Of a DNA stretch of 64,000 nucleotides, positions 1-64,000 are shown in pieces. How positions within the stretch are numbered: the stretch's first letter is position 1; the number at the start of each line of letters is the position of its first letter. This stretch comes from a virus (taxonomy: Duplodnaviria > Heunggongvirae > Uroviricota > Caudoviricetes): IMG/VR virus record IMGVR_UViG_3300021400_005610; one strand, given 5' to 3'. The translations under genes were made by a program, and so were the position numbers. A model generated the notes under the pieces. The model ran no database searches. It saw only the letters and a list, made by a program, of their open reading frames with translations, and was not told the origin of the DNA.

Positions 1-1
1 T

Positions 2-1033
2 CGTACGATGCGCTTGTTCGGTCAGCGTGCTGCCCGTTCTGGTAAGGCGATGGAAGAGTTTGATGTTGCATCATCTACTTCTAAGGCAATGCAGGATTTG
101 TCAGCAATGTTGGTCCTTGGATCATTGGCTGGTGCTGCTCTGCAGAGCTATTATGCTGATACCAAGACGCTTCCGACAGATATTCTGAAGGTAGATGCTC
201 GTATTGCGATTGCTCTGCCGATTACAGAGTACAAGACGTATCGTAAGATGTATATTGATAAATTCCGTGGAATCAAGCACATGGTTTCTGTGCATAATTT
301 CGAGGAGATTGTTCGTATTGAGATTATGATCTCTGATGTGCAGGTTCTTGCAGAAGGTGCCTCTGCTCAGTTTGCTATCGTCCAGTATGGCGAGGATCTG
401 ATGAAGGTGATGATGGATGACCTGAAAGCGCATGGCGAGAATCTGAAGGGAATTACTGCGCAGGATATTCTCGCAGCATCCAATACGATTGGTATCGATA
501 TTGGTGAAGGTACTGTTAACTTCCCAGTCTTCCAGGATGGCAGATTCAATGTTGATGCATCGATTACCTTCCCGAAAGGTTATGGTACGATTTTGGAACA
601 GGCTCGTGAGCGTCTGCAGATGGAAGGTATTCCGTTTGCTTCTCGTAAGCAGTTGGCTGATTTTCTTCTGTCTCCTACAAATGCATTGACTATGGGTCGT
701 AAGAACAAGGTCGAGCAGATTGTAAATGAGGAAACGGAAGGATTCGTTCAGGAACTTGGTATTCAGTTCAGAAAGGTGCTGGCTCGTGTCGGGTCTTACA
801 CCGAGGTCGTTTACGTCTACGGTGGTGGTGCGAATGCTGTGAAGGAACAGTTGTATCCGTTCCTTATCGATACTGTCCGTCAGTATGGCGGCGGTGAGAT
901 TACTTACCCGATTTTGTATCTGGGTTCAAGCTATTCAAGGCATCTGAACAAAGAAGGTCTGTTCATTATCGCACAAGAAGTGGCACAGGCTGCGAATGCT
1001 GCAAATGCTGGGAAACCTGCGAATACGAAGTAA
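2..1033 (+). CDS. ParM/actin-like plasmid segregation ATPase (5' partial, runs off window start)
   Basis: Frame is open from window start with no upstream start. It has IDIGEGT and GGGANA actin-fold (ParM/Alp) signatures. A hairpin plus T-run terminator follows at 1064-1098. Confidence 0.55.
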   Translation, partial: RTMRLFGQRAARSGKAMEEFDVASSTSKAMQDLSAMLVLGSLAGAALQSYYADTKTLPTDILKVDARIAIALPITEYKTYRKMYIDKFRGIKHMVSVHNFEEIVRIEIMISDVQVLAEGASAQFAIVQYGEDLMKVMMDDLKAHGENLKGITAQDILAASNTIGIDIGEGTVNFPVFQDGRFNVDASITFPKGYGTILEQARERLQMEGIPFASRKQLADFLLSPTNALTMGRKNKVEQIVNEETEGFVQELGIQFRKVLARVGSYTEVVYVYGGGANAVKEQLYPFLIDTVRQYGGGEITYPILYLGSSYSRHLNKEGLFIIAQEVAQAANAANAGKPANTK

Positions 1034-1144
1034 GTAAATTTATAATACGATAATAGGAAGACTAACGGGCGGTCTTTTGACTGCCCGTGTCTTTTTTTAT
1101 TGTTAAAATTTGTAACTTGTTGAAGTTTTAAGGAGTTGATTATC

Positions 1145-1909
1145 ATGCTAATTACAATCATCACGGTGTGTGTGACGATTGCAAGTCTTCTTGCGAATCA
1201 TTTTGCCTTTCGATATAGGCTGAATCGGAAAGAAACGAATGTTAGGAAACGTATTTTTCATGGCATTGGTAATTTCATAATTGTAATTGTATCTGCAAAC
1301 ATCTGCTTGGCACAGTTTGAATTTGGTCGAGCTGTGCAAGATTATATGCTGAAGAATGCTGCCTTTTTAGTTGCAATTTTTAGTTTTTCTATGCAACAGG
1401 TTCTCAGCGATTTAATCGGTGGTATGATGGTTGCTTGGTCGAAGCCATATGATATCGGGGAAAGAATCAATTTAGCTACAAAGGATATTACAGGTATCGT
1501 AGAGGATATAACGATTCGACATACTGTAATTAAATGTTATGACAATACGAGGTTGATTATACCAAATAGTGTGATCAATAAGGAGATGCTTCGTAATGCA
1601 GATTATGCGGATTGTCTTTGCGGAAACTTTGTGACGGTAACTGTAGCATTTGATTCCGATTTAGATAGGGCGATTCTTTTGATGAAGACGATTATTTATA
1701 ATGACCAGGATACTTTGTATAAGGGTAAGAAGGAAGGCGTTCATAAAGAATTGGATGTGCAGGTTTCGCAATTTAATAAAGATGGAATTGAATTGAAAGC
1801 GATTGTCTGGACGCCTGATACCGATACGAATTTCGCGGCTTGTAGCCGTATTCGTAAGGAAATTTGGTCGCAGTTTAAGACGTTAGGTATTCAGATTACA
1901 AGTGGATAA
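1145..1909 (+). CDS. MscS-family mechanosensitive channel
   Basis: N-terminal TM helices precede a PYDIGERI...GIVEDITIRHTVIKCYDNTRLIIPNSVI MscS beta-domain signature. AGGAG sits 9 nt upstream of ATG 1145 (the ORF track starts at in-frame TTG 1136). Confidence 0.65.
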   Translation: MLITIITVCVTIASLLANHFAFRYRLNRKETNVRKRIFHGIGNFIIVIVSANICLAQFEFGRAVQDYMLKNAAFLVAIFSFSMQQVLSDLIGGMMVAWSKPYDIGERINLATKDITGIVEDITIRHTVIKCYDNTRLIIPNSVINKEMLRNADYADCLCGNFVTVTVAFDSDLDRAILLMKTIIYNDQDTLYKGKKEGVHKELDVQVSQFNKDGIELKAIVWTPDTDTNFAACSRIRKEIWSQFKTLGIQITSG

Positions 1910-2062
1910 TGTTGTTGATGTTATATATCGTGTAGATTTTCTATGCGATATATAATTTTTTCTTGACGGTGACCATCCTTTGGTGTATAATAAAATCACA
2001 TAAATGAGTGTTTTCTCATTTGATGTGTAGATTTTGATTGTCAAATGGAGGGTCGTATTCTG

Positions 2063-2827
2063 ATGGGAAAGATAATTGGATTGATGAACGAAAAGGGTGG
2101 CGTTGGTAAGTCAGCTCTGACGTTTTCATGTGCTTGGTACTTGATGGAATCGGGTAAGAAAGTTCTTATCGTAGATATGGACGGTCAGCAAGCCAATATT
2201 ACGTATTTAAGTGGATTGCAGACAGATACAGCGACCAAGACGATGGAAGATGTCTTGATGAAGGATGTTGATCCGAAGGACTGTTGCGTAAATGTCGCAT
2301 CGTCTGAGAATGGCCTGTTGGATATGTTGCCCGCAACGATTCAAATGGCTGGTTTACCATCTACTGCTAAGATTAGTAAGATGAAGAAAGCGATGAAGTC
2401 GCTTGCGTCGAAATATGATTATGTTTTTTTGGATGTGAATCCGTCGCCAGACTGGAGACACGCTTTGGTTTTATCTGTTTTGGATAAAGTCTATATTGTT
2501 ATGCTTCTTGATGTTCTTTCTTTAGAGGCGAATAAGGGTATCTTTGAGTCCATCGAAGAAGTTCAGGATAGCACCAATTCGAATCTTGAGATTGGTGGTA
2601 TTATTTTGAATCAGACGGATCTTCGAACAAAACTTGCGAATGCTGTTTTGGAGAAGGTTAAGGAAATGGCTGATTTCTATCACACTGATGTGTGCGAAGG
2701 GGCTTTTGTTCGGAAAGCTGTGGCTTTTGCGGAGTCCGTCGCAGCACATCAGGGTATCACGGCATATGCAGCGAAGTCTGGTGTTGCCGATGATATTCGT
2801 AAGTTGACTGAAATTATCGTACGATAA
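2063..2827 (+). CDS. parA: ParA/Soj-family partition ATPase
   Basis: Deviant Walker A KGGVGKS, a typical ParA. GGAGGG RBS precedes ATG 2063. Confidence 0.85.
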   Translation: MGKIIGLMNEKGGVGKSALTFSCAWYLMESGKKVLIVDMDGQQANITYLSGLQTDTATKTMEDVLMKDVDPKDCCVNVASSENGLLDMLPATIQMAGLPSTAKISKMKKAMKSLASKYDYVFLDVNPSPDWRHALVLSVLDKVYIVMLLDVLSLEANKGIFESIEEVQDSTNSNLEIGGIILNQTDLRTKLANAVLEKVKEMADFYHTDVCEGAFVRKAVAFAESVAAHQGITAYAAKSGVADDIRKLTEIIVR

Positions 2828-2843
2828 GAAAGGAAAGAATATT

Positions 2844-3134
2844 ATGGGAAAGTTTAATTTGAACGAATTCGATATGGGCAAAAAGAAGGAAAAGGCTGTC
2901 AAGCCTGTAGAAGAGACGCAGGTCGCTGAAAAAGTTGTGACCCAGACTTCTGCGAAAAAGGTGCCGATGATGAATATCAGATTTTCTCCTGAAAATTATG
3001 AATATATGCGTCGTGAGGCAGCGATGAGAGGTTTGTCGGTTATCAAGTTTACGAACTGGATTATTGATCAGTATCGTAGTGATCCTGCGCATGTTCATAA
3101 TAATGATCTTTATATGAATGAAGAGAACTGGTAA
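2844..3134 (+). CDS. small RHH DNA-binding protein, ParG/CopG-like partner of ParA
   Basis: 96 aa, immediately downstream of parA. The C-terminal NIRFSPENYEYMRREAAMRGLSVIKF is ribbon-helix-helix-like. Function is by position and fold guess. Confidence 0.55.
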   Translation: MGKFNLNEFDMGKKKEKAVKPVEETQVAEKVVTQTSAKKVPMMNIRFSPENYEYMRREAAMRGLSVIKFTNWIIDQYRSDPAHVHNNDLYMNEENW

Positions 3135-3185
3135 TTTTCATCCATATGGTGTATAATAAGGATGCTCCTTTTGGGGCGTCCTTAT

Positions 3186-3350
3186 TTTTTTGGCCTTTTA
3201 CGAAACATCGTATTCAAAAAGATGTAGTCTAATACTAGAAAGAATACGATGAATACGATATTTTGCCATTTTTCATATTTTTCTTTTGTAAAATATGATG
3301 GCGAATATTATTTTTTGCCTGATTTATGGCGAAACATCGATTTACGTGGA
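3186..3350. repeat. AT-rich repeat region (iteron/centromere-like)
   Basis: Direct repeats cgaaacatcg x2 (about 3192 and 3333). Tandem gaatacgat x2 with an inverted partner atcgtattc. AT-rich and non-coding, between the par genes and the next operon. Confidence 0.4.
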
Positions 3351-3368
3351 ATTATATTGATTTATGTG

Positions 3369-3397
3369 TTGACTTTCTCAGAGTAAGTGCTTATAAT
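3369..3397 (+). promoter_or_regulatory. sigma70-like promoter (TTGACT-17-TATAAT)
   Basis: -35 TTGACT at 3369-3374 and -10 TATAAT at 3392-3397 with a 17 bp spacer, about 45 nt upstream of the CDS at 3441. Confidence 0.6.
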
Positions 3398-3440
3398 ATG
3401 AAATGTACCCGCACAATGAAAGAAAGGTTGGTCGTAATTT

Positions 3441-3662
3441 ATGAAGGATGAAGCGAAAGTGAGTCGCAGGGATGATACTCCTCTGTGTGAGAAACTTTGT
3501 TTGACTGTTTCTGAGGCATCAAAGTATTCGGGAATTGGTATTAATAAGATTAGTGAGTTGCTGAATGACCCATCTTGTCCGTTCGTGATGCGTGTCGGTC
3601 GTAAACGCATGGTCAAGCGCGAAGCGTTTGAGGAATTTATTAAGTCTGTAGAACAGATTTAA
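3441..3662 (+). CDS. HTH DNA-binding protein, excisionase/MerR-like (HTH_17 type)
   Basis: 73 aa. The LTVSEASKYSGIGINKISELL helix-turn-helix is followed by a basic tail. GAAAGG RBS. Confidence 0.6.
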   Translation: MKDEAKVSRRDDTPLCEKLCLTVSEASKYSGIGINKISELLNDPSCPFVMRVGRKRMVKREAFEEFIKSVEQI

Positions 3663-3682
3663 CGAGCGGAAGAGGTGATAAT

Positions 3683-5389
3683 ATGTCTGATGTAAAAACC
3701 ACTATGGTGAATACTGTCGGACAGCCTGTTCCAGCAAAGACCCGTCTCTCCGTGATTCGTAAAGCTACGATGGACACGCTGCACGCATTAACTGCTGCTG
3801 AGTTGAAAGACCCAACGGTGGTAGAGTCACGTGTTTTGCAAGCTGTCCATAATGAAATCGAACTGGAAAATGCCGTCAGAAAGGCGTCAAAGCAAGATAC
3901 GTGGAAACATATCAATGAGTTGATGCCATCGCAGATTGCTGATATCATCGTGTATTCATATCCGATACGCCGTATAGCGGGTGCGGGAAAAAATGCCGAT
4001 GAAGATCAAGATATCTTGGCTATTTATCAGTATAGCGGAGAAGCCGAAGGTACGTATGTGACATCCAACGTGATGTTTAGGCAGTTAATGCGTAGTTATA
4101 ATTATGCAATAACGTCGAAGCAAGCAGAGGAAGTTACGCAGGCAATGATGGAACAACTGCCGCGTGTCACTGTTTGCAAGGAGCGGAATCTCGTTGCAGT
4201 AAATAACGGTATTTTCGATTATGACACGAAAACTTTGTCTCCGTTCGATCCGAATTATGTGTTCTTGACAAAGTCTGGGGTGAATTATAATCCGAATGCG
4301 ACCAACCCAGTCATTCATAATGATGATGATGGCACTGATTGGGACGTAGAGTCATGGATGAAAGAGTTGTCCGATGATCCTGAGATTGTAAATCTTCTTT
4401 GGGAGATTATCGGTGCGATTATTCGTCCTCTTGTTCCGTGGAATAAGTCCGCATGGTTCTATTCCGAGACAGGTAACAATGGTAAGGGTACATTGTGTGA
4501 ACTGATGCGCCAGATTGTTGGCGATGGAACGTATGCGTCGATTCAGTTGTCTGAATTCAGTAAGGACTTTATGTTGGAGCCTTTGCTTCGTTCTTCGGCA
4601 ATTATTGTTGATGAGAATGATGTTGGTACTTATATTGATAAGGCGGCTAACTTGAAGGCTGTCATTACGGGTGATGTTTTGTCAATCAACCGTAAATATA
4701 AGGCCCCTGTTGCGTTTCAGTTTCGAGGTTTTATGGTTCAGTGTTTGAACGAAATGCCTCGTATTAAGGATAGATCAGATTCGTTTTATAGACGACAGCT
4801 GTTCATTCCGTTCACGAAGTGCTTTACGGGCGTTGAGCGCAAATATATCAAAGAGGATTATTTGAAGCGTAAGGATGTTCTGGAATATGTTTTGAAACGT
4901 GTTTTGAACATGAATTACTATACGCTTTCCGAGCCTGCGGCGTGTAAGAATGCTCTTGAAGAATATAAAGATTTTGTCGATACGACAAGGTCGTTTATGC
5001 AAGAGATTATGCCGAAACTTCAGTGGACTTTGGTTCCTTTTGATTTTCTTTTTGACCTGTATAAGGTATGGTATAAAGATACGGTCGGTAACGACCATAA
5101 TCAAAAGAGTAAGCCTGGTTTCGTGAAGGATGTCAAGCAGATTGTAATGTCATCATATCCTGAATGGGAAGTTTGCATGAATCCTGTGAGACCTGCGAGC
5201 AATATGAATGCAACTGAACCTTTAATTTACGAATATCGGTTGGATAAATGGAAAAATCCGTCCTATCATGGAACGGATATTGAAAAGATTTGTCATCCGA
5301 CACTTAGTACATCGTATCGTGGTATTCGTAAGACGGGTCTTCCCTATAGTATGCGGAATAAAGCATCTGATGGGGATGATGACAAATGA
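3683..5389 (+). CDS. phage/plasmid primase P4-family C-terminal domain NTPase (D5-like)
   Basis: The P-loop ETGNNGKGT is followed by a VDEND Walker B, typical of P4 alpha/D5 C-terminal NTPases. No primase N-terminal motifs were recognised. Confidence 0.6.
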   Translation: MSDVKTTMVNTVGQPVPAKTRLSVIRKATMDTLHALTAAELKDPTVVESRVLQAVHNEIELENAVRKASKQDTWKHINELMPSQIADIIVYSYPIRRIAGAGKNADEDQDILAIYQYSGEAEGTYVTSNVMFRQLMRSYNYAITSKQAEEVTQAMMEQLPRVTVCKERNLVAVNNGIFDYDTKTLSPFDPNYVFLTKSGVNYNPNATNPVIHNDDDGTDWDVESWMKELSDDPEIVNLLWEIIGAIIRPLVPWNKSAWFYSETGNNGKGTLCELMRQIVGDGTYASIQLSEFSKDFMLEPLLRSSAIIVDENDVGTYIDKAANLKAVITGDVLSINRKYKAPVAFQFRGFMVQCLNEMPRIKDRSDSFYRRQLFIPFTKCFTGVERKYIKEDYLKRKDVLEYVLKRVLNMNYYTLSEPAACKNALEEYKDFVDTTRSFMQEIMPKLQWTLVPFDFLFDLYKVWYKDTVGNDHNQKSKPGFVKDVKQIVMSSYPEWEVCMNPVRPASNMNATEPLIYEYRLDKWKNPSYHGTDIEKICHPTLSTSYRGIRKTGLPYSMRNKASDGDDDK

Positions 5390-5406
5390 TACGTTCTGAT
5401 TTGAAT

Positions 5407-5441
5407 GATCGGGCTTGCATATATTTGCAGGCCCGATTTTA
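5407..5441 (+). terminator. rho-independent terminator
   Basis: cgggcttgca...tgcaggcccg hairpin followed by a T-run. Confidence 0.55.
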
Positions 5442-5623
5442 TTGTTTCGATTGAATATCTGTGTCAGAAGTGTTTCAGTATTAGAATCTAATACTGAGTG
5501 ACACAGCTTTTTCGAAAAAACATTTTCGGAAAAGAGTTGATAATTGTGATTAATTATGGTATTCTGTTAGAAACAATTGATTCATCTGCGTCAATTTTTT
5601 TTAAGGAAAAAGGGGGTTATGAA

Positions 5624-5974
5624 ATGGCCGAGAAGAAAGAATTTGTGAAGAAAAATCCAGATCTTCGAGAGCGTGTAACGCTTCGTATGACTAAAGATGA
5701 GAAAGATAAGTTAGAATATTGGGCGAATAAAGCTGGATATTCTATCAATGAATTTGTGCTTCGACTTTTAGAGCGTTGGGTGGATATCGAAAATGGAAAT
5801 TATCAGTTGCCGACTTTGGAAGTGCAGAGACTGAATCAGTTGATTGAATCACAGACTGTTATGTCGAGAAATATGCAGGCTTTGGAGCAGGTTGTTATTA
5901 ACGGATTTGATTCATTATTGAGTTTGACTCGTGGTGATAACTATCTGTTGGAACAAACTGATGATGGAGAGTGA
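5624..5974 (+). CDS. RHH-type small DNA-binding protein (MobC/CopG-like)
   Basis: AAGGGGG RBS precedes ATG 5624 (the ORF track frame from 5498 is extended upstream). RVTLRMTKDEKDKLEYWANKAGYSINEFV is RHH-like. Confidence 0.5.
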   Translation: MAEKKEFVKKNPDLRERVTLRMTKDEKDKLEYWANKAGYSINEFVLRLLERWVDIENGNYQLPTLEVQRLNQLIESQTVMSRNMQALEQVVINGFDSLLSLTRGDNYLLEQTDDGE

Positions 5975-5985
5975 GGTAGATAATT

Positions 5986-6582
5986 ATGGCACAGGAGATG
6001 GGTAAACTTTCTGAGGGTAAGAAAGGTATTGAGATTTCATCGGATGTAGCTGATCGTATTCATGGTAGGAAGCGTACGAAGGCAGCAGACAATGGAAATT
6101 ATAGTGTTGTAAGGGAATTTCCTACGTTTATTCTTCGTATGGCTCGTGCTGCTTTTCCGAATGCTACGAATAATACTGATGCGCTTGTTGCATATTTAGC
6201 AACGATGTGTCCTGATGTTCAGGATAGTTCTGATTTTAACAAGTATGTTACAGATAATCAGAAGGATTTGATTGATGATGCGAATGCTGGTATGTATAGT
6301 GAATTATCAGATCGTATGCTGATGGTTAAAAAGAAATTGGATGCTATGGCAAATAATGATACTACAATTAAATTGCTTTTATATCTGTTAGTTGCTGATC
6401 GTTATAATCTGTCTACTAAGTTGACAGATTCGACAGGTTTTGGTTCAAAGCATGATCTTTCGCAGGAGAGTTTGGGCCCATTTATGGATGAACTTTATGC
6501 GTTAAGTACGTTCTTCGATAAGGAATCTACTGAATTCAGTCACATAAAGTCGAGACGAGATGGTCGTCCAATGAATTTTTGA
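5986..6582 (+). CDS. hypothetical protein
   Basis: 198 aa ORF with a GAGG RBS and no recognisable motif. Confidence 0.5.
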   Translation: MAQEMGKLSEGKKGIEISSDVADRIHGRKRTKAADNGNYSVVREFPTFILRMARAAFPNATNNTDALVAYLATMCPDVQDSSDFNKYVTDNQKDLIDDANAGMYSELSDRMLMVKKKLDAMANNDTTIKLLLYLLVADRYNLSTKLTDSTGFGSKHDLSQESLGPFMDELYALSTFFDKESTEFSHIKSRRDGRPMNF

Positions 6583-6611
6583 TTTTATTTTGTGATGTTT
6601 GAGAAAATCGC

Positions 6612-6640
6612 TTGAAAAATGCGATGATTTGCTGTAAAAT
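6612..6640 (+). promoter_or_regulatory. sigma70-like promoter (TTGAAA-17-TAAAAT)
   Basis: Hexamers with a 17 bp spacer upstream of the topoisomerase gene. Confidence 0.5.
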
Positions 6641-6704
6641 GATAACAGCGCATATTTTGTGATTTATGTCGATTTGAAAGTGAATATTGAAAGGAGCTTT
6701 GGTT

Positions 6705-8960
6705 ATGATAGGTATTCTGACGGAGAAACCGTCTGCTGGACGTAATTTTGCAAAGGCTTTAGGCGGTGCGTCTGGGAGTTATAATGGCGAGCAGTATATT
6801 ATTGTTGCTGCGAGAGGCCATTTGTATGAGTTTGCTGATCCTGAGAAGCAGGTCGCAAAAGCATTGGCTGATCAGTATTATTCTTGGAATTTGAAGCATC
6901 TTCCTTGGAATGAAACGGATTTTACTTGGAAACGAGTAAAGAAGCAGGATGCTGATAGTGCTCTTGGTCCTATTCAGCAGCAGTTGTCTAAGTGTGATGA
7001 GATCACCATTGCAACTGATGTGGACCCTACGGGAGAAGGTGAGCTGTTAGCTTGGGAGATTCTGGATGAGCTTGGGCTTCATCCGAAGAAGTGGTCTCGT
7101 ATGTATTTTACAGATGAGGCTCCGAAGTCTATTCAGCAGGCATTTGTAAATCGTAAGCCGTTGAAAGATATGGCCACTGACATGGATTATGTCAAAGCGG
7201 ATTATCGTTCCAAGTTTGACTTCTTGACCATGCAGTTTACACGTATTGCTACGCTTAATGGCGATGGTAGGAGTGTTCTTAGACAGGGTCGTCTGAAGTC
7301 AGCGATGGTTCTGATTGTAGGCAATCAGCTGAAGGCGATTGCCGAGTATAAGAAGGTTCCTTTCTATCAGAATAGGTTCAAGGATGAGAATGGCGTTGTC
7401 TATACGAATCCTGATGAACCTCAATATAAATCCAAGGACGAAGTTCCGAACAATTTACATCCGTCATCTGTGACGGTAGACAGCAAGACGATGAAATCGT
7501 CTGCTCCTCCTAAGTTGCTCGACCTTGCGGCTCTGTCTGCACGGTTGAGTTCTCGTGGCTATAAGGCTAAAGATGTGCTGGCTGTTTATCAGAAGATGTA
7601 CGAATCACAGGTTGTTTCGTATCCTCGTACGGAAGATAAGGTGATTACACCTGAACAGTTCAACGAACTGCTTCCGAAGATTGACCAGATTGCTGCCGTT
7701 GTTGGTGTCAACGCATCTGTATTGACCCATAGACAGCCTCGTGCGACCCATGTTAAGACGGGTGGCGCTCACGGTGCAAACCGTCCTGGTCCATCTGTTC
7801 CGTCTTCTTTGGCTGAGTTGTCTAAGTATGATGCTCCGAATACGAAGGGGTTGGCCGCTGCGATCTATGAGATTTTGGCGCGAAATTATTTGGCGACTAT
7901 CGCTGAGGACTACGAGTATGAGGCTCAGAAGGGTCATGTAACGGATTTCCCGAAGTTTACAGGTTCGGCAAGTGTTCCGAAGAAACTGGGTTGGAAGGAA
8001 GTCTTTGATGCAGACGATATCGATGAAGATGATTCTTCTGCTGGTCTTGGTCAGAATGCAGAACCGTTTATCCACGAAGGTTTCCCGCCGAAGCCTACTC
8101 AGCCTACGATGAAGTGGCTGATGGGTCAGCTTGAAAAGCATGATGTAGGTACAGGTGCAACTCGTACCAGTATTTATGCGGATGTTACGAATGAGAAAGC
8201 GAAGTATCCGCTTCTTCTGGAAACGAAGGGTAAGATTTCTATGACGCCATATGGCGATATGTCTTATAAACTTCTTCCAGATACGCATATTGGTGATCTT
8301 AAGATCACTGAACAGTTGCAGGCTGATATGCGTGATATTGCGGCGGGTAAGGTTGATCCAGCCGTATGTTTGCATCGTATGCAGCAGATGGTCAAGGATG
8401 ACCTTGCTACGATGGCTGCGAATGGTCTGAAGATGCGTGAGGAACTTGGTATTAAGCTGGTGTCCGACGTTGAGTATGTCGAAGGTACATGGAACGGACA
8501 GCAGGTGAAGTTCAAGAAGGTATGGGGTGGCCATACATTTACCGATGAAGAAGCGAAGAAGCTTCTTGATGGCGAAGAGATTCTGATTTTCAATGTACAG
8601 AGCCCGAAGGGAACGTACAATGTAAAGGGTAAATTGGACAACCAGACCTTTAAGGGGAAGAAGTTCTTCGGTTTTGTTCCGACAGGTTTCGTGAATGATG
8701 ATGGTTCGGAACGGACATCCAATAAGAATATGGATGATTATTACGAAGGAACTTGGAAGAAGAAGAAGGTCACATTTAAGAGAGTGTGGGGCGAGCATCG
8801 TTTCACTGATCAGGAATGTGAGGATTTGTTGGCTGGTAAGGAGATTTCCTTTGAAGCCAAGTCAAAGGGTGGTAAGACATATACCGCCAAAGGTAAGCTT
8901 GCAAATCAGTCTTATAATGGCAACAAGTTTGTTGGCTTTAAGCCTGATTTCAATAAATAA
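6705..8960 (+). CDS. topB: DNA topoisomerase III with C-terminal Toprim_Crpt-type repeats
   Basis: Toprim N-terminus TEKPSAGRNFAKALGG and the topoisomerase IA core. The C-terminus carries two repeats of the type GTWNGQQVKFKKVWGGHTFTDEEAKKLLDGEEI. AAGGAG RBS precedes ATG 6705. Confidence 0.9.
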   Translation: MIGILTEKPSAGRNFAKALGGASGSYNGEQYIIVAARGHLYEFADPEKQVAKALADQYYSWNLKHLPWNETDFTWKRVKKQDADSALGPIQQQLSKCDEITIATDVDPTGEGELLAWEILDELGLHPKKWSRMYFTDEAPKSIQQAFVNRKPLKDMATDMDYVKADYRSKFDFLTMQFTRIATLNGDGRSVLRQGRLKSAMVLIVGNQLKAIAEYKKVPFYQNRFKDENGVVYTNPDEPQYKSKDEVPNNLHPSSVTVDSKTMKSSAPPKLLDLAALSARLSSRGYKAKDVLAVYQKMYESQVVSYPRTEDKVITPEQFNELLPKIDQIAAVVGVNASVLTHRQPRATHVKTGGAHGANRPGPSVPSSLAELSKYDAPNTKGLAAAIYEILARNYLATIAEDYEYEAQKGHVTDFPKFTGSASVPKKLGWKEVFDADDIDEDDSSAGLGQNAEPFIHEGFPPKPTQPTMKWLMGQLEKHDVGTGATRTSIYADVTNEKAKYPLLLETKGKISMTPYGDMSYKLLPDTHIGDLKITEQLQADMRDIAAGKVDPAVCLHRMQQMVKDDLATMAANGLKMREELGIKLVSDVEYVEGTWNGQQVKFKKVWGGHTFTDEEAKKLLDGEEILIFNVQSPKGTYNVKGKLDNQTFKGKKFFGFVPTGFVNDDGSERTSNKNMDDYYEGTWKKKKVTFKRVWGEHRFTDQECEDLLAGKEISFEAKSKGGKTYTAKGKLANQSYNGNKFVGFKPDFNK

Positions 8961-9005
8961 TTAGACTACGGTAAACGTTAAAACTGAAAGGAGTTTTAGA
9001 GAATT

Positions 9006-9458
9006 ATGGCAGATCGGTTTACAGGTATGTGGAATGGTGAGAACGTAAGTTTCCCGAAAGAATGGCGTGGTGTTACACTTACGGATGCACAGTGCGAGGA
9101 TTTGCTCGCAGGTAAAGTTATTGAGGTTGTTGGTTTGACCAGTCAGCGTACTGGCAATCCGTATGGTGTTACTGCAAAGCTGGGACACCTGGTTTCAAAG
9201 ACTACTGGTAATGAGTATGTCGGTATTGAGCAGGTTGATTTCCTGCCGAGAGAGACTTTGGTCGCTCATGGTGTAAAGTTCCCTGTTCCTCGTTCTTTCT
9301 GTCAGCATGAGTTCACTGAAGATGAACGTATCATGCTTGAGTCTGGACGTAAGGTCAAGATTGATAATGCATATTCCAAGAAGAATGATAAGTATTTTTC
9401 TTGCACAGTCCATTATGACGAGGCAGAGCAGAGGATTGTATTTGACAACGACAAGTAA
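9006..9458 (+). CDS. standalone topoisomerase C-terminal repeat (Toprim_Crpt-like) protein
   Basis: 150 aa containing two copies of the same WNGENVSF..W.GVTLTDAQCEDLLAGK repeat found at the Topo III C-terminus. GAAAGGAG RBS. Confidence 0.6.
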   Translation: MADRFTGMWNGENVSFPKEWRGVTLTDAQCEDLLAGKVIEVVGLTSQRTGNPYGVTAKLGHLVSKTTGNEYVGIEQVDFLPRETLVAHGVKFPVPRSFCQHEFTEDERIMLESGRKVKIDNAYSKKNDKYFSCTVHYDEAEQRIVFDNDK

Positions 9459-9513
9459 TTGATGCGTCGTTGATTTTATATCGGAAATTTACAGTAAAGG
9501 AGGAAACCGTAAT

Positions 9514-10392
9514 ATGGCTGTTAAACCGAGTTATAGAGTGCCGTATTCTCTGAACCAGTCTTATACTGACATGACTATTGCTTTGCAGTCGAAAGACGGC
9601 TCTGTTGGTCGTGTTATTCCGATGATGGCAATGTTGGCATATGTTGTTTCATTCGTTGCATGCTTGATGTTGGTTACGAAATCGTTCATTGGGACGATGG
9701 GTTCCACTGGGCAGATTATTATCTTCATCATCTTGTGGATTGCGATTACTGTCGTATTGTGTAAGTATGATGGTACTCGTCGAATGAATATGCAGCGGAT
9801 TACAACATTATTTAATTATCTTCCGAAATCAGCACGCTATGTGTATACTCGAAACACACGTTCAGCAGTACCGTTTTGGAAGATTGTCGGTATCGAATCT
9901 GTTGCACCCGATGGTCTTGTGACGTATGCTGATAAGACATATGGCTATTTCTATAGAGTTGTCGGTAGTGCTTCTATTCTGTTGTTTGAGTCAGACCAAG
10001 ATGCCATTATCACTCGTGTTGATAACTTCTTTAAGAAGTGGCAGACCGATTCAGAAGTAATATTCATTACCGCGAAGGAAGGTCAGAAGGTATATCGTCA
10101 GTTGGCTGCGTTGCAGAGACGATATGAAAACCTTCAGAACGATGATCAGGATCTTCGTGATTTAGCGGAAGAGCAGTTCCGTATTTTGAGAGATTATGTC
10201 GGTAAGGAATTCAAATCTATTCACCAGTATATGGTGATTAAGTCCGACAATAAAGAGGCCCTTCGTGTTGCGAATGGTATTCTGCAGAACGAAGTCGAGA
10301 ACTCTGCTTTGTTTATCAAGCAGTGTGTGCCTCTTGAGAAAGAAGATACTCTTGAGTTTCTTCGTTCTATTTATCAGAAAGGAGGGGCGTAA
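9514..10392 (+). CDS. conjugation-module membrane protein (two TM helices near N-terminus)
   Basis: The hydrophobic segments MMAMLAYVVSFVACLMLV and IIFIILWIAITVVLC sit upstream of the large protein occupying the VirB4 position. AAAGGAGG RBS. Confidence 0.5.
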   Translation: MAVKPSYRVPYSLNQSYTDMTIALQSKDGSVGRVIPMMAMLAYVVSFVACLMLVTKSFIGTMGSTGQIIIFIILWIAITVVLCKYDGTRRMNMQRITTLFNYLPKSARYVYTRNTRSAVPFWKIVGIESVAPDGLVTYADKTYGYFYRVVGSASILLFESDQDAIITRVDNFFKKWQTDSEVIFITAKEGQKVYRQLAALQRRYENLQNDDQDLRDLAEEQFRILRDYVGKEFKSIHQYMVIKSDNKEALRVANGILQNEVENSALFIKQCVPLEKEDTLEFLRSIYQKGGA

Positions 10393-10395
10393 GTT

Positions 10396-12441
10396 ATGGC
10401 ACTTAAGAGAAGGAATGCGAATGGCGAGACCGAGGAGGTCATCGTCGATAATACTGCGCAGCGCTCCTTGGGTGGAAAGTTTGGTAAATCCAAATCTCGT
10501 GATAAGGTAGATGAAGAAACGGAAAAGAAGGGTCTCTTTGGTCGTAAAAAGAACAAAGATGAAGCTGATTTGAGTGATGTTGATTTTGAGTCGTATCCTC
10601 ATTTGCTGTATTTAAAGCCGAAAGAGCGTTATATTTTCCACTCTGATTATTTTGATATTGATAATCAGGTGGCAACGATTGTTGCGTTCTTCCATACAGA
10701 TGGTGCTTCTGATAACTTTGGTCCGTTCTGGGGCATTAACCGTATTCCTGCAGGACTTGGTGATAATATCGTCACATTTTCGTTCGAGCAGATTAGCCGT
10801 ATGTCTGAGGCTTGGATTCAAGACCATCAGACGAAGGCTGAAGGTATTGCTGCTACAGATGAACAGGAAACGGCTCGTGCTGGTACGACTACATCCAAAC
10901 AGCAGGCAAGTAGAAAGAGTTATGATTTTGAAGTCATTGCTCGTGAGTTGCAGGAAGGTGCAGCCTATCTGCAAGTTCATTATCGTCTGTTGATTAAAGC
11001 ACCGACAATTGATGATTTGGATTATGCTTTGGATCAGCTGAAGCGTTTGTATATGGACCGTTTCGGTACGTTGAGTATCGCTGCGTATGCTGGTGATGAG
11101 CGTACTGAACTTTCCACATTGTTCTCGAAGAATGCGAGAAAGATTGGTCGTGGATTCAACTTTACATCCACTGAGTATGCGGGTTCTTATAGTTTGGTAA
11201 CGCATGGTCTGGAAGACCCTCGTGGTGAATATGTTGGATACATGGTCGGTGATGTTAATAACTCTGCTGTGTTGTTTGATACGGATGGGTATTCACATCA
11301 TGCGGTTATCGTTAACGAGAACTATTTCGAGAAATTGGGTCGTGCGCACGTATCTGACATGTGGTGTTCAAAAATTAGCCAATCGGCGTTATTGAACAAC
11401 CATCGTGTCGTTCATATTTTGATGAACGGTTGTGATATCAATAAGCTCGGTCCGAAGTTTGAATCTCTGACATCTATTATTGATATGCAGCATGGTGCTG
11501 TTAATATGTTTGAGATGTTTGGTGAAGATGGCGATGAAATGACTATCTTCCCAGCGCAGATGCAGAAATTGATTTTGATGGCTGAACAGGCTTATGCTGC
11601 TACAGACAGTGACCGTTCCATCATTCGTGGTTCTTTGGAGGAAATTGCTACACAGTTCTATATTGATAGACGTATGTGGCGTGCGAATGCTAAGGAACAT
11701 CGTGAAGACCTTCGTGTTGTAGGTATTCCGCACTCTGAGATTCCTCTTTTACAGGAATTTGTTTCATACCTGGAGACAGGTTATAAGAAACAGGCTATGT
11801 CTGCCGCACGAGATGATGAAAAGTTGCACGCTATGAGCGTTTTGCTTTTGACTTTCCGTAACATGCTTTCGAATAATGGTGACTTGTTTAACATGATTAC
11901 CAGCGATGAGATTGATAATGCGGTCAATGGTCAGCGTGTACTTTACGATTTCAATGGTTTGATGCGTCGTGGTAAAGGTGTTGCTATGGCTCAGCTTGTA
12001 AATATCATCGGTTTTGCCGTTGGTACGTTGGGCGAAGGTGATGTTGTTATTTTCCACGGAGCGGATTTGATTGATAACGGTGTCAAGGATTACATTAATC
12101 AACAGCTTGCACATTTACATTCTCGTGGCGGTCGTGTCTTGTATTCTTATGACAATACTGATATAATGTTGGCAGATAAGAGTTTCTGTCGTTTTGATAA
12201 GGCTGATTTTACGATTTTCGGAAATCTGACCGATACGGCGGTGGTTGCTTATCAAGAAGAATTGGGGCAGACCATTCCGCCTGATCTTTCCCGCTTGATT
12301 ACATCGAAATCTGAGAGCGTATGTTATATTCGCCGTGGATTTGATAATGTTGTATTCAAGCAAGATTTGGCACTTGGCATCAGCTCTCGTAAGAGTACGA
12401 CAAAGAAAGGAGGCATGAAACGAAATGGTTTGGTGTCGTAA
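10396..12441 (+). CDS. large cytoplasmic conjugation protein in VirB4 position (no canonical Walker A found)
   Basis: 681 aa with a GGAGGGG RBS. Its position after the membrane protein and before the VirB6-like gene suggests a VirB4/TraE-like role. I found no GxxxxGK[ST] motif, so the ATPase call is uncertain. Confidence 0.5.
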   Translation: MALKRRNANGETEEVIVDNTAQRSLGGKFGKSKSRDKVDEETEKKGLFGRKKNKDEADLSDVDFESYPHLLYLKPKERYIFHSDYFDIDNQVATIVAFFHTDGASDNFGPFWGINRIPAGLGDNIVTFSFEQISRMSEAWIQDHQTKAEGIAATDEQETARAGTTTSKQQASRKSYDFEVIARELQEGAAYLQVHYRLLIKAPTIDDLDYALDQLKRLYMDRFGTLSIAAYAGDERTELSTLFSKNARKIGRGFNFTSTEYAGSYSLVTHGLEDPRGEYVGYMVGDVNNSAVLFDTDGYSHHAVIVNENYFEKLGRAHVSDMWCSKISQSALLNNHRVVHILMNGCDINKLGPKFESLTSIIDMQHGAVNMFEMFGEDGDEMTIFPAQMQKLILMAEQAYAATDSDRSIIRGSLEEIATQFYIDRRMWRANAKEHREDLRVVGIPHSEIPLLQEFVSYLETGYKKQAMSAARDDEKLHAMSVLLLTFRNMLSNNGDLFNMITSDEIDNAVNGQRVLYDFNGLMRRGKGVAMAQLVNIIGFAVGTLGEGDVVIFHGADLIDNGVKDYINQQLAHLHSRGGRVLYSYDNTDIMLADKSFCRFDKADFTIFGNLTDTAVVAYQEELGQTIPPDLSRLITSKSESVCYIRRGFDNVVFKQDLALGISSRKSTTKKGGMKRNGLVS

Positions 12442-15064
12442 GAAATCTGTAGTTCGATTTCTAACGTTGATTCTTGTGTTTGTAATGAGTTTCAGCATGT
12501 TTGTCGTACCAACATATGCGTCTGGTTCTCAAGCGTCGACTGAAGACGGGGTTGGAACATCGCTTTACGATGTAACGACTGCATTGACTGCTTACGCAAG
12601 TAATGTCGTTGGTTCAAATACCAACGATAAGCAGGTTGATGAGTCTAACAGTCCTGTAAGTGCGCATCAAGTTTGGATTCTGAAAAATGCGGATGTCGGA
12701 GATGCTGGTGCTATTGTTGGTTATGGTGATAAGCAAAAAGGATTTATTGCTTTCGTTACAGCAAATGAAACTCGATCAGTTACGACCTCGAACTACGCAG
12801 CGTATAAGAACATTGGTGATAATAATAAAACCTATGCATATGTGCGCTATGGTCGTTTGCTGACTACATTGGGTTTGGATGAGACTGGTAACCCTGCGTC
12901 CGCGGATTATCTTCGCTTTGCGGGTTATTTGGTCGAAGGCGCTCACATGGTTTCGCGTGCTGTGCCTTGGTTGTTTAGTGTTTCAATTAATATTTTAAGG
13001 TTTTTGAATCCATTCAGATTTTTGGTGGATTCCAGAGCAGTTAATGGTGTTATTACTGATGTAAGCGCCAGTAATGCTTATAATGCTGTAGATCCGTTTA
13101 ATCAGAGTCAAGGTTTACAGGGTGCCAGTGGTTTGGTTACTGGTGCTGCGCATGCTGACCCGATGACAGGTGTCAATGAATATAATGGCGCTTCGTCAAC
13201 CATTCAGTATGGTGGTAGTAAGTCATTTAATGTTGCAACGAGTGGTTTACAAAAGGTTGCTCGTATTACAACCATGCTTTATGTGTGGTGTCGAAATATC
13301 GGTATGTTTATTATTGTACCGTTCCTTACTTTGTTGTTGATTGCCAGCTTATTGCTGACACGTAGCAATGATAAGTGGGGTAAAGTCGCAACATATGCAA
13401 AGCGTTTGTTCTTTATTTTCGTAGGTGTGCCTTTCTTGGGTATTATTTATACTTCAGTGCTGGACACTGTCGAAGAAAATATTGTTACAAATGCACCGTC
13501 GTCACGTATTGTTGCAGCGACATTTGTTGACTTTGAAAACTGGGCGAAAATTGCTCGTTTGGATCCACCTGCCAGCATGACATCTGAAGTAGCAGATGAT
13601 ACGCCAGGTGGTAAGCCGAGTGCGGACACAATTCGTACTGTTCGTGACTATGCTTACACAGTCAATCGGAAAACTAACTTGTATTATTTACCAGTAAGTT
13701 CTGGTTTGGGTATTGGTTCTTCTGGTAGAAGTTTTGGCTTGAATGCAGGTATGTGGGACGATAATGGTTGGAAGACCATGGGAAGTTCTGGTGGTACTAT
13801 TCAAGCACAGTTTGATCGTATGAATGCTTTGCTGAGTACGTATGCCGCTGGTCATTTTTATACGGCTTCTGCTTGGGAGTCTGCAATTAATACTACATTG
13901 AAGGCGCTGTATGCGTCTGATATGGGTAGTTCACCGACTACGAGTGGTGCATCACCGAATAAGAACACAGTTTATCAGATGTATTTTGATACAGATGAAG
14001 TTGAAGACTGGATGAACCGTGCGGCAGTAGAAAGCCAGCATATTTTTAAGGGTGATTCTGCACCTGAGGAAGCACAATGGGCACCATCTTCGTTTAATAT
14101 CTTTAAGAATGGTGGTTCGCTTGGTCTTGGTGATGCAAGTGGTGGTGGCGATTATGAATATAGTGGTAGCGGTTGGGGTGGCCGTGTAGGTCTTGCTACT
14201 ACGGGCGCACAATTTGGATTATCAACTGTATCGATGTATAATTATTTGGCATCTGCCTTTAATGCATCAAATATCGCTGTATATTCTGCCGCGAATACGA
14301 CATCTGAATATACGAGAGTTCAGCATTATTCTGTTAATGCAGTTGGCTCTGGTTTGTTAGGTGCTCTGTTCATTATCAATACGATTGTGGTTCTTGGTAT
14401 CTTCTCGTTGGTTGCTTTGTGTTATTGCTTGGGTATGATTGGTCATAACTTGAAGACTGGTTTCTCCATGATTATGGCAATTCCTGGCGCAATGTTCGGT
14501 ATTATGAAGTCCATCGTGCAAGTTGTCGTATATGTCATTAATATGATCATTACGATTATCGCAACTGCAATTTTGTATAGTTTTATTTGCGATTTGATTA
14601 TCATCTTCGCATCGTTAATTGAATCGCCTGTCCAGTCGATAGTAGAGAATGTTACTGAAACGTCTATAGCTGGTGGCTTGTTTGCTTCTCTGGGCAGTTC
14701 CAATTTTGTGATGTCATTTGCAGAAAATACGAACTTGTTCGTTCTTGGCATTGGTGTTGTTACACTTGCCACTTTGGTTCTTGGTGTTGGCATGTATGCT
14801 ACACGTAGATGTGTATTGGTGGCAGAGGCTTATGCCTTTGACTATGCACTTAGATGTCAGACAGCTCGTGAGTTCTTGCCTGTATTTGATGAAATCATGG
14901 CAAAGAGAAAGTCAATGTACTTCTGGGATGAGTTGGCTTATGACGTAGATGATGTTGCATCAGCAAGTAAAGAAATTTTGGACGGTTTGTTGCCTGATGC
15001 CTTGCCTGAAGTTCAGGTTGTTCCTCAGGTTGTTCCGTCAGGAAGGAGTGTGGCTGGATTATGA
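12425..15064 (+). CDS. VirB6/TrbL-like polytopic membrane protein with large N-terminal extracytoplasmic domain
   Basis: An N-terminal signal/anchor MVWCRKKSVVRFLTLILVFVMSF, then a Gly/Ser-rich soluble region, then at least 6 predicted TM helices in the C-terminal half. The start overlaps the upstream stop. Confidence 0.55.
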   Translation: MVWCRKKSVVRFLTLILVFVMSFSMFVVPTYASGSQASTEDGVGTSLYDVTTALTAYASNVVGSNTNDKQVDESNSPVSAHQVWILKNADVGDAGAIVGYGDKQKGFIAFVTANETRSVTTSNYAAYKNIGDNNKTYAYVRYGRLLTTLGLDETGNPASADYLRFAGYLVEGAHMVSRAVPWLFSVSINILRFLNPFRFLVDSRAVNGVITDVSASNAYNAVDPFNQSQGLQGASGLVTGAAHADPMTGVNEYNGASSTIQYGGSKSFNVATSGLQKVARITTMLYVWCRNIGMFIIVPFLTLLLIASLLLTRSNDKWGKVATYAKRLFFIFVGVPFLGIIYTSVLDTVEENIVTNAPSSRIVAATFVDFENWAKIARLDPPASMTSEVADDTPGGKPSADTIRTVRDYAYTVNRKTNLYYLPVSSGLGIGSSGRSFGLNAGMWDDNGWKTMGSSGGTIQAQFDRMNALLSTYAAGHFYTASAWESAINTTLKALYASDMGSSPTTSGASPNKNTVYQMYFDTDEVEDWMNRAAVESQHIFKGDSAPEEAQWAPSSFNIFKNGGSLGLGDASGGGDYEYSGSGWGGRVGLATTGAQFGLSTVSMYNYLASAFNASNIAVYSAANTTSEYTRVQHYSVNAVGSGLLGALFIINTIVVLGIFSLVALCYCLGMIGHNLKTGFSMIMAIPGAMFGIMKSIVQVVVYVINMIITIIATAILYSFICDLIIIFASLIESPVQSIVENVTETSIAGGLFASLGSSNFVMSFAENTNLFVLGIGVVTLATLVLGVGMYATRRCVLVAEAYAFDYALRCQTAREFLPVFDEIMAKRKSMYFWDELAYDVDDVASASKEILDGLLPDALPEVQVVPQVVPSGRSVAGL

Positions 15065-18000
15065 TAAACGGTAGTTTGGCATTAGCTTCATCCATTTTCA
15101 ATGGTGAAGTAATGATGATCCTTGTACTTCTGTTGACAAGCGTCCTTCTGGTGTTGTTTGGCATTATGGCTATCCGCTTGCGTAAAGGTCTGATTGGTGC
15201 CTTGGGCGAGATTACGGACAATGTTGTTTCGAAATTTGTCCAGGGTACTGGTTCAGGCGGAGCTTCAGCTACTGTAGCCGCTGCATCTGGTGGTGTTATT
15301 TCTGGCGCTGGCGGTTCTTCAGGAGGCGGTGGTGGCGGCGGTTCTCTTACAGGTAATGTAATGGGAGCTAACACCATGGTATCGGCAGCAACTGGTGGTA
15401 AATCCAGTTTGGGCAAGATTGCTCTTGCTGGTGTTGGCGCGGCTGCTGGTGGTACATTGCTTGGCGGTGCGTTCGGACAGCGTGGCGAAGGTACTTCAAA
15501 CGAAGGTGAACATGGTATGGTTGCCACAGGTGCACTTGAAAATGAAGAAACGACACAAAATGTCGGCGAAGGCGAAGGTGCATTCTTCGGACAGGCTGGT
15601 ACAGCAGGTCAGGGAGGCCAAGGTGGCGAAGCTGGTCAGGCTGGTGCAGCAGCTCAGGTTACAGGCGAAGCTGGTGTTGATGGTCAGGCTGGCGTGAATG
15701 GTCAGGCTGGTGCTGATGCGACAACAATGAATGCTGACGGAACAGTTAATGCTAGGAATAGCAGTGTTGCGAATGTGGATTCCGCCGCTGAGATGTCTGG
15801 TTCTCGTAATGCATATTACGGTCAGGCTGGTGGATCAGACCATATGGTCGCTACTGGTGCTATGACGATAAAGAGTATGGCATCCGAGTCCAGTATGGAA
15901 CGTATGGATCGTCAGAATCAGAATGTTTATGAACAGGCTGATTCGTTGGCTGCTTTGTCAAGTAAGAAAACTGTTGGTCAGGCTGCATCTGGTGTATCTG
16001 CAGGTGCGAATGGCTTAAGTGGTGTGAACGGTATTGCTGGCGAGAACGCTCAGATTGGTAGTGCTAATGTTGGCGGTACAGTTAATGCTCAGAATGCAAA
16101 TGCTGTTAAGGGCGTTGTCGCTCAAGCTGCTCCTGGCGTCGGTGGTTACGCAACTTCTGTTGGCGGACAGGGCGTTGGCAGTCGAGGTGCAGGTGCTACA
16201 GCTGTTGCCGCAGGTTCAGTACAGAATGCTTCTGCACAGAATGTATCTGCGGGTCAAGCAGGTATTCGTGGAGTCTCTGCTCAGCAGAGTAATAATAATA
16301 TGGCCGTTGGCTCTGTCAATGGAGTGGACGGTGTGAATGGTCAAGGCGCTTCTGTACAATCGCAGTCTAAGACGCTTTCTGGCGGTTCTGTACACGGTGG
16401 TGTCAATGTGGCTTCTGCCGATGTAAATGGCGGTTTGAAGACCGTTAGTCCACAGAATGGTGTGTATCGTCAGAATGGTGCCGCTCAAGCAGCCGCTATT
16501 GGTGGTGTTGCAGGTGGCATGGTCGCAGGTGCGAATGGACAGGGTAGTCAAGTTGGACAGTCTGGTATCCGTGGTGTTTCCGCACAGGTTGCCGCAAATG
16601 CTAATGGTGTCGGTGGTCAGTCAGGTTCTGCTTCTGCATATGGACAGCAGGGAGCGAATGGTTTGGCTGGATCCGCACAGGCTGTTGCAGATGGTGAATA
16701 TCGTCATAGTGTTAATTCTGGTATCCGTGGCGTTTCTGCCCAGAGTACTGGCAATAGAATGACAGTGATGGGCGGTACCGTAAATGCGCAGGGTATTGGT
16801 GGTCAAGTAGGTTCTGCTGCAGCTTATGGACAGAATGGAGCCAATGGTGTTGCTGGTTCAGCACAGGCTGTTGCTTCTGGCGTATATCGTCAGAATGATG
16901 CAGGACTCCGCGGTGTTGCTGTTGGTGGTAATGCAAATGCCGTTGGTGCAAGTGGTGCAAACGGTGGTGTAGGTGCCGATGGTGGTATCCGTGGTGTGAG
17001 TGCTCAGAGTTCTGGTAACAGGATGGTTGTTGGCGGCGTTGTCGCTGGTGGAGCAAACGCACAGGCTACAGGTGGTCAGTCTGGTTTTGCAGCTGCGTAT
17101 GGACAGAATGGCGCAAATGGTGCTGGCGGTCCTGCAGGTGCGAATGGTACTGGAGCATATTATCGTCAGGGTGCTGATTCTGGTATCCGTGGGGTTGGAG
17201 CGCAGGTTTCAGCTAACGGTGGATATGGTGTTGGTGGTAATGGTGCAGGTGCGAATGCAAATGCAACTGGATCTAATGCTCATAAATCTAGTTCTGAACA
17301 GCGTAATGTAATGGCTGCTGGTATGGTTGTGCCTGGTAGTCAAGGAGTTACTGGACCGAATGGTACCGCTGGTGTAAACGGTGGACAGGGCGCAGATGCG
17401 GGTATCCGTGGAGTTGGTGCTCAGTCGTCCAATAATCGTATGTATGGCGGTGGAATGGCTGCTGGTACTGTACAGGGTGCTTCTGCTGCGGCACATGGTA
17501 TGAGTGTTGCTAATGGTGCTACTGGTCAGTCTGTTGGGTCTGGTGCGTATAGGGCTAGTTCTGAACAGCGTAACGTCATGGCAGCAGGTATGGTAATGCC
17601 TGGTGGTCAGACTGGTGCAAACGGTCGTGATGGTGTCAATGGCGTTGGTACAGACAGTGGTGTACGTGGTGTCGGTGCTCAGACAAGTCGTGATGTTGCA
17701 TCCGTTGGTGCACAGGGTGGTAGCGTGATTGCTTCTGCTCGTGGCGTGAACGGTGGTGCAGGTGCTAATGGTTATGCCAGTGCAAATGCTAATGGCGTTG
17801 GTGGTCAAGGACAGGGCGGTGCTTATTATAGAGCAGGCGCTGATCAGAGATCTGCTATTGGTGCTGGTACTGTGGCTGGTGTGGCTGGTGGTGCTGTACA
17901 GGGCCGTGATGGCGCATCTGGACGTGGTGCAGATACAGTTCGTAATGTTAATGGTCAAGTTGGAGCAAGTCATGAATATGCAGTTCCTGGTTCCGTAGGC

Positions 18001-19608
18001 GCATCAGGTGCTGGTGCATCCGCTCGTAGTGTTAATGGACAGAACGGTAGTAATGGCGTTGGTGGAGCTGCATTTGTCGCTGGCGGTATGTATAGAGCAA
18101 GCTCTGATGGACGTGGTGGTGTTGGAGCCGATGGTCGTGGCGGCGTAGGTCGTGACGGTCAGGGTGGTACAACTTCCGAACGTGGCGGTTCCGTAGGTTC
18201 TGTGGATCACAGAAATATTGGCAGTGGACAGTCTGGACCTGTACATTCTGGTGTTCCTGGTGCAAATAGCTATGCTTATGCAGTAGGTGGTGTTGGCGGA
18301 GCAGCAGGCGGTATGAGTGGTTCAGGTTCTCTGAGCCGTTCTGGTTCCAGTGTTTCGGATCGTGAGAGAAGTAACGAACATGATGCAGAATCTGATTATC
18401 GTCAGGTTGGTGGCTCAGTTGGTGCTTCTTCTGGTAGAGTTCGTACTGCTTCTGCATCGGCAAATCGTACTCCAGGTGGTGTGGATCGTCTGAATACGTC
18501 GTCTGATACAGCAGGTCGTTATACGGCTCGTTCTGGTGGTGTTGGTAGTGAACATGATGGTTTCGCTTCTGCTATTGGTGAGAGTGGTCGTGCAGGTGCT
18601 GCAGGAGCCGATGGTACAGCAGGACGTGATGGATTTGCAGGTAATGCAGGACGTGATGGTATGGCTGGTTCCGCAGGTTCCGTTGGTTCAAATAGCATGA
18701 ATGGTGCTCATGTCGCATCTTATGTCAATAATGCATCTTCAGGTGGTTATAGACAGGATGGCGCTGGTAGTGCTCATGGCGGTGTTGGCGGCGTAGGTCG
18801 CGACGGTCGTGATGCGAATGCAACAGCTTCTGGTATTGCAGGAGGTATTGCAGGAACGTCTGGCGCAGTTGCTAGTGCATCAGGACGTAACGGATTTGCA
18901 GGTAATGCAAGACGTGATGGTGCTGCAGGATCCGTAGGTTCCGCTGGTGCAAATGGCATGAATGGTGTTCATGTCGCATCTTATGTCAATAATGCACCTG
19001 TAGGTGGTCATAGAGAGGTTGGCGCTGGTAGTGCTAATGGCGGTGTTGGTGGCGTAGGCCGTGATGGTCGTGATGCGAATGCAACAGCTTCTGGTATTGC
19101 AGGAGCAGCTGGAGCAGCCGCTAATGCACGTGGCGGTCGTTCTGGTGCATCCAGTAGGGATACCGTTGGTGGATCGAGTCGTCAGGTTGGTTCTTACGCA
19201 TCTCGCGAAGGCGGTATGTTGCGTGGAGAATCTGAACGTAGTTTCGAACGTGCCTTTGGCAGTGATGGTGGACAGATGGGTGCTACTGGAGCCGCAGGTT
19301 CGACGGTTGTTAATAACACTAATACCACAGCTCGTTATGAGAGTGGTTCTGGCACTGGTACTGTTGTTCAGGGTCAGAGTAGACCGATGTCTGACCGTCC
19401 TATTGATAGAGAGAAAGAGAAAGAGAAGAAACCTGAGGTGCGTCGTCGTTCCTCGAATACAGGTGATAATGCCGACTTAGGTCATCTGAAAGGTATTGAC
19501 TTAGGCGAGAATGCATATGGACCTGGTAGTGAACAGGGTAACATGGAAATGAACCGTTCATTACATCGTGATGGTAGTAGTGATGCTGATGATGATGGAT
19601 TCATTTAA
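15061..19608 (+). CDS. giant Gly/Ala/Ser-rich repetitive membrane-anchored protein
   Basis: 1515 aa with an N-terminal TM MMILVLLLTSVLLVLFGIMAI. About 8 degenerate repeats are seeded by SGIRGVSAQ, and a collagen-like G-R-D-G region with a near-identical ~86 aa duplication lies near the C-terminus. The start overlaps the VirB6-like stop. Confidence 0.7.
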   Translation: MINGSLALASSIFNGEVMMILVLLLTSVLLVLFGIMAIRLRKGLIGALGEITDNVVSKFVQGTGSGGASATVAAASGGVISGAGGSSGGGGGGGSLTGNVMGANTMVSAATGGKSSLGKIALAGVGAAAGGTLLGGAFGQRGEGTSNEGEHGMVATGALENEETTQNVGEGEGAFFGQAGTAGQGGQGGEAGQAGAAAQVTGEAGVDGQAGVNGQAGADATTMNADGTVNARNSSVANVDSAAEMSGSRNAYYGQAGGSDHMVATGAMTIKSMASESSMERMDRQNQNVYEQADSLAALSSKKTVGQAASGVSAGANGLSGVNGIAGENAQIGSANVGGTVNAQNANAVKGVVAQAAPGVGGYATSVGGQGVGSRGAGATAVAAGSVQNASAQNVSAGQAGIRGVSAQQSNNNMAVGSVNGVDGVNGQGASVQSQSKTLSGGSVHGGVNVASADVNGGLKTVSPQNGVYRQNGAAQAAAIGGVAGGMVAGANGQGSQVGQSGIRGVSAQVAANANGVGGQSGSASAYGQQGANGLAGSAQAVADGEYRHSVNSGIRGVSAQSTGNRMTVMGGTVNAQGIGGQVGSAAAYGQNGANGVAGSAQAVASGVYRQNDAGLRGVAVGGNANAVGASGANGGVGADGGIRGVSAQSSGNRMVVGGVVAGGANAQATGGQSGFAAAYGQNGANGAGGPAGANGTGAYYRQGADSGIRGVGAQVSANGGYGVGGNGAGANANATGSNAHKSSSEQRNVMAAGMVVPGSQGVTGPNGTAGVNGGQGADAGIRGVGAQSSNNRMYGGGMAAGTVQGASAAAHGMSVANGATGQSVGSGAYRASSEQRNVMAAGMVMPGGQTGANGRDGVNGVGTDSGVRGVGAQTSRDVASVGAQGGSVIASARGVNGGAGANGYASANANGVGGQGQGGAYYRAGADQRSAIGAGTVAGVAGGAVQGRDGASGRGADTVRNVNGQVGASHEYAVPGSVGASGAGASARSVNGQNGSNGVGGAAFVAGGMYRASSDGRGGVGADGRGGVGRDGQGGTTSERGGSVGSVDHRNIGSGQSGPVHSGVPGANSYAYAVGGVGGAAGGMSGSGSLSRSGSSVSDRERSNEHDAESDYRQVGGSVGASSGRVRTASASANRTPGGVDRLNTSSDTAGRYTARSGGVGSEHDGFASAIGESGRAGAAGADGTAGRDGFAGNAGRDGMAGSAGSVGSNSMNGAHVASYVNNASSGGYRQDGAGSAHGGVGGVGRDGRDANATASGIAGGIAGTSGAVASASGRNGFAGNARRDGAAGSVGSAGANGMNGVHVASYVNNAPVGGHREVGAGSANGGVGGVGRDGRDANATASGIAGAAGAAANARGGRSGASSRDTVGGSSRQVGSYASREGGMLRGESERSFERAFGSDGGQMGATGAAGSTVVNNTNTTARYESGSGTGTVVQGQSRPMSDRPIDREKEKEKKPEVRRRSSNTGDNADLGHLKGIDLGENAYGPGSEQGNMEMNRSLHRDGSSDADDDGFI
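16250..17700 (+). repeat. tandem degenerate coding repeats (GIRGVSAQ-seeded, ~60-70 aa period)
   Basis: The DNA motif ggtatccgtggtgt(t/g)tc(c/t)gc(a/t)cag recurs at about 16561, 16723, 16981, 17173, 17401 and 17641. Confidence 0.6.
18625..19108 (+). repeat. ~258 bp near-identical internal duplication in the Gly-rich gene
   Basis: Copy 18625-18850 and copy 18883-19108 share long identical runs, e.g. catgtcgcatcttatgtcaataatgca and gatgcgaatgcaacagcttctggtattgcagga. Confidence 0.7.
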
Positions 19609-19667
19609 GAATCCATCATCAATCAGATGGTAAAAACTTGATAAAAGTTTTTTTGAAAAAACATGTA

Positions 19668-19696
19668 TTGACAAACGAATATGCCCTGTTTATAAT
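19668..19696 (+). promoter_or_regulatory. sigma70-like promoter (TTGACA-17-TATAAT) for pilin-like gene copy 1
   Basis: Perfect consensus hexamers with a 17 bp spacer. The downstream 5'UTR contains the 12 bp palindrome ATTGACGTCAAT (about 19738-19749). Confidence 0.65.
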
Positions 19697-19780
19697 TATA
19701 GTGATCAGAGGGGGAGTGGGGTTTTCTTCCCGTACTGATTGACGTCAATCGTAAAATTTCGAAGAAAGGAGGAAGACGCC

Positions 19781-20122
19781 ATGTATAATGTTATCTTAAG
19801 TGCAACGATTGGTAAGTTTATCGGTGCTCTGCAGGGTTCCCTTGCTAACTATGCACTGATGATTGCTTCTCTGATTGGTATCGCGATGGTTGTCGTAGGT
19901 ATCTTCCAGCTTGCAAAGAACCTTATCTCCCATGGTAAGGGTCAGGCGAACTGGGCTGTTACATTTGGACTGATTATCGTTGGTTCCATGGTTGCCATGG
20001 GAACTGGTTGGAAGTTCGTTGGTGACATGGGTAAGACTGGTGGTAAAACTCTTGATGACGCAGCTATTAGTGGTCAGGCTGATGATTCCACTGGTGACTT
20101 CACAAGCGACCCGTTCAATTAA
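19781..20122 (+). CDS. small two-TM membrane protein, VirB2/TrbC- or TcpE-like (copy 1)
   Basis: 113 aa with two hydrophobic helices separated by HGKGQ and a Gly-rich acidic tail. AAAGGAGG RBS. About 90% identical to the downstream paralog. Confidence 0.6.
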   Translation: MYNVILSATIGKFIGALQGSLANYALMIASLIGIAMVVVGIFQLAKNLISHGKGQANWAVTFGLIIVGSMVAMGTGWKFVGDMGKTGGKTLDDAAISGQADDSTGDFTSDPFN

Positions 20123-20143
20123 TTTGATTTGATTTGATTGGAC

Positions 20144-20178
20144 AGACCCTTAATGTTCATCATTAAGGGTCTTTTTTC
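20144..20178 (+). terminator. rho-independent terminator
   Basis: gacccttaatg...cattaagggtc hairpin plus TTTTTT. Confidence 0.7.
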
Positions 20179-20227
20179 CAGTAAGGAATTATGTTGATTG
20201 TTGCAAAATAAAGTTTTATTTTGTGAC

Positions 20228-20255
20228 TTGCGAATTTAAAAACATGTGATATAAT
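20228..20255 (+). promoter_or_regulatory. promoter (TTGCGA-16-TATAAT) for paralog 2
   Basis: -10 TATAAT at 20250-20255 with a TG extension, and -35 TTGCGA. Confidence 0.45.
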
Positions 20256-20336
20256 GTAGTAGAAGCAGTTGATAAGATTGCTTTTGTTTATATTATTGAA
20301 ATCACATGGAATGCGTGTAGAAAGGAGAAAGACGCC

Positions 20337-20678
20337 ATGTACAATGTTATCTTAAGTGCAACGATTGGTAAGTTTATCGGTGCTTTGCAGGGTTCTCTTG
20401 CTAACTATGCACTGATGATTGCTTCGTTGATTGGTATCGCGATGGTTGTCGTTGGTATCTTCCAGCTTGCTAAGAACCTTATCTCTCATGGTAAGGGTCA
20501 GACTAACTGGGCTGTTACCTTTGGATTGATTATCGTTGGTTCCATGGTTGCCATGGGTACTGGTTGGAAGTTCGTCGGTGATATGGGTAAGACTGGTGGT
20601 AAGACACTTAGTAGTGCAGCAATCACTGGTAAGGCCGATGATCAGAAGGGCGACTTTACGAGCGATCCATTTAACTAA
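20337..20678 (+). CDS. small two-TM membrane protein, VirB2/TcpE-like (copy 2, tandem paralog)
   Basis: Near-identical to 19781-20122 including the RBS region. It has its own terminator at 20701-20740. Confidence 0.6.
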   Translation: MYNVILSATIGKFIGALQGSLANYALMIASLIGIAMVVVGIFQLAKNLISHGKGQTNWAVTFGLIIVGSMVAMGTGWKFVGDMGKTGGKTLSSAAITGKADDQKGDFTSDPFN

Positions 20679-20700
20679 TTTTATTATAATTTGATTGGAT

Positions 20701-20740
20701 AGACCCTTAAAGATTTTTCTTTAAGGGTCTTTTTTTTTCT
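20701..20740 (+). terminator. rho-independent terminator
   Basis: agacccttaaag...ctttaagggtct hairpin plus T9. Confidence 0.7.
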
Positions 20741-20818
20741 TTTTTTGTGTGTTATAATGTTTCTAGCATTTACTTGATAAATGAGAGCAAATTGTTTTTA
20801 TGAAAGGAGTTCATACAT

Positions 20819-22153
20819 ATGTCGTTTCTGCGAAAGGTCGTTGGATCTCATTATGCTATTGAGCGCTTTGGTATTTTATTCCTTACATTGATGTTTTGTA
20901 TGGGCTTATTGGTAAGCTCTATTTTCGGAAAACAAGTGGAATATAATAACAAGGCTTTGTCTGGTAATGCGATTTATACACGTAGTTTTACGATGTCCCA
21001 GACAAAGAGTACAGGTTCTGTCATTGGTGTTTATACGAACAATGATAGGACAAAATGTTTTGTGCTTTTGCAATTTCAAGATATGTCAATGCTGCCTATT
21101 GATGCTAATGATTATACTATGTTCTTGACAGGTTCATCCAAGGGTGGTGCAAATGAAGAATTGAAGTCTACTCCGTCAGGAATGTTTTATCTGTTTGGTA
21201 GTACTGGCTATGCGGGTATTTATCTGCAAGATATTAATGGTTTCCCGTCACAGATTGTGAATCTGTATTTGCGTGCTACATCAAACTTTACAGGTAGTAC
21301 AGCGTCTGGTTATTCTGATAAAACTTTTGAAAATTATAATCAGGCATCTATTTATTTCAATCCAGGGGGATTGTATGCTACACATGCTAACTTCTTGGAA
21401 GGTCAGTGGTCTATCTTCGACATGGTTGAAGAAATTATGACTCGTTCAAGAGAGAAATCTATTCGTACTCAGTTACGTTCAGATTTGTATGAAATGGCAA
21501 AACAGCAGTTGTTAATTCAGGAATATAAGACTCGTTTGGATAGTTACGGTGTTGTTATTCCAGAACTTCCTGAATCTGTCGATGATGAGATTTATGCGAT
21601 TTCTTCGAAAGATTCCACAAAGAGCCGTCTGCATTATATTTCCGAATATGGTGGCGGCTGGGTCAGTGATGATGGCAAAGTTGCAGAAAAGTCAGTCGAG
21701 AATTTGGTATTCTATTTGGATAGTGATTATGTGCTTCCGAAGGGATATGATTTCAACTGGCAAGATGGTCGTATTTTAACGGGTTATCTTGAATATCTGT
21801 CTGGATATTCTGATTTGCAGCATTGGCTGTCATACATGTATGAAGTAGCGAATGATTCCAGAAAGGATACATTCCTTGATACTATGTCACGTATGTCGTG
21901 GGTTATGACAGATGGTTCTGTTGCGCCTACATTGATAGGAAATGCTGCTGCCAATTATTCTCAGAGAGAGAAAGAGATTTCGACTACGATCGATGCATTT
22001 AAGACTGCATTGACGCAGTATCATACTCTGAAGGAACAGTATGAATTGACAGATTTGAATTCATTGTTGCAGTTGGAATTGGACGGTCGTACATCTCTTG
22101 ATTCTTACACCGTTAATACAGGTGAGAAGGGTCCTGTTCTGACAATTTGGTAA
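20819..22153 (+). CDS. membrane-anchored conjugation-module protein, hypothetical
   Basis: 444 aa with an N-terminal TM FGILFLTLMFCMGLLVSSIF followed by a soluble domain. Confidence 0.5.
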   Translation: MSFLRKVVGSHYAIERFGILFLTLMFCMGLLVSSIFGKQVEYNNKALSGNAIYTRSFTMSQTKSTGSVIGVYTNNDRTKCFVLLQFQDMSMLPIDANDYTMFLTGSSKGGANEELKSTPSGMFYLFGSTGYAGIYLQDINGFPSQIVNLYLRATSNFTGSTASGYSDKTFENYNQASIYFNPGGLYATHANFLEGQWSIFDMVEEIMTRSREKSIRTQLRSDLYEMAKQQLLIQEYKTRLDSYGVVIPELPESVDDEIYAISSKDSTKSRLHYISEYGGGWVSDDGKVAEKSVENLVFYLDSDYVLPKGYDFNWQDGRILTGYLEYLSGYSDLQHWLSYMYEVANDSRKDTFLDTMSRMSWVMTDGSVAPTLIGNAAANYSQREKEISTTIDAFKTALTQYHTLKEQYELTDLNSLLQLELDGRTSLDSYTVNTGEKGPVLTIW

Positions 22154-22211
22154 TGATAGTTGAGTTCAGAACGGCATATATTAAATTCTCAAGAAAGGAG
22201 GACGGTGTATA

Positions 22212-24059
22212 ATGGCTGAGACAGATAATAATCTCAAGAAGGCACAACCTGTATCTGCAGATCCTGTATCAGATGGTTCAGGTAGTGATTCTGGTGCAGA
22301 AAAGCCTGTTGCTCATACCAATGCTGGTAATTTTGTTGCACAGGCTAAAGATTTTGCAGGTTCAGCTGCCAACACGGCTGGTGGTGCTATGAAAAATGCT
22401 TTTTATAGCGCAAAGAACAGTTGGTTTGGTATTAGACCTGTGACTGTAGCCATTTCTAACGGTGTTGGAAAGGCTGCATCATTCATGAATATTTCAAAGA
22501 AATCAATGGGCATCGCATTGGCAGTGATCCTCTTGGGCGGTGGTTCAGCAGGTGTAATTGGTCTTGTTAATTATCAGCATCAACAGTTGATTTTTAAGCA
22601 GGAGGATTATTATGATCCTTGTGCAGACGAGTTAGCTGATGCTGAGAAAGGTAAAAAGGTTACTACAGCACCTGGTGATGTAAATGCTCAGGTTATGGAA
22701 AATGCAAAGATTGCGTGGGCTCTTGGTAAAGCATATGGTATGACGGACGAACAGTGTGCTGGTATGCTTGGTAATATGCAGCAGGAGTCTGGTTTTGATC
22801 CATATTCAGTTGAAGCTATTTTTGATGAACCGTTCCAGATTGGACCGAGGAAAGCGGCTTTGTTTACGAGTGATTTTAATAATATCACGCCAGCTATGGA
22901 AGAATGGACAAAGGCTTTGCCTGGAAAGTATTCGGTGTCGATTAACTTAGAGGCGTATCGTTTTAGTGATGGCCGTTATTGTGCAGGTCTTGGTCTGATT
23001 GGTTTTACAGGCCCATATGCCGAGGATTTGATGGCAACGGCAGCATCTGAAGGCAAGGAATGGTTCGATTATAATATTCAGTTAGCTGAAATGATTAGTG
23101 GTGGTGAGCATAATTCTTGGCGTTTTAATAAGTTTTTGCAGGATGATGCTCATGCAAATTCGGTTGATGATGCGACCGCCGCTTGGTATGGTTATATGGA
23201 ACGTGGTATGGACCATCCTGTTTACGATACTATGACTGGTGGTTTTACTCAGCGTGCTCGTTATGCACACGACTGGTATGAGAGATTGTCACCAATGTCG
23301 AATCAGATTGCTCGTGAGTATGGTGATGTAGCTGATGATGTTATGGCATTGGTTGAAAAGTTGAATGCTGCTCATGGCGCTGGTGTTTTGACACGTAAGG
23401 CTGCTGGTAAGCATGCTGATATGCTGTCCGAAGAGTGTGGTCTTGAAGAAGAAAAGTATGATAATTCTTCATTGGCTGCCGCAGCGGTTGCGTATGCATG
23501 GCCAACGAGAGAAGCTGGTCGTTGTAATGATGGTACTCAGTTATATCAAGAGGTTCATGATGCTGTAGCGCCTGGTGATCCTTGGTATCAGTCTTGTGAC
23601 CGTGGTGTCACAACGGCGGTTCGTTGGTCTGGTGCTGACGATAATATGGACATGGGTGCTTGTACGAATATTATGGCTCATTGTGTTGCAAATCCAGATT
23701 TGTGGGACGATCTTGGTGTATATGGTTCTTCTATCACATATGACCAGTTGGAGCCTGGTGATATTCTTTGTGGTCCTCACCATGTTCATATGTATACAGG
23801 CTATGAAGAAATTGCTAAGAAGTATCCTGATGCACCGAGTGATTACAATACGGTATCTGCTTCTATTGGTGATCAGCAGCGGAATGGTGGTCCTGGCACA
23901 GGTACAACGAGTAGATCGCCTGGTTGTTGTAATGGTATTGGCCCGTCCAATATTGAAAATATGAGTGACTGGGGTGTTGCGCATATCTATCGTTATAAAG
24001 GCGATTATAGTGGTGCATTGAAAAATGCTTATACAGGTAATGCCAGTGGTACTTCTTAA
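22212..24059 (+). CDS. bifunctional peptidoglycan hydrolase (lysozyme-like domain + C-terminal NlpC/P60-CHAP-like domain), VirB1/CwlT analogue
   Basis: TM anchor MGIALAVILLGGGSAGVIGLV, then the AWALGKAYGMTDEQCAGMLGNMQQESGFDPY phage-tail-lysozyme-like motif. The C-terminal Cys/His papain-like segment is ...QSCDRGV...HHVHMYTG. Confidence 0.7.
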   Translation: MAETDNNLKKAQPVSADPVSDGSGSDSGAEKPVAHTNAGNFVAQAKDFAGSAANTAGGAMKNAFYSAKNSWFGIRPVTVAISNGVGKAASFMNISKKSMGIALAVILLGGGSAGVIGLVNYQHQQLIFKQEDYYDPCADELADAEKGKKVTTAPGDVNAQVMENAKIAWALGKAYGMTDEQCAGMLGNMQQESGFDPYSVEAIFDEPFQIGPRKAALFTSDFNNITPAMEEWTKALPGKYSVSINLEAYRFSDGRYCAGLGLIGFTGPYAEDLMATAASEGKEWFDYNIQLAEMISGGEHNSWRFNKFLQDDAHANSVDDATAAWYGYMERGMDHPVYDTMTGGFTQRARYAHDWYERLSPMSNQIAREYGDVADDVMALVEKLNAAHGAGVLTRKAAGKHADMLSEECGLEEEKYDNSSLAAAAVAYAWPTREAGRCNDGTQLYQEVHDAVAPGDPWYQSCDRGVTTAVRWSGADDNMDMGACTNIMAHCVANPDLWDDLGVYGSSITYDQLEPGDILCGPHHVHMYTGYEEIAKKYPDAPSDYNTVSASIGDQQRNGGPGTGTTSRSPGCCNGIGPSNIENMSDWGVAHIYRYKGDYSGALKNAYTGNASGTS

Positions 24060-24073
24060 TGAGGTGAATGTCT

Positions 24074-24832
24074 ATGAAAAAGCGTGTTGATTATATTCGA
24101 GTCGTTTGGACTTGTATATGTGCTGTTCTGTGCATTGTGGGGGCTGTGTTCTTCATGAATGCACAGAACGCAGTCAACAGAGTTGGCGATGAAGAGATTG
24201 TTGATCGTCCTGATGTCGTACAACCTGTTACAAATGTTCCAAAGGCTGTTGTTGGTCAGACGGTTACGGCTGAACAACGTCATTTAGATTATACTGAGGT
24301 AGAAAAATCTGTTGAACATGTGGCTACCCTTCAGAATGAATATGCTGTAATTGTTCATGGTTGGGATGAAAAGCCCGAAACTTATGATGCATGGGCAAAT
24401 GGTATTCGTGAGTGTGCTGATGAGCTTCGTGCAATGTCTTCCGATATCGGATGGTTTGTTGATGTTTGGTTCCCTTGGGATAAGAAATTTGATGACCGTG
24501 TGCATTGGGAAGGTTATGTAGATCATTCTGATGTGTTAACAGATTATATTCCTGTGGTATGGCTTTGTCGTAATGATAAAGGCGAGATTTTAGGATATAC
24601 CAAAGCATTTTATGGTTGTGCTGATGGGTTGTATTCAGGCGGTACTCGTACATATACGATATATGGTAGCGCTTGGTTAGCCTATACAGATGAACGACCT
24701 GTAGATTCAGCGAAAGATGAACGTACAGTGCTTGGTAATGTTTACGATATTTTGGAGCGTAAGGGAGCATTACCTCCTGGAACGAACAAAGAGGATTTTG
24801 TTTCGTATGGAGAGGATGGTGATGCAGAATGA
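24074..24832 (+). CDS. bitopic membrane protein, hypothetical (T4SS scaffold candidate)
   Basis: N-terminal TM VWTCICAVLCIVGAVFF. ATG 24074 has better RBS spacing than ATG 24068. Confidence 0.5.
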   Translation: MKKRVDYIRVVWTCICAVLCIVGAVFFMNAQNAVNRVGDEEIVDRPDVVQPVTNVPKAVVGQTVTAEQRHLDYTEVEKSVEHVATLQNEYAVIVHGWDEKPETYDAWANGIRECADELRAMSSDIGWFVDVWFPWDKKFDDRVHWEGYVDHSDVLTDYIPVVWLCRNDKGEILGYTKAFYGCADGLYSGGTRTYTIYGSAWLAYTDERPVDSAKDERTVLGNVYDILERKGALPPGTNKEDFVSYGEDGDAE

Positions 24833-25482
24833 ATAAAGTAACAGCTTTTTTTCAGAGTAATTTTTGGAAGCGTTTTGGTATAGGTTTCGTGTTGCTTGTA
24901 TTAACTGGTGGATTTTTTCTGGCAGGTGTGATTACAACGTCACGAGCAGCAAAGACGGATGTCGATCAGACGCAACAGGGTGTAACGGATGAAGAACAGC
25001 AAGCGATTGTTGATAATCGTGCGCAAACTATCGCAGACGTGAAGACCGTTTCTGGTGCGGATGTCAGTCGAAAAGACAATGATGATAGGATTGCATCATC
25101 TTTATTTCAGTATGCCACTACGTGGGATTCTGAAGATTCGTATGCGGTATCAAGAAGTAATCTTCTTCGTAAATTTGAATATTTAGACGAAGATTGCATG
25201 CTGTTAAGTCAGTTTTTTCCGCCTCTCGAATCTATGATTACAAAGGATGCTTCTGGTAATGTTATATATAACCCATTTAATTATGGTATCAATTTGCAGT
25301 TTGTTTCTATGCAAACATGGGTTATTGCTATTGATGGTGATATATATACGTATTTCGGGGAAGTAGAAGTTCAGTCCAGTGGACCGTATGGCGGTTCTGC
25401 AACAGGTCATGTTGCAACGATGTATAGCACGGATAAGGATGGGCACATCATTAATCCTATATGTTATATGGTTGGAGTGTAA
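24829..25482 (+). CDS. bitopic membrane protein, hypothetical
   Basis: N-terminal TM FGIGFVLLVLTGGFFLAGVI. Start overlaps the upstream stop. Confidence 0.5.
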   Translation: MNKVTAFFQSNFWKRFGIGFVLLVLTGGFFLAGVITTSRAAKTDVDQTQQGVTDEEQQAIVDNRAQTIADVKTVSGADVSRKDNDDRIASSLFQYATTWDSEDSYAVSRSNLLRKFEYLDEDCMLLSQFFPPLESMITKDASGNVIYNPFNYGINLQFVSMQTWVIAIDGDIYTYFGEVEVQSSGPYGGSATGHVATMYSTDKDGHIINPICYMVGV

Positions 25483-25555
25483 TTTTCTATTGATTTTGAA
25501 ATATAGACGTGCTATAATATTTTCATAAATGAGAGTTTTTTGGAGGACTGAGCTT

Positions 25556-26203
25556 ATGGGTGATTTAACCAAAAAGATTGTTCGATATGGTGCGATCGCT
25601 GTGGGCATTATCTTTCTGATTATCGTGGTATTACGTTTTGGTAAGGCATTTACGAGTTTTCAAACAGATATGAGTGATGCAGACTTGCGTATTGCAAACT
25701 ATCAAAAAGAGATTATGTCCGAAAACGCAAAGTTAGAAGAAGCTGATAACGCGTTGGAGGCTTCAAAGACTGGCGTATATAGCATGAAAGATCCTGGTAC
25801 CGCTGTGGCTGTGTTACAGACCAAGATGGTTACCATGCCAATATCAATTAAATTGGCTAAACAAGAGGAATTGAATGATAAGCAACAGTCGTTAACGGAT
25901 GCGCAACATTCGTTAGGCGATTATTTCTCGGACAATGAATCTCGTGTTTGGTTTTCATATAATCAGCCAAATACAGGTCGTCTGGTTTGGAAGTGTATTA
26001 CAACGTATGATACGAAACAAACCGATTTGAAGGGTGTATGGATTTGTTACGCAAATAATGCGACAGATACACAGTTGGTCGCATATGCAACTGCTGATTA
26101 TAATGTAGAAACGAAGCTCTTTTCAAATGCTAAGGTCTATGTTACGGAGTATGGTAAAACTCTTTTGTTAGTAGATGAGGAGGGCGACGAATATGGCGAT
26201 TAA
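25556..26203 (+). CDS. bitopic membrane protein, hypothetical
   Basis: GGAGGA RBS. TM YGAIAVGIIFLIIVVL. Preceded by a TTGATT-18-TGcTATAAT promoter-like site. Confidence 0.5.
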   Translation: MGDLTKKIVRYGAIAVGIIFLIIVVLRFGKAFTSFQTDMSDADLRIANYQKEIMSENAKLEEADNALEASKTGVYSMKDPGTAVAVLQTKMVTMPISIKLAKQEELNDKQQSLTDAQHSLGDYFSDNESRVWFSYNQPNTGRLVWKCITTYDTKQTDLKGVWICYANNATDTQLVAYATADYNVETKLFSNAKVYVTEYGKTLLLVDEEGDEYGD

Positions 26204-26867
26204 ACGAGGTCGTAAGAGAAATTCAATGACTACGGCCATTTGGCGTGAACGTATTCAATGGGTTGGTGAGTTCATTAAGAATGGTCTTATTGGTTGGTTG
26301 ATTTGTTTTGTTGCTATAGGTTTCTTGATTGCCTCCAATATTGTTATTGGTGGTTGGAATCAGCAATTACAAACAAAATTGGCTGAGGTGAACAGTCTTG
26401 CCGCATCGTTGAATGATGTTTTGGTTCGTAATCAGCGTGCTACGGATTCTGTAAAATATCAGTTAACTAGTATTGACTTGGATCGTGTGGCACAAGATAA
26501 TTCTGTATATGAACCTTTGGTTCAGAAGATGTTCACTTGGGATAACACGACATATCGTTCTGTGGCGGATGAGATTGACACTCGATATGATTTCGATGAT
26601 ACTTACGTGCGTTTTGCACAACGTAGTATTAGAGAATGGTATAGTCGACATCCGAATGATAAGACGACAATTTTCTGGTCAGAATTTGTTTCATACCGTT
26701 CTTATGTTAAGAGTTATGCTGCAGAAACGTATGTATATGTTGGAGAGATTGAAACTCGTCAGATGGATGCTGATCAGGTCGAAAAAACTGTCAGATATGT
26801 TATGACATATGCTGTACAGAAGGACGGTGCAATTCGTATTGATGGGTTACAAAAAATTGTAGATTGA
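26193..26867 (+). CDS. bitopic membrane protein, VirB8-like candidate
   Basis: GAGGAGGG RBS. N-terminal TM GLIGWLICFVAIGFLIASNIVIGGW followed by a soluble domain. Function is by architecture only. Confidence 0.45.
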   Translation: MAIKRGRKRNSMTTAIWRERIQWVGEFIKNGLIGWLICFVAIGFLIASNIVIGGWNQQLQTKLAEVNSLAASLNDVLVRNQRATDSVKYQLTSIDLDRVAQDNSVYEPLVQKMFTWDNTTYRSVADEIDTRYDFDDTYVRFAQRSIREWYSRHPNDKTTIFWSEFVSYRSYVKSYAAETYVYVGEIETRQMDADQVEKTVRYVMTYAVQKDGAIRIDGLQKIVD

Positions 26868-26905
26868 TAGTTATTAATTGAAAGGTATTGAAAGGGTCGT
26901 GAATT

Positions 26906-27340
26906 ATGAGCGTTAAGAACAAAGATGTTAATGTAGAAAACAAGTCGAATGATACGGTTACTGCTTCAAAGACAGGTGGCAATCATGCATCTCTGCTCCG
27001 CAAAGTAATTGCGGTAATGATTACATTTGTTGCGATGATTTTATTGATTGCTGAGACATATACTTATGTCACATGGTTTGTGCCATGGATTTCCATCAAT
27101 ATTTTTCAGATTACTGGCATTGCGGTGGCCGATGGCTTGACATTTTCCGAATTTTCCGTTGGTGATACGGTAGTCATGATTATGATGTGGTTGTTACCAT
27201 CTTTGGCTATGGTTGGTATCACAACGGCTTGCCAGTGGGTATTTATTAAATGGGTTGTTCGTAAGTTAAAAAAGATTTGTACGAACGCTTTTTTCAGGAA
27301 GTATACAAATGATATTAACACGAATAATAAAACGCTGTGA
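26906..27340 (+). CDS. small polytopic membrane protein, hypothetical
   Basis: 144 aa with three hydrophobic helices. Confidence 0.5.
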   Translation: MSVKNKDVNVENKSNDTVTASKTGGNHASLLRKVIAVMITFVAMILLIAETYTYVTWFVPWISINIFQITGIAVADGLTFSEFSVGDTVVMIMMWLLPSLAMVGITTACQWVFIKWVVRKLKKICTNAFFRKYTNDINTNNKTL

Positions 27341-27389
27341 CAGAGTTTGTTGCGAAGCGTAAGTGAAAAGAAAGGAGCAAATTACAGTT

Positions 27390-29045
27390 ATGAGTATGCG
27401 ACTTCAGGCGAAACTTCTCGACAAGCTTTCGTCCCATATTGAAGAATCGTACTTGAGGAACGAAGATACGATTATTCTTCACAATGTACCTGCTGAGATG
27501 GTTTTTGTGGCCTCGCAGGGTTTCATGGAACATGAATCTCAGAAACACGATTACCTGCCTTGTTATCATATGACGGGTAAGATTACGGAAGTTCGTGGTG
27601 ATTTTCCGTTTAATGTTTCAGCTGTCTATTTTAGTGCGGCAGATGACCAGAGGATGATGAAGGATATTATTTATTATCCGAGTCCTGAGGAATTGGCACA
27701 TATTATTCAGACAGGTAAGTTTTATTCAAAACACTTTCAGATTCCGCAGATTTTAAGTCAGAATACTTATAATCTGCCGTGTTTGGTAGATTTGATGATT
27801 GTTCCGCCACCAAATCAGGTTGCGTATGAGAACAATCTCGCCAACAACTTTGTGGATCTTGAAGAGGAAGACAAGGTGAACCTTCCGATTGTTTATATCG
27901 GTATTTTGGGTACAGGTGTCGATCGTCGTAGAGATAAGTTGCTGGATTATTATGGTATTGATGTTGAGCCAGGATATCAGAGTTTCTTGTTGACGGCTGA
28001 ATCGTCTGGTTATACAGACCCTCCGTTGCTTGCATATATGCAGGAACCTGTTATCGAAGAGCAGGAAGAGCGCGAGAATATGGCTCAGTATTACATCACT
28101 CCAGAAGAAGAAGCACAGATGCTTCATTCTCAGCAGGAACAGAGAGCGAGAGAAGAGAAAGCAGCTATGGCTCAGGTTTCTCTCGATGCTCAGGCAGATT
28201 TCCATCAGGCGTCGCCAGAAGATGCAGTTATTGCACAGGCAGACCGTGCCGTTCTGCGTCGTATGGAAGCCAAGTTTGGCAATACCCGCGTAATGTCGCT
28301 TGATGCAAAGCGTGAGTTTGATAAGCAACAGGCTGCACAGGAAGCTGCGGAAGCGTTAGCTGAACCTGAGGAGCAGAAGTTGACTGAACCTGATACGAAT
28401 GAGCAGAAGGCAGAAGTCAAGATGGATCTTAGCGCCGAATCGAATACTTATGTAACAGAGGCTCGTGAAGAGAAGAAGGAACATGAAGAACAGGGAGAAC
28501 CTGTTGAGGATCATTATGAAGTAGCGAAAGAGCAGGGTGCTGATGTCAAGGATGCTGAAGAGCAGACGAAGATTGATGAAGCCCATGCAAAGGATATTGC
28601 TCTTGATGCGGCTCGTGAGAAGCAGCAGGCTGCAGTTGCAGCGGATGATGCACAGAAGGCTGGTCAGAATGGTGTAGCGGAATCTCGTTTGGGTGAGCCC
28701 GATACACCTCAGAAGAAGGCTGATGTTAAGATGGATCTGAATCCAGAGTTTAATCAGCAGACTCAGCCTGGTGGTCAGAAGAAGGACAAGGCTAATACTC
28801 AACAGACTCAGGATGTTATGAAGGCTGATAATTTCGAGCTGGAGCATAAGGAAGGTGCTGATGTATCGGATGCTCGTGCGCAGACGAAGGTTGATGAAGC
28901 TCGTGCAAGGGATGCCGCAAGGGATACCGCTGTTGGCAAGCAGCAGGAGCATCGTGAAGCGCCTGACACAATGAAAGATATTACGGAGCAGTATGATAAA
29001 TCGAAATCTGACGCTCAGGCAGGGAACGAATCGGAGTACATTTAA
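27390..29045 (+). CDS. acidic protein with ~100 aa internal repeats, hypothetical
   Basis: AAAGGAG RBS. The C-terminal half is highly acidic with two related repeats (EPDT(N/P)..K(A/K)(E/D)VKMDL... ending Q/TKVDEAR/HAKD). A GC-rich terminator hairpin follows at 29059-29092. Confidence 0.55.
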   Translation: MSMRLQAKLLDKLSSHIEESYLRNEDTIILHNVPAEMVFVASQGFMEHESQKHDYLPCYHMTGKITEVRGDFPFNVSAVYFSAADDQRMMKDIIYYPSPEELAHIIQTGKFYSKHFQIPQILSQNTYNLPCLVDLMIVPPPNQVAYENNLANNFVDLEEEDKVNLPIVYIGILGTGVDRRRDKLLDYYGIDVEPGYQSFLLTAESSGYTDPPLLAYMQEPVIEEQEERENMAQYYITPEEEAQMLHSQQEQRAREEKAAMAQVSLDAQADFHQASPEDAVIAQADRAVLRRMEAKFGNTRVMSLDAKREFDKQQAAQEAAEALAEPEEQKLTEPDTNEQKAEVKMDLSAESNTYVTEAREEKKEHEEQGEPVEDHYEVAKEQGADVKDAEEQTKIDEAHAKDIALDAAREKQQAAVAADDAQKAGQNGVAESRLGEPDTPQKKADVKMDLNPEFNQQTQPGGQKKDKANTQQTQDVMKADNFELEHKEGADVSDARAQTKVDEARARDAARDTAVGKQQEHREAPDTMKDITEQYDKSKSDAQAGNESEYI

Positions 29046-29096
29046 TTTGTCTCTCTGTAAACGGGGGCGGGAATGTCTGCCCGTCCCCGTTATTTT

Positions 29097-29303
29097 ATGA
29101 GAAGAAGGGAGGATGAACTTGTGGGTCCGAATTCAAAGAAAATGACACGTAAACAGTACGTGAATTATCGCCTGCGTGTTCTCCGTGAGTTATATATCGC
29201 TCCGCCCCCTAAAGAAAAGATTGAAGAAATGTTAGATGAAAAGAAAATGTCTGAGATAGCGGTTGATGCTGTATTTCTTCAGTGTATAAAGAATGCGAGG
29301 TGA
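29097..29303 (+). CDS. small basic protein, hypothetical (start uncertain; GTG 29121 or ATG 29142 alternatives)
   Basis: The ORF track frame is 29073-29303 and no strong RBS was found for any candidate start. Confidence 0.3.
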   Translation: MRRREDELVGPNSKKMTRKQYVNYRLRVLRELYIAPPPKEKIEEMLDEKKMSEIAVDAVFLQCIKNAR

Positions 29304-29310
29304 ATGAGCG

Positions 29311-31410
29311 ATGGGCTTGAAACAGGATATCGTGGTAAGGAGTCGTTTTTCTGTACCGTCAAGCCCTGGTCACGGTTCAAGAGGCGGTACTCCAGGCGAG
29401 TTTATTATGAGATACATGTCTCGTCCGACGGCTATTGAGAATATTATGCCGACACGTGTGTCTGAGGCTGAAGAGGCTTTGCATCGTTTTGAAGTGCGAG
29501 ATGCAGCTTCGAAGGAAGAGGACGATGTACCGTCTATTCGACATCGTATTCGTAAGTCCCAGAAGAAAGGTGGCGTAGCATTTTGCAATGACGATCCGTC
29601 ATTGTCTGACGCAAAGTTAAAGGTCGTCAGTAAAGAAATGCAAGACCGTTTTGATCGAGGACATACTGCCATTGAAACGATTATTTCGTTTACGGATGAT
29701 TATCTTCGTGATAATGGCGTTTTGGATCCAGATGTTGTATTAGAAAAACCTGGTGATTTTGCAGGGCATGTTGATCAATTGAAATTGCGTAGAGCCATTA
29801 TGAATGGCATGGATAAGCTTGGTCGCAATTTTGATGATTTGCGATATGTTGGTGTTATTCAGGTAGATACGAAGAAGATACATTGTCATATCGTAATGTC
29901 TGATTTCGGTTATGGTCGTCGTATGGATGATGGTTCGCAAAAAGGTAAGTTATCTTCTAAGGATAAGATGACGATTCGTCGTGGTATTGATACCTTTTTG
30001 GACGATAAGCAGTCCGTGCGTATGATGAGTAGTTCGGTAATGCATGATAAGCGTAATGCTTTATGTTATATCAAACGATTTACGCATAAGACTATGGCAC
30101 AGCAAGGTTTGCCACAATTTTTGTTAGCTTGTTTGCCTGATAATCGAAATTATTGGTCTGCAAATTCTAATAGACAAGAGATGCGTAAGGCAAATGCTAT
30201 TGTTCGAGAATTTGTTTCGGACATTTTGCAGCCTGTAGGCCAGCAACCTTCACCAATGTATCGAAAAGCACATCAGAGTATCGTAGATTATGCAGATACA
30301 AGAAAGGCTCGTGAGGGCATTTCGGATGATGAGTACATGAAGTTGATACGTGATGGTGAAGAGCGTTTGATTACGGATTGTATGAATGGTGTGTATTCGG
30401 TTTTGAAACAGATTCCAAAGGAACAGATGACTGTACGAACACCGATGCTGGAGGCTATGTCGATGGATTATGAATCCATGGCAATGGCTGTGCAATCTCG
30501 AACAGTTGAAGATCCGATGATGGAATTTGGTTTTAAGTTAAGGTCTTATGCAAGTCGTTTAGATTATCATAGGCGTGAATATCATCGGTTTAAACAGGAA
30601 TACGAGGAATATGAGAATACGCCTGATAAGAGCGAAGAGTCAAAGGCTCTTGGCGATCATCTTGCATTAGAACGTGATTATCAGATGATGTTGATGGTTA
30701 AGTATCAACATTTCCTGACTTTCTTGCCACCAGATGATGATTTCGAAGATGATTTTGATGCTTTGATGAAACAGCAAGAACGTATCGTTAAGATGGATCA
30801 GATGGGGCGAGACCCTTCGTTTATGAGGATGGGAACGATTGCAGCGGATAATTATGGTTTATCTGTATATGGTATTCCGCGTGGATCGATGATTAAGTCT
30901 CTTCCAGCGGTTTGGGAACGACGTGTGGAAAATGAACAGCACAAGTATGATGCGATGCTTAGTTCATTTAATGATAAGTTACTTGATGCTGGTTTACATT
31001 TCGATGGTAAAGGTGTTACGAAGGAAAAGGCGTTTCCGTTTGATGATGTGAAAGCGTTAGATTTACATCATCTTGGATATGATTTTCCAACAGATATTAT
31101 GATTAGTAAACGAAATATCGATCGTTTTGTAGAAGTGGCGAATCATCGTTACCAATCATTCTTGGGAGCAAAAGAGTATCTGGAACGTACAGGTCAGTCG
31201 GCTGGCTTGTCTGCTTTGTTAGACCGTGATGTTATGGTCATGAAGGAAATGGCCGATAAGTTTAGTGCAGGTGATTACAGATTGACATCGGTTAGACCGA
31301 ATGAAGGTCTGTCACATGACGGTTCGACGGTACGTCTCGGAGTTGATTATGCAACGAATATGCGTGAAGCTGTGCGTTCAACGGTTGAAGCTACTCGTGT
31401 ATTTGAATAA
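29311..31410 (+). CDS. conjugative relaxase (MOBP/MOBQ-like nuclease domain)
   Basis: N-terminal Tyr-containing region MRYMSRP. The motif-III-like stretch VIQVDTKKIHCHIVMSDF matches the H/QxDTxxxHxH pattern. GAGGTG RBS. Confidence 0.6.
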   Translation: MGLKQDIVVRSRFSVPSSPGHGSRGGTPGEFIMRYMSRPTAIENIMPTRVSEAEEALHRFEVRDAASKEEDDVPSIRHRIRKSQKKGGVAFCNDDPSLSDAKLKVVSKEMQDRFDRGHTAIETIISFTDDYLRDNGVLDPDVVLEKPGDFAGHVDQLKLRRAIMNGMDKLGRNFDDLRYVGVIQVDTKKIHCHIVMSDFGYGRRMDDGSQKGKLSSKDKMTIRRGIDTFLDDKQSVRMMSSSVMHDKRNALCYIKRFTHKTMAQQGLPQFLLACLPDNRNYWSANSNRQEMRKANAIVREFVSDILQPVGQQPSPMYRKAHQSIVDYADTRKAREGISDDEYMKLIRDGEERLITDCMNGVYSVLKQIPKEQMTVRTPMLEAMSMDYESMAMAVQSRTVEDPMMEFGFKLRSYASRLDYHRREYHRFKQEYEEYENTPDKSEESKALGDHLALERDYQMMLMVKYQHFLTFLPPDDDFEDDFDALMKQQERIVKMDQMGRDPSFMRMGTIAADNYGLSVYGIPRGSMIKSLPAVWERRVENEQHKYDAMLSSFNDKLLDAGLHFDGKGVTKEKAFPFDDVKALDLHHLGYDFPTDIMISKRNIDRFVEVANHRYQSFLGAKEYLERTGQSAGLSALLDRDVMVMKEMADKFSAGDYRLTSVRPNEGLSHDGSTVRLGVDYATNMREAVRSTVEATRVFE

Positions 31411-31448
31411 TATAATGATATTTGATTTTATAAAGGAGGATATGAAAT

Positions 31449-32558
31449 ATGCCGTGGTTAATTATCATTCTGGTGCTGATTATTACGGTTATCGCATTTA
31501 ACGTTCGAATTGTTCCGCAGGCGAATTGTTTCGTTATCGAACGTCTTGGTGAATATCATGCGACGTGGAATGCTGGTTTGCACGTAAAGATTCCTATCAT
31601 TGATCGCATTGTTCGTCGAGTCAATTTGAAGGAACAAGTGCTGGATTTTCCACCTCAGCCTGTTATTACAAAAGATAACGTCACAATGAATATTGATTCT
31701 GTTGTGTATGCACATGTTTTTGATCCAGCAAAATTCCAGTATGGTATTGTTGATGCAAGAGTTGGTTTAATGAATCTGACTGCTACGACTTTGAGAAGTG
31801 TTATTGGTGAAATGGAATTGGACCAGACCTTGTCATCTCGTGCAGAAATTAATAGTAAGATGCAGACCATTCTTGATGAAGCTACAGATAACTGGGGTTT
31901 GAAAGTTACTCGTGTTGAAATTAAGAATATTCAACCTCCGAAAGAGATTGAAGAGGTCATGACGAAGCAGATGCGTGCTGAGCGTGAACGTCGTCAGACG
32001 ATTTTGGAAGCACAGGCTCACCAGGAAGCTGTCGTTTCGAGAGCAAAGGGTGATAAGGAGGCTAAGGTGCTTGCAGCTGAAGCTGAGAGAGATGCTCAGA
32101 TTGCATTGGCAATTGGTCGTGCAGAGGCCATCGAAAAGATTTCGATTGCTGAAGCGGCTAGTTTGAAGCGTCTTGCTGATTCTGGTATGACACAGGAAGT
32201 TCTTCGTCTGAAGTCTATTGAAGCAATGAAGGATATTGCTGATGGTCAGGCAACAAAGATTTTTATTCCGAATGATTTGGCTAATAATTTAGCTACATTC
32301 GGTGTTATGGGCGATATGCTTGGTACTACTAAGGATATGCCGTCTCAGCCGAGAGCACAGGTTCGTCGTGATGCAGTTGCGTCTGCTGCTCGTGCATCTG
32401 TGGCTGAGGATGATTGCATCAAGTCTGGTACGACTGCAGCGTCCCGTTCGGCAGCTAATGTGAATGCTCATAATGATGCTGTTGCATCGTTGAGATCACA
32501 GAATCCAAATAGTCGTCCCATTTCACAATCTCCGTCATCTAAATATTTAGATAAGTAA
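31449..32558 (+). CDS. SPFH/band-7 (stomatin/HflK-like) membrane protein
   Basis: N-terminal TM, then a VIERLGEYHATWNAGLHVKIPIIDR...TKDNV SPFH signature. The C-terminus is a coiled coil. AAAGGAGGA RBS. Confidence 0.85.
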   Translation: MPWLIIILVLIITVIAFNVRIVPQANCFVIERLGEYHATWNAGLHVKIPIIDRIVRRVNLKEQVLDFPPQPVITKDNVTMNIDSVVYAHVFDPAKFQYGIVDARVGLMNLTATTLRSVIGEMELDQTLSSRAEINSKMQTILDEATDNWGLKVTRVEIKNIQPPKEIEEVMTKQMRAERERRQTILEAQAHQEAVVSRAKGDKEAKVLAAEAERDAQIALAIGRAEAIEKISIAEAASLKRLADSGMTQEVLRLKSIEAMKDIADGQATKIFIPNDLANNLATFGVMGDMLGTTKDMPSQPRAQVRRDAVASAARASVAEDDCIKSGTTAASRSAANVNAHNDAVASLRSQNPNSRPISQSPSSKYLDK

Positions 32559-32720
32559 TTTTTCGGTGTTGTATAGACGGATTGGGTTTAGTTTTATACT
32601 AAACCCGTCCGTCTTTAGAAAAATTGTTGATATATCAGTTTGATTGTGTTAAAATGGGGGAGATGGCAATTGTGCTATAGATGTTTGGATAGGCCGAATT
32701 ATCCGAAAGGAGTATATTTC

Positions 32721-33200
32721 ATGCTTAAAAGGGTATTAGCATTTATCCTGTGTTGTTTGATGATTGTATCATTATCAGCATGTGGAAATGATGAACCAAA
32801 AACAAAAGAATATGCGATTACGAATAGTCTTGGTACACAAATTGATGTTTCTCTTTTAGTAGGACTCGGAACCAAAGTTAAGACAGAAGGCGATTCGATT
32901 TCTATTTCGACTCGGGCTGGTGATGTTAAAGGTAAAGCTCTTACATTTGAGGATATTAATTCGTATCGTGTAGATCATTATAATGATATGGATTTTTTTG
33001 AATACACCATAAATGGTTTCGATTGCTTTGGTTATGGCGGCGAAGGTGATGGTGCGACGGCATTTACGCATGTTATTGTCGTAAGTGATAACGCTGGTGT
33101 TATCTTAGTTGCATCAAGCCAAGACGCTATGTATGACGCTGAAGCGACAGTAACCTTTAGTGTTGAGGGCGCTGTAGCAAGTACAGAAAGTGAGTCCTAA
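32721..33200 (+). CDS. lipoprotein, hypothetical
   Basis: The signal peptide has an LSAC lipobox. GAAAGGAG RBS. Confidence 0.6.
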   Translation: MLKRVLAFILCCLMIVSLSACGNDEPKTKEYAITNSLGTQIDVSLLVGLGTKVKTEGDSISISTRAGDVKGKALTFEDINSYRVDHYNDMDFFEYTINGFDCFGYGGEGDGATAFTHVIVVSDNAGVILVASSQDAMYDAEATVTFSVEGAVASTESES

Positions 33201-33341
33201 GAGTTTCTTGTTATTTTTTCTTTATGATAATAAGATTTCTTTGATTTATGAGTTGATTTTAAAAGCAATTCATGATAAAATAATGAGTAGTTACAAGGAA
33301 TTGTTCTTTGTATTAGTGATATAAGGAGTGGGAAACGGCAT

Positions 33342-35144
33342 ATGATTTTTGATAGAAAATTTCCGCGTGATGCTGATGATAAGCCGTTATATCCGTTTCT
33401 GGAAACCTATACGTCGCCTGTAAAACGGGCTGAGAGAGAGATTGTTGGACGTGAAGTAGAGAAAGCAAGAGTTATGGCTGCTATGCAGCGTCCTGAATTG
33501 TGTAACGTTATTCTCTTGGCTGAAGCTGGTTCTGGTAAAACGGCATTGGTACAAGGTATTATGTTAGATGATCCTGACAGGTATTATCTGGAAGTAGACT
33601 TGTCCCATATGATTGCCGATTTGCGTGATAAGAACCAAATGGCTGATAAGTTGAAAAATCTTTTTGATGAAACTCAGCGATACTGTAAGCAAGAGTCTTG
33701 CCAAGTAGTTCTGTTTATAGATGAGTTTCATCAGGTTGTAGAACTTTCTCCTGCAGCCGTTGAAGCACTGAAGCCTTTGTTGGCTGATTCAGGTACACGT
33801 GGTATTCGTGTTATTGCCGCCACGACGTTCGTAGAGTTCCGTAAATGGATTTCACCTAACCAGCCGTTGGTTGAACGTTTGCAGCGTATCAATTTGGAAC
33901 CACCGTCAAAGAAGATGGTTGTAGCCATCTTAAGGGGTATGGCGAGACGCTATGGTGTTGAGCAACAATTCTATAATGATATGCTCTTTGAAGATATATT
34001 CGATTTAACAAACCGATATATTCCTGCTAACGCACAGCCTCGTAAGTCCATTCTTGTGTTGGATGCTATGGTTGGTTGGTACAGGTACAGCAGACGTAGG
34101 CTTGATAGGAAACTGTTAGCTGATGTTATTTACGAATCTGAGGGCGTTAATATCGCATTCCGTGTGGATGCAACAAGGATTAAGCAAGAACTGGATGCGC
34201 ATGTGTATGCACAGGAACTTGCATCAACTATTATTCAAGATCGTTTGCAGATTTGTGTTGCGGACTTGAATGATAAGAGTAAGCCAATGAGTTCGTTCCT
34301 GTTTACAGGATCTACTGGTGTCGGTAAAACTGAAATGACGAAACAGTTGGCTCAGATCTTATTTAATGATAGTCGTAGATTGATTCGTTTCGATATGACG
34401 GAATATGCTAATGAGAGTTCGCTTGATTTGTTCCGTCATGAGCTTACGAACCGTGTTTGGGAGCGTCCTTACAGTATTATTCTGTTGGACGAGGTTGAAA
34501 AAGCTTGTGCTCCTGTTACACGTATTCTTTTGCAGGTATTGGATGATGGTCGTTTGACTGACGAAAATAACCGTGAGGTGCCATTTGTCAACTCATATAT
34601 TGTTATGACCACGAACGCAGGTAATGAGGTTTATAAGGACATTGCACAATACGCGGCATCTGATACAGGTTCGGGTGAGAACCTGAAGAAATATGAGAAG
34701 TTAATTCGTAATTCAATCAGTCAGACAACGGGTGACAATAGGTTCCCGCCTGAATTGTTAGGACGTATAGACTGTATCGTTCCGTTCCAGCCGTTGTCAG
34801 AAAATACACAGAAACTGATTGTTAAGAATAAGTTGACCAAGCTGAGAGACCAGGTTAAAGAGAAGCATGGTATCGAGCTGAAGATTAAGGAACGTATTGT
34901 AGACTATATTGTCAAAGACAATTTGGATACAGAATCTGACGCTGGTGGTGCTCGTGCTGTTATTTCCAAACTGGAATCTGAAGTGGTTACAGCGGTCGCA
35001 CAGGCGATTAACACTTATCCAGATGTACAGGCATTACTGATTGATTACGAAGGTACGCCTGCTTATCAGAACAAGCATCAGCTTGAGTCATCTGCACGTA
35101 TTGTGGTGACACCTGTTACAGTTAATTCTGCGGCACGCAGATAA
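33342..35144 (+). CDS. ClpA/ClpB-like AAA+ ATPase with two NBDs but lacking N-terminal and middle domains
   Basis: NBD1 Walker A LLAEAGSGKTAL and Walker B LFIDEFHQV. NBD2 Walker A FLFTGSTGVGKTEMTKQLAQ and Walker B ILLDEVEKA. It is only 600 aa. Confidence 0.7.
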   Translation: MIFDRKFPRDADDKPLYPFLETYTSPVKRAEREIVGREVEKARVMAAMQRPELCNVILLAEAGSGKTALVQGIMLDDPDRYYLEVDLSHMIADLRDKNQMADKLKNLFDETQRYCKQESCQVVLFIDEFHQVVELSPAAVEALKPLLADSGTRGIRVIAATTFVEFRKWISPNQPLVERLQRINLEPPSKKMVVAILRGMARRYGVEQQFYNDMLFEDIFDLTNRYIPANAQPRKSILVLDAMVGWYRYSRRRLDRKLLADVIYESEGVNIAFRVDATRIKQELDAHVYAQELASTIIQDRLQICVADLNDKSKPMSSFLFTGSTGVGKTEMTKQLAQILFNDSRRLIRFDMTEYANESSLDLFRHELTNRVWERPYSIILLDEVEKACAPVTRILLQVLDDGRLTDENNREVPFVNSYIVMTTNAGNEVYKDIAQYAASDTGSGENLKKYEKLIRNSISQTTGDNRFPPELLGRIDCIVPFQPLSENTQKLIVKNKLTKLRDQVKEKHGIELKIKERIVDYIVKDNLDTESDAGGARAVISKLESEVVTAVAQAINTYPDVQALLIDYEGTPAYQNKHQLESSARIVVTPVTVNSAARR

Positions 35145-35168
35145 ATTTAAAGAAAGGAATGTAAAGAA

Positions 35169-37442
35169 ATGGCACTTTTTGGTAAGAAAAACGCCGCTGC
35201 TGAAGCAGCAGAAGATTCTGCACAGGTTTCTTCTAAGGGCAAAGCCTCAAAGAAGAAGTCATCTGGCATGTCGCAGATTCTTCACGAGTCAGTTCTCGAA
35301 ACTGCGCTCGACAAGTTTAAGGAGAATGATGCGTTCATTCGCTATGAACATGGCGAACAGAAGTATGTGGGTCTTGTTCTCGATACCGCCGATATTGGCG
35401 GCTTAGATAAGAAGTCACGGAAAGATGAAGCTAAGGGTAGCATCATTGAATGCATTAACTCTGGTCGAATTCAGACTTATATCACACAGGACTTAATGGA
35501 TGCAGAGTGTATTTGTATCATTCCTGATGCAGGCACTTTGACTGCTATGGATGAGTTCAGTCTTTTGACTGATGCTCCATATGAGTTCTGTCAGGTTGAT
35601 GAATCTGGTGATATTGAGTTGCTGGGTGTGAAGACTACGTTCGCACAGGTGAGCGATCTGGTCGCAGATGACGGTCACATCGATGATATTCTCGGAGATT
35701 CTGATGATGATGCCTCTGGAGATGATGACGACGATTTTTTCGGGGCAGAGATGGACGACGCAAGCGCTACGTCTGGTAACACTGAAGTTCCTGCTGAGAC
35801 TGTAGAGGAAGATATCCCTGCGGAGGATGATATTCCTTCCGTTGATGATGATATCCCAGCATTTGATGATACATCAGCTGATGCATGGACTGCTCAGTCG
35901 TCGGATATGGGTGTTGCGGAAGAAGATGTTCCGCAGGAAGATGATGCATATGATCCATATGCCGCTGCTTTAGCTGCTGATGAAGTCCCAGAGCAGACTA
36001 TTCCTGAGGACTTTAGTAATCAGGTCGTTGTTCGTAAATTCTATTCTGAAGACCTTGGTCTTGAGGTTACGTCTGAGCCGTTTGATGCTCAGTTTATGCA
36101 GAGTAACCCGTATATTCCGTTTGAGGAACATCGTGGACCTGGTTGGATTAACGACCAGTTGAACGAGATGAGCCGTGCTGCTAATGTCGAGCTTGCGAGA
36201 TTGCATAGCGAGAACCAGTGGCAGATGCGTGAACGTTACTTCAAGCTTGTTTCTATGGCTTGTGAACGTATTCGTGAATCTCTTGATATTCACGATCCTG
36301 ATACACAGTATGGTCAGATGTATAATGGTATCGAAGCTGATAAGCGCGAAGCCATGGATGGCATTGACCGTCGTATCATGAAACGTAAGGAAGAGATTGA
36401 GACGAACTGGAGACAGCGTCTGCAGGAAGTCGGTATGGAAGCCGCTCGTGCTGCTCAGCATCAGTATCGTGAGCGTTATGGTCGTCAGCATGACCTTGAG
36501 ATTTATAATATTGAGGCTTCTGAAAAGGCCGCTATCGAAGATGAATATCAGGATGCTCTGCATGATATGTATGAGCGCCGTCGTATTGAGGCGGCTTCAT
36601 TGCTCGACCTGAATATCACGGAAGTTCTGGATGAGATTTCAGATATGTATCTGACTTCTCTTACTGACGAGAGACAGCGTTATAAGGAACTTGACGATGA
36701 GATGCGTAAGTTCGTTGACGATAATCGTCAGGATGATGTGGCTCGTAGTGCAGTTCTTGCTGAGGAGCTTCGTCAGAGCGAACGTGCCGATAAGGTTCTT
36801 GCAGAACAGACGGCTAAGATGCAGGCTCTCTCTGAGGAATATCGTCAGAAGAGAGAAGGTCTGCTTGAGGATATCGAACAGCTTAAGCGTGAGAATGCTC
36901 AGCGTATTGCTTCCCTTAAGGAAGATAACGATCATAACATGGAGCGTGCTGCTAACGAGCGTAAGGCTCTTGAAGCGAAGTATGATGAACTTCTTGATAA
37001 GTATCAGAAGCTCGATGCTACAAAGGATGCCGAGTATGCTACTCGTTTTGAGCAGATGCGTGATATGAACGATGCTCTTGAAGATAGATGTGATCATCTT
37101 ATGGAAGTTCATCGTCGTAGTAACCTTGTTTCTACCTTCCTTATTATCGCTATTGCGATTGCTACTCTGGCTATCGGCTTTATCGGTGGTGAGTATATTA
37201 ATACTCAGCATCAGACGAAGATGCAACAGCAGGAGATTCTTGACGAGTTCAAGACTAATCAGAATACGACTGTTGAGCCTTCTGAGTCTGAGGTTCAGAC
37301 CGATGAGAAGGTTGATGAGAAGAAGGTTGAAAATGCAGCTGATAGTGCTGAAGAGGCAAAGGATGAAGCAAATTCTGATACAGAGGATGCTGCTGATGCT
37401 CAGCCCGAAGCCAATGAAGCTGATGCCGAAGGTCAGAACTAA
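35169..37442 (+). CDS. acidic coiled-coil protein with C-terminal TM anchor, hypothetical
   Basis: 757 aa. An Asp/Glu-rich N-terminal third is followed by a long coiled-coil region and the TM LVSTFLIIAIAIATLAIGFIGG near the C-terminus. Confidence 0.5.
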   Translation: MALFGKKNAAAEAAEDSAQVSSKGKASKKKSSGMSQILHESVLETALDKFKENDAFIRYEHGEQKYVGLVLDTADIGGLDKKSRKDEAKGSIIECINSGRIQTYITQDLMDAECICIIPDAGTLTAMDEFSLLTDAPYEFCQVDESGDIELLGVKTTFAQVSDLVADDGHIDDILGDSDDDASGDDDDDFFGAEMDDASATSGNTEVPAETVEEDIPAEDDIPSVDDDIPAFDDTSADAWTAQSSDMGVAEEDVPQEDDAYDPYAAALAADEVPEQTIPEDFSNQVVVRKFYSEDLGLEVTSEPFDAQFMQSNPYIPFEEHRGPGWINDQLNEMSRAANVELARLHSENQWQMRERYFKLVSMACERIRESLDIHDPDTQYGQMYNGIEADKREAMDGIDRRIMKRKEEIETNWRQRLQEVGMEAARAAQHQYRERYGRQHDLEIYNIEASEKAAIEDEYQDALHDMYERRRIEAASLLDLNITEVLDEISDMYLTSLTDERQRYKELDDEMRKFVDDNRQDDVARSAVLAEELRQSERADKVLAEQTAKMQALSEEYRQKREGLLEDIEQLKRENAQRIASLKEDNDHNMERAANERKALEAKYDELLDKYQKLDATKDAEYATRFEQMRDMNDALEDRCDHLMEVHRRSNLVSTFLIIAIAIATLAIGFIGGEYINTQHQTKMQQQEILDEFKTNQNTTVEPSESEVQTDEKVDEKKVENAADSAEEAKDEANSDTEDAADAQPEANEADAEGQN

Positions 37443-37581
37443 TCTAAGTTGAATAGTTTGACACAATTGTTGAAAGTACGGAATTGTTGAGAGTACGGCG
37501 ACGGTGATCATAAATTGATGGTTGCCGCCGCCGTTTCTAATATGCTTTGTATTATTTTATGGGAAGGAGGCGCTGACAAAT

Positions 37582-40500
37582 ATGCCAAAGTCTACGTCGA
37601 ATTGGGACCGACTGCGTGGTAGGAATGTTCAAGACACGATGCAATTTCGTGACGTATATGAAGATCAGCAGCTTGAGCGTACCAGGATAGGCGAGAAGCA
37701 AACAATGACATCGCGTAATATTTTGAATGCGGTGTTGACTGTGGTTGTGTTCTTTGTGTCATATTATATGATTGGTATTGTAAAGGCCATATCGTCATAT
37801 CTGTATGGCTACGATCAGCAGTCACACTCGTTCGCATATTATGTCGGTCATTTCTCGTTCACTCGTGTATTAATCTGTTTGATTATTTCAGCAGTGTTTT
37901 ATGGCGTCATGTATTTGGTGCTGAAGCATAATTTGGATGTTCAGAACGGTACGTTAGATACATCTGATATTAACCAGTATCAGAACGACCAACATATTGC
38001 ATTGCCTGAAGAAATTCAGAGAAAATTCGACTGGTTCCCTGATGTCGGTGCTACATCTGATGTGCAATTTTCTTCTATGATTTCGCATTGTGCTTTAAGT
38101 AATAAAGGGTTGAATGAAGTTGAGGTTGCTCGTCGTGTTCCACAGGATATTAAAGATGATGATGGTGATGTAGTCTTATATAAAGGTGAGATTCTTCGTG
38201 ATGAAGATGATAATATCTTGTATGAGACGAAACCGATGATTGATATTGATTTCATGAATGCGTTGTATGACGCTTCAGGCTTGCCGAATGTCAAGGGTTT
38301 GCGTAAGTTCTATAACGCAACGATGATTCCTTATAATCCTGATAATAAAGACCGTGATAAGCTGAAAGGTTATGACACGGTCGCAGATTTGATTAACGGT
38401 GACTGGCAATTACCTGCTTACGAGCCGCAGAGACCAGGCGGAGCGTATCTGGTTGATACGGCACCTGTCAACACGATGGTGTTGGCTATTACTCGTGCTG
38501 GTAAAGGTCAGACGGTTATCGAGCCTACGCTCGATATGTGGACGAGAGAACGTAGACCAAATAATATGGTCATTAACGATCCTAAGGGTGAGTTGTTGGT
38601 TAAGTTCTATGTGCGTTCCACGGTGCGTGGTTTCCAAGTTGTTCAGTTCAACTTGATTAACGCTATGAAGACGGATATTTATAATCCGCTCGGTTTGGCT
38701 GCTGAGGCGGCTCGTGAAGGTGACTTTACGAAAGCTGCACTGTATGTTGAAAATATTGCGGACGTTTTCTTCCCTGTTGATGGCGGTGATGACCCTGTGT
38801 GGCCGAACGCTGCTAATAACGCATTTAAGCGTGCTGCATATGGTCTTATTGACTATTATCTGGAAGAAGAGAAAGAACTTCGTAGTTTCGCTGAAAAGAC
38901 CCGTATGGATGAGAAGGTTTTGGAAACAAAACTGGATGCTATGTGGGGCAAAGTCACACTGTATAATACCTATCAGTTATTCGTACAGTTGACATCCAGA
39001 AAGCTTAAGAACCCTGCTGTTGAGTTTACAAAAGACGCAAAGGCAGGTAAGTTCGACTCTATGTCGGATGAAGAATATCAGGACAAACTGGCAGAAGTAG
39101 AAGCCAAGTCGAAGTTGTGGGAAGATAAGCCAGAGGCTGACTTGTTGACGTTGTATTTTAATGCAACGGATACGCTTCCTACGAACTCAATGAGACGACT
39201 TGTTAGTAACGCTAACAATGCGTTGCGTTCAATGGCTGGTGCTGAAAAGATGTTGGCATCCGTTTACGGTATTGCTATTACGGCTATGTCGTTCTTTACA
39301 GACCCGACGATTTCAACACTTACTTCTGGTACTCCTTCGCAGAATGCTGACCTTCCAGGTTTGTCGTTCCCAAGAACATTTGGTATTCGATTCCATTCTG
39401 ATTTCTTGGCTAAGTACCATTTGATTGGTATGCAGGCACAGTGGATGTCTTATCATGATAAGGACTTCACACAAGAAATGGGTAAAGATTTCTACCACGA
39501 GGATACGATTTCTCGTGAAGGTTGGGCGAAATATTATTTCAAGGGCAAATATCCGAAGGATATTGCTTATGTGAGATTGCAGATTGTCAATCCACAGACG
39601 GGTATGTTAATTCGCTCCTTCTATTTCCAGTTCAAGAAGTCGTATCAGACTTCTTTGGATGCGAGATATTATATAACGGATCCTATTCTTGGCGATAAGA
39701 TCGTAAAGAATGGTGTTTTGGTTGAGCTGCGTCAGTTCAAAACGAAAGATGGTAAGATTGTCTATCGTAAAGCAAAGACTCAGTTCAAGCAAATGAAGAT
39801 TCCTGATGTTTTGACCAGTAAGCGTTTAGAGTCTGTAAATACAGTGGCAATTATCAGAACGCAAGTGCGTTACAGTGAGAAGCCAAAGATGGTGTTCCTC
39901 GTTACGCCTCCGCATTTGATGAAATACGCCAAATTGATTCTTATTTTGGTCAAACAGTTGGTTGACTTGAATTTTGATAAGTCATACATGACAAAGTCGA
40001 ATCAGAAACCTTTGTATAAGACACGATTCATGCTTGATGAGTTGGGTAACTTACAGTCTGAAGGACATGGTATCTCTGGTTTTGCTACGATGCTTTCCAT
40101 CGGACTTGGTCAGGAACAGCAGTTTACTTTGATTCTGCAGACGTTGCAGCAGTTAAGAGACGTTTACGGTGATTCTGTTGATAAGATTGTTCAAGGTAAT
40201 ACCTCGAACATCGTGTTCCTTAAGTCTACCGATGACTCGATGCTTGATACATTGCAGAAGATGTCTGGTACGACACATAGGACGTTCAAAGATAGTAAGA
40301 CAATTACGGTCGATAAAGAGCGTCTGTTTATGCAGAACGATCCGAAGCAGACTGTAACTATGACGACGAAGGAAGTTCCTGTTATTTCTTACAACGATAT
40401 GGCGTTTATTTCGGAACGTAACTCTATCGTGTTCCGTGCTGGCGATAGTCCTGTTTGGAACCGTAATGAAATGATTCTTCCGATGTCTTGGCGTCTGTTT

Positions 40501-41313
40501 AGTAATACGATTGTTCATGCTGGTCATGACTATTCGTTGCAGACGATTCCTACGTTGTCTTCCGCTTTGGACTTTGACGTTCGTAAGAATCAGCCTGATT
40601 TTATGAAGATGTTGAATAAGCGTATCGAACAGTCTACGATGTCTGAACCTGCTAAGATTGCGTATCAGCAAGCTTATGGTTATTCTGATTATGAGATTGA
40701 ACAGCTTGACCCAGATAACTATGCAGATGAGATTATGACGATTATCAATAATTATCTGCGTAAGAGGGAAGAAGCTACGAATGAGCAGGACGAGAATGAG
40801 TTCGAGATGGATTTTTCTGATGATTGGATGGGCGACGTTGAGGAGAACACGGAGCAGTTACAGGCTAATGCCGAGGCTGCTGCACAACAGTCCAATAAGG
40901 ATCAGAAGCGTTATGCTGGCAATATGCTGTCTCGTGAAGACCTCGTATCTTCAACGTCTGGTGTTAACCACTCGTTAGATAAGGATATTATCGAGAGTTA
41001 TCTTGAAGTGAAGCGTTATATGTGGAACGATACTACGAAGTTCGTTAATATGCATGGCGATTTGTATGGCTTGAATAGCGAACCGTATATCATTCGTTCG
41101 TCTACATCTGAAGATTTGGCTGAATTGCAGAAAGCCGCTGAGGATAAGGATTCTAAGGTTTATTCCGAGGGTAAGATTAACGAGAAAGATTTGAATTCTC
41201 TTGGTTCTTACGAGGTAACAGATGCGTTCTATCGTTTCTTGGTGTCGCTTGACCGTTGGGATTTTGCACAGGGTCGTTTTGATACAGAAATGGCGCGTCG
41301 TATGAATGCTTAA
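37582..41313 (+). CDS. type IV coupling protein (TraG/VirD4 family)
   Basis: Two N-terminal TM helices. Walker A AITRAGKGQT matches the T4CP APTRSGKG type, and Walker B is FMLDELGNL. GGAAGGAGG RBS precedes ATG 37582. Confidence 0.8.
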   Translation: MPKSTSNWDRLRGRNVQDTMQFRDVYEDQQLERTRIGEKQTMTSRNILNAVLTVVVFFVSYYMIGIVKAISSYLYGYDQQSHSFAYYVGHFSFTRVLICLIISAVFYGVMYLVLKHNLDVQNGTLDTSDINQYQNDQHIALPEEIQRKFDWFPDVGATSDVQFSSMISHCALSNKGLNEVEVARRVPQDIKDDDGDVVLYKGEILRDEDDNILYETKPMIDIDFMNALYDASGLPNVKGLRKFYNATMIPYNPDNKDRDKLKGYDTVADLINGDWQLPAYEPQRPGGAYLVDTAPVNTMVLAITRAGKGQTVIEPTLDMWTRERRPNNMVINDPKGELLVKFYVRSTVRGFQVVQFNLINAMKTDIYNPLGLAAEAAREGDFTKAALYVENIADVFFPVDGGDDPVWPNAANNAFKRAAYGLIDYYLEEEKELRSFAEKTRMDEKVLETKLDAMWGKVTLYNTYQLFVQLTSRKLKNPAVEFTKDAKAGKFDSMSDEEYQDKLAEVEAKSKLWEDKPEADLLTLYFNATDTLPTNSMRRLVSNANNALRSMAGAEKMLASVYGIAITAMSFFTDPTISTLTSGTPSQNADLPGLSFPRTFGIRFHSDFLAKYHLIGMQAQWMSYHDKDFTQEMGKDFYHEDTISREGWAKYYFKGKYPKDIAYVRLQIVNPQTGMLIRSFYFQFKKSYQTSLDARYYITDPILGDKIVKNGVLVELRQFKTKDGKIVYRKAKTQFKQMKIPDVLTSKRLESVNTVAIIRTQVRYSEKPKMVFLVTPPHLMKYAKLILILVKQLVDLNFDKSYMTKSNQKPLYKTRFMLDELGNLQSEGHGISGFATMLSIGLGQEQQFTLILQTLQQLRDVYGDSVDKIVQGNTSNIVFLKSTDDSMLDTLQKMSGTTHRTFKDSKTITVDKERLFMQNDPKQTVTMTTKEVPVISYNDMAFISERNSIVFRAGDSPVWNRNEMILPMSWRLFSNTIVHAGHDYSLQTIPTLSSALDFDVRKNQPDFMKMLNKRIEQSTMSEPAKIAYQQAYGYSDYEIEQLDPDNYADEIMTIINNYLRKREEATNEQDENEFEMDFSDDWMGDVEENTEQLQANAEAAAQQSNKDQKRYAGNMLSREDLVSSTSGVNHSLDKDIIESYLEVKRYMWNDTTKFVNMHGDLYGLNSEPYIIRSSTSEDLAELQKAAEDKDSKVYSEGKINEKDLNSLGSYEVTDAFYRFLVSLDRWDFAQGRFDTEMARRMNA

Positions 41314-41423
41314 TGAGAAGTCGGTGAGATTTTTATCTCACCGACTTTTTTATTGATTTTTGGTTGATAAATGAATATAATGATAATGTATTATCAATAA
41401 ATAAATAGCGAGGTGGGTTTGAA

Positions 41424-41603
41424 ATGTTTGATCGAGCGTATGTGAAAGATATTACATTTAATGAGGATAAAACGAGAGCTACGTTACATTATAGTGACGG
41501 TGATTCGTTTGATGTGAAATATGAGGACTATGCACGTGCTCTTATGACGTTGGTGAATTCCAATAAGGAAGATATCCGTCGAGATTTTGCGATTGCTTCT
41601 TAA
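41424..41603 (+). CDS. small hypothetical protein (59 aa)
   Basis: GAGGTGGG RBS. Below the ORF-track size cutoff. Confidence 0.35.
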   Translation: MFDRAYVKDITFNEDKTRATLHYSDGDSFDVKYEDYARALMTLVNSNKEDIRRDFAIAS

Positions 41604-41625
41604 TTTTTAAATAGAAGGTGCTGCC

Positions 41626-41883
41626 ATGTTGAGGGTGAAGTTGCGGAGTAAGGCTGAACGAAAATATCGGCAGAAGAAGAAACTTCTTCGAAAACAGAAA
41701 CTTAGATATAAGACTGTTGGAGAGGCGATTGATGATAATCCTGAATGTGATTATGTTGCTGTCATGACGTCGTATGAGGACGATATTTATTTAGGTCCGA
41801 TTCAGTGTATGCCGATAATAGTGAGAGATAGAACGGTAAATCATGCAGATCTTGATGGACGAACATTACTTTTGATGACATGA
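41626..41883 (+). CDS. small basic hypothetical protein
   Basis: 85 aa with a GAAGGTG RBS. Followed by the terminator at 41886-41915. Confidence 0.45.
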   Translation: MLRVKLRSKAERKYRQKKKLLRKQKLRYKTVGEAIDDNPECDYVAVMTSYEDDIYLGPIQCMPIIVRDRTVNHADLDGRTLLLMT

Positions 41884-41885
41884 AA

Positions 41886-41915
41886 AAACCGTGACATGAG
41901 TCACGGTTTTTCTTC
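41886..41915. terminator. bidirectional rho-independent terminator
   Basis: aaaaaaccgtgac atga gtcacggttttt is an A-run, hairpin, T-run arrangement that can serve the convergent + and - transcripts. Confidence 0.65.
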
Positions 41916-42152
41916 GTTTATTGGTTTGCCACATAAGCGATCTTTGCAATTTGAGCATCGTAATGCACAATTTGTGATTTCATGAAATCGTTCTGGGTGC
42001 AATGTACATGCAACTTCCCAAACGATAAGGATTACAATGGATAATGCAAGTAATGTATACGTCCATATGCCTGGAATTGCGATGAGCGGTAGAAACATCA
42101 TGGCATGGTCCCAATTGAAGATTCGACATGTGGTACAACATTTGTTGTGCAT
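41901..42152 (-). CDS. small Cys-rich membrane protein, hypothetical
   Basis: 83 aa with CCTTC and C..C..C motifs flanking a hydrophobic core. One of the only two minus-strand ORFs with a plausible context. Weak RBS. Confidence 0.3.
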   Translation of the reverse strand: MHNKCCTTCRIFNWDHAMMFLPLIAIPGIWTYTLLALSIVILIVWEVACTLHPERFHEITNCALRCSNCKDRLCGKPINEEKP

Positions 42153-42267
42153 GAAGAATGCTTTGAAAGGACACCATATGATGACGCAAATTAAATCACA
42201 GACATAAAAAGCTGTTGTGCATAAAATGACGACTTGATATGATATTGTGTGGGTGAGATAAAGAATA

Positions 42268-42477
42268 TCAATGATTGCACAGTTGCAATATCATATCTAT
42301 CATCCATATACCCCATAGAATGTGCAGGGGTGAAAATTTGGTTATGAAATTGAAACCCGTAGCTACATCAAAGTCATTTTTGCGGAAGATGTATAGTAAT
42401 ATCATGCTTATAAAAATGAGGCTTCGAAAGATGAGCCGACGGATATAAAGGGTTCGAAATCTTGATTTGGTACTCAT
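42268..42477 (-). CDS. small membrane protein, hypothetical
   Basis: 69 aa. A GAGG RBS and a TTGAAA-17-TGcTACAAT promoter lie on the minus strand at 42480-42530. Confidence 0.35.
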   Translation of the reverse strand: MSTKSRFRTLYIRRLIFRSLIFISMILLYIFRKNDFDVATGFNFITKFSPLHILWGIWMIDMILQLCNH

Positions 42478-42563
42478 TAGATTCGCCTCATTTATGTGAA
42501 ATTTCTTTTATCATTGTAGCATAAAAAAGTTCGTATTTCAATGAATTTTTTTTATTAAACCTG

Positions 42564-42592
42564 TTGACAATGCTTTGGGGAAAGAGTATAAT
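42564..42592 (+). promoter_or_regulatory. sigma70-like promoter (TTGACA-17-TATAAT) driving the leader of the tRNA array
   Basis: Consensus hexamers at 42564-42569 and 42587-42592. Divergent from the minus-strand promoter described above. Confidence 0.65.
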
Positions 42593-42668
42593 ACGGATAG
42601 GTGGTATGGAATAGCGGTTTCGTCTGATATATCCGTCCTCACTAAATTCAAAGAAGGAGAGCAAAACG

Positions 42669-42839
42669 ATGATTACACGTATTTCTGTTATAAGAAATCA
42701 TAAGTCATTTGAGGCGTACCTTGGTATGCCTGGTTTTGCATGCCCGAATTTAGAAGGACAGGATACACTGGCCAACTTGTATAAAGATGGAAAGTTTAAT
42801 AGGACACACAGGAACCGCAGCGTTGTAAGGCTGACGTAA
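42669..42839 (+). CDS. small ORF (56 aa) in tRNA-array leader transcript
   Basis: Strong RBS AGAAGGAGAG 7 nt upstream of the ATG. The protein is MITRISVIRNHKSFEAYLGMPGFACPNLEGQDT... Confidence 0.4.
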   Translation: MITRISVIRNHKSFEAYLGMPGFACPNLEGQDTLANLYKDGKFNRTHRNRSVVRLT

Positions 42840-42879
42840 GTCACCTGAAGCCCATGCACCTTTTCACATAAGGACCGAA

Positions 42880-42950
42880 GTATGGAAAGGAAATATGGGT
42901 AGAGCATATGGAACCGACATATGGAAACGACATGTGGAATTGAATCGCCT
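42880..42950 (+). repeat. short direct repeats (c)atatggaa x4-5 at ~15 bp spacing
   Basis: agtATGGAAagg aaATATGGGtag agcATATGGAAccgac ATATGGAAacgac ATGTGGAAttgaa, immediately upstream of the terminator. Confidence 0.45.
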
Positions 42951-42952
42951 GT

Positions 42953-42998
42953 GTGAGGAAACTCGAAAGAGACCAAAGCACAGGCGATTTTTATTTCA
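42953..42998 (+). terminator. rho-independent terminator
   Basis: cgcctgtg ...25 nt loop... cacaggcg followed by atttttattt. Confidence 0.6.
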
Positions 42999-43006
42999 TT
43001 GAATAT

Positions 43007-43081
43007 TGGTTCGTAGCTCAATGGCAGAGCAATCGGCTGTTAACCGATAGGTTGGGGGTTCGAGTCCCCCCGTTCCAGCCA
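43007..43081 (+). tRNA. tRNA-Asn (GTT)
   Basis: Cloverleaf with D-stem gctc/gagc and anticodon loop ctGTTaa. T-arm ggggg-ttcgagt-ccccc and an encoded CCA. The acceptor stem has two central U-U mismatches. Confidence 0.5.
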
Positions 43082-43101
43082 TGGTTCATAGGAGGTACGA
43101 T

Positions 43102-43368
43102 ATGAAATTACGACATGTGTGCGAAGTCTGTGGGAAAGAGGAAGTATTGACTCCTGATGAAGCATTTGAAAAAGGATGGGATTATCCTCCGAGAATGGGG
43201 ATGTTTGGAGTGTTATCGCCAAGAACCTGTGGTGATTGTGCGATGGTCGATACGATCTGGTGGAAATTGATGTATCAGAATGTGAAATCTGAAGATTTAT
43301 CTGATAAAGATAAGTTGACTTTGTCTCGTATCTTGAATGAACCAGCAAGTATTTTAGTTGATGAGTGA
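43102..43368 (+). CDS. Zn-ribbon protein (CxxC...CxxC), hypothetical
   Basis: AGGAGG RBS precedes ATG 43102. Contains CEVCGK...CGDC. Confidence 0.5.
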   Translation: MKLRHVCEVCGKEEVLTPDEAFEKGWDYPPRMGMFGVLSPRTCGDCAMVDTIWWKLMYQNVKSEDLSDKDKLTLSRILNEPASILVDE

Positions 43369-43376
43369 ATGGGTAT

Positions 43377-43453
43377 GGACTGGAAGCTAACTCGGTAGAA
43401 GCGCTTGGTTGAAGCCCAAGAGGAGCGGGTTCGACTCCTTGCCTAGTCCACCA
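43377..43453 (+). tRNA. aberrant tRNA-like element (Phe-like GAA anticodon arm), possible pseudo-tRNA
   Basis: Ends in CCA. The anticodon arm is cttgg-ttGAAgc-ccaag. The T-like arm aggag-cgggttcga-ctcct has a 9-nt loop. The acceptor ggactgg/cc(t)agtcc needs a 1-nt bulge and there is no variable loop. Confidence 0.3.
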
Positions 43454-43467
43454 TAGTTTGAAAGGAG

Positions 43468-43977
43468 ATGTTTAATTTGGGCGAAATGTTTATGAGGCCA
43501 AATGGTCAAGCAGTATTGCTGCAGGACATTGCGAAAATCGCAGCGGAATATATGGCGCGTAGTCCTATGTCACATTATGAGGTGACGGTAGGTACCGATA
43601 GCCAGAATTTCGATAAGACAAAGATGGTTGAGGTTATCGCATTACACCGTGTTGGTAGCGGTGGCATCTTCTTCTATCGTGTGAACTATGTGCGTCGTAT
43701 TGATAATCTGCGTCAGAAGATTCAAGAAGAAACGCAACGTAGTTTGTCCGTGGCGGACGGTTTGTTTAGTGAGATTGAAACGCAGTTAACTCACTTTGGT
43801 GTGGACATCAATGATATGGATATTCATTTCCAGATTCATTGCGACGTCGGCTACAACGGAAGCACGAAGGCTCTGATCCAAGAAATTGTTGGATGGGTTC
43901 AAGCAATGGGCTATGATTGTGCAATTAAGCCAAACAGCTATGCTGCAAGCGGAATTGCCAATAAATATAGCAAATAA
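43468..43977 (+). CDS. DUF458/YkuK-like RNase-H-fold protein (tentative)
   Basis: AAAGGAG RBS. TVGTDSQNF...MVEVIALHRVGSGGIFFY resembles the YkuK family. The family assignment is from memory and not verified. Confidence 0.45.
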   Translation: MFNLGEMFMRPNGQAVLLQDIAKIAAEYMARSPMSHYEVTVGTDSQNFDKTKMVEVIALHRVGSGGIFFYRVNYVRRIDNLRQKIQEETQRSLSVADGLFSEIETQLTHFGVDINDMDIHFQIHCDVGYNGSTKALIQEIVGWVQAMGYDCAIKPNSYAASGIANKYSK

Positions 43978-43981
43978 AAGG

Positions 43982-44014
43982 TTTCGGAGCGGAGATTTCG
44001 CTCCCGTTCCGAAA
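43982..44014 (+). terminator. stem-loop terminator
   Basis: tttcggagcgg agattt cgctcccg ttccgaaa is a nested inverted repeat. Confidence 0.45.
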
Positions 44015-44020
44015 TCATAT

Positions 44021-44098
44021 GTTGGCGGTAGCTCAATTGGTGAGAGCATCGGGTTGTGGCCCCGAAGGTTGCGAGTTCGAGTCTCGTCCGTCACCCCA
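44021..44098 (+). tRNA. tRNA-His (GTG)
   Basis: Anticodon loop ttGTGgc. An extra 5' G(-1) pairs with discriminator C, the His hallmark. T-arm gcgag-ttcgagt-ctcgt and an encoded CCA. Confidence 0.75.
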
Positions 44099-44136
44099 TG
44101 ATGGCGTAAGTCATCAAAAGAAAGGACTTTATTGGA

Positions 44137-44733
44137 ATGTTTTCAGAGAAAAATAGAAAGTTGGTCGAAGCATACCAGAATGGGTATCATCCGACAGGAC
44201 AAAATTATGAATATTATGTTGCTTGTGAATTTGAAGCATTGGGCTATAAGACCTATGTTACTCGTGCAACAGGGGATTTTGGTACGGATGTGATTGTGGA
44301 GATCAATCGCTATTTTAAGATCATTTTTCAATGTAAGTATTATAGTTCAAAGATTGGAAATCATGCTGTACAGGAGATATGTGCAGCAAAAGAGTATTAC
44401 AAGGCACAATTGTGTGTTGTAATTACAAATAACACATATACAGAAGCAGCTATGCAACTTGCTGAAGCAAATCATATACTTTTGATTCAAAATTTTGACG
44501 TAGGCGATAATATTGAGTCGGTATGTGAAGTGTTAGGGTTAATCCCTGAAAAGTACGTTACGTTAAACAAATTGAAGCTAAATGATGCATCTGCGGAGCG
44601 AGATTATCTTGTGAAACAAGTGCATGCTTTGGAAGAGGAGTTATTTGATTATCGAGTGGATCCGTGGTGGAATCCTGTTTCGATGTGGGATGACGAACCT
44701 GAGATTGAAGAGTCTGATGAAAATAGTGGTTAA
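44137..44733 (+). CDS. Mrr-cat (restriction endonuclease-like) domain protein
   Basis: GDFGTDVIVE...FQCKYY is the D-(E/Q)xK PD-(D/E)xK-like core typical of the Mrr N-terminal catalytic domain. Confidence 0.55.
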   Translation: MFSEKNRKLVEAYQNGYHPTGQNYEYYVACEFEALGYKTYVTRATGDFGTDVIVEINRYFKIIFQCKYYSSKIGNHAVQEICAAKEYYKAQLCVVITNNTYTEAAMQLAEANHILLIQNFDVGDNIESVCEVLGLIPEKYVTLNKLKLNDASAERDYLVKQVHALEEELFDYRVDPWWNPVSMWDDEPEIEESDENSG

Positions 44734-44734
44734 T

Positions 44735-44809
44735 GCGTGTGTCGTCTAACGGTGAGGATATCAGCCTTCCAAGCTGAGGGTACGGGTTCAATTCCCGTTA
44801 CACGCTCCA
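44735..44809 (+). tRNA. tRNA-Gly (TCC)
   Basis: Acceptor gcgtgtg/tacacgc, anticodon loop ctTCCaa, T-arm acggg-ttcaatt-cccgt, CCA. Confidence 0.8.
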
Positions 44810-44810
44810 T

Positions 44811-44886
44811 GGCAGAGTTAAGGAAGTGGTTGCCTTGCAGGTCTCATAAACCTGATATACGGGTTCGAATCCCGTCTCTGCTACCA
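44811..44886 (+). tRNA. tRNA-Met (CAT) elongator (or Ile-lysidine)
   Basis: Anticodon loop ctCATaa, T-arm acggg-ttcgaat-cccgt, CCA. Confidence 0.75.
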
Positions 44887-44889
44887 TAT

Positions 44890-44965
44890 GCTCTTGTAGC
44901 GCAACAGGTAGCGCGGCTGATTTGTAATCAGTAGGTTGCAGGTTCGATTCCTGTCGGGAGCTCCA
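44890..44965 (+). tRNA. tRNA-Thr (TGT)
   Basis: D-arm gcgc-aacaggta-gcgc, anticodon loop ttTGTaa, T-arm gcagg-ttcgatt-cctgt, CCA. Confidence 0.8.
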
Positions 44966-45053
44966 GCTGTTGTGGCGGAATGGAAGACGCGATAGGCTCA
45001 AACCCTATTGTCATGGAAATGGCGTGTGAGTTCAAATCTCACCAACAGTACCA
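44966..45053 (+). tRNA. tRNA-Leu (CAA), type II
   Basis: Long variable arm. Anticodon arm atagg-ctCAAac-cctat, T-arm gtgag-ttcaaat-ctcac, CCA. Confidence 0.75.
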
Positions 45054-45141
45054 GCCGATGTGGTGGAATCTGGTAGACACCCCAGACTTAAAATCTGGTG
45101 TTCGTATGAGCGTACGGGTTCGAGTCCCGTCATCGGTACCA
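45054..45141 (+). tRNA. tRNA-Leu (TAA), type II
   Basis: Anticodon arm ccaga-ctTAAaa-tctgg, long variable arm, T-arm cggg-ttcgagt-cccg, CCA. Confidence 0.75.
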
Positions 45142-45162
45142 CGAACATTAGAGAAAGGATGT

Positions 45163-45305
45163 ATGAAAAGATGTGCAAGCAGCTATCTATGGATGATATA
45201 GGATATTTTCTCTATATGCAGTCGCAAGAAGAGAAAGATGAAGATTTAGAAAATACAGAAGATGAAACATGCATCAGTGACGGAATGGAAGACGTGACAG
45301 GCTAA
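45163..45305 (+). CDS. small acidic ORF (47 aa), doubtful
   Basis: GAAAGGA RBS plus an ATG between two tRNAs. The longer track ORF 45060-45305 overlaps a tRNA and is rejected. Confidence 0.25.
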
Positions 45306-45358
45306 GAACCTGTTGTCCTTAACGGGGCGTGTGAGTTCGAATCTCACCTGATGTACCA
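45271..45358 (+). tRNA. tRNA-Leu with apparent AAG anticodon, type II
   Basis: Same architecture as the Leu(CAA) gene. The anticodon arm acagg-ctAAGaa-cctgt reads AAG at 34-36, which is unusual for bacteria. T-arm gtgag-ttcgaat-ctcac, CCA. Confidence 0.6.
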
Positions 45359-45444
45359 GGGTCGGTGAGCGGAATTGGTAACGCAGCGGGCTGTAACCCC
45401 GTGGCCTTTTGGCATTCCTGGTTCAAGTCCAGGTCGACTCACCA
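45359..45444 (+). tRNA. tRNA-Tyr (GTA), type II
   Basis: Acceptor gggtcgg/tcgactc with two G-U pairs. Anticodon loop ctGTAac, long variable arm, T-arm cctgg-ttcaagt-ccagg, CCA. Confidence 0.75.
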
Positions 45445-45450
45445 ATATTT

Positions 45451-45538
45451 GCACGAATGGCGGAACGGAAGACGCGCTGGTTTCAGAGGCCAGTGTCACG
45501 AAAGTGGCGTGAGAGTTCAAATCTCTCTTTGTGCACCA
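45451..45538 (+). tRNA. tRNA-Leu (CAG), type II
   Basis: Anticodon arm ctggt-ttCAGag-gccag, long variable arm, T-arm gagag-ttcaaat-ctctc, CCA. Confidence 0.75.
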
Positions 45539-45630
45539 GGGTTGGTGTGGCGAATTGGTGAAGCCAGCGGACTGTAAATCCGTCACCCACAGGGTAAACA
45601 TTGGAGGTCCGAGTCCTCCCCAGCCCACCA
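45539..45630 (+). tRNA. tRNA-Tyr (GTA) second copy, type II
   Basis: Acceptor gggttgg/ccagccc, anticodon loop ctGTAaa, long variable arm with a ccc-aca-ggg hairpin, T-arm ggagg-tccgagt-cctcc, CCA. Confidence 0.7.
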
Positions 45631-45633
45631 TAT

Positions 45634-45710
45634 GGCTCTGAGGGAAAACAGGTTGATCCGCCTGCCTGTCACGCAGGAGATAGCGGGTTCGAGCCCCGCC
45701 AGAGTCGCCA
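45634..45710 (+). tRNA. tRNA-Asp (GTC)
   Basis: Acceptor ggctctg/cagagtc, anticodon arm cctgc-ctGTCac-gcagg, T-arm gcggg-ttcgagc-cccgc, CCA. Confidence 0.75.
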
Positions 45711-45711
45711 T

Positions 45712-45802
45712 GACTGTGTGGTGTAATGGAAGTCGACTTAAATATATAGCACACCAAGTGGTCTCTTAGGAGGTTCAGGTTCGATTCCTGACACAGTCGC
45801 CA
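45712..45802 (+). tRNA. aberrant ~91 nt tRNA-like element (acceptor and T-arm intact, no canonical anticodon arm found)
   Basis: Acceptor gactgtg/cacagtc, T-arm tcagg-ttcgatt-cctga and CCA are all clean. The internal ~60 nt contains a ggtgt...acacc helix and I could not locate a 5-7-5 anticodon stem-loop. Confidence 0.3.
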
Positions 45803-45862
45803 AGTCCATAGGGCAATAGCAGAGGTATCGTGACAATCACTATTGCCGACGATCTATGGACT
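45803..45862 (+). ncRNA. 60-nt perfect extended hairpin (not a tRNA)
   Basis: agtccatag-ggcaatag ... ctattgcc-gacgat-ctatggact forms 9 bp + 8 bp helices around a 20 nt loop, wedged between two tRNAs. Confidence 0.35.
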
Positions 45863-45867
45863 AATCT

Positions 45868-45943
45868 GGGGTTGTAGCTCAACTGGGAGAGCGCCTGCCT
45901 TGCAAGCAGGAGGTAGAGGGTTCGACACCCTTCAGCTCCACCA
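45868..45943 (+). tRNA. tRNA-Ala (TGC)
   Basis: A G3-U70 pair (Ala identity) is present. Anticodon arm cctgc-ctTGCaa-gcagg, T-arm gaggg-ttcgaca-ccctt, CCA. Confidence 0.85.
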
Positions 45944-46032
45944 GGTTAGGAAAGCCGTTAAGAAACGAGATATCTGTTTCGATGTTACTGATATGGACGG
46001 ACAAGTGAGTTGTGATGGTTCGGCTCACATAT

Positions 46033-46108
46033 GGATTGATAGCTCAGATGGTAGAGCAGGGGACTGAAAATCCCCGTGTCGCTGGTTCAATTCCAGCTCA
46101 ATCCACCA
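46033..46108 (+). tRNA. tRNA-Phe (GAA)
   Basis: Acceptor ggattga/tcaatcc, D-arm gctc-agatggta-gagc, anticodon arm gggga-ctGAAaa-tcccc, T-arm gctgg-ttcaatt-ccagc, CCA. Confidence 0.85.
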
Positions 46109-46185
46109 GGACCGTTAGGTCAATTGGTTAGACCACTCGGCTCATAACCGAATAGTTCTGGGTTCGAGTCCCAGGCGGTCCACCA
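46109..46185 (+). tRNA. tRNA-Met (CAT) second copy (elongator, or Ile2-lysidine)
   Basis: Anticodon loop ctCATaa. It lacks the initiator GGG/CCC anticodon-stem signature. T-arm ctggg-ttcgagt-cccag, CCA. Confidence 0.7.
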
Positions 46186-46190
46186 TCGAT

Positions 46191-46267
46191 GTCCCATTAG
46201 CTCAGTGGACAAGAGTAGTACTCTCCTAAAGTACAAGTCGATGGTTCGAATCCATCATGGGACGCCA
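46191..46267 (+). tRNA. tRNA-Arg (CCT)
   Basis: Acceptor gtcccat/atgggac, anticodon arm gtact-ctCCTaa-agtac, T-arm gatgg-ttcgaat-ccatc, CCA. Confidence 0.8.
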
Positions 46268-46276
46268 AATAAATAT

Positions 46277-46354
46277 GGTGCCATAGTCGAACTGGTTGAA
46301 GACACTGGCCTTTCAAGCCAGAGAGTCGGGGTTCAAGTCCCCGTGGCATCACCA
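46277..46354 (+). tRNA. tRNA-Glu (TTC)
   Basis: Acceptor ggtgcca/tggcatc, anticodon arm ctggc-ctTTCaa-gccag, T-arm cgggg-ttcaagt-ccccg, CCA. Confidence 0.8.
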
Positions 46355-46357
46355 TAT

Positions 46358-46433
46358 GCGGTAGTAGCGCAATTGGTAGCGCACCACCTTGCCAAGGTGG
46401 ATGTTGCGGGTTCAAGCCCCGTCTACCGCTCCA
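46358..46433 (+). tRNA. tRNA-Gly (GCC)
   Basis: Acceptor gcggtag/ctaccgc, anticodon arm ccacc-ttGCCaa-ggtgg, T-arm gcggg-ttcaagc-cccgt, CCA. Confidence 0.85.
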
Positions 46434-46511
46434 GGTCCCTTCTTCTAATTGGTTTAGGAAGTTGGCCTCTCAAGCCAAAAATGCTGAGTTCGAGTCTCGC
46501 AGGGATCACCA
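46434..46511 (+). tRNA. tRNA-Glu (CTC)
   Basis: Acceptor ggtccct/agggatc, anticodon arm ttggc-ctCTCaa-gccaa. The T-arm has one mismatch. CCA. A C34 Glu isoacceptor is uncommon in low-GC bacteria. Confidence 0.65.
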
Positions 46512-46588
46512 GTGCCCGTAACTCAATGGAATAGAGTAACGGTCTTCTAAACCGTAAGTTATGGGTTCGAATCCCATCGGGCATGCCA
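46512..46588 (+). tRNA. tRNA-Arg (TCT)
   Basis: Anticodon arm acggt-ctTCTaa-accgt, T-arm atggg-ttcgaat-cccat, CCA. Confidence 0.8.
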
Positions 46589-46622
46589 TGGGTTTGTATA
46601 AATCAAAGAAAGGATGTGAAAA

Positions 46623-46859
46623 ATGGTATCTGTAAGGGTGTTATTGAATTCATTGGAAAAGGTTAAGTCTTTTGTTTCGATTGTCGGTAAGTTTGATGCA
46701 GATATGGAAATTGTTTCTGGTAAGTATATTGTTGATGCAAAGTCTATTATGGGTTTATTCAGTATGAATTTGTTAGAGCCAATGACGTTGGTTATTAAAG
46801 CAGACAATCCTGCTTGTGTGAATGTATTGGATGATATTAGACCATATGTTTATGGTTGA
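46623..46859 (+). CDS. HPr/Crh-like phosphocarrier-fold protein lacking the His15 active site
   Basis: 78 aa with a GAAAGGA RBS. GKYIVDAKSIMGLFSMNL matches the HPr Ser46 region (KSIMG), but the His15 position is replaced (LNSLEK), as in Crh. Confidence 0.55.
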   Translation: MVSVRVLLNSLEKVKSFVSIVGKFDADMEIVSGKYIVDAKSIMGLFSMNLLEPMTLVIKADNPACVNVLDDIRPYVYG

Positions 46860-46862
46860 TAT

Positions 46863-46940
46863 GCGCTTGTAGCTTAATTGGTAGAGCAGCGGACTCTTAA
46901 TCCGAAGGTTTTGGGGGTTCAAGTCCCTTCAGGCGCACCA
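46863..46940 (+). tRNA. tRNA-Lys (CTT)
   Basis: Acceptor gcgcttg/caggcgc, D-arm gctt-aattggta-gagc, anticodon arm gcgga-ctCTTaa-tccga, T-arm ggggg-ttcaagt-ccctt, CCA. Confidence 0.75.
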
Positions 46941-46988
46941 TCGAGTCCTACTATTGTCATTAGGCTGTTGAGCCGTAAGGAGGACATT

Positions 46989-47585
46989 ATGAGTTATTAC
47001 TATAATTATTATGTCGGATATAAGAAAGATGGAAAGATTTATCCGTGGGGTCCTTACAATGCGAATGGTAAGTTAGAACCAATGGTCAGTCGTTCCAGAT
47101 CTTTTGCTTCGGATTTACATGAGGAGTTTGATACTGTATCTGATAAGGAAGTTTCAGAAGAACTTCGTAAAGAATTTGAGTATGAGGATTGGAATAAGGT
47201 CAAGCATCTTGATGTAAAATATCTTTCCGAAAAGGATTTACCGACAGGAAGTTATATTAGGACAGGTTATTTTTTGATTAAAGATGTCCAAGCATATGAG
47301 CATGATGAGTATGGTAATTTCGAAGGTTTTTATGATGTCCTTAGTCCTGAAGTTTATGCGGCAAAATTACAGCATGAAATGATGTTTGGTAAGAATCAAC
47401 CTGAGAAAGACGATGAAGGCAATGAATATACAGAGCCAAATGCATCGGATTATATGTACTATGCGTATCCTAATTATGAGACGAAAGAGTACGAATCGTT
47501 CATTCTTCGGCAGTTAATTGAGGCTTTGCGTGATTATCGTTTGGGTAATGATATTGAGTATGTCGTTTTAGAAACGGAAGGTTGA
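46989..47585 (+). CDS. hypothetical protein (Tyr-rich N-terminus)
   Basis: Strong RBS GTAAGGAGG. The track ORF start at 46878 overlaps the tRNA and is rejected in favour of ATG 46989. Confidence 0.55.
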   Translation: MSYYYNYYVGYKKDGKIYPWGPYNANGKLEPMVSRSRSFASDLHEEFDTVSDKEVSEELRKEFEYEDWNKVKHLDVKYLSEKDLPTGSYIRTGYFLIKDVQAYEHDEYGNFEGFYDVLSPEVYAAKLQHEMMFGKNQPEKDDEGNEYTEPNASDYMYYAYPNYETKEYESFILRQLIEALRDYRLGNDIEYVVLETEG

Positions 47586-47596
47586 TCCTTTCGTAT

Positions 47597-47670
47597 CGAG
47601 ATGGTGGTGTAATGGTAGCACGCATCGTTCGGGACGATGAGGCGACGTTCAAATCGTACCATTTCGACCA
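47597..47670 (+). tRNA. tRNA-Pro (CGG)
   Basis: Acceptor cgagatg/catttcg, anticodon arm catcg-ttCGGga-cgatg with G37. The T-arm is weak at 3 bp. CCA. Confidence 0.6.
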
Positions 47671-47696
47671 ATTTCTTATGTAAAGGGGTTAACGGT

Positions 47697-47966
47697 ATGT
47701 TCCATAACATTGTGATTGGCAGACCTTTGGTTGAGCCGTGGAAGTTAATTTCAAGTTCTAAAGAAGAGTTTGAAAGATTTGATAAACGCGATACGTTATT
47801 TACCAATGAGAGGTTTCTTCCAGCTGTGCTTGTAGAAGCAAATGTCGTATCTTCTCGTGGAGAAGTTCGAAGAAATAAACCAGAATTATGTAAGGAACTG
47901 AATAATTTGGATTGTTTGTGGGTAAAATGGGGGAAACAGAAGATTTATGTGATTGTTGGTGAGTAA
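47697..47966 (+). CDS. hypothetical protein
   Basis: ATG 47697 is preceded by AAAGGGG. The track ORF start at 47637 overlaps the tRNA. Confidence 0.45.
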   Translation: MFHNIVIGRPLVEPWKLISSSKEEFERFDKRDTLFTNERFLPAVLVEANVVSSRGEVRRNKPELCKELNNLDCLWVKWGKQKIYVIVGE

Positions 47967-47969
47967 TTT

Positions 47970-48045
47970 GCGTCTGTAGCTTAGGCGGTAGAGCAGCGGA
48001 CTTTTAATCCGAAGGTCGGGAGTTCAAGTCTCCCCAGACGCACCA
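47970..48045 (+). tRNA. tRNA-Lys (TTT)
   Basis: Perfect acceptor gcgtctg/cagacgc, anticodon arm gcgga-ctTTTaa-tccga, T-arm gggag-ttcaagt-ctccc, CCA. Confidence 0.85.
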
Positions 48046-48340
48046 GTGTGTTGGTAGCCAAGCAATAAAAGGCAGTAAGACAATAGCGGTTCCATTAAGC
48101 AGAACACTTGGAGAACGAACTCCAGAGCGCATGGCGGCTAAGAGAGACTCTGTATAGTAAAATGACCGAGTGCTGAAGCATTTATATTATGCAGAGGGAG
48201 ACCCAATCGACAAGGTGAATGAGGTCGAGCCTACGCAGTTTCACCAAATAACGTTGTGTCACTCTGTATGGAACGTCGTGTGATTGATGTCGAAACCTGC
48301 GTCGTGGATGCAGAAGTCGACTACTGCACACCCAACACAC
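48046..48340 (+). ncRNA. candidate ~295-nt structured non-coding RNA between tRNA-Lys and tRNA-Pro
   Basis: No credible ORF on either strand. A terminal 9-bp helix gtgtgttgg(48046)/ccaacacac(48332) closes the element. Internal helices are tggag-aacgaa-ctcca, tcgac-13nt-gtcga, a long-range acgcagtttc/gaaac-c-tgcgt pairing (48234/48292), and tgcag-10nt-ctgca. Confidence 0.4.
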
Positions 48341-48345
48341 ATTAT

Positions 48346-48421
48346 CTGGGTGTAGTGCAATTGGTAGCATGCGTGATTTGGGATCACGTGGTTGTGGGTT
48401 CAAATCCCGCCACTCAGACCA
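48346..48421 (+). tRNA. tRNA-Pro (TGG)
   Basis: Acceptor ctgggtg/cactcag, anticodon arm cgtga-ttTGGga-tcacg with G37, T-arm gtggg-ttcaaat-cccgc, CCA. Confidence 0.8.
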
Positions 48422-48498
48422 AATTTGTGTATTGTGTTATCTCCGTGGCGGATTTATAATTTTTGTAGAAATAAATCCAGAAAGGATGGTAAGTTGAT

Positions 48499-48972
48499 AT
48501 GGCAAATGAAATCAAAAACGGAAGATTGCATGTTGATGGGAAGAGAATTCCGTTGTCTATGGATGAAGCTCGTTCTATGAAGATGAATGCCTTTACAGGA
48601 CGACAGGTATCTGAAGAAGCATCGGTTGAAATTCCTGAAGATAAGAAGGGTCAATATGCTTTTACACAGGATATTCTGCAGAAGAAGATGAAGCCTGATA
48701 AGGAATTGTCGTATACGGAAGATGAATATAAAGCTGCTGAAGATGTGTATGGCAGAATGCGTACAGCACAATCCATGGCTATGGATAGTTTGATGCCATC
48801 TGATGAAGAGTTTAAGGCTTTAAATACCGATGCGTTTACGGCTGTTACGAGGGATGCTGCTGAGAGAGAAGCTGAAGCAAAGCGTCAGGAGCGTTTGAAG
48901 AAAGCCGAAGAATTGTCGTCACGTGTTAGTGAACCGACAGAATCTCCACTGGCAGAGTACGGAATTTATTAA
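48499..48972 (+). CDS. hypothetical protein
   Basis: 157 aa with an AAAGGATGG RBS. Charged and probably helical. Confidence 0.5.
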   Translation: MANEIKNGRLHVDGKRIPLSMDEARSMKMNAFTGRQVSEEASVEIPEDKKGQYAFTQDILQKKMKPDKELSYTEDEYKAAEDVYGRMRTAQSMAMDSLMPSDEEFKALNTDAFTAVTRDAAEREAEAKRQERLKKAEELSSRVSEPTESPLAEYGIY

Positions 48973-49220
48973 AACTTTTTTCTCGAAATCTATTGATTTC
49001 TGAGTAAAAGTATGGTATTATATAGTTGCGTCGGAAAGACGAGAAGAAATGAGAAAGGATGTCACGAAAATGATGAATTTCACTATGAGTCAAAGTTCAC
49101 AGGTCATTATTCGCTGGTCGCAGGTATGCTCCCAGTTTATTTGTCGTGGACGGGTAACTCATTCCTAATGTGAGATCATCTGATTTTCTTTGTGATATTT
49201 GAGAAAAAGGGGAATCACAA

Positions 49221-49270
49221 CACCGTTCGCGATAGGATAGGATTATCCGAAGCGAGCGGTGTTTTTTATT
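49221..49270 (+). terminator. rho-independent terminator
   Basis: caccgttcgc ...21 nt... gcgagcggtg followed by ttttttatt. Confidence 0.6.
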
Positions 49271-49277
49271 AAAAAAT

Positions 49278-49366
49278 GGTAGTGTCGCTCAATGGTGGAG
49301 CAACTGCCTTGAAAGCAGCCAGTCGAGGGCCTCGACCTGCAGGTTCGAATCCTGCCACTACCGCCA
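49278..49366 (+). tRNA. tRNA-Ser (TGA), type II
   Basis: Perfect acceptor ggtagtg/cactacc. Anticodon loop ctTGAaa. Variable-arm hairpin gtcgagg-gcc-tcgac. T-arm gcagg-ttcgaat-cctgc, CCA. Confidence 0.8.
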
Positions 49367-49461
49367 GGTGATATAAACCTAATTGGTAAGGTCCCTGTCT
49401 CGAAAACAGGTAGTAGCCCTGTTAAAGGGGTGTTTCGGTTCAAGTCCGAATATCACCGCCA
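49367..49461 (+). tRNA. tRNA-Ser (CGA), type II
   Basis: Acceptor ggtgata/tatcacc, anticodon arm cctgt-ctCGAaa-acagg, long variable arm, T-arm ttcgg-ttcaagt-ccgaa, CCA. Confidence 0.8.
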
Positions 49462-49466
49462 CAAAT

Positions 49467-49560
49467 GGAGTCGTAAGCCTAATTGGTAAGGCGCCGATTT
49501 GGAAGGTCGGTAGTAATCCTGCTGAGGGGTGTGTTGGTTCGAGTCCAATCGACTCCGCCA
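49467..49560 (+). tRNA. tRNA-Ser (GGA), type II
   Basis: Acceptor ggagtcg/cgactcc, anticodon arm ccgat-ttGGAag-gtcgg, long variable arm, T-arm gttgg-ttcgagt-ccaat, CCA. Confidence 0.8.
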
Positions 49561-49580
49561 TTTGAAAGGATGTGTGAAGT

Positions 49581-49871
49581 TTGACAGAACAAAGAGTATT
49601 GGAATTTATTCATAGACGCTTTCCTCAGGATTGTAACTGGAAGAATGGAAATTGTTATTTCTTTGCAGTGATTCTAAAAAGTAGATTTCCAGAAGGAATT
49701 ATTCTTTACGATGTGATTGACGGTCATTTTGTGACACACATCGATGGACGAAATTATGACTGGTCGGGTGTTGTTTCTGATGAAGGAAAGCATTATTATG
49801 TTGAGTGGGATTATTTCGATGAGTATGATTCTAATCAGAAGAAATCTGTGATTGACGGATGTATTCTTTGA
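49581..49871 (+). CDS. hypothetical protein (TTG start)
   Basis: GAAAGGA RBS 10 nt upstream of TTG 49581. The only upstream in-frame ATG is immediately followed by a stop. Confidence 0.45.
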   Translation: MTEQRVLEFIHRRFPQDCNWKNGNCYFFAVILKSRFPEGIILYDVIDGHFVTHIDGRNYDWSGVVSDEGKHYYVEWDYFDEYDSNQKKSVIDGCIL

Positions 49872-49876
49872 TAAAT

Positions 49877-49951
49877 AGGGGTATGGTGTTAACGGTAGCA
49901 TATCGGTCTCCAAAACCGCAGGTGAGGGTTCGAGTCCTTCTGCCCCTGCCA
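49877..49951 (+). tRNA. tRNA-Trp (CCA)
   Basis: Acceptor aggggta/tgcccct, anticodon loop ctCCAaa on a 4 bp stem, T-arm gaggg-ttcgagt-ccttc, CCA. Confidence 0.7.
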
Positions 49952-50093
49952 CGTTCAGAGTCATGAACTGAACGATATCTTAACGATTCGTAAGTGACGT
50001 AATCAGCTGTAAAGACGTGCCACCTGAAGCATTCGATATGTACGGTGCTTTGGGTGAGATCCGACTATGAATCGGCGAAGACGAATCGGATAT

Positions 50094-50170
50094 AGGGTGT
50101 TAGCTCAGCTGGGACGAGCATTTGTCTTACAAGCAAAAGGTCGTGGGTTCGATCCCCACACACCCTACCA
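50094..50170 (+). tRNA. tRNA-Val (TAC)
   Basis: D-arm gctc-agctgggac-gagc, anticodon arm tttgt-ctTACaa-gcaaa, T-arm gtggg-ttcgatc-cccac, CCA. Confidence 0.8.
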
Positions 50171-50245
50171 TGGGATATGGCGTAATTGGTAACGCATCGG
50201 ACTCTGACTCCGAAGTTACAGGTTCAAGTCCTGTTGTCCCAGCCA
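50171..50245 (+). tRNA. tRNA-Gln (CTG)
   Basis: A U1-A72 pair as in bacterial tRNA-Gln. Anticodon arm tcgga-ctCTGac-tccga, T-arm acagg-ttcaagt-cctgt, CCA. Confidence 0.8.
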
Positions 50246-50320
50246 TGGGTTATAGCGTAAGTGGTAGCGCACGGGACTTTGACTCCCGACGTACAGGTTC
50301 GAGCCCTGTTAGCCCAGCCA
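50246..50320 (+). tRNA. tRNA-Gln (TTG)
   Basis: Acceptor tgggtta/tagccca, anticodon arm cggga-ctTTGac-tcccg, T-arm acagg-ttcgagc-cctgt, CCA. Confidence 0.8.
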
Positions 50321-50414
50321 GGAGACGTAGCATAGTCGGTCGAATGCACCCGCCTGCTAAGCGGGAGAACGGTGAATAATCGTTCCGAGGGTTCGAATCC
50401 CTCCGTCTCCGCCA
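50321..50414 (+). tRNA. tRNA-Ser (GCT), type II
   Basis: Perfect acceptor ggagacg/cgtctcc, anticodon arm cccgc-ctGCTaa-gcggg, long variable arm, T-arm gaggg-ttcgaat-ccctc, CCA. Confidence 0.85.
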
Positions 50415-50453
50415 TGTTGTATTGATTGGCTTTTATTATGAAAGGTTGTGATT

Positions 50454-50960
50454 ATGAGTATAGAAACTGCAGAAGCGTTATTTAAGAAATATGATGGTCA
50501 TATTAATCTTTTACGGAAAAACGAACCGTCATCGTATGCAATCATAAGCGCTGCGTGCTTGAGTGATGATTGTTACGAAGAGTGGCGTAAAGAAATTTTG
50601 GACGGCATAACGCAAATGGGTGTTTCTGATATTTTCAATATTACATGGTTTATTCGTTTTGTGTCTGTATTTAAAGAAATGAATCGGAATGAAACATATC
50701 GGTTTGATTGTTTGGTTGATTTATTGAGAGCATATGTGAAGAGCAATGATTCTTGTAAGATCGAGATATTGCGTAAGATGGTTGGTAATGTTCGTTTCGG
50801 TTATCGAGATGGCTTGCTTTATTGGGTGTTACGAAATACTTCTGGATTTAGTGTCGTAGAGGCTATTATGCAGCAGAATTATGTAAATGTAGATTCTAAT
50901 AATCCTTCTTTAGTTGATCTGAGTGAGCAATATAAGAAGGCTGTATATAAATTTGTGTGA
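50454..50960 (+). CDS. hypothetical protein
   Basis: ATG 50454 has a GAAAGG RBS. The track start GTG 50448 is also possible. Confidence 0.5.
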   Translation: MSIETAEALFKKYDGHINLLRKNEPSSYAIISAACLSDDCYEEWRKEILDGITQMGVSDIFNITWFIRFVSVFKEMNRNETYRFDCLVDLLRAYVKSNDSCKIEILRKMVGNVRFGYRDGLLYWVLRNTSGFSVVEAIMQQNYVNVDSNNPSLVDLSEQYKKAVYKFV

Positions 50961-50965
50961 TATTT

Positions 50966-51042
50966 GACTGCGTACCCAAGTGGCTTAAGGGGGCAGACTG
51001 CAAATCTGTTATTCGTTGGTTCGAATCCAACCGTAGTCTCCA
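50966..51042 (+). tRNA. tRNA-Cys (GCA)
   Basis: Acceptor gactgcg/cgtagtc, anticodon arm gcaga-ctGCAaa-tctgt, T-arm gttgg-ttcgaat-ccaac, CCA. Confidence 0.75.
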
Positions 51043-51119
51043 TCTGGAGTAGCTCAGACGGTTAGAGCGTCCGCCTGATAAGCGGGAGGTCGGCAGTTCA
51101 AGTCTGCCCTTCAGAACCA
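51043..51119 (+). tRNA. tRNA-Ile (GAT)
   Basis: D-arm gctc-agacggtta-gagc, anticodon arm tccgc-ctGATaa-gcggg, T-arm ggcag-ttcaagt-ctgcc, CCA. U1-A72 is unusual. Confidence 0.75.
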
Positions 51120-51195
51120 GTCCCCATAGGCTAATGGAATAGACCCTTCGGCTACGAACCGAACAGTGGAGGTTCGAATCCTCCTGGGGATGCCA
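51120..51195 (+). tRNA. tRNA-Arg (ACG)
   Basis: Acceptor gtcccca/tggggat, anticodon arm ttcgg-ctACGaa-ccgaa, T-arm ggagg-ttcgaat-cctcc, CCA. Confidence 0.8.
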
Positions 51196-51261
51196 TTGCA
51201 TAAGACGTTATGCAATCACATGTTATGGTATACCAGAAATTGAGAAAGGAGCTCCTGTGTA

Positions 51262-51912
51262 ATGAAAGAAAATTTAACTGAGTTGGTGTTTATTCTGGAT
51301 AGAAGCGGTTCTATGAGTGCTTTGACAGATGACACAATTGGTGGGTTCAATTCTTTGATTGAGTCCCAGAAAGCAGAAGAGGGCGAAGCGTTCGTCACAA
51401 CTGTATTGTTTGACGATAAGTACGAATTATTGCATGATCATGTGAATATCAAGGATGTTCTGCCTTTGACACGGAAAGAGTATTTCGCAAGAGGTATGAC
51501 AGCATTGTTAGATGCGATTGGTCGTACCATCAATACGATTGGTGAGAGACTTGCAAAGACGCCTGAAGAGGAACGTCCGAGTCGTGTTGTAATTGCCATC
51601 ACGACAGATGGCTTTGAAAATGCAAGTAAGGAATTTACGAAGAAACAGATTAAGGACATGATTGAGCATCAGCAGTCCAAGTATTCTTGGGTGTTTATGT
51701 TCCTTGGTGCAAATATGGACGCTGTTTCTGAGGCTGAGTCTCTTGGTATTCGTGGAACGATGGCAAGAACGTATACGAATTCGAGCAGAGGTGTGGAAAC
51801 TGTTTACACAGCAATGTCTGCTTCGATGAGCTTGGCTCGTGAGGCTAAGTCTTCTGTATGTTTGGATGATTTGGCTGCAGAAATGAGTTCTGCATTGGAT
51901 GAAGTCGAATAA
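51262..51912 (+). CDS. von Willebrand factor type A (vWA) domain protein
   Basis: MIDAS motif DRSGSMS near the N-terminus (ILDRSGSMSALTDD), then conserved T and D positions. GAAAGGAG RBS. Confidence 0.8.
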   Translation: MKENLTELVFILDRSGSMSALTDDTIGGFNSLIESQKAEEGEAFVTTVLFDDKYELLHDHVNIKDVLPLTRKEYFARGMTALLDAIGRTINTIGERLAKTPEEERPSRVVIAITTDGFENASKEFTKKQIKDMIEHQQSKYSWVFMFLGANMDAVSEAESLGIRGTMARTYTNSSRGVETVYTAMSASMSLAREAKSSVCLDDLAAEMSSALDEVE

Positions 51913-52058
51913 TTTGATGATTCTGGATGGCGAGAAGTCTTTTGGCTTCTCGCTATTTTTGTTGGAAATGATATATTGCGTTATTACAGAAACGCATTTA
52001 TAATTAAGTTTAGAAATGAATGTATTTTTAATGTTTGACAGAAAGTGAGGTTATTCTT

Positions 52059-52889
52059 ATGTTATCGGATTCCACTGTTGGAAAGTTTTTAGAGTCTACG
52101 GGTGAAAATCCTATATTTGCACAAGTTGATCTCTACGATACACCGTCGTTTTATCGTGATGATTTTGAAGTGCCATATGCTCGTGCTCAGGTTGCTGTTT
52201 TAAATTGCAGTCGTGATCTAGCAGATGATAATGTTTATGCACGTATGGCAGTTTTAGATGTTGATAATATTGGTACGAGTTATATTTATCGTCAATTGTC
52301 TCATGGTGACTATTTGACGCGTGATGTTACGGATCTTGAGGGTTCTATTTTGGAACCGACTAAAGATTTGAAAAATAAGTATAATGATTTTATAGCATTG
52401 CATGAGCAGTCTCCCTATGTGGTGCATGGTTGTCTTTATGAGCCAACGAAACCAAATATGGAACATGTTGAACCGATTCCAGGTACGGAACGTGAGTTTG
52501 ATTTGGAAGGTAAGACATTAAAAGATGGTCGTGCAATTACGTCAGTGGATTTAGCATGTCAGTGGCTTTTGGAAAATCAGCATGCATATATTCAGGGTGC
52601 TCATTTTTCTCAACATTATCCTGGTGATGTGAATAGACCTATTCCATCAGGAAATTTCTTGTATGTTGAAGTTCCTCATGGATGCAGTTCGTATCCAGAT
52701 GGTGCGTTTGAGACTTTTGAAAATCGTCGTAAATATGCTGAGATTCAGGCTCAGAATTTTGGTACAAAGATTGGTGGTCCAACAGCAGAAGAAATTCTTA
52801 GAGAACAGAGGACGAAGGAACGTCCTTTACCTGTCAGTCCTAATAAGTATGGTCAGAAACAGACTGAAGGTCAGTTGACTTTAGAGTAA
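52059..52889 (+). CDS. hypothetical protein
   Basis: ATG 52059 has a GTGAGG RBS. A TTGCGT-17-TATAAT promoter lies at 51976-52004. The terminator hairpin at 52953-52987 follows. Confidence 0.55.
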   Translation: MLSDSTVGKFLESTGENPIFAQVDLYDTPSFYRDDFEVPYARAQVAVLNCSRDLADDNVYARMAVLDVDNIGTSYIYRQLSHGDYLTRDVTDLEGSILEPTKDLKNKYNDFIALHEQSPYVVHGCLYEPTKPNMEHVEPIPGTEREFDLEGKTLKDGRAITSVDLACQWLLENQHAYIQGAHFSQHYPGDVNRPIPSGNFLYVEVPHGCSSYPDGAFETFENRRKYAEIQAQNFGTKIGGPTAEEILREQRTKERPLPVSPNKYGQKQTEGQLTLE

Positions 52890-52952
52890 TTCTATACGAA
52901 AATAATGCGACAATTATGGGTCCAAAACCTAGTTTTTGAGTTGTTGAAATTG

Positions 52953-52987
52953 AAACGGAGAGGTTTTTATCCTCTCCGTTTTTTTAT
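52953..52987 (+). terminator. rho-independent terminator
   Basis: aaacggagagg-ttttat-cctctccgttt plus a T-run. Confidence 0.7.
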
Positions 52988-53030
52988 TGTGTTTCAGACT
53001 ATGTTTTTTGGAAATATCTTATATTTTTTA

Positions 53031-53059
53031 TTGATAAATGAGCCTTTCTATGCTATAAT
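53031..53059 (+). promoter_or_regulatory. sigma70-like promoter (TTGATA-17-TGcTATAAT)
   Basis: Extended -10 with consensus -35, upstream of the helicase gene. Confidence 0.6.
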
Positions 53060-53110
53060 ATTTGTAGCTTAAATGGGCTTTAGTTCGCATTTAGGAAAGG
53101 ATTGAATGGA

Positions 53111-55672
53111 ATGTCGGAACACATTGAAGGAATTATTACTCGTTTAGTAAAAGGTACTCCGAAAGCAAACCGTTGGTTTGCAGGTAGTGTTCGTTTATCC
53201 GATGGAAGTTACGTTCGTGTTGCTGGTACAGCTAACGTGCGTGTAAATATAGGAATGACCATTGAGTTTAATGGTGATTTGGTTAGCACCAATTATGGTG
53301 ATCAGTATGAGCCTGTTTCAGGTGAATTGATTCGTCGTCGTTTAGTGACGAAATTTGAAATAATTTCGTTTTTGACGAGTCCTGTTTTTCCTGGTATTGG
53401 TGAGAAATCAGCAAAGCTGATTTATGAGAAATATAAAGACCAAACGATGCCTATGCTGGAACAGCATATGGATCAAGTTATTGCAGATTGTAAGCTGAAT
53501 AAGTCTCAAGCTGCTGGTTTGGTCAAAGGTATTTCTTCTACTTCTGGTTTGGCAAAGCTGAAGTATACATTTCCGCATATGAAGCAGTATCTTTTGGATA
53601 GAATTTTAGATACTGTCGATGTACGTCATTTGGATGATGTTGTCGATAGGATTTGTAGAAATCCATATACTGCGTTATATGGTGATACTGGTTTCAATGT
53701 GTCATTGTATGATACAGATGAGATTGCCCTTTTGGATGTTGGTTTTGATGAATATGCGAAAGAACGTATTGATTTGGTGGTGTATGCTGCTTTGTCAGAA
53801 TTTATGGGTGACAAGAACGCTACTTACGTGAAGATTGATTATGATCATAATTTTGCGGAATATACTTGGTTTTTTAACAAGTATGTTCGTGCGGTTAGAC
53901 TTTTCAAGCCGTTGCCGATATATTGGGATGGCATGTTGTTTGATGCCAACTGTTTAGCTATGAAGTTTCAACAGTATTGGGATGATATTCATAGTTTTTC
54001 GTCCTGTGTTTGTTCGGATAGACGAATCAACCCTGATGGAACAGGGGAGTTTGATTTGTATCAGAAGAAAATTTATTTGGCAGAAAAGTCTTTAGTGGAA
54101 CAAATCAATCGTTCTTACAATGATACGATGAATACGGCTTATATGAAGAGAACGGTTAAGTTCGTTCAATGGTATAAGGCGATGAAAGCGGAAGGTGTTT
54201 ACACAAACACGAATCCTGATCAAGATCAAGTTGCTGCTGTAAGGCAAGTATTTGGTTCTTGTATGTCATTTTTGTCAGGCGGACCTGGTCGTGGTAAGAC
54301 CGCAACCATTGGTTTTTTGATTAATGCGTGGAAACAGTCTGTTGGTAATCATATTCTGTTGCTTGCACCTACAGGTAAGGCTGTGAATAAGGTGAAGGAT
54401 GCAACGAAGTACGTGAATGCTGAGACCATTCGTCGTTTCATTTTAATCAATAAATTGAAACGTACTAAAGATTCAGATTATATCTTGGATATGTATGGCG
54501 ATAAGATGCCTATTGGTCTGAATACATTAGTTGTTATTGATGAAACGTCCATGTTGGACTTTGTGGAAGCAAGCGATCTGTTGTCTGTTATTGACGGTTG
54601 TACGATTGTGTTTTCTGGTGATAAGGATCAGTTATCTCCGATTAGTCCTGGTTCATTTCTTTCGGAAATGTTGGATAGTCATAAGATTAATCTGTCTCTT
54701 TTGACACATAACTATCGTACTGATGTCCCTGAGTTGGGCGAGAATGCAGATAAGATATTAGCTGGTTGTAAGGTTACGGATTTGACTTTGACAGATAATT
54801 TTAGTATTATTCCATCAAAGGAACGTGCGGATGATGGCGGTTTGTCGCCAGCTGAAAAGTACATTCTGAATGAATATGCTGATCGCATGGCAGAAGGTGC
54901 TGATTTTTCGGACATTCTTGTTGTTGCGCCATTTACGAATAGTAAGTATGGTTTGTCAGCAGGCCATTTGAATTATGTCTTACAGGCAAGATTTAATCCA
55001 CAAGATGATAAGGCGTATTATAAGTATGGCCAGGATGATTACGGACGGTATATCGATAAGAGAGGTAAGGAATGCCCTGTCTTAGATAAGTCTGGTAATC
55101 GTGTGCGTCTTGGTGATCGTGTTATTAACAATCGTAATAACATGGATGCGTCTTGGCATAGTTTTAAGAATGATAATGTTGGTTACGAATCGTCTTTGGA
55201 CGATCCAATAGATAGTGCGATTAACACGGGTGTGTTTAATGGCGATATGGGTACCATCGAGCGTTATTACGAAGCAACGGATTCTGATGGTCCGAGGATT
55301 TTGGTCTGTTTGGATCAGCTTTCTCCGTATGGAAAGCGTCGTTATGTGTGGGTTGATTGCGAGTCTGATTTTCATGGTGTATGGCATTTAGCCGATTGGA
55401 CTTTAGGTTATGCACTTAGCGTACACAAAGCACAGGGTAGTGAGGCTCGCCATGTAATTGTGGCTTTATCTGAAGAAGGTTATAAAGCCGTCAGTTGGCG
55501 TGTTATGAATGGTTCAGCTCCATTCTTGACGAGAAACATGTTGTATACAGCTGTGACTCGTGCAAAAGAATCAGTACGGATTATCGGTAGTTTAGTTGCG
55601 TTGCAAGCTTGTTTAGATATGCCGTATTACTACTGTAATGTTCGTTTGGCTGAGGCGTTAGATAAAGCATAA
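53111..55672 (+). CDS. RecD2-like superfamily-1 DNA helicase
   Basis: Walker A SGGPGRGKTATIG and Walker B VVIDETSMLD. The C-terminal VHKAQGSEARHVIV is a RecD/TraA-like motif. The N-terminal ~300 aa extension includes an HhH-like segment. Confidence 0.85.
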   Translation: MSEHIEGIITRLVKGTPKANRWFAGSVRLSDGSYVRVAGTANVRVNIGMTIEFNGDLVSTNYGDQYEPVSGELIRRRLVTKFEIISFLTSPVFPGIGEKSAKLIYEKYKDQTMPMLEQHMDQVIADCKLNKSQAAGLVKGISSTSGLAKLKYTFPHMKQYLLDRILDTVDVRHLDDVVDRICRNPYTALYGDTGFNVSLYDTDEIALLDVGFDEYAKERIDLVVYAALSEFMGDKNATYVKIDYDHNFAEYTWFFNKYVRAVRLFKPLPIYWDGMLFDANCLAMKFQQYWDDIHSFSSCVCSDRRINPDGTGEFDLYQKKIYLAEKSLVEQINRSYNDTMNTAYMKRTVKFVQWYKAMKAEGVYTNTNPDQDQVAAVRQVFGSCMSFLSGGPGRGKTATIGFLINAWKQSVGNHILLLAPTGKAVNKVKDATKYVNAETIRRFILINKLKRTKDSDYILDMYGDKMPIGLNTLVVIDETSMLDFVEASDLLSVIDGCTIVFSGDKDQLSPISPGSFLSEMLDSHKINLSLLTHNYRTDVPELGENADKILAGCKVTDLTLTDNFSIIPSKERADDGGLSPAEKYILNEYADRMAEGADFSDILVVAPFTNSKYGLSAGHLNYVLQARFNPQDDKAYYKYGQDDYGRYIDKRGKECPVLDKSGNRVRLGDRVINNRNNMDASWHSFKNDNVGYESSLDDPIDSAINTGVFNGDMGTIERYYEATDSDGPRILVCLDQLSPYGKRRYVWVDCESDFHGVWHLADWTLGYALSVHKAQGSEARHVIVALSEEGYKAVSWRVMNGSAPFLTRNMLYTAVTRAKESVRIIGSLVALQACLDMPYYYCNVRLAEALDKA

Positions 55673-55692
55673 AGTTTGGAGGTTTGTGATTA

Positions 55693-57075
55693 ATGGCTGA
55701 TGTTTTTATAAGAGATGATAATTCGCTTGATGATTCTCAAGCGTATTACAAAGTAAAGATTAAGAAAGCATGGTTTCGTGGTCGAGACGTTTTTACGGAA
55801 CGACTGCATTACTATGAAAAGCAGTTGATTCGCAATCCTGTTGTGTATATTCCGCTGAATGCAGGAAATATGATTTATACCATGATGCACCGTCTTGAGA
55901 CGGGTGTTGAATGGGAAAAGCAGGCGGCTCTTATGGCATCGTATAGAAATCTGGTGTATCGTTTGTCGTACACACAGGTTTCTTGGCATAAGGATGATGC
56001 TCAATTTATTGTTTTTGAGGGTCAGAAGTCTGACGTTATGTGGTCTATGGCTTTCATCACGCAGGTCTTCTTTGAAGATCCTATGCTGTGTATGACGATT
56101 CCATCTCGTCCAGACGAACCTGTGATTGCGTTTGCAATTCAGAATGGTGAGTATGTTGGTAAGAACGCTGTGATTTCACAGAAGACAAATGCTCTTCCAG
56201 ACATTTGGTCTACAGAAGCGGCGGGTGTTGTTACTGATGATATGCAGTATGATCCGACACATGAACCACAAGGTGGCGAAGTATTTGCTATTCCTGATGG
56301 TCGTATTGCTCAGTATATTCGTATGGATGAACGGTTCTATCATGCGAATCGTACAGGTCCAAAGACCGATGCTATTACACGGCATAACATTTCTGCGAGT
56401 CTTATTAAAGACTTTGAAGACCTTATTTATTCGCAGACAAAGACTGCGTTTGATGTCTATCAGTTGCGTTATGTAGCGTTCATGAATAAGGTACATGATT
56501 TGGAAAACAAGCTTGGCGGTTTGGAAATTACATGTTATGATGTGCTGCCTATCGCTGAGAGAGGTTTGCCACTTGCGTCTATTGATACGATTTCCCGTAC
56601 CAATTCTTTGGATTGTAACTCTTTGAAATACATTTTGGATTCTATTCAACGAGATGGTGTGGAGGAGTCTGAGCGAAAGATGATTGCGAAGAATGCGGCT
56701 CGATCTGTGTCGATGCGTCAGAAAGGATACGAAGATGAATATCGTATGTATTTAGCGACAGGTACGCCTGAGAATCTGGCTGCTGAAATGTATAAACGTA
56801 TGATTTCTGAATTGTATAATGATTTCGCTCGTTTGGATGCTATTAGAGCATTTGGTTTCTCTCCAAATATTTATCGTGATTTGTGTAATGTGCCTGCATC
56901 AGGTGGTCCTGTTATGACAGACTGGGAGCGTCAGCGTATTCGTCTGTTTGGCAAAGGTTATTTGGACTTTTTGAATTATCAGATTAAGATGAGTCAAAAT
57001 AAGGCAAAAGGTCGTGTTTGGGTAGAAGCAAAGCGTCTTTTAGATGCCCGATTTATGAGGGCTGTTCGAAAATAG
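55693..57075 (+). CDS. hypothetical protein co-transcribed with helicase
   Basis: 460 aa. Starts 21 nt after the helicase stop with a GGAGG RBS. No recognisable motifs. Confidence 0.5.
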   Translation: MADVFIRDDNSLDDSQAYYKVKIKKAWFRGRDVFTERLHYYEKQLIRNPVVYIPLNAGNMIYTMMHRLETGVEWEKQAALMASYRNLVYRLSYTQVSWHKDDAQFIVFEGQKSDVMWSMAFITQVFFEDPMLCMTIPSRPDEPVIAFAIQNGEYVGKNAVISQKTNALPDIWSTEAAGVVTDDMQYDPTHEPQGGEVFAIPDGRIAQYIRMDERFYHANRTGPKTDAITRHNISASLIKDFEDLIYSQTKTAFDVYQLRYVAFMNKVHDLENKLGGLEITCYDVLPIAERGLPLASIDTISRTNSLDCNSLKYILDSIQRDGVEESERKMIAKNAARSVSMRQKGYEDEYRMYLATGTPENLAAEMYKRMISELYNDFARLDAIRAFGFSPNIYRDLCNVPASGGPVMTDWERQRIRLFGKGYLDFLNYQIKMSQNKAKGRVWVEAKRLLDARFMRAVRK

Positions 57076-57175
57076 TTTGACTATTTAAGAAAAAGCGGTT
57101 GATATATGAATAAAATCGTGTTATACTTTCCTGTGAAAATGTTGGTTTTGACAACAAGAAGGGAGTTGAATCACG

Positions 57176-57367
57176 ATGGGCATTGGACATAAACTTTTGC
57201 TTGTTACTTGTGGTGTCGGATTAGGATTCGGCCTTGCAAAATTACTTGATAATGTGTGTGTCATCAAAATTGAAGATGATGACAAAGAAGTTCCTGATGA
57301 GGAACTGGAAGATGAAGATGATTCTATCTTTGAAAACGAAGAGGGAAAAACGACTGCGGAAGCGTAA
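57176..57367 (+). CDS. small membrane/acidic-tail peptide
   Basis: 63 aa with an AAGGGAG RBS. One hydrophobic helix is followed by a poly-acidic tail. Confidence 0.45.
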   Translation: MGIGHKLLLVTCGVGLGFGLAKLLDNVCVIKIEDDDKEVPDEELEDEDDSIFENEEGKTTAEA

Positions 57368-57477
57368 ACGCTCCGTGTCTGGTTGGCGAATGTCAGAGGG
57401 GGCAGCGGGTTACGTATCACTGCCCCTCTCTTTATCGCAAAAAAAAAAATACGCAGTAGTTGGAAAGGATGTTAGAC

Positions 57478-60051
57478 ATGCCAAAGAAAGATCATAAGGT
57501 ATCGTCCAATGGACAACAGGGTGGTAAATCATCTTCGGTTCGTATTAAGAGCTGGGATGATTGGTTTAATCTTTGTGGCACGTTAATTGCTGATTTACAA
57601 GCGTATGAAAAGTTAATGCAAGAGTATTATTTTGATACTCAGTATCAGAATGATAGTGACTCACAACATGCTGCGCAGTTAGCTTATCAATCAAAGCATA
57701 ATAAACGATTCTTTGAGTCGGATAGGCAGATTCCGAAATGGATGCAGACAAAAGCTTTGACGAGCGGTGCGGTTGGTGTAGTTGTTGGTCTTGTTGTTGC
57801 AGCTTTTCTTAGTATTATAGCTGGTATGAAAGCAACTGGTGGTATAGCTTTCACTGGTTTCGGTTGGCGTGCTATTGTATTTGGACTGATTTTTGGTGGC
57901 TTGTTCGGTTATCTGCCGATTTTCTTACATAAGAACAAGTTACGGAAGATTTTCTCACAGATGCGGGTTATCGAAGATCGTATCTCAGATAAGATTACGT
58001 ATATTCCGCCGAAATATAGAAATAGTCAATCTGTCAATACCTTTTACGATTTGTATTGTAGTTATGGTATTGTGACGTTCAATCAGGCAATTGAAGCTTG
58101 TGATGATTATCTGACGAGCAACAATTTGGTTGGTGCATATATGGCGGAATTATTTGATTTGCCTTATATGAACGGTTTATCTGCAGATGAACGTAATGGT
58201 TTTGATAAAGATGAGGCTCTGAAAGATCCGAATCTTCCTGATGATATTGCAAGCAAAACCTTTACTGGTGTTGAGAATGCAGACGAACAGTTGGATGCAT
58301 TGATTGGTCTTTCCAATGTGAAAGAACAGATTCGTCAGATGAAGAACCGTATGAATTTTTATGGTTCAAAAGGAACTGCAGATAGTATTTCAGGAAATCA
58401 TATGGTCTTCCTTGGCCCTCCAGGTACAGGTAAAACGACAGTTGCTCGTATCATCACACGTATTCTTTATGACTTTGGTTATATCAAAGAGAATAAATGC
58501 GTCGAGATTGACGGTGGATATTTGAAGTCTCCGTATTCTGGTCAGACAACAGAACGTGCAAATGCGATTATTAAATACGCATTGGGTGGTGTTTTGTTGA
58601 TTGATGAAGCTTATATTTTGACTGAGGATAAGAATGGTTCTCAGGGTGCCGAGGCTGTTGGTGTTCTGTTGAAAGCAATGGAAGATCATAAGAATGACTT
58701 CGTTTGTATTCTTGCTGGTTATGAGGACAATATGAATAGAATGTTGGCTTCAAACGAAGGTTTCCAGTCTCGTATTAAATATAAGATTTATTTTGAGAAT
58801 TTCACTGTTGATGAAATGGGTGAGATTTTCCGTCAGCTTATGAAGAAGGGAAGTTCCCATAGGTATAAGATTGAGAAAGAAGCATTTGAGACGTTGAAAC
58901 AGCATTTTGCTCGTGAGCGTCGTATTGCTGGTTTCGGTAATGCTCGTGTTGTTCGTACTGCGTGGGATTCCATCTTGGATGTTCATGCTGATCGTTATAT
59001 GCGGAAGGAAGTAGACGAAGAGCACAAGTTTGTTATTACGAAGGAAGATATTGAGCAATATACAGAGGTTCGTCGTAAACAGATGGTGGAAGACGGACGT
59101 AACTTTATTGCAAGTCGTAATCTTGATTCGACGGTTATTTCTCTGACTGAGTTAAAGCAGAAGACAAAGCCTGGTTCAGAGGATCCTGATAAGGACCTTG
59201 CTGCCTTGACAGGTTTGAATGTGGTTAAGGATGAGATCAAGCGTATGAAGGCGCAGTTTGCTTTCTATGATGGTAATCTTGAAAACAATGGTTACCACAT
59301 GGTATTCCTTGGTCCTCCTGGAACGGGTAAGACGACTGTTGCTGGTATCATGACTGGTTATCTGTATCAGATGGGCTTGATTCAGGAGAACAGTTATGTT
59401 GATATCAACGGTGATTTCTTGAGAGGTATGTATCTTGGACATACTGGTAAGCGTACAGAAGCTGTTGTTCAGTATGCACAAGGAATGGTTTTGTTTGTTG
59501 ATGAAGCATATTTGCTGACGTCATCTGGCGGTCAGTCTGACTCGTTTGGTCAGGAAGCTGTTGGTGTATTGATTGATGCGATGGAGAAGTATCGTCATAA
59601 TTTTGTGGTTATTTTTGCGGGTTATGAAAAGGAAATGTCTAATTTCTTAGATATGAACTCAGGTCTTCGTAGCCGTATCAATCTGGAATTCCATTTTGAA
59701 TCTTATACACCACATGAACTTGCTGGCATGTTTAGGAATGTTGCTAAGAATGAAGGATTTACGGTTGCTAAGGATGTTTGGGTTCCGATGCAACGCTACT
59801 TTAAGGATAAAGTGGCTGATCCGAAGTTTGGTAATGGTCGTTTCGTTCGTCAGTTCTTTGAGTCAATGAAGAAGCAGCATATTTTGAATTTTGCTGATGG
59901 CATGTATAGTGCCGATGAAAAGTATGTGTTTACATTAGACGATTTGAAGTCTGTTATCGATGCTGATACGGCTTTGACGGAACCAACGCCATATAATGAA
60001 TCTGCAAATGGTTCAGCATATGGTGGGGAAGAGGGTAACGATATTGTATGA
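57478..60051 (+). CDS. membrane-anchored tandem AAA+ ATPase (two SpoVK/CbbX-like modules)
   Basis: Two hydrophobic helices around aa 95-160. Module 1 has Walker A MVFLGPPGTGKTTVARI and Walker B LLIDEAY. Module 2 has MVFLGPPGTGKTTVAGI and LFVDEAY. GGAAAGGA RBS precedes ATG 57478 (the track starts at in-frame TTG 57460). Confidence 0.8.
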   Translation: MPKKDHKVSSNGQQGGKSSSVRIKSWDDWFNLCGTLIADLQAYEKLMQEYYFDTQYQNDSDSQHAAQLAYQSKHNKRFFESDRQIPKWMQTKALTSGAVGVVVGLVVAAFLSIIAGMKATGGIAFTGFGWRAIVFGLIFGGLFGYLPIFLHKNKLRKIFSQMRVIEDRISDKITYIPPKYRNSQSVNTFYDLYCSYGIVTFNQAIEACDDYLTSNNLVGAYMAELFDLPYMNGLSADERNGFDKDEALKDPNLPDDIASKTFTGVENADEQLDALIGLSNVKEQIRQMKNRMNFYGSKGTADSISGNHMVFLGPPGTGKTTVARIITRILYDFGYIKENKCVEIDGGYLKSPYSGQTTERANAIIKYALGGVLLIDEAYILTEDKNGSQGAEAVGVLLKAMEDHKNDFVCILAGYEDNMNRMLASNEGFQSRIKYKIYFENFTVDEMGEIFRQLMKKGSSHRYKIEKEAFETLKQHFARERRIAGFGNARVVRTAWDSILDVHADRYMRKEVDEEHKFVITKEDIEQYTEVRRKQMVEDGRNFIASRNLDSTVISLTELKQKTKPGSEDPDKDLAALTGLNVVKDEIKRMKAQFAFYDGNLENNGYHMVFLGPPGTGKTTVAGIMTGYLYQMGLIQENSYVDINGDFLRGMYLGHTGKRTEAVVQYAQGMVLFVDEAYLLTSSGGQSDSFGQEAVGVLIDAMEKYRHNFVVIFAGYEKEMSNFLDMNSGLRSRINLEFHFESYTPHELAGMFRNVAKNEGFTVAKDVWVPMQRYFKDKVADPKFGNGRFVRQFFESMKKQHILNFADGMYSADEKYVFTLDDLKSVIDADTALTEPTPYNESANGSAYGGEEGNDIV

Positions 60052-60530
60052 CATCGACATTAGAGTTCCAAACGGTTGCTAAACAGTGGTTATATAATGA
60101 GAAGATTGAGCAGATGCGAGATCTGGAGCATCATAGAGGAACTACTATTTATGATCATGTGTGTCATGTAGCTCAAAAGAGTTATAATTTTGCTAAGCGC
60201 TGTCCGTTCCATGTGGATACGGACAGTGTCTTAACAATCGCATTCTTGCATGATTATTTTCTGTATGATAGGAAGGTTCCGCATAGCAGGTTGTATCATA
60301 GTTATCGACATCCTGTGATTGCTGCAGAAAATGCATTGCGTGATTTTAATATAGGGAAAAAAGAATATCTTGGTATTCTTACACATATGTGGCCTCAGGT
60401 GCCTTGGTTGTTTCCACGAAGTAGGGAGGCTTGGATTGTTTGCTTTGCCGACAAAGTGTGTGCGATTCAAGAATATGCAAGACGTGATTGTGCACGGAAT
60501 CGTAAAGTCCAGAAAAAACCTCATAAATGA
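60048..60530 (+). CDS. HD-domain phosphohydrolase
   Basis: H..H (HRGTTIYDHVCHV) and the HD motif (AFLHDY). The start ATG overlaps the AAA+ stop (ATGA), implying translational coupling. Confidence 0.7.
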   Translation: MTSTLEFQTVAKQWLYNEKIEQMRDLEHHRGTTIYDHVCHVAQKSYNFAKRCPFHVDTDSVLTIAFLHDYFLYDRKVPHSRLYHSYRHPVIAAENALRDFNIGKKEYLGILTHMWPQVPWLFPRSREAWIVCFADKVCAIQEYARRDCARNRKVQKKPHK

Positions 60531-60634
60531 GGTGAAAATACTGGACTTTATTTTAATTATCTGATATAATGTATATGAACCTATGATGAAATATTCTTGT
60601 GAAAACAAGTTTTGTGTTAGAGGAGTTTTGAAAT

Positions 60635-63064
60635 ATGGCCGTTGATTTAAAAAGTGTTGATAGCAAGAGCAGGTATATGCTTAAAAGAGATATGTCTCTT
60701 TTAAAGAAGGTAAATGATTTATCTGATTCGATTAGCAGTATGACCGATGACGGTTTGCGTGAATTGGCAAGAGATTTGCGTAAGCGTTCACTTCGTTGTA
60801 AATCTTTGGATGAATTGTTACCTGAAGCGTTTGCGTTGGTGCGTGAAGCGTCTCTGCGTACAACAGGTTTGTATCCTTATGATGTTCAGATTCTTGGTGG
60901 AATTGAACTCTATCGAGGACGTATTGCTGAGATGAAAACAGGTGAAGGTAAAACTCTCGTTGCTGCTATGCCGTCATTTTTAATGGCTTTGTCGGGAAAA
61001 GGCGTACATGTGGTTACGGTCAATGATTATTTGGCAAAGCGTGATGCTGCAGACATTGGACGAATTCATACGTTCCTTGGATTGAGTGTTGGTTGTGTAA
61101 CAAACGATACTAATCCGACTGACCGTAAGAAAGCATATCAGTGCGATATCACGTATGTGACAAACACAGAACTTGGGTTTGATTATTTGCGTGATAATAT
61201 GGTTGTAAAGCCTGAGCGTAGAGTTCAGAGAGGTTTGCATTATTGTATCATTGATGAGGTCGATTCAATTTTGATTGATGAGGCTCGTACACCTTTGATT
61301 ATTTCTGGAGCACAGACGAAAGAAATGAATATCTATCAGCATTGTGATATGATTGCTAGTATGCTGGTGAAGGGCAAGAAAAGTCCTGAAGTTTCAAAGG
61401 TTGATATGATTTCTGGTGTTCGTGAACAAGAAGAAGGCGATTATATCGTCGATGAGAAGGAACATACGGTTCATTTGACAGATGCAGGTGTTGCAAAAGT
61501 CGAAAAAATGCTTGGTATTTCAAATTATTCTTCTGATCGATATGGTGACGTGAGACACCATTTACAGATGGCTTTGCAAGCACATGGTTTGATGCATCGA
61601 GATAAAGATTATATCGTGCGTGATGGCGAGGTTGTTATTGTTGATGAATTCACAGGTCGTGTGATGCCTGGTCGTGTTTTTTCTGATGGTTTACATCAGG
61701 CGATTGAGGCCAAGGAGCACGTAGAGGTTCATCCAGAGACGAACACTTTGGCGACAATCACGTATCAGAATTTCTTTAATAAATATGCCATTAAGTGTGG
61801 AATGACGGGTACGGCGAAGACATCTGCTGAAGAATTTAAGACCATTTATGGCTTGGTCGTTTGTGTTGTGCCGACAAATGTTCCTGTTCGGCGTGTTGAC
61901 GAAGGCGATGTTGTTTTTTTAACACGAGAGGCGAAGCGTAAAGCCGTAGTTAATGAGATTTTAGATGCGTATAAGAGACGACAGCCTGTTTTGGTTGGTA
62001 CTACTACCATTAAGGAATCAGAGATTTTATCAGAACATTTGAAGGCGTTTAATATTCCGCATAATGTTTTAAATGCAAAATATCATAAGCAAGAAGCTGA
62101 GATTATTTCTCATGCTGGTGAGGCTGGTCGTATTACGATTGCTACGAATATGGCTGGTCGAGGAACGGATATTAAGTTGACAGACGAGGCAAAAGAAGCT
62201 GGTGGTCTTTATGTGATTGGTACGGAACGTCATGAGGCTCGTCGTATCGACAATCAGCTGAGGGGTCGTTCTGGTAGGCAGGGGGATCCTGGTAAGTCTA
62301 AGTTCTTTTTGTCTTTAGATGATGATGTAATGAGACTGTTTGGCTCATCTAAGATTTTGGATATGCTGAAGTCGATGGGTCTTGATGAATGGGCACCAAT
62401 TGAACATAAATCAATCACAGGACTTGTTGATAAGGCACAGAAGAAGATTGAAGGTGTTAACTTCGGTATTCGTAAGTCTCTGTTAGATTTTGATGAGGTT
62501 AACAATGAGCAGCGTGAGTTGATTTATGCTCAGAGGAATGCCATCATGAATGGTGGCGATCCATCAAAAGCTATTACCGATATGATGATTGCCGTTGCTT
62601 GTGCAAAAGGTAAGAAGTATTTCGTGAAGAATTCGCCGAAAGAGTGGGATCTTTATCATTTCGGTAAGGATTGGAGCGATGTATTCCCGAAGCAACCTGT
62701 GATTGGAAAGAACAGAGCGAAGATGTTTGACAATTTGGAAGCATCTGTTTATACGCAGTATCAAGAACATTTTGCGGAGTTCGGTACGACAGAGCAGGGT
62801 CGAGAGTCTTTGAGATATGTACTGTTGAAGTGCATTGATCGAAATTGGATCAAACATTTGAATACATTGGAACATTTGAAACAAGCTGTAAATTTTGTTG
62901 GCTATGGTCAGAAAAATCCTGTGACGGTATATCGTGACAAATCGTATGATGCGTTTGAAGATATGCTCAAGACGATTCAGTATGAAACGGCTAAGTTCTG
63001 GTTTGTTATCAGACCGATGGCTGTTGAAGTTGTTTCGGCTGAGGGAAGTTCACCAAAATCATAA
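60635..63064 (+). CDS. secA2: SecA-family translocase ATPase, short form lacking C-terminal Zn-finger tail (SecA2-like)
   Basis: The N-terminus matches SecA DEAD motor motifs (KTGEGKTLVA, TVNDYLAKRDA, DEVDSILIDEARTPLIISG). It is 809 aa and ends without the Cys-rich CTD, like accessory SecA2. AGGAG RBS. Confidence 0.8.
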   Translation: MAVDLKSVDSKSRYMLKRDMSLLKKVNDLSDSISSMTDDGLRELARDLRKRSLRCKSLDELLPEAFALVREASLRTTGLYPYDVQILGGIELYRGRIAEMKTGEGKTLVAAMPSFLMALSGKGVHVVTVNDYLAKRDAADIGRIHTFLGLSVGCVTNDTNPTDRKKAYQCDITYVTNTELGFDYLRDNMVVKPERRVQRGLHYCIIDEVDSILIDEARTPLIISGAQTKEMNIYQHCDMIASMLVKGKKSPEVSKVDMISGVREQEEGDYIVDEKEHTVHLTDAGVAKVEKMLGISNYSSDRYGDVRHHLQMALQAHGLMHRDKDYIVRDGEVVIVDEFTGRVMPGRVFSDGLHQAIEAKEHVEVHPETNTLATITYQNFFNKYAIKCGMTGTAKTSAEEFKTIYGLVVCVVPTNVPVRRVDEGDVVFLTREAKRKAVVNEILDAYKRRQPVLVGTTTIKESEILSEHLKAFNIPHNVLNAKYHKQEAEIISHAGEAGRITIATNMAGRGTDIKLTDEAKEAGGLYVIGTERHEARRIDNQLRGRSGRQGDPGKSKFFLSLDDDVMRLFGSSKILDMLKSMGLDEWAPIEHKSITGLVDKAQKKIEGVNFGIRKSLLDFDEVNNEQRELIYAQRNAIMNGGDPSKAITDMMIAVACAKGKKYFVKNSPKEWDLYHFGKDWSDVFPKQPVIGKNRAKMFDNLEASVYTQYQEHFAEFGTTEQGRESLRYVLLKCIDRNWIKHLNTLEHLKQAVNFVGYGQKNPVTVYRDKSYDAFEDMLKTIQYETAKFWFVIRPMAVEVVSAEGSSPKS

Positions 63065-63234
63065 TAAGTTTCGTCTTAGTATAGCCCCATGGAACTTTTT
63101 GTTCTCTGGGGCTAATTTTTTATCATTCTTAACATTATTTCTTATTGATTTATCACAGTTTTTGTGGTAAACTTCAGCTTGTAGAAACCCTGTGAAAATC
63201 TAATACATCATCATTCTTGGAAGGAGATAGTGCT

Positions 63235-64000
63235 ATGAAGAGGATGAGAACAAAATGGATGGCTATGTCATCCGTCTTTTTGGTGTTGTCGTTGTTGTTA
63301 GTAACTGTTCTCCCCGCATCAATAGCTGGTGCCGAAGAATCGGCGTCTGGAAATATTGCGGAGGCTATTGCGGATCCAGATACATCCGACATGTATGTGG
63401 ATTATTTTGATGATATTGATGTCTCTCCAAGGTTTTGGAGTGACAAGAGTGTTACGGCTAATGAAGATGGCAGTATGTCGGTTGTCTATTCATTAATGGT
63501 CCGTAACAGCGTAACTGAAGACGAGACAATGTTGTCTGTCTTAAACCAAGAATCTGATGTTGAAATCAAGGATGTTATTGGGAAAGGTTTTGAACTTGGT
63601 TCCGATATTGTGATTCGCAATGAGGACGGTGTATTTACTGCACAGAAAGACGAGTTCAATGTGACGTCGGAGATGAGCGGCGACAGCGAGGCGGTGCCTT
63701 CTGTATCGTATGATTATGATACGAAAGAAATAGTCGTAAATATGCGTGCTGCATCAATAGGAAATATTGATAATGGTTCATGTACGACGATTGCATTTTC
63801 ACTTGTTCCGAATCCTGAGGAGTTTGAGAGTGGTACACTTGAGTATTATGCTGATGGTAATTCTGTTGTAACTGGACTGTTGTCAGACGGTGTTGTGTTA
63901 GAACCTGAGACTCTTGAGAAATCGGAAGATGTGACTGGTCTTACATCTTTGTATAAGACGAGAGAAGTCTTTGATGGTTATGTTGTAGATACAATCTACA
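63235..64000 (+). CDS. secreted protein with N-terminal signal peptide (3' partial, runs off window)
   Basis: GGAAGGAG RBS. Signal peptide MKRMRTKWMAMSSVFLVLSLLLVTVLPASIAGA. The frame is open to the window end. Confidence 0.65.
   Translation, partial: MKRMRTKWMAMSSVFLVLSLLLVTVLPASIAGAEESASGNIAEAIADPDTSDMYVDYFDDIDVSPRFWSDKSVTANEDGSMSVVYSLMVRNSVTEDETMLSVLNQESDVEIKDVIGKGFELGSDIVIRNEDGVFTAQKDEFNVTSEMSGDSEAVPSVSYDYDTKEIVVNMRAASIGNIDNGSCTTIAFSLVPNPEEFESGTLEYYADGNSVVTGLLSDGVVLEPETLEKSEDVTGLTSLYKTREVFDGYVVDTIY

What the first reader, a model, noticed from the sequence alone, without database searches (positions are those of the whole stretch)
15061..19608. 1515-aa Gly/Ala/Ser-rich protein with GIRGVSAQ-seeded repeats and a collagen-like G-R-D-G tail
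It sits directly after the VirB6-like gene with overlapping stop/start. It has an N-terminal TM anchor, about 8 degenerate ~60-70 aa repeats each beginning SGIRGV(S/G)AQ, then a region of GRDG/GxxG triplets. Near the C-terminus is a nearly exact ~86-aa (258-bp) tandem duplication (18625-18850 and 18883-19108). Such low-complexity surface proteins in T4SS operons could be adhesins or channel-lining proteins. The repeat DNA is also a hotspot for slippage and size variation.
Basis: seen in the sequence. Interest (0 to 1): 0.6.

Follow-up and report, generated by a model that had tools for sequence, protein, structure and literature searches.

The report
Detached disordered tail of VirB6-like protein
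This 1515-residue gene encodes a membrane-anchored, almost entirely unstructured glycine/alanine-rich chain that in related plasmids is the C-terminal tail of the conjugation-channel membrane protein encoded just upstream; here it is a separate gene, greatly lengthened and fast-changing, and its role is unknown.

Summary
The ORF is real and mostly as described: 1515 aa, 24% Gly, one N-terminal TM helix, eight G[ILV]RGV-seeded units, a short G-X-Y/GRDG stretch and a tandem duplication. The duplication has a 261-nt period and is 87-89% identical in DNA, so it is not nearly exact.

New result: the N-terminal helix plus the 'AIRLRK...DKF' segment is homologous to the last hydrophobic helix of the upstream polytopic membrane protein family. 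In more distant relatives, including Gordonia plasmid pGKT2, membrane protein and low-complexity tail are one ORF. The gene is therefore a split-off, expanded tail of an 'extended VirB6'-type subunit in a barely annotated Gram-positive-type conjugation module.

In 9 syntenic metagenomic lineages the tail protein is 625-1700 aa, while neighbouring genes keep their size. Two near-identical elements differ by in-frame gain or loss of whole repeat units. AlphaFold gives no structure (pLDDT 27).

The ends are conserved: the anchor, a C-terminal 'GDNADxGxφRGVQLGE' motif and often an acidic-hydrophobic tip. Flanking charges predict that the bulk lies in the cytoplasm, which argues against a surface adhesin, but this is prediction only.

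Best reading: a channel-anchored, multivalent flexible tether. It is a new variant of a known kind, of moderate interest.

The parts
12425..15064 (+). 879-aa polytopic membrane protein in the VirB6 position ('B6-like'). It has a signal/anchor helix, a helical hairpin at aa ~273-355, a ~300-aa loop, a second long hairpin at aa ~644-733, a further TM at 771-789, and a ~90-aa C-terminal helical segment found only in the split-type loci.
15061..19608 (+). The finding: 1515-aa tail protein (stop codon included). Its start overlaps the stop of the B6-like gene (ATGA), and a GGAAGGAG sequence lies 12 nt upstream.
   Evidence: The exact protein is found on ENA scaffold ERZ28612966 scaffold_28, 284 kb.
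15112..15177 (+). The only confident transmembrane helix (aa 18-39, MMILVLLLTSVLLVLFGIMAI). It is homologous to the last hydrophobic helix of the fused B6-like proteins.
   Evidence: KD peak 3.02. Approximate Hessa ΔG -4.8. Alignment with L011, L012, L013 and Gordonia pGKT2.
15178..15240 (+). Conserved juxtamembrane segment RLRKGLIGALGEITDNVVSKF (family consensus A[IL]RLR..I.T..E....[VI]DKF). The basic cluster sets the predicted N-out/C-in orientation.
   Evidence: Alignments A3 and A4. Charges.
15394..15474 (+). Second conserved element, 'GGKSSLGKIALAGVGAAAGGTLLGGAF': Gly/Ala-rich and mildly hydrophobic. It is not predicted to span the membrane on its own.
   Evidence: Alignment. ΔG +2.4 to +8 across homologues.
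16255..17928 (+). Array of eight degenerate units (27-101 aa). Each starts with (D/N/Q)xG[ILV]RGV(S/G)AQ, and most end in AYGQNGANG...Y(Y)R(Q/A).
   Evidence: DNA repeat families D5, D7 and D12 are 62-82% identical.
18577..18693 (+). Longest G-X-Y run (13 triplets, with GRDG motifs). This is the site of the sub-threshold Pfam Collagen hit.
18599..19105 (+). Tandem duplication of an 87-aa (261-nt) unit, 87-89% identical in DNA and 72% in protein. A Logan assembly of the same element breaks here.
   Evidence: L003 contig end.
19393..19509 (+). Conserved C-terminal module: a mixed-charge patch (DRPIDREKEKEKKPEVRRR) followed by GDNADLGHLKGIDLGE (family consensus GDN[AS]DxGx[IL][RK]G[VI]QLG[DE]).
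   Evidence: BLASTP against P0001. C-termini of 9 lineages.
19570..19605 (+). Acidic C-terminal tip ending in a hydrophobic residue (RDGSSDADDDGFI). Similar tips (DDFI, NDFV, DDDII, DDGEFL, SEDV) occur in most full-length relatives.
9514..12441 (+). Context: two ORFs (292 aa with two TM helices, plus 681 aa) that together stand in the VirB3/VirB4 position. They form a single 835-aa ORF in Gordonia pGKT2.
   Evidence: Weak, collinear NCBIfam VirB4_plasma hits. No Walker A motif. Homologues in 268 plasmids.
19739..20678 (+). Context: two near-identical small proteins (113 aa) with two hydrophobic helices, directly downstream. They are candidate VirB2-like pilins.
   Evidence: Sequences. Criteria taken from bioRxiv 10.64898/2025.12.18.695078.

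Best explanation
The ORF encodes the detached, greatly expanded C-terminal tail of an 'extended-VirB6'-type channel subunit. It belongs to an uncharacterised Gram-positive-type conjugation module.

Proposed anatomy:
- The N-terminal helix is homologous to the last hydrophobic helix of the one-piece proteins. It anchors the chain in the membrane beside, or within, the oligomer of the upstream 879-aa protein. The two are made in step through the overlapping ATGA stop/start.
- Everything after the 'RLRK' cluster (about 1470 residues) is an intrinsically disordered chain rich in Gly, Ala, Ser, Asn and Gln. It carries short Arg/Tyr-containing motifs (φRGVφ, Y-R, GRDG), and the motif copy number changes quickly by unequal recombination.
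- The distal end carries a conserved mixed-charge patch, a GDNADxGxφRGVQLGE motif and an acidic-hydrophobic tip.

Inferred mechanism: the chain is a flexible, multivalent tether at the channel. It most probably hangs into the donor cytoplasm, given the N-out/C-in orientation predicted from flanking charges. Its conserved tip and repeated motifs would capture or concentrate partners at the channel entrance. Candidate partners are the coupling protein, the VirB4-like protein, the relaxase-DNA complex or ssDNA.

Shown: homology to the fused tails, synteny, length variation, purifying selection, and the lack of any predicted fold.
Inferred: topology, partners and function.

The confidence of 0.5 is for the whole statement. 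The identity part (detached tail of the upstream membrane protein, disordered, length-variable) I hold at about 0.85. The cytoplasmic-tether mechanism I hold at about 0.5.
For: 1. Split/fused homology. The target's TM helix plus 'AIRLRK..DKF' aligns with the last helix and following segment of one-ORF proteins. These are in L011 (>=1341 aa), L012 (1187 aa), L013 (>=1087 aa), Gordonia pGKT2 WP_148281114.1 (1272 aa), P0109 and P0112. Each continues into a low-complexity tail.
2. Conserved position. The gene lies directly after the B6-like gene, with overlapping stop/start, in every syntenic locus examined: L004, L006/10, L007, L014, L015/17, L019, L020, L024-26.
3. Module context. Pfam finds a T4SS coupling protein, a MobL relaxase, topoisomerase III and a PF18013 lysozyme. 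There are weak collinear VirB4_plasma hits and two-helix pilin-like genes.
5. Disorder. AF2 gives pLDDT 27.4 with no secondary structure over aa 316-1515.
6. It is a real, selected protein. Between L015 and L019 the tail has dN/dS 0.17, and all indels are in frame.
7. Conserved ends, variable middle. Lengths are 625-1700 aa. It is the fastest-evolving gene of the module, at 14-30% identity against 67-82% for the B4-like protein.
8. Motif enrichment. G[ILV]RGV occurs 8 times against 0.06 expected. φ[RK]G[IV] recurs 2-17 times in relatives. The Arg:Lys ratio is 5:1, against about 1:1 in neighbouring proteins.
9. Topology. There are 0-1 basic residues before the TM helix and RLRK/RLRHH after it in all homologues. 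In the fused proteins the same helix is the fifth, running out-to-in. The second G/A-rich segment is not TM-competent.
10. Literature. The A. tumefaciens VirB6 C-terminus is cytoplasmic (quoted in PMC7648143).
Against: - Topology is only predicted, using simple hydropathy and charge rules.
- In the R388 structure most VirB6 helices lie outside the membrane in a periplasmic stalk (PMC12857230).
- Anaplasma VirB6-3/4 repeat tails were trypsin-accessible on intact cells (PMC7648143). A tail on the outside therefore cannot be excluded.
- No binding partner has been identified.
- AF2 was run on a single sequence, which tends to give low confidence in any case.
- All loci except the actinobacterial plasmids are short-read metagenome assemblies, so exact repeat numbers may be mis-assembled.
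Confidence: 0.5

Rival explanations
1. Extracytoplasmic fibre. The chain is exported and threads through or over the thick Gram-positive wall. It would act as a wall-spanning spacer, surface adhesin or mating-pair stabiliser. This is the first reader's idea, and it resembles the surface-exposed repeat tails of Anaplasma VirB6-3/4.
For: Extended-VirB6 repeat tails in Anaplasma were trypsin-accessible, and their genes vary in length through 3' tandem repeats (PMC7648143). The F TraG C-terminal domain acts in mating-pair stabilisation (PMC4027160). The R388 structure places most VirB6 helices outside the membrane. A random coil of 600-1700 residues has dimensions of the order of a Gram-positive wall (own estimate). 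The conserved G/A-rich segment at aa 112-138 has K residues before it and acidic residues after it, as a second in-to-out helix would.
Against: There is no signal peptide, LPXTG motif or wall-binding domain. The basic cluster lies on the C-side of the only strong TM helix in all homologues. The second segment has ΔG +2.4 to +8 and is not hydrophobic at all in L006. Pro is 1%, unlike typical wall-spanning regions.
Confidence: 0.25
2. Delivered or exclusion determinant. The unfolded tail, or a cleaved piece of it, is passed through the channel into the recipient. Alternatively it is the variable specificity determinant of an entry-exclusion system, as with F/SXT TraG and, from my own knowledge, ICEBs1 ConG-YddJ.
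For: VirB6-type proteins are the usual targets of exclusion proteins (PMC4027160; PMC7648143). The tail is the most variable gene of the module. A ~3.8-kb tract covering it has been exchanged or diversified between otherwise identical elements. A disordered chain would need no unfolding. The C-terminal charged patch and acidic tip resemble secretion or docking signals in kind.
Against: The chain is membrane-anchored by its N-terminus, and no cleavage site is evident. Low-complexity repeats are poor specificity determinants, and it is the ends rather than the middle that are conserved. No exclusion gene has been identified nearby. dN/dS of 0.17 gives no sign of diversifying selection.
Confidence: 0.1
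3. Largely passive filler. Only the N-terminal anchor, and perhaps the C-terminal motif, matter. The middle is an expansion-prone, selectively near-neutral low-complexity spacer that has ballooned by replication slippage or unequal crossing-over.
For: There is a 2.7-fold length range with no change in neighbouring genes. Repeat unit types are lineage-specific: about 37 aa in L015 against 52-101 aa in the window. Fused actinobacterial tails are only about 350 aa and have a different composition.
Against: dN/dS of 0.17 across the tail, with all indels in frame. φRGV motifs are retained across lineages that share little else. The Arg-over-Lys bias is strong. No lineage has lost the tail.
Confidence: 0.12
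4. Artefact: a chance ORF or an assembly chimera in a GC-rich repetitive stretch.
For: The region is repetitive, and one short-read assembly breaks inside it.
Against: A 4.5-kb open frame in 40% GC DNA is unlikely by chance. The identical protein is recovered on an independent record. Homologues with conserved ends lie at the same position in at least 9 lineages. Purifying selection is evident.
Confidence: 0.02

Closest known systems
Extended-VirB6 proteins of Rickettsiales (Anaplasma phagocytophilum VirB6-3/VirB6-4)
   Same: Both have a polytopic VirB6-type membrane part followed by a very long hydrophilic, repeat-containing C-terminal extension. [quoted passage not shown]
   Different: There the tail is part of the same polypeptide, in a Gram-negative obligate intracellular pathogen with an effector-secreting T4SS. 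Those tails were reported as surface-exposed, and those proteins carry a recognisable TrbL/VirB6 domain. Here the tail is a separate gene with its own anchor helix, in a Gram-positive-type conjugation module. It has a G/A-rich composition, a predicted cytoplasmic location and no sequence-detectable VirB6 domain.
MPF_FA-type VirB6 homologues of Gram-positive conjugative elements (Tn916 Orf15, pCW3 TcpH, ICEBs1 ConG)
   Same: These are 700-900-residue polytopic proteins with 'additional unstructured domains', sitting next to VirB4, a wall hydrolase and a VirB8-like gene (PMC12857230). From my own knowledge, TcpH has a C-terminal cytoplasmic domain (Teng et al. 2008, not readable here).
   Different: hhalign between the B6-like family and TcpH finds nothing (probability 0.4%). 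None of those systems is described with a separate 600-1700-aa disordered tail gene.
One-ORF relatives of this same family (Gordonia sp. KTR9 pGKT2 WP_148281114.1; metagenomic L011-L013, P0109, P0112)
   Same: These are true homologues. They share the membrane part, the last helix plus 'RLRK..(V/I)(D/N)KF', the G/A-rich segment and then a low-complexity tail, in the same gene neighbourhood.
   Different: Their tails are about 350-500 aa, rich in Pro, Ala and Lys or in acidic residues, and lack φRGV repeats. The split-type loci have an extra TM helix, a ~90-aa segment, and then a stop/start before the tail.
F-plasmid TraG (VirB6-like N-terminal part plus C-terminal domain)
   Same: A VirB6-type membrane part extended by a large C-terminal region with a separate role, namely mating-pair stabilisation and entry exclusion (PMC4027160 and PMC7648143).
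   Different: From my own knowledge, the TraG C-terminal region is a folded periplasmic domain. It is neither a disordered repeat array nor a separate gene.
Tether-plus-tip designs: SSB C-terminal tail and FtsZ C-terminal linker/peptide (analogy only, own knowledge)
   Same: A disordered linker of variable length and low complexity that ends in a short conserved acidic-hydrophobic peptide which docks partner proteins.
   Different: There is no homology. Those linkers are 50-300 residues on soluble proteins, whereas this chain is 5-30 times longer and membrane-anchored. Docking by the tip has not been tested here.

Membership tests
VirB6 / extended-VirB6 (for the 879-aa protein plus the tail taken together) | Polytopic membrane protein with about 5 or more hydrophobic helices and a large central extracytoplasmic loop | tested here: met
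   A signal/anchor helix plus 5 hydrophobic helices, with a ~300-aa loop between the 2nd and 3rd. Flanking charges are self-consistent. AF2 shows long helical hairpins.
VirB6 / extended-VirB6 | Sequence membership in TrbL/VirB6 (Pfam PF04610) or similarity to a known Gram-positive VirB6 homologue | tested here: not met
   No Pfam, NCBIfam or PHROG hit. No PDB sequence hit. hhalign against pCW3 TcpH gives probability 0.4%.
VirB6 / extended-VirB6 | Fold similarity to a solved VirB6 (R388 TrwI) | tested here: inconclusive
VirB6 / extended-VirB6 | Encoded next to VirB4 within a T4SS gene set (coupling protein, relaxase, wall hydrolase, VirB8-like) | tested here: met
   Pfam-level coupling protein, MobL relaxase and PF18013 lysozyme lie on the same strand. 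The VirB4 assignment itself is weak: collinear sub-threshold VirB4_plasma hits and no Walker A motif.
VirB6 / extended-VirB6 | Hydrophilic extension is part of the same polypeptide as the membrane domain | tested here: not met
   In the window and in 8 related lineages the tail is a separate ORF with an overlapping stop/start. It is one ORF only in the more distant relatives.
VirB6 / extended-VirB6 | Pentameric assembly that serves as a platform for VirB2-like pilins | not testable with these tools
   Needs multimer modelling (AF3) or experiment. Candidate pilin genes are present at 19739-20678.
Bacterial collagen-like proteins (Pfam PF01391) | Long uninterrupted G-X-Y array scoring above the Pfam gathering threshold | tested here: not met
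   21.6 bits against a cut-off of 27.2. The longest run is 13 triplets and Pro is 1%.
Gram-positive surface adhesins of T4SS operons (PrgB/PrgC/TraO type) | N-terminal signal peptide and C-terminal LPXTG sorting signal | tested here: not met
   There is no LPXTG motif in the window protein. The N-terminus has no basic n-region, and the basic cluster follows the helix.
VirB10/TrbI | C-terminal TrbI beta-barrel domain (PF03743) after a TM helix and a Pro-rich region | tested here: not met
   No Pfam hit. AF2 finds no folded domain in aa 316-1515.

The most novel reading that the evidence does not exclude
The tails of the channel oligomer would form a nucleoporin-like disordered 'selective phase' at the cytoplasmic mouth of a conjugation channel. 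If the oligomer is a pentamer, that is five chains of about 1470 residues each. Each chain carries Arg/Tyr 'stickers' (φRGV, YR, GRDG) in Gly/Ala/Ser/Asn/Gln 'spacers' and ends in a docking peptide. The phase would concentrate the relaxase-ssDNA complex and the ATPases, or would gate access. Repeat number would tune its size or valency.
Probability: 0.1. Interest if true: 0.85.

Novelty: new variant of a known kind. Interest (0 to 1): 0.5.

Why it matters
What the hydrophilic or unstructured extensions of 'extended VirB6' subunits do is an openly acknowledged gap in T4SS biology (PMC12857230).

This family offers a natural experiment. The extension is a separate gene, so it can be deleted, truncated or swapped without touching the membrane core. 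It contains no Cys, which makes it well suited to single-site topology labelling. Nature also supplies an allelic series from about 350 to 1700 residues.

The surrounding conjugation module is barely annotated. The VirB4-position, VirB6-position and VirB8-position proteins match no family at threshold in Pfam, NCBIfam or PHROGs. Yet relatives of the VirB4-position protein occur in 268 sequenced plasmids, including ones from Staphylococcus, Enterococcus, Listeria, Bacillus and actinobacteria. The biology may therefore bear on gene spread in Gram-positive bacteria.

Tried and rejected
- Family libraries. Pfam, NCBIfam and PHROGs gave nothing for the tail except a sub-threshold Collagen hit.
- Whole-protein search. 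The search for homologous proteins was swamped by low-complexity candidates and gave one true homologue, P0001.
- N-terminal profile search. It found only short fragments.
- Exhaustive profile search of 1.84 billion representatives. It found 28 proteins, so the family is rare. The profile unintentionally covered all of P0001 (881 positions).
- Locus searches. The genome-contig scan with the VirB4-like alignment found nothing in 185,579 species representatives. Megablast of the locus against plasmids found nothing.
- Structure and remote homology.
  - PDB sequence searches for the 292-, 681- and 879-aa proteins were negative.
  - Foldseek of the B6-like model against the PDB was negative.
  - afdb50 was unavailable.
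  - hhalign of the B6-like and B4-like families against pCW3 TcpH and TcpF was negative.
- pELF linear-plasmid paper. It was checked because an E. faecium linear plasmid carries a homologue of the 681-aa protein. Its TraC/TraD/TraG are different proteins, so it does not bear on this locus.
- S. aureus plasmid ORF. The 1787-aa ORF after the VirB4-like homologue is not a B6-like protein or a tail. It has no TM helix and carries an RNAP β'-like DFDGD motif.
- Ideas rejected:
  - Collagen triple helix: too short, Pro-poor and below threshold.
  - VirB10-like: no domain found.
  - Serine-rich accessory-Sec substrate: Ser is 11% and there is no LPXTG, although a SecA paralogue lies 41 kb away.
  - A second TM helix at aa 120-138: ΔG is positive in all homologues.
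- Not obtainable. The Teng et al. 2008 paper on TcpH topology could not be read.
Full report
OBSERVATION

ORF 15061..19608 (+) is real: 1515 codons with an ATG start that overlaps the stop of ORF 12425..15064 in the sequence ATGA. The protein is 23.8% Gly, 16.4% Ala and 10.8% Ser, with no Trp or Cys. The local G+C content rises to 0.49-0.53, against about 0.40 in the flanks.

One segment, aa 18-39, is strongly hydrophobic. The motif G[ILV]RGV occurs eight times between aa 401 and 867. Shuffles that keep the composition give 0.06 on average and never more than 2 in 5000. The units between motifs are 27-101 aa long and share a second signature...AYGQNGANG...Y(Y)R(Q/A).

There are seven GRDG motifs. 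The longest in-phase G-X-Y run is 13 triplets at aa 1173-1211, against a shuffle maximum of 9. The Pfam Collagen hit is below threshold (21.6 vs 27.2 bits).

The C-terminal tandem duplication exists, but its period is 261 nt. The copies are 18599-18844 and 18860-19105. They are 87-89% identical in DNA and 72% in protein, so 'nearly exact' and '258 bp' are wrong.

SURROUNDINGS

All large ORFs of the window lie on the + strand. Pfam identifies:
- a ParA-like ATPase, a D5-type primase-helicase, a NikA-like protein and topoisomerase III (6687-8960);
- a PF18013 lysozyme (22212-24059), a MobL relaxase (29311-31410) and a large T4SS coupling protein (37522-41313);
- further out, ClpB-like and other AAA+ proteins, a RecD-like helicase and a SecA paralogue.

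The genes immediately around the target (292, 681, 879, 113x2 and 444 aa) match no family at threshold. The 292-aa protein, which has two TM helices, gives a weak hit to the N-terminal part of the mycoplasma-ICE VirB4 model (E 1.7e-9). In Gordonia pGKT2 the 292- and 681-aa parts are one 835-aa ORF, and a second weak hit falls collinearly further along that model. Neither part has a Walker A motif.

The window comes from a 284-kb metagenomic scaffold.

WHAT THE GENE IS

A whole-protein search gave one true homologue, P0001 (881 aa). It has a conserved N-terminus and C-terminus and an unrelated middle. P0001 sits in a fully syntenic locus.

Nine more loci were collected using the conserved 681-aa protein, and further loci came from 84 homologues of the 879-aa protein. 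In every case a low-complexity ORF directly follows the 879-aa-type gene. Its lengths are 625/626 aa (L010/L006), 881 (L004), 1008 (L014), 1361 (L020), 1370 (L015 = L017), 1493 (L019), 1515 (window) and 1700 (L024-26). Over the same loci the neighbours stay at 645-690, 789-918 and about 435-451 aa.

The decisive observation concerns three more distant metagenomic loci (L011, L012, L013), Gordonia sp. KTR9 plasmid pGKT2 (WP_148281114.1, 1272 aa), and P0109 and P0112. In these the membrane protein and the low-complexity tail are a single ORF. Their last hydrophobic helix and the segment after it align with the target's N-terminus. For example, Gordonia ...LIMFTMMALKIRRSLLDGVDQAVTRLVNKFMD aligns with target ...LVLFGIMAIRLRKGLIGALGEITDNVVSKFVQ.

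The split-type proteins carry an extra hydrophobic helix and about 90 residues before their stop codon. The target is therefore the detached C-terminal tail module of the upstream membrane protein. In this lineage it has expanded three- to five-fold.

IS THE UPSTREAM PROTEIN A VirB6?

By architecture, yes:
- a signal/anchor helix;
- a helix pair joined by a basic loop;
- a ~300-aa loop;
- three more helices, with charge distribution consistent throughout.

This is the classical VirB6 layout quoted in PMC7648143.

By sequence, no. Pfam, NCBIfam, PHROGs, PDB sequences, Foldseek and hhalign against TcpH are all negative.

I therefore call it 'B6-like by position and architecture', not a demonstrated member.

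PROPERTIES OF THE TAIL FAMILY

Conserved elements:
- the TM helix;
- A[IL]RLR...[VI]xKF;
- a Gly/Ala-rich, mildly hydrophobic segment (GGK..LGK[VI]ALAG...);
- a mixed-charge patch;
- the motif GDN[AS]DxGx[IL][RK]G[VI]QLG[DE];
- in most members, an acidic tip ending in a hydrophobic residue (DDDGFI, SSDDFI, TNDFV, DDDII, DDGEFL, SEDV).

The middle differs in sequence and in unit length between lineages: about 37 aa in L015 against 52-101 aa here. It nevertheless keeps φ[RK]G[IV] motifs, with 2-17 copies. Arg outnumbers Lys 5:1, whereas neighbouring proteins have roughly equal amounts.

AF2 on aa 316-1515 gives pLDDT 27.4 and essentially no secondary structure. This is consistent with intrinsic disorder, with the caveat that it was a single-sequence run.

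The family is rare. Only 28 proteins reach E <= 1e-3 among 1.84 billion representatives, and nothing was found in 185,579 species genomes using the VirB4-like probe.

EVOLUTIONARY DYNAMICS

The tail is the fastest-evolving gene of the module. It is 14-30% identical to the window protein, where the 681-aa protein is 67-82% identical.

L015 and L019 have DNA-identical flanking genes. They differ across a contiguous ~3.8-kb tract that runs from the 3' end of the B6-like gene through most of the tail. The tail gene carries 137 substitutions and the B6-like gene another 14; within the tail, dS is 0.087 and dN/dS is 0.17. There are also in-frame indels totalling 123 residues, the two large ones (35 and 85 aa) adding whole RGV-containing units.

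This shows three things. The protein is under purifying selection. Repeat number changes on short time scales. The tail region is exchanged or converted as a block. Three samples share the same 1700-aa allele length, so the length is not chaotic. One caveat is that these are short-read assemblies, and one Logan contig breaks inside the 261-nt duplication.

TOPOLOGY AND MECHANISM (INFERENCE)

In all homologues the stretch before the helix has 0-1 basic residues, and the helix is followed at once by RLRK, RLRS or RLRHH. In the fused proteins the same helix is the fifth, predicted to run out-to-in. The conserved G/A-rich segment has an unfavourable insertion energy everywhere: +2.4 to +8 kcal/mol on an approximate Hessa scale recalled from memory.

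The simplest reading is N-out/C-in, with about 1470 disordered residues per chain in the donor cytoplasm at the base of the channel. There is no signal peptide or LPXTG motif.

I therefore favour a channel-anchored, flexible, multivalent tether. Its conserved distal module and repeated Arg/Tyr motifs would recruit or concentrate cytoplasmic partners: the coupling protein, the VirB4-like protein, the relaxase-DNA complex or ssDNA. This resembles in kind the tether-plus-tip designs of SSB and FtsZ, which is an analogy from my own knowledge.

Against this reading, the R388 structure shows that most VirB6 helices are not in the membrane (PMC12857230). Anaplasma extended-VirB6 repeat tails were protease-accessible on intact cells (PMC7648143). 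I give an external fibre about one chance in four. Delivery or exclusion roles and a near-neutral spacer are lesser rivals.

COMPARISON WITH KNOWN SYSTEMS

The closest described kind is the 'extended VirB6' subfamily. The Rickettsiales paralogues have huge, length-variable C-terminal repeat tails. The MPF_FA proteins are 700-900 aa with unstructured domains. The contribution of these extensions is stated to be unknown.

This case differs in five ways:
- the tail is a separate, translationally coupled gene with its own anchor helix;
- its G/A-rich, Arg/Tyr-punctuated composition;
- its conserved C-terminal module;
- its predicted cytoplasmic location;
- the lack of sequence-detectable VirB6 or VirB4 domains in the whole module.

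It is not a collagen-like protein, an LPXTG adhesin or a VirB10.

VERDICT

I rate it a new variant of a known kind, with interest about 0.5.

The most novel reading not excluded is a nucleoporin-like disordered phase at the mouth of a conjugation channel. I give it a probability of about 0.1.

Noticed in passing
window 19739-20122 and 20337-20678: Two near-identical tandem copies of a ~113-aa protein with two hydrophobic helices joined by a short basic loop, directly after the tail gene. Related loci have one copy (113-131 aa). This fits the published description of VirB2-like pilin candidates encoded next to virB6 in Gram-positive T4SSs (bioRxiv 10.64898/2025.12.18.695078).
   Followed up: partly
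window 9514-10392 and 10396-12441; L027 5939-8446: The VirB3/VirB4-position function is split into 292-aa and 681-aa ORFs, which are fused as a single 835-aa ORF in Gordonia pGKT2. It shows only weak, collinear similarity to the mycoplasma-ICE VirB4 model and has no Walker A motif. tblastn finds homologues of the 681-aa protein, all annotated 'hypothetical', in 268 PLSDB plasmids. These include Streptomyces, Rhodococcus and Gordonia (47-55% identity), Staphylococcus, Enterococcus (including a linear plasmid), Listeria, Bacillus and lactobacilli.
   Followed up: partly
L015 12250-16000 versus L019: Two metagenomic elements have DNA-identical flanking genes but differ by about 150 substitutions and two in-frame indels. 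The differences are confined to one ~3.8-kb tract covering the 3' end of the B6-like gene and most of the tail gene. This suggests block exchange or conversion of this region.
   Followed up: yes
window 1-64000 (e.g. 8-1033, 1136-1909, 33342-35144, 57460-60051, 60635-63064): The conjugation module lies on a 284-kb scaffold with every large ORF on one strand and strong positive GC skew. The scaffold also carries an actin-like segregation protein, an MscS channel, a ClpB-like double-AAA+ protein, another double-AAA+ protein and a full SecA paralogue. Sister elements lie on contigs of about 220-290 kb. This may be a very large plasmid-like element of an uncultivated gut Firmicute.
   Followed up: no
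L028 10966-16329 (S. aureus plasmid NZ_CP150776.1): Directly after the homologue of the 681-aa protein, this staphylococcal plasmid encodes a 1787-aa soluble protein. It carries a 'GMDFDGD' motif like the catalytic loop of the multisubunit RNA polymerase β' subunit, and is annotated as hypothetical.
   Followed up: no
L011 6289-10311: In this one-ORF relative the tail ends in perfect tandem 'APQQMPQQNPRQ'-type repeats and runs off the contig end. This is a different repeat chemistry (Pro/Gln-rich) on the same anchor.
   Followed up: no

Follow-up and report, generated by a model that had tools for sequence, protein, structure and literature searches.

A near-complete tRNA array in a giant transferable plasmid-like element from the sheep rumen

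[quoted passage not shown] The long arrays of Anabaena and Acidithiobacillus are nearly silent under normal conditions (PMC8421152). Homing endonucleases accompany tRNA arrays, some of which are cryptic (PMC8421152, PMC12803027), and a putative anti-defence role has been assigned to array units (PMC12803027, with reference to van den Berg 2023 and Azam 2024). The array described here is of this known type ("tRNA array unit"), and the family of giant gut and rumen elements that carries it has so far been undescribed. The window, i.e. the whole stretch of DNA analysed, is 64,000 nt of a 284-kb sheep-rumen scaffold (IMG/VR record IMGVR_UViG_3300021400_005610), part of which was analysed.

ARAGORN and Rfam RF00005 (gathering threshold) gave an identical set of 36 tRNA genes with RF00005 scores of 29.3-71.3 bits, all on the plus strand, the first starting at 43007 and the last ending at 51195, which is exactly the span given in a preliminary description of this DNA; most of the tRNAs claimed there were called by ARAGORN. 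Neither program found a tRNA outside the array in the 64-kb window. The 37 genes counted earlier are reached with a degenerate tRNA-like gene (45712-45802), which emerges with relaxed ARAGORN settings; its acceptor stem, T arm and CCA are perfect, whereas the D and anticodon arms are ruined. With 36 genes over 8,189 bp, the packing is 4.4 per kb or roughly one every 227 bp, near the one per 200 bp first estimated, and the small ORFs noted between the tRNA blocks are present with good ribosome-binding sites. The features are as follows:

29311..31410, +, MobL relaxase (E 2.6e-53)
37522..41313, +, VirD4/TraG-type coupling protein (start in the source record 20 codons further in)
42564..42592, +, candidate promoter, sigma-70-like consensus TTGACA-17-TATAAT (12/12 matches, the best site of the region)
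42944..42997, +, 10-bp hairpin then TTTTTATTT, ending 10 nt 5' of the first tRNA (read from sequence)
43007..43081, +, tRNA-Asn(GTT), CCA encoded (ARAGORN, Rfam 64.5 bits; two U-U mismatches in the acceptor stem)
43102..43368, +, 88-aa ORF with CxxC...CxxC motifs (gene in source record; no Pfam or PHROG match)
43377..43453, +, aberrant tRNA-Phe(GAA), CCA encoded (ARAGORN, Rfam 43.2 bits)
43477..43977, +, PF04308 (RNase H-like, YkuK/DUF458) protein, 166 aa (E 1.1e-45; tRNAs close on both sides)
44022..44098, +, tRNA-His(GTG), CCA encoded (ARAGORN, Rfam 58.1 bits)
44137..44733, +, Mrr_cat (PD-(D/E)xK) nuclease, 198 aa (E 2.5e-21)
44735..45141, +, five-tRNA run Gly(TCC), CAT, Thr(TGT), Leu(CAA), Leu(TAA) (spacers 1, 3, 0, 0 nt)
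45271..45802, +, run Leu(AAG), Tyr(GTA), Leu(CAG), aberrant Tyr(GTA), Asp(GTC), degenerate tRNA-like gene (45712-45802) (spacers 0, 6, 0, 3, 1 nt)
45868..45943, +, tRNA-Ala(TGC) (ARAGORN, Rfam 63.4 bits)
46033..46588, +, seven-tRNA run Phe(GAA), CAT, Arg(CCT), Glu(TTC), Gly(GCC), Glu(CTC), Arg(TCT) (spacers 0, 5, 9, 3, 0, 0 nt)
46623..46859, +, 78-aa HPr-like ORF (PF00381, E 1.2e-6; gene in source record)
46863..46940, +, tRNA-Lys(CTT) (ARAGORN, Rfam 61.6 bits)
46989..47585, +, 198-aa orphan protein of a family accompanying tRNA clusters in large phage-like contigs
47597..47670, +, tRNA-Pro(CGG) (ARAGORN, Rfam 47.2 bits)
47697..47966, +, 89-aa ORF (gene in source record; no family match)
47970..48045, +, tRNA-Lys(TTT) (ARAGORN, Rfam 70.7 bits)
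48046..48345, +, ORF-free 300-nt spacer, candidate non-coding RNA (fold closed by a 9-bp terminal helix)
48346..48421, +, tRNA-Pro(TGG) (ARAGORN, Rfam 64.9 bits)
48499..48972, +, 157-aa ORF
49220..49268, +, 10-bp hairpin then TTTTTTATT, ending 10 nt 5' of tRNA-Ser (read from sequence)
49278..49560, +, three-tRNA run Ser(TGA), Ser(CGA), Ser(GGA) (spacers 0, 5 nt)
49581..49871, +, 96-aa phage YunG-like ORF (PF24591, E 3.5e-12; phrog_4814)
49877..49951, +, tRNA-Trp(CCA) (ARAGORN, Rfam 54.2 bits)
50094..50414, +, four-tRNA run Val(TAC), Gln(CTG), Gln(TTG), Ser(GCT) (all spacers 0 nt)
50454..50960, +, 168-aa ORF (gene in source record)
50966..51195, +, three-tRNA run Cys(GCA), Ile(GAT), Arg(ACG) (spacers 0, 0 nt)
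51262..51912, +, 216-aa protein, phrog_7371, marking the 3' border of the array
53102..63064, +, downstream block: RecD2-like helicase, 460-aa protein, double-AAA ATPase, HD-like protein, SecA paralogue

The array has 33 distinct anticodons and, as proposed earlier, covers all 20 amino acids. The isotypes listed at that time mostly stand, except that Arg is found three times (CCT, TCT, ACG) and not four, Leu four times (CAA, TAA, AAG, CAG) and not five, and Phe twice and not once. Leu(UAG) and Arg(CCG) are absent from the ARAGORN/Rfam set. The initiator tRNA is likewise absent, neither CAT tRNA having the GGG/CCC anticodon stem; the acceptor ends of the two are G1-U72 and G1-C72. The canonical cloverleaf is kept in 33 of the 36 called tRNAs. 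In the aberrant Phe (43377-43453) the D stem is only 3 bp long and the T loop 8 nt, and the aberrant Tyr (45539-45630, 29.3 bits) has an odd variable region; together with the pseudo-tRNA at 45712, at least three members seem defective. Since the closest pair inside the array is only 82 % identical, the array is old and diversified and does not reflect recent duplication.

The relaxase shows 38-39 % identity to actinobacterial homologues. For the coupling protein, identity is approximately 60 % across 1,153 aa with proteins of Streptomyces and Promicromonospora, and 59-61 % with homologues on plasmids of Streptomyces, Gordonia and Rhodococcus. The backbone also encodes ParA (partition ATPase) along with a P4-type primase and an actin-like protein, and shows synteny to the circular plasmid pGKT2 of Gordonia. 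The preliminary description had placed the array between a T4SS/relaxase/coupling-protein module and a helicase/SecA2 block. The downstream block was found, with the RecD2-like helicase and a SecA paralogue lacking the SEC-C domain; upstream, the relaxase and coupling protein hold, and the T4SS is not supported, as no VirB4 ATPase or other mating-channel gene was recognised in the window and no Walker-A motif was found in its large unannotated ORFs. The relaxase, the coupling protein and the synteny with pGKT2 nevertheless support the conjugative-element reading. The array carrier is a giant transferable plasmid-like element, and its host is a Gram-positive bacterium of the rumen, probably a member of the Clostridia. 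Judged from the window, a plasmid is more likely than an integrated element.

The 3'-CCA is encoded in all 36 array tRNAs, and at 13 tRNA-tRNA junctions the spacer is 0 nt, so that the CCA lies directly against the +1 base of the next tRNA. At such junctions one RNase P cut would complete the 3'-CCA end of one tRNA and the 5' end of the next at once, and the RNase Z and CCA-adding steps would be dispensable; for spacers of 1-9 nt, exonuclease trimming alone would suffice. We infer this RNase P-only maturation from the way the genes are arranged and from what is generally known of RNase P. The array and its small ORFs may be co-transcribed as a few long RNAs, e.g. from the site at 42564-42592, a candidate start of transcription 5' of the array in a region where promoter-like sites overall do not exceed the total of shuffled sequence. 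The hairpin at 42944-42997 is no textbook terminator because its loop is about 25 nt, and that at 49220-49268 is a possible internal terminator dividing the array into two transcription units. These hairpin and T-run signals and the interspersed ORFs speak against one single transcript.

In three related metagenome loci (37-, 76- and 259-kb contigs) every tRNA likewise carries CCA and most spacers are 0 nt; for the window and loci L044, L089 and L092 together, CCA is found on 59 of 59 tRNAs and 0 nt at 29 of 55 junctions. The arrays of L092 and L089 contain runs of the window gene order directly 5' of the same RecD2/AAA/SecA block, and the array is thus a trait of the family: the view of it as incidental or stray cargo does not hold, and it is a conserved module across the giant-element family. 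L089 has the Ser(TGA), Ser(CGA), Ser(GGA) trio and L092 has Cys(GCA), Ile(GAT), Arg(ACG), both in the window order. Identity to the window tRNAs is 81-100 % in L092, Cys excepted, and 73-76 % in L089; positions 50161-50414 match L092 at 93 % identity. The 216-aa gene at the 3' border has 82 % DNA identity in L092, where the array is likewise followed by a gene of equal length.

The array provides no decoder for CUA and CGG, and an AUA decoder is not assured. CTA occurs in frame 6 times in 17,453 codons (about 134 expected), against 263 and 81 occurrences of the trinucleotide in the other two frames; CGG is found 29 times (114 expected) and ATA 52 times (240 expected). Some of the CTA codons may precede the true start, since three of the six lie no further in than codon 13 when the ORFs are given their longest possible start, and for one of these ORFs the source record starts 20 codons further in. 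Genes further downstream on the same scaffold contain no CTA (19 expected). In L102 and L104, with arrays that include Leu(UAG), CTA is at 0.41-0.51 of expectation, compared to 0.04 in the window. The window has a strong G>C strand skew, which disfavours C-containing codons generally. The codon-anticodon match could merely mirror the tRNA set and codon bias of the host. The best reading of the sequence, which we hold with moderate confidence, is that the array would be a private, near-complete elongator tRNA pool, largely matured by RNase P and tuned to element codon usage, supporting translation of the element.

The PF04308 protein and the 198-aa orphan are regular companions of tRNA clusters: PF04308 homologues of L102 and L104 likewise lie inside arrays of 30-34 tRNAs, and the orphan family adjoins tRNAs in 13 of the 17 phage-like loci examined. 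No known domain or fold was matched for the 198-aa protein (46989..47585). Both proteins may serve tRNA processing, protection or array mobility. The Mrr_cat protein resembles the Mrr-like nuclease domain of ZorD and type IV restriction enzymes, and is a possible counterpart of the homing endonucleases in other tRNA arrays. The spacer at 48046..48345 folds at -95.4 kcal/mol (z = -3.8; 0 of 200 shuffles equally stable), with no Rfam match at E up to 10 and no conservation found.

The main rival to translation support is anti-defence, which we regard as possible but doubtful. The array would supply replacement or nuclease-resistant tRNAs for establishment in recipients with defences that cleave host tRNAs at the anticodon loop, such as PrrC/RloC-type anticodon nucleases, PARIS, retron-associated PtuAB and similar systems. 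The same role has been suggested for tRNA clusters of phages and for mycobacterial array units, and it agrees with the phage-type character of the array region (the YunG-like ORF and matches to phrog_7371, phrog_11311 and phrog_4814, besides the orphan family), with the divergent second Tyr(GTA) and Phe(GAA) copies retained in the window and L044, and with the fast divergence of tRNAs from L089. However, known nucleases each target few tRNA species, a need that 33 anticodons exceed, and anti-defence alone does not account for the agreement between the codons left unused and the anticodons that are missing. Anti-defence and translation support are not mutually exclusive.

It is rather improbable that the array is a selfish or neutral passenger, a phage-derived tRNA island spread by its embedded nucleases (Mrr-like, PF04308), without benefit to the element, mostly silent and slowly decaying. 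The nuclease genes do sit among the tRNAs, ORF indels occur among relatives (the 168-aa ORF is missing at its position in L092), the array contains a pseudo-tRNA and two aberrant genes, and tRNAs lie within 10 kb of the coupling gene in only 1 of 52 metagenomic and 0 of 29 actinobacterial relatives. Such a passenger would hardly keep its canonical cloverleaves and CCA ends, or its gene-order runs and zero-spacer packing in related elements with SecA proteins only 61-64 % identical. Certain tRNAs of the window and L092 are 95-100 % identical while adjacent proteins have diverged, which indicates purifying selection.

A non-mobile origin, as a host housekeeping rRNA-adjacent tRNA cluster or part of a large-phage genome, is very improbable: Firmicutes chromosomes usually contain long same-strand tRNA runs (PMC4758250), phage relatives exist for several array ORFs and the scaffold is known only in part, but Rfam gave neither rRNA nor any other cellular RNA gene in the 64 kb, the initiator tRNA is missing, the array lies between the relaxase/coupling module and a block conserved on other contigs of 76-296 kb, the backbone shares synteny with a circular plasmid and encodes partition ATPase, actin-like protein and primase, and PHROG scans gave no match at all for ten unannotated backbone ORFs and no phage structural match for ten ORFs in or beside the array.

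With a private tRNA pool supporting translation, the genes of the element would be translated efficiently regardless of the tRNA pool of the current host. Such host independence would suit a conjugative backbone with relatives in hosts spanning 30-67 % G+C.

ARAGORN predicted 36 tRNA genes in the 64-kb window, all located at 43007-51195 and all on the + strand, and Rfam at gathering thresholds returned the same 36 loci with scores of 29.3-71.3 bits. No RNA family other than tRNA was found in the 64-kb window with Rfam at gathering thresholds, and a search of the gaps between 41300 and 53200 at E values up to 10 gave antisense and chance matches but no further credible tRNA. The density is 4.4 tRNA genes per kb (36 in 8,189 bp), and the 33 different anticodons represent all 20 amino acids. 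With relaxed thresholds ARAGORN also recovered a degenerate unit 1 base after tRNA-Asp. In this decayed tRNA the 7-bp acceptor stem is perfectly paired and the T arm canonical, the variable arm is long and the 3' end reads GCCA, but the D and anticodon arms are broken. With this unit the total is 37, as in the preliminary description, which also had the coordinates and the coverage of the 20 amino acids right; its isotype tally was slightly off, as three Arg, four Leu and two Phe genes are counted here. The array and the individual features discussed in the following are:

42564-42592: perfect TTGACA-17-TATAAT
43007-51195, + strand: array of 36 tRNA genes and one decayed tRNA
43377-43453, + strand: aberrant tRNA-Phe, 43.2 bits
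43477-43977: gene of family PF04308 (RNase H-like, YkuK/DUF458)
45539-45630, + strand: aberrant tRNA-Tyr, 29.3 bits
45712-45802: decayed tRNA

Both CAT tRNAs lack the hallmarks of initiators (acceptor ends G1-U72 and G1-C72, no GGG/CCC anticodon stem in either), and the set thus consists of elongators only. Pairwise identity between the tRNAs has a median of 57 % and a maximum of 82 %, the latter reached by Lys CTT/TTT and Gln CTG/TTG, and the Gln-Gln pair was the only tandem repeat called in the array. As no pair is more than 82 % identical, recent duplication or amplification is ruled out as the origin of the array.

The 3'-CCA is encoded in all 36 genes. At 13 junctions the spacer is 0 nt, the A of the CCA standing directly before the +1 base of the next tRNA, and 8 further spacers are 1-10 nt long, i.e. 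21 of the 35 spacers are at most 10 nt; 13 gaps exceed 100 nt and have ORFs inside. When the window was considered together with three related metagenome loci with arrays (L044, L089 and L092, from contigs of 37, 76 and 259 kb), CCA was encoded in 59 of 59 tRNAs and 29 of 55 junctions were spacer-free. Based on established tRNA-processing biochemistry, a single RNase P cut at the CCA/+1 junction would produce both mature ends at once, so that about one third of the junctions would need neither 3' processing nor CCA addition, and at the short spacers trimming alone would be needed. The universal CCA and the zero-spacer packing suggest a minimal maturation route relying on RNase P only, and synthetic multi-tRNA operons could be designed compactly on this pattern. 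Two signals consisting of a hairpin and a T-run end about 10 nt ahead of the first tRNA and of tRNA-Ser at 49278, on the basis of which the array is likely to be split over more than one transcription unit.

tRNA genes were found within 10 kb of the coupling-protein gene in none of 29 actinobacterial loci (isolate genomes, all Actinobacteria) and in 1 of 52 metagenomic loci. A one-off insertion of the array, first suggested by the latter figure, was overturned by searches starting from the SecA side and from the array ORFs. In elements with the same downstream block of RecD2-like helicase, 460-aa protein, AAA ATPase, HD-like protein and SecA (L089 and L092), the block is immediately preceded by a tRNA array that is packed in the same way and matches the window in runs of gene order. 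In L092 the run is Gln(CTG)-Gln(TTG)-Ser(GCT)-Cys-Ile-Arg(ACG), without any spacer between the genes, and in L089 it is Ser(TGA)-Ser(CGA)-Ser(GGA)-Trp-Ile-Gln-Ser(GCT). The L092 tRNAs are 81-100 % identical to those of the window, except Cys, and the DNA of the array end and the next gene is 82-93 % identical between the two; the 168-aa ORF between the Ser and Cys tRNAs of the window is absent from L092. The junction between the array and the helicase block is supported by an independent assembly. Because matching runs lie upstream of the same block in separate elements, the array is a conserved module of a family of giant elements.

The substantial ORFs of the window are all on the + strand. 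GC skew is strongly positive over the whole 64 kb (+0.17 to +0.32) and AT skew mostly negative. The genes flanking the array are:

Upstream, segregation and replication: actin-like segregation protein, MscS, ParA, P4/D5-type primase-helicase, topoisomerase III
Upstream of the array: block of large proteins without family; lysozyme-domain protein (cell-wall hydrolase)
Upstream of the array: MobL relaxase (PF18555, E 2.6e-53)
Upstream of the array: SPFH protein; ClpB-like double-AAA ATPase
Upstream of the array: VirD4/TraG coupling protein, 1,243-1,263 aa (PF02534, PF12696 and PF10412 matches)
53102-63064, + strand, downstream of the array: RecD2-like helicase, 460-aa protein of no recognised family, CbxX-like double-AAA ATPase, HD-like protein, SecA paralogue without SEC-C
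Beyond SecA on the scaffold: Cna_B/SHIRT surface protein, dCMP deaminase, RNase H

The relaxase and the coupling protein that had been proposed from the sequence are solid, given the MobL E value of 2.6e-53 and the Pfam matches of the coupling protein. The T4SS named together with them is undemonstrated, the VirB4 ATPase not being found in the window: Pfam, NCBIfam, PDB sequence searches and a Walker-A scan revealed no VirB4 among the large ORFs lacking a family, and a 292-aa ORF gave a weak match to the N-terminus of the VirB4 model (E 1.7e-9, 36 bits compared to a cut-off of 590 bits). The mating-channel genes may be located beyond the window or may have diverged too far to be recognised. 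Within it, their expected place is the interval of about 20 kb from topoisomerase III to MobL (9514-29045), where the + strand carries large ORFs that lack a Walker A motif and matched no family, phage protein or PDB entry. This region includes a gene (15061-19608) for a 1,515-aa low-complexity protein rich in Gly, Ala, Ser and Asn with an N-terminal membrane segment; in the gene the G+C is locally higher (0.49-0.53) and 261 bp are duplicated in tandem (18620-19105). It also includes two adjacent genes (19739-20122 and 20337-20678) for paralogous small membrane proteins of 127 and 113 aa with the same weak DUF308/CrgA-like matches.

The SEC-C-less SecA (60635-63064) is encoded close to the large Cna_B/SHIRT surface protein (12601-15531 of L101, the downstream genes of the scaffold). 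SecA and the block upstream of it are kept in relatives, and in L092 SecA is followed by a DUF5684 gene and then by a SHIRT/Cna_B protein. It is possible that the SecA and Cna_B/SHIRT pair forms an accessory secretion system for a mating adhesin.

Genes for capsid, portal, terminase or tail proteins were not found in the scanned ORFs of the window, and a phage genome with a tRNA cluster is an unlikely explanation of the locus. PHROG scans gave no match for 10 backbone ORFs; for 10 ORFs in or beside the array they returned families of unknown function, nuclease families and a marginal tail-fibre match (E 0.006, for the Mrr-like nuclease). The only 'phage' Pfam matches in the window were the lysozyme domain and a YunG-like ORF. 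The flanks contradict a chromosomal or a phage origin of the array locus. No integrase was matched in the Pfam scans of the main ORFs of the window. ParA, the actin-like protein and the P4-type primase-helicase are present in the window. Relatives occur as contigs of 229-296 kb, and backbones homologous to this one also sit in Streptomyces chromosomes.

Exact matches of its proteins assign the window to a scaffold of 284,210 bp (ERZ28612966, SHIW14-1_SAMN02144230-S007 scaffold_28) assembled from sample SAMN02144230, probably from the sheep rumen work published by Shi et al. 2014. The proteins also occur, as exact matches, in run SRR873599 and assembly GCA_001684375.1. For two proteins (43468-43977 and ParA) there was no exact entry, probably owing to differently called starts. 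Megablast of 40000-55000 against PLSDB and INPHARED matched single tRNAs only, i.e. no similar plasmid or phage has been deposited there. The coupling protein and the ClpB-like ATPase (33342-41313) share about 60 % full-length identity with their Streptomyces and Promicromonospora counterparts; for coupling proteins encoded on plasmids of Streptomyces, Gordonia and Rhodococcus the identity is 59-61 %. Identity to actinobacterial homologues is 47 % for the P4-type primase and 38-39 % for MobL. The order of MobL, followed further on by the AAA ATPase, a large protein without assigned function and the coupling protein, is the same in the circular Gordonia plasmid pGKT2. G+C contents of coupling-protein relatives from metagenomes run from 30 % to 59 %, and their contigs often measure 90-291 kb; the window has 41 %. 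Based on these protein comparisons, one conjugative backbone appears to span two phyla, from actinobacterial elements of 65-67 % G+C to relatives of 30 %. Other SecAs without SEC-C, encoded on contigs of up to 296 kb, share 61-64 % identity with the SecA paralogue, and its next-closest matches (53-54 %) are chromosomal SecAs of Lachnospiraceae-type Clostridia. This similarity, together with the downstream Cna_B/SHIRT surface protein, tentatively suggests a host among the Clostridia. Distant coupling-protein relatives (45-72 % identity over the best segment) are found on 155-291-kb contigs of 32-35 % G+C (L049, L053, L073, L083-L085 (BNJS/BNJT) and L072-L076), and their size and composition recall the 'Inocle' giant elements; the 'Inocle' paper treats neither relaxases nor tRNA arrays in any detail.

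Approximately 10 small ORFs with GAAAGGA-type ribosome-binding sites are interspersed between the tRNA blocks. They include the PF04308 gene and genes for an Mrr-type PD-(D/E)xK nuclease, an HPr-like protein and a phage YunG-like protein, several others being without a family, and a phrog_7371 protein is encoded at the 3' border of the array. The PF04308 protein has 217 close homologues. In the window and in both homologue contexts examined, which are on giant contigs, its gene is placed tightly between tRNAs of large arrays: the first context (L102, gene at 10001-10492) has 34 tRNAs, its PF04308 protein being found again on contigs of up to 254 kb, and the second (L104, gene at 10001-10501) has 30 tRNAs on a 337-kb contig. 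A single-sequence pattern scan of IMG/VR gave no PF04308 relatives. The family is described as an uncharacterised RNase H1-like endonuclease (PMC3985635), and its position in arrays of 30-36 genes hints at a tRNA-related role.

The ORF at 46989-47585 encodes a 198-aa protein of a well-conserved family with 411 homologues and the motifs MSYYYNYYIGY, SRSRSFASDLH, PNASDYMYYAYPDY and VILETEG. Pfam, NCBIfam, PHROG and PADLOC gave no hit for it, and no solved or viral structure matched its AlphaFold model, which is of high confidence. The homologues outside the window are on large phage-like contigs with thymidylate synthase, DnaB, Pol III alpha, HNH/I-HmuI nuclease and head-fibre genes, and in 13 of the 17 phage-like loci examined the gene lies at most 3 kb, often about 10-20 nt, from tRNA genes. 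The array therefore has gene content in common with phage tRNA clusters. PF04308/YkuK and this structural orphan are families without an assigned function which repeatedly accompany tRNA clusters.

Two further RNA observations were made. The gap between tRNA-Lys and tRNA-Pro at 48046-48345 is 300 nt long, free of ORFs and predicted to fold better than shuffled sequences (z = -3.8) with a 9-bp closing helix; it had no Rfam match and no homologue in the related loci, and is a candidate non-coding RNA. A 93-nt tRNA with the amber-reading anticodon CTA, possibly a suppressor as in stop-codon-recoded phages, is part of the tRNA cluster on a phage-like contig of 130 kb (L095 and L096, 12003-12095).

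Codon usage was determined from 17,453 codons of 41 window ORFs, with the expectation calculated from position-specific base frequencies. In frame, CTA was observed 6 times compared to 134 expected, CGG 29 times compared to 114 and ATA 52 times compared to 240. In the other two frames of the same ORFs the CTA trinucleotide occurred 263 and 81 times. Three of the six CTA codons are at codon 13 or earlier in ORFs that were extended to the most upstream start possible, and some of these may thus precede the true start; the start of the coupling protein in the source record is 20 codons further in. Of the other three, two are in array ORFs. In seven further genes of the scaffold (L101) CTA was absent, compared to 19 expected. 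The anticodons missing from the array include Leu(UAG) and Arg(CCG), so that it has no decoder for CUA or CGG, and a decoder for AUA is not assured. CTA is likewise avoided in L089 and L092 (0.02-0.07 of expectation), whereas it is at 0.41-0.51 of expectation in the two giant elements with Leu(UAG) in the array (L102 and L104), and CGG is at expectation in the giant element which has both Leu(UAG) and Arg(CCG). In three phage-like contigs CTA is at 0.37-0.48 of expectation. These counts fit a co-adaptation of the codon usage of the element and its tRNA set. The match at CUA, CGG and AUA could equally reflect a bias shared with the host.

A tRNA-Leu(AAG), with A at the wobble position, is kept in all four arrays in which it was looked at (window 45271-45358, L044 11976-12066, L102 and L104). 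Such an A is unusual in bacteria. Going by the avoidance of CUA, we suggest that the Leu(AAG) of the window is not read as inosine.

tRNA array units have been defined by at least 20 tRNA genes in one region and at least 2 tRNA genes per kb (Tran et al. 2016, PMC4758250), and the window has 36 and 4.4, respectively. Of the features defining L-arrays (Santamaria-Gomez et al. 2021, PMC8421152), the arrangement is non-periodic and without tandem accretion, and there is horizontal spread with patchy occurrence and a mobile-element location, arrays being present in L044, L089 and L092 and absent, within 10 kb of the coupling-protein gene, from the 51 remaining metagenomic loci and the 29 actinobacterial ones; the definition further includes a single orientation with co-transcribable closeness, and a set supernumerary to a complete host set. 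The array is a tRNA array unit by both measures and has most of the L-array features. Regarding the conjugative plasmids of the MobL/pGKT2 type, the relaxase, the coupling protein and the synteny are all present, and mating-channel genes were not found within the window.

L-arrays are carried by a plasmid of Anabaena PCC 7120 (26 genes), an ICE of Acidithiobacillus ferrooxidans ATCC 23270 and plasmids of Arthrobacter, Methylibium, Paenibacillus and B. thuringiensis (PMC4758250, PMC8421152). Like these, the array of the window has at least 20 tRNA genes on the same strand at more than 2 per kb without a periodic pattern, near-complete amino-acid specificities, an embedded nuclease gene, and a mobile carrier with patchy occurrence among relatives. 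It differs from them in the MobL/pGKT2-type backbone, the uncultured rumen Gram-positive host, the CCA on every gene of the family with about half of the junctions spacer-free, and the embedded nuclease, which is Mrr-like instead of HNH. PF04308 and the 198-aa protein are unreported as array components in the L-array literature examined. The B. breve plasmid pMP7017 (190 kb, 20 tRNA genes in three transcription units) is likewise a conjugative gut Gram-positive megaplasmid with a multi-operon array, and its codon usage fits its own tRNAs (PMC10832533). However, it covers only 12 amino acids and also has a tmRNA and a manA RNA motif, and its tRNA expression has been measured (PMC10832533). Neither a tmRNA nor a manA motif was found in the window. 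A link to pMP7017 was rejected, there being no Bifidobacterium among the plasmid matches listed for the coupling protein or the primase. Mycobacterial array units are on plasmids including the giant linear pS2b-type of M. avium (PMC5966550, PMC12803027). They resemble the window in decoding 19-20 amino acids, in their location on large, probably conjugative plasmids, in the embedded endonuclease and in divergent second copies, e.g. of tRNA-Tyr(GTA). The mycobacterial plasmids are, however, ESX/T7SS-linked or relaxase-free and linear, with high G+C, compared to MobL, a VirD4-type protein and 41 % G+C in the element studied here.

With Gordonia sp. KTR9 pGKT2 (NC_018580.1) and the plasmids and integrated elements of Streptomyces and Rhodococcus the window shares the gene order and about 60 % identity in the coupling protein and AAA ATPase, but those loci lack tRNA genes near the coupling protein (0 of 29) and have 65-67 % G+C compared to 41 %. 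Similarly to the tRNA clusters of large phages (T4, T5 and uncultured rumen and gut phages), the tRNAs are mixed with small ORFs and nucleases and accompanied by the 198-aa family. T4 makes dimeric zero-spacer tRNA precursors. The surroundings of the array are conjugative instead of viral, the phage clusters sampled were smaller (2-11 tRNAs per locus), and in two of the three phage-like contigs checked CCA was encoded in no tRNA, compared to 36 of 36 in the window.

As arrays are documented on plasmids of Anabaena, Arthrobacter, Methylibium, Paenibacillus, B. thuringiensis and mycobacteria, on pMP7017 and on one ICE (PMC4758250, PMC5966550, PMC8421152, PMC10832533, PMC12803027), this kind of array is already known, and 36 genes is not a record size. 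What is new is the carrier, an undescribed family of giant MobL/VirD4 elements of gut and rumen Gram-positives related to actinobacterial plasmids, of which we found no description in the open-access literature. Also new are the CCA on all genes together with zero-spacer packing, the almost complete lack of CUA and the two recurrent companion proteins.

The favoured reading is that the array supplies a private pool of elongator tRNAs, which would allow the genes of the element to be translated independently of the host pool. The same function has been proposed for pMP7017, with tRNA measurements (PMC10832533), and translation support of the element genes for the Acidithiobacillus ICE array (PMC4758250). 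The main rival explanation is an anti-defence role, as proposed for phage tRNAs and mycobacterial arrays (PMC12803027). It is compatible with a role in translation, and has some support from the phage-type companion genes in the array and from the retention of divergent duplicates of Tyr and Phe. Intact cloverleaves, gene order and packing have all been conserved, which makes a purely selfish island less likely.

The purpose of tRNA arrays on mobile elements is disputed, the proposals being codon matching, response to translational stress and anti-defence. The locus provides a clean natural test case, as the array is kept across giant uncultured gut and rumen elements, the backbone is common to high-G+C actinobacterial plasmids, and the anticodons that the array lacks fall together with codons hardly ever used by the element. 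We consider it possible, although unlikely, that the array is a private, co-evolving translation kit of a nearly complete set of elongator tRNAs, RNase-P-only maturation and the PF04308 and 198-aa factors, which would enable the backbone to cross between Actinobacteria and Firmicutes and to drift from 67 % to 30 % G+C while the codon table shrinks to what the kit can read, leaving CUA effectively unassigned on the element. If such a translation kit exists, the PF04308 and 198-aa proteins would be new tRNA-cluster-specific processing or protection enzymes common to plasmids and phages.

Follow-up and report, generated by a model that had tools for sequence, protein, structure and literature searches.

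The tRNA array and neighboring features

ARAGORN placed 36 tRNA genes between 43007 and 51195 of the window (the whole 64,000-nt stretch of DNA analyzed); they share the + strand and follow a non-repetitive order. Independently of ARAGORN, all 36 were above the gathering score of Rfam RF00005, the lowest value being that of the second Tyr-GTA (29.3 bits). This tRNA array unit comprises 33 distinct anticodons for 20 amino acids, with a density of 4.4 tRNA genes per kb (36 in 8,189 bp). An earlier sequence-only reading had placed the cluster at 44966-50245; the cluster is real but the array runs wider. A 3' CCA was encoded by each of the 36 genes, and 13 of the 35 junctions between them had a spacer of 0 nt.

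The leucine UUR box is served by an abutting pair, tRNA-Leu(CAA) and tRNA-Leu(TAA) (44966-45141, +). The CUN box is served by tRNA-Leu(AAG) (45271-45358, +) and, as the sole other gene, tRNA-Leu(CAG) (45451-45538, +). Leu-UAG and Leu-GAG were absent from the array by ARAGORN. A tRNA-Arg(ACG) with the loop CUACGAA, a canonical TadA substrate, is located at 51120-51195 (+). A CAT-anticodon tRNA at 44811-44886 (+) is of the elongator-Met type, as initiator features were absent. The CAT-anticodon tRNA at 46109-46185 (+) is, judging from sequence features, probably a tRNA-Ile2 that would carry lysidine and read AUA. Its acceptor GGACCGT, with C4-G69 and C5-G68, is kept in the related loci L002 and L005, and we take it to resemble Firmicutes tRNA-Ile(CAU). 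No initiator tRNA was found in the array; an initiator-like tRNA (CGCGGGG acceptor, C1xA72) was present only in the related loci L005 and L006. Leu-UAG, Leu-GAG, an initiator tRNA or TadA could be encoded elsewhere on the 284-kb scaffold carrying the array, of which about 84 kb was inspected.

A candidate array promoter (42564-42592, +) precedes the first tRNA gene by about 415 nt and matches the sigma-70 consensus TTGACA-17-TATAAT at 12 of 12 positions; promoter-like sequences overall were not more frequent than expected by chance. Two ORFs are inserted in the array, one RNase H-like (PF04308; 43468-43977, +) and syntenic in the relatives, the other with a Mrr_cat restriction-endonuclease fold (44137-44733, +). 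An unannotated tRNA-like RNA (45712-45803, +) has a non-cloverleaf core but includes both an acceptor stem and a canonical T-arm and carries a 3' GCCA; it was about 90% conserved in L005 and L006.

The carrier element and its host

The element encodes a MobL-family relaxase (29311-31410, +; PF18555, E 2.6e-53), whose tblastn matches fall under plasmid genes annotated mobL, and a type IV coupling protein of the VirD4/TraG type (37522-41313, +; PF02534, PF12696 and PF10412). Both are markers of MOB-L conjugative plasmids (PMC5313138). A ParA-type partition ATPase (2045-2827, +), an actin-like ParM/Alp gene (8-1033), a RecD2-like helicase (53102-55672, +), primase and topoisomerase genes and a cell-wall hydrolase gene were also identified. 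The large ORFs at 10396-15064 and 35169-37442 had no Pfam or PHROG match, and no VirB4-type ATPase was identified in the window.

The large contig, the unidirectional genes, the many hypothetical proteins, some PHROG matches and a "phage tail lysozyme" domain might suggest a huge phage in which the array boosts late-gene translation. This is highly improbable, given that the element encodes a relaxase and a coupling protein together with ParA and a ParM-like protein. PHROGs matched no capsid, portal or terminase among 20 large ORFs of the window, nor did Pfam in those and other large ORFs, and relatives were not found in IMG/VR or among deposited phages. On the DNA inspected, a phage identity was rejected, and the element, on a scaffold of about 284 kb, is best taken as conjugative and plasmid-like.

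The nearest chromosomal relatives of a SecA homologue lacking the SEC-C tail (60635-63064, +) were from Lachnospiraceae/Eubacteriales, with 53-54% identity to Lachnospiraceae versus about 45% to Bacilli. The GC content of the window is 42%. The host is a Firmicute, probably of the Clostridia. It is doubtful that this host is, as the earlier reading assumed, of the low-GC Firmicutes type that decodes these boxes with U34 tRNAs alone. At one chromosomal Lachnospiraceae-type locus CAG accounted for 96% of Gln codons, which implies a native Gln-CUG there.

C34 isoacceptors and codon usage

The sequence-only reading had listed eight C34 species, and all eight were recovered by ARAGORN: Lys-CTT (46863-46940, +; 82% identity to Lys-TTT), Gln-CTG (50171-50245, +; 82% identity to the adjoining Gln-TTG), Leu-CAA (44966-45053, +), Leu-CAG, Glu-CTC (46434-46511, +), Arg-CCT (46191-46267, +), Pro-CGG (47597-47670, +) and Ser-CGA (49367-49461, +). 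The statement that they accompany U34 versions holds for all but Leu-CAG, which has no U34 partner because the array has no Leu-TAG. The proposed bias toward C34 was not borne out. Only eight of 13 possible C34 species are present, beside U34, G34 and A34 species for 20 amino acids, and the repertoire is therefore a near-complete set rather than a C34-biased one.

Codon counts (17,723 codons of the element) confirmed that its genes use G-ending codons freely: the G-ending share was 65% for Lys (AAG), 77% for Gln (CAG), 41% for Glu (GAG) and 72% for UUR-Leu (TTG). Within the CUN box, CTT (292) exceeded CTG (199), followed far behind by CTC (37) and CTA (7). The array by itself reads 97.4-99.8% of these codons, and CGG would be the only sense codon outside its reading range. 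The presence of C34 genes did not significantly track the NNG codon counts of the window (Mann-Whitney p = 0.14), and ACG, with 330 codons, has no C34 tRNA in the array. CTA avoidance and the excess of CTT over CTC were also seen at the chromosomal Lachnospiraceae-type locus and are thus not specific evidence. The genes of the element are strongly T3- and G3-rich, reflecting strand skew.

Conservation of the array in related elements

Relatives were found using the RecD2-like helicase as a backbone marker, and family members were located on contigs of 245-296 kb. Although codon usage in L002 departs widely from that of the element (RSCU r = 0.21), the core tRNA set was syntenic there, and therefore selection seems to act more on completeness than on G-ending codons. 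Likewise, Leu-TAA was kept in L002 although TTA is 2% of Leu codons there, indicating that array content is not simply driven by usage. Genes for Arg-CCG and Gly-CCC were present in L002 alone and absent from the window array. In L002, CGG is 28% of Arg and GGG 16% of Gly codons, while both codons are at 3% in the window (Fisher p 1e-31 and 4e-16). Codon tuning is visible at this margin only.

The tRNA genes shared about 90% identity with those of L005, compared with 70-75% for the flanking DNA. The encoded CCA ends and the exact abutment of genes were kept across three lineages. Only 7-8 tRNAs were found at the same site in L064 and L008.

The Leu-AAG tRNA

The tRNA-Leu(AAG) has a clean type-II cloverleaf fold with the anticodon stem ACAGG/CCTGT, G1-U72 and discriminator A73. 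Its nearest paralogue is Leu-CAA (75% identity). The 7-nt loop reads C32-U33-A34-A35-G36-A37-A38, so that the AAG anticodon is in register and the mis-registration considered earlier was not observed. Orthologues in L002, L005 and L006 carried compensatory stem changes and retained AAG. Across eight array-borne Leu-AAG genes, 17 of 25 pairs covaried around an invariant anticodon, which was constant in three lineages of the element and in five other array families. The pairing of Leu-AAG with Leu-CAG also occurred in L002 and L005.

The loop CUAAGAA differs from that of the array Arg-ACG (CUACGAA) at position 35 only, and it matches the streptococcal TadA consensus YUAMGRA (PMC11472039). Streptococcal TadA edits Leu-AAG fully (PMC11472039, PMC13249217). 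The loop is identical to the Arg2-type loop tested with E. coli TadA, which partly deaminates AAG in CUAAGAA, an activity abolished by A37G; without modification, AAG is a better reader of CUU than of CUC (PMC11066159). The Leu-AAG loop of L002 is UUAAGGA and, with G37, this tRNA would not be a substrate for a strict TadA.

Earlier, this gene had been regarded as non-standard and perhaps inactive or mis-registered. In favor of that, A34 is rare in bacterial tRNAs other than tRNA-Arg, and TadA was not found in the inspected DNA of the element (about 84 kb); across the window, its two flanking loci (L001 and L145) and the relatives' loci, the single gene with a CDA fold was a dCMP deaminase. However, the loop is in register, the anticodon stayed fixed while the stems covaried, and CUU, the commonest CUN codon, and CUC have no reader in the array other than Leu-AAG. 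Conversion of Leu(AAG) to IAG by TadA is moreover documented in Lactobacillales (PMC13249217, PMC11472039). An inactive oddity is thus scarcely credible; Leu-AAG is a real, conserved and apparently functional gene, which stands in for both Leu-GAG and Leu-UAG in the array.

Proposed function of the array

We somewhat favor the interpretation that the array is a second near-complete tRNA pool, carried by the conjugative plasmid-like element and shielding its translation from the tRNA pool of the host. Transcription of the + strand would yield polycistronic tRNA precursors. Because CCA is encoded in every gene and many genes abut without a spacer, the RNase P 5' cut of one tRNA would release the mature 3' end of the preceding one. 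The resulting pool, covering 20 amino acids and all sense codons but CGG and lacking an initiator, would serve the several hundred genes of the element and insulate their translation from whichever host is current. The frequent NNG codons would be matched in Watson-Crick fashion by the C34 isoacceptors, and CUU likewise by Leu-AAG. Together with Leu-CAG, Leu-AAG could decode the entire CUN box in a eukaryote-like manner. Since its loop copies that of tRNA-Arg(ACG), host TadA probably deaminates Leu-AAG to I34, at least in part, which would add CUC and the almost unused CUA.

Two other explanations were considered. The array may be a counter-defence or insurance set that mainly sustains translation once anticodon nucleases, toxin-antitoxin ribonucleases, stress or the like have cleaved or depleted the tRNAs of the host, in which case completeness and divergence would outweigh codon matching. 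Such a role fits the coverage of all amino acids regardless of need, the conservation of the set in relatives with differing codon usage, the divergence of the array tRNAs from those of other loci examined, and the Mrr-type nuclease and other small ORFs embedded in the array. The tRNA arrays of M. avium giant plasmids have been discussed as putative anti-defence systems (PMC12803027), and in Anabaena it is translation stress that switches on the L-array (PMC8421152). We nevertheless regard this role as unlikely, as no tRNA-targeting system was identified near the array and L002, rich in CGG and GGG, has gained Arg-CCG and Gly-CCC, which points to decoding demand.

It is still less likely that the array is a largely cryptic, hitch-hiking L-array that passes on together with the backbone, is expressed weakly and supplies redundant isodecoders which hardly affect decoding. 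L-arrays elsewhere bring mainly redundancy, and their transcription is often poor (PMC8421152); the 7-8 tRNAs of L064 and L008 indicate that the family can do without a large array. Against this, the tRNA genes are better conserved than their flanks with abundant compensatory changes, the encoded CCA and exact abutment were maintained in three lineages, and a perfect consensus promoter precedes the array.

Comparison with known systems

The array is best read as an already known kind of feature, a near-complete spare decoding set on mobile DNA. tRNA array units were defined by at least 20 tRNA genes at a density of at least 2 per kb (Tran et al., 2016, PMC4758250); with 36 genes at 4.4 per kb, the present array is such a unit. 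It also resembles an L-array in being co-oriented (+), non-periodic and on the same contig as a relaxase and a coupling protein (PMC8421152). Like tRNA array units and L-arrays (PMC4758250; Santamaria-Gomez et al., 2021, PMC8421152), it contains embedded nuclease-type ORFs and resides on a horizontally transferable carrier. The present set is more complete than most described arrays (20 amino acids, 33 anticodons). It also differs from described arrays in the presence of Leu-AAG with Leu-UAG and Leu-GAG missing, in the CCA of every gene and in the spacerless state of more than one third of the junctions.

The 190-kb conjugative megaplasmid pMP7017 of Bifidobacterium breve carries a transcribed array of 20 tRNAs, interpreted as an adaptation of the tRNA pool to the codons that the plasmid uses (PMC10832533). 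The present element resembles it as a gut conjugative megaplasmid with a tRNA array, but pMP7017 belongs to another phylum and backbone. Its array serves only 12 amino acids, a tmRNA is present as well, and an A34 Leu tRNA was not reported (PMC10832533). In oral Streptococcus, the giant plasmid-like elements named Inocles (245-395 kb, 24-32% GC) carry VirB4 and VirD4 (PMC12340149), the latter also found here. As compared by description rather than by sequence, they resemble the present element in size, VirD4, a RecD-like helicase, sortase/LPXTG-type surface proteins, a signal peptidase, tRNAs and mostly unknown genes. In contrast, the GC content here is 42%, the name of the sample points to the rumen, and the chromosomal homologues are nearest to Lachnospiraceae, not Streptococcus. 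The distant relative L010/L011, with 31% GC and a sample name of the HMP type, could be an Inocle.

The tRNA clusters of large phages (T4/T5-type and huge phages) are likewise dense, with tight or dimeric precursors, and located on mobile genomes, and codon-usage or anti-defence benefits have similarly been proposed for them. However, the present carrier has conjugation and partition genes, and virion genes were not found in the window.

Chromosomal tRNA-Leu(AAG)/I34, first shown in Oenococcus oeni, is found in Lactobacillales (PMC13249217, PMC11472039). It shares with the present gene the type-II body, A34-A35-G36, a loop fitting YUAMGRA and the replacement of Leu-GAG, whereas the gene described here is plasmid-borne. 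The S. pyogenes tRNA-Leu(AAG) differs from its tRNA-Arg(ACG) at positions 35 and 37 (PMC11472039), while the gene here has A37 and an Arg-ACG-type loop. A further contrast is that the present array has no Leu-UAG, and CUA would be read by I34 or by nothing in the array.

Gene content and structure of the tRNA array

A total of 36 tRNA genes were detected by ARAGORN at 43007-51195 of the window, all on the plus strand, and all 36 were recovered independently by the Rfam tRNA model above its gathering score. The lowest Rfam score in the array (29.3 bits) was that of the second Tyr-GTA gene, which is 92 nt long. The array comprises 33 distinct anticodons and serves 20 amino acids. With liberal wobble allowed, the array alone reads 99.83% of 17,723 sampled element codons, CGG being the sole exception; strict wobble rules give 97.4-97.6%.

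The 3' CCA is encoded in every one of the 36 genes. Spacers of 0 nt were present at 13 of 35 junctions in the window, for example between Leu-AAG and Tyr (45271-45444), and at 13 of 34 and 17 of 37 junctions in the syntenic large arrays of two relatives, L002 and L005, respectively. Because CCA is encoded and over a third of the junctions have no spacer, one RNase P cut could mature the 3' end of one abutting tRNA together with the 5' end of the next.

Of the two tRNAs with a CAT anticodon, the one at 46109-46185 has a GGACCGT acceptor, is kept in all three lineages and, judged from its sequence, looks like tRNA-Ile2, a resemblance that we presume. No initiator tRNA was found in the window's tRNA set. 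The L005/L006 array contains one more Thr-TGT gene and a CAT tRNA that resembles an initiator, with a CGCGGGG acceptor and C1xA72 (5928-6076, L005 numbering); the equivalent interval of the window (48422-49277) has a 157-aa ORF (48499-48972) instead. A switch of anticodon from Thr-CGT to Thr-TGT at an orthologous position was considered and rejected, the Thr-TGT of the window being nearer to the other Thr-TGT of L005 (80% vs 72%).

An unannotated tRNA-like RNA is located at 45712-45803. Its acceptor stem has 8 bp, its T-arm is canonical (TTCAGGTTCGATTCCTGA) and it has a 3' GCCA, but a cloverleaf core is missing. Neither ARAGORN nor Rfam (at E<=1) detected it. Conservation in L005/L006 is about 90%, and L002 lacks it. 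A conserved hairpin (45805-45860, z = -2.7) follows it.

Inheritance of the array in related elements

Syntenic arrays were identified in L002 (35 tRNAs) and L005/L006 (38 tRNAs), located as in the window between the RNase H-like/Mrr ORFs and the helicase, and the helicases of these relatives share just 43-44% identity with that of the window. The same C34 set is shared by the three arrays. All three also have the same Leu set (CAA, TAA, AAG and CAG), from which Leu-UAG and Leu-GAG are absent. Between the window and L005, the flanks are collinear at 70-75% identity and the tRNA genes average about 90% (63-100%). From the collinear flanks and the higher identity of the tRNA genes it follows that the array is ancestral and inherited with the backbone, and that purifying selection acts on it more strongly than on the DNA around it. 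That the array moved between elements recently was rejected, since the flanking DNA is likewise collinear at 70-75% identity. The more distant family members L008 and L064 encode merely 7-8 tRNAs at the equivalent site.

Codon usage and the C34 genes

The sequence-only reading had proposed a repertoire biased to C34 isoacceptors that supplement the decoding of G-ending codons. The C34 genes it named (Lys-CTT, Glu-CTC, Gln-CTG, Arg-CCT, Pro-CGG, Ser-CGA, Leu-CAG and Leu-CAA) were all located where it had placed them, and U34 partners were found for Lys, Glu, Gln, Arg (AGR), Pro, Ser and Leu (UUR). G-ending codons are indeed freely used (AAG 65%, CAG 77% and GAG 41%; TTG 540 vs TTA 210). However, the proposed bias did not hold. 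U34 and C34 genes occur together in all five split purine boxes, even AGR with its few AGG codons (72). Only three of the eight family boxes have a C34 gene, and ACG (330 codons) is left without one. The presence of C34 genes was also not significantly related to NNG counts within the window (Mann-Whitney p = 0.14).

The window displays a GC skew of +0.23 overall, uniform at +0.17 to +0.32 in each 2-kb window, and nearly all large ORFs lie on the plus strand, which is the G- and T-rich one. The T3- and G3-rich codon usage (T3 0.45, G3 0.25, A3 0.18, C3 0.11) is due to this strong strand skew.

Codon usage in L002 is far from that of the window (53% GC, RSCU correlation 0.21). Nevertheless, the core set is kept there, including Leu-TAA although TTA accounts for 2% of its Leu codons. 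Arg-CCG and Gly-CCC were found in L002 alone, not in the window or L005. CGG is 28% of Arg and GGG 16% of Gly codons in L002, against 3% and 3% in the window and 6% and 6% in L005 (Fisher p 1e-31 and 4e-16, respectively). This shows codon tuning of the array at the margin only. We conclude that selection keeps the whole set, with a small adjustment to usage, and that the C34 genes are one component of it.

A Lachnospiraceae-type chromosomal locus, whose organism is not established as the host, was compared with the element; the RSCU correlation was 0.49, and the element over-uses TTG, GGT and CGT relative to it. Since CAG makes up 96% of Gln codons at this locus, a host of the Lachnospiraceae kind is unlikely to be without Gln-CUG. 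Avoidance of CTA was considered as a specific sign of the missing Leu-UAG, but the same locus also has 1% CTA, which weakens it.

The Leu-AAG tRNA

The tRNA-Leu(AAG) gene at 45271-45358 (plus strand) has the acceptor GCATCAG/CTGATGT, a 3-bp D stem, the anticodon stem ACAGG/CCTGT, a long variable arm, the T-arm GTGAG/CTCAC, discriminator A and CCA. The minimum-free-energy structure is a cloverleaf with the anticodon loop C-U-A-A-G-A-A, so that the AAG anticodon was in register on re-inspection. The suggestion that this gene may be inactive was contradicted by its conservation. Among the three lineages, the acceptor (GCATCAG vs GTGCCAG), the anticodon stem (ACAGG, CCAGA, ATAGG) and the T stem (GTGAG vs GCGGG) differ in a compensatory manner and A34-A35-G36 is unchanged; in a comparison of eight array-borne Leu-AAG genes from several families, double changes preserve 17 of 25 pairs. 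Leu-AAG is thus apparently functional, as judged from these patterns of substitution.

It is the only tRNA of the array able to read CUU and CUC, and the CUN codons of the element are used as CTT 292, CTG 199, CTC 37 and CTA 7. Several Lactobacillales families have a native tRNA-Leu(AAG), which is fully deaminated by their own TadA (PMC13249217, PMC11472039). The streptococcal tRNA, set apart from tRNA-Arg(ACG) by positions 35 and 37, is not edited by E. coli TadA (PMC11472039). In an Arg2-type loop (C32 U33 A34 A35 G36 A37 A38), AAG was edited about 15% by E. coli TadA and not at all with A37G; unmodified AAG read CUU better than CUC, and reading of CUA and CUG was undetectable (PMC11066159). 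The CUAAGAA loop of the window is exactly this Arg2-type loop and differs from the loop of the array's own Arg-ACG (CUACGAA) at position 35 only, whereas the L002 loop (UUAAGGA) matches only the streptococcal consensus YUAMGRA. Given this loop and the reading of CUU by unmodified AAG, the dominant CUU codon would be decoded by Leu-AAG with or without editing. Editing by the TadA of the host is plausible.

No TadA encoded by the element was found in the window, in the flanking loci L001 and L145 or in the relatives' loci, where a dCMP deaminase is the sole deaminase-fold gene. A TadA candidate of 148 aa with PF00383 and MafB19-deam matches (L001:15587-16033, minus strand, about 2.2 kb beyond the window) was rejected as this ComEB-type dCMP deaminase; it matched no TadA model and its best PDB matches are dCMP deaminases. 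A regular expression for the zinc-deaminase motif retrieved nothing from the window, L001, L145 and relatives besides the same gene family. L145, a 98%-identical copy on the upstream side, has neither tRNAs nor a deaminase. The dCMP deaminase (ComEB/T4-Cd-like, not TadA) is conserved near SecA across the family, in L001, L002 (21603-22049), L008 (20921-21352) and L064 (13077-13844), where it has an extension and reaches 255 aa.

Distribution of Leu-AAG beyond this element

In the literature drawn on here, tRNA-Leu(AAG) is placed almost only in Bacilli. Genome and metagenome collections were scanned with consensus patterns, a survey restricted by those patterns and containing few independent lineages. 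On high-GC loci it retrieved 105 Leu-AAG genes that stand singly (L012-L063, L068-L144; for example L014 3445-3534 and L048 3763-3851), all with the loop CUAAGGA. In the genome scan these belonged mostly to named Acidimicrobiia/Actinomycetota MAGs, and in the metagenome scan to contigs of 57-69% GC. Array-borne Leu-AAG was found at 18 loci of 35-54% GC, including the window and its relatives.

In this pattern-restricted sample of few lineages, the A37 loop was confined to arrays, with 6 of 18 array-borne genes (three families) and none of the 105 chromosomal ones, which is a lead rather than a result. This distribution is consistent with a further reading, which we consider possible though rather improbable. 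Mobile arrays may carry a portable inosine-type Leu decoder, whose loop would have evolved to match that of tRNA-Arg(ACG) except at position 35, so that the ordinary TadA of any host could edit it. The element would thereby bring eukaryote-like CUN decoding (IAG and CAG, with UAG and GAG absent) to Clostridia in which it is not native.

Other dense arrays, on metagenome contigs, have additional A34 species beside Leu-AAG, such as Ser-AGA (loop CTAGAAA) in L127 (6700-6788) and Val-AAC in L106, and A34 tRNAs may be a recurrent trait of mobile arrays. An unrelated second type of array, with 12-16 genes and 50-54% GC, was observed on several metagenome contigs (L074, L079, L084, L114, L118, L129) and in L052, and contains Leu AAG/CAG/CAA/TAA, Glu CTC/TTC and Gln CTG/TTG. 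The L052 copy (5542-6833, minus strand), from a rumen Ruminococcaceae MAG, has hydrolase and SDR genes on its flanks.

Type of element and host lineage

The window comes from a metagenome scaffold of 284,210 bp (ENA ERZ28612966, SHIW14-1_SAMN02144230-S007_METAG-scaffold_28), where it corresponds to positions 18896-82895 in reverse orientation. The sample prefix SHIW14 may point to a data set from sheep rumen. The window encodes a MobL-family relaxase (29311-31410; PF18555, E 2.6e-53), a VirD4/TraG coupling protein (37522-41313), ParA (2045-2827) and an actin-like ParM/Alp protein (8-1033), and further large ORFs encode a primase, a type IA topoisomerase, a cell-wall hydrolase and a RecD2-like helicase. 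No capsid, portal or terminase was found when 20 large ORFs were compared with PHROGs and large ORFs of the window were scanned with Pfam. When the array region was compared by megablast with 50,697 phage records, the only matches were tRNA-sized, and scans of IMG/VR with a helicase protein pattern and a Leu-AAG consensus DNA pattern gave zero matches. Conjugation and partition genes, together with the lack of virion-gene matches and of near phage relatives, therefore argue for a giant conjugative plasmid-like replicon rather than a phage. The element may alternatively be an ICE. In PLSDB, relaxase and helicase searches retrieved distant plasmids only.

Tail-less SecA homologues of 58-64% identity were detected on contigs of 245-296 kb, and L064 (259 kb) displays the same order as the element (helicase, 460-aa ORF, AAA+, SecA, deaminase, RNase H). 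These matches define an element family whose members are alike in size, and no description of it was found in the searchable literature. SecA without the SEC-C tail (60635-63064) is conserved in the entire family. It is one of several housekeeping-type duplicates on the element, along with a ClpB-like ATPase (33342-35144), a second double-AAA+ ATPase (57460-60051) and an MscS channel (1136-1909). A Cna_B/SHIRT surface protein, the dCMP deaminase and RNase H are encoded directly downstream of the window. A 1,515-aa ORF (15061-19608) has a local GC content of 49-53% vs about 42% and a weak collagen-repeat match as its only annotation. A distant backbone relative, L010/L011 (31% GC; JGI 3300008636), has a helicase of 33% identity, a T4SS coupling protein and the common order helicase, ~450-aa ORF, AAA+, RNase H/DUF2130, with no tRNAs at the site.

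The MobL relaxases form a family of the Firmicutes (PMC5313138). The closest chromosomal SecAs (53-54% identity) are on contigs of up to 3.3 Mb annotated as Blautia, Lachnoclostridium or Eubacteriales, and matches in Enterococcus, Staphylococcus and Listeria records reach just about 45-47%. The bacterial RecD2 homologues are likewise from Lachnospiraceae. These matches give weak evidence for a host in the Clostridia. The MscS homologue search gave no information on the host. The genome-collection scan with the Leu-AAG consensus retrieved chiefly Acidimicrobiia and the one rumen Ruminococcaceae MAG locus, L052; the latter was rejected as a pointer to the host (52% GC, tRNAs only 65-87% identical), and L019 proved to be a truncated remnant.

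Significance and comparison with known systems

The observations of the sequence-only reading on the array and its anticodons stood, while its interpretation stood only in part, without the C34 selectivity and the inactivity of Leu-AAG. The points of interest are how complete the set is, a conserved Leu-AAG in place of both Leu-GAG and Leu-UAG, and the Arg-like anticodon loop of this tRNA. If the present reading is true, conjugative elements of about 250-300 kb in gut and rumen Firmicutes travel with a nearly full decoding set of their own, a concrete case of very large mobile elements insulating gene expression from the tRNA pool of the host. The range of tRNA-Leu(AAG) is also widened from chromosomal Lactobacillales to mobile DNA and, incidentally, to Acidimicrobiia chromosomes. 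The A37 and G37 loop variants on orthologous tRNAs of sister elements offer a natural test of TadA substrate rules. In annotation, a large uncharacterised contig should not be taken for phage DNA on the ground of a dense tRNA array.

A tRNA array unit is defined as at least 20 genes at a density of at least 2 per kb, and the array of the window falls within this definition (PMC4758250). It is such a unit on a giant conjugative element, for which we infer expression, processing, editing and host identity, and it behaves as an L-array on a mobile element (PMC8421152). Compared by description, its carrier is like the Inocles in size and gene repertoire (PMC12340149), but unlike them in GC content and apparent host lineage; the GC content and HMP-type sample name of L010/L011 fit an Inocle-like element. 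The nearest functional precedent is the array of pMP7017, a conjugative Bifidobacterium megaplasmid, whose 20 tRNAs were read as adjusting the pool of tRNAs to the plasmid's codon usage (PMC10832533).
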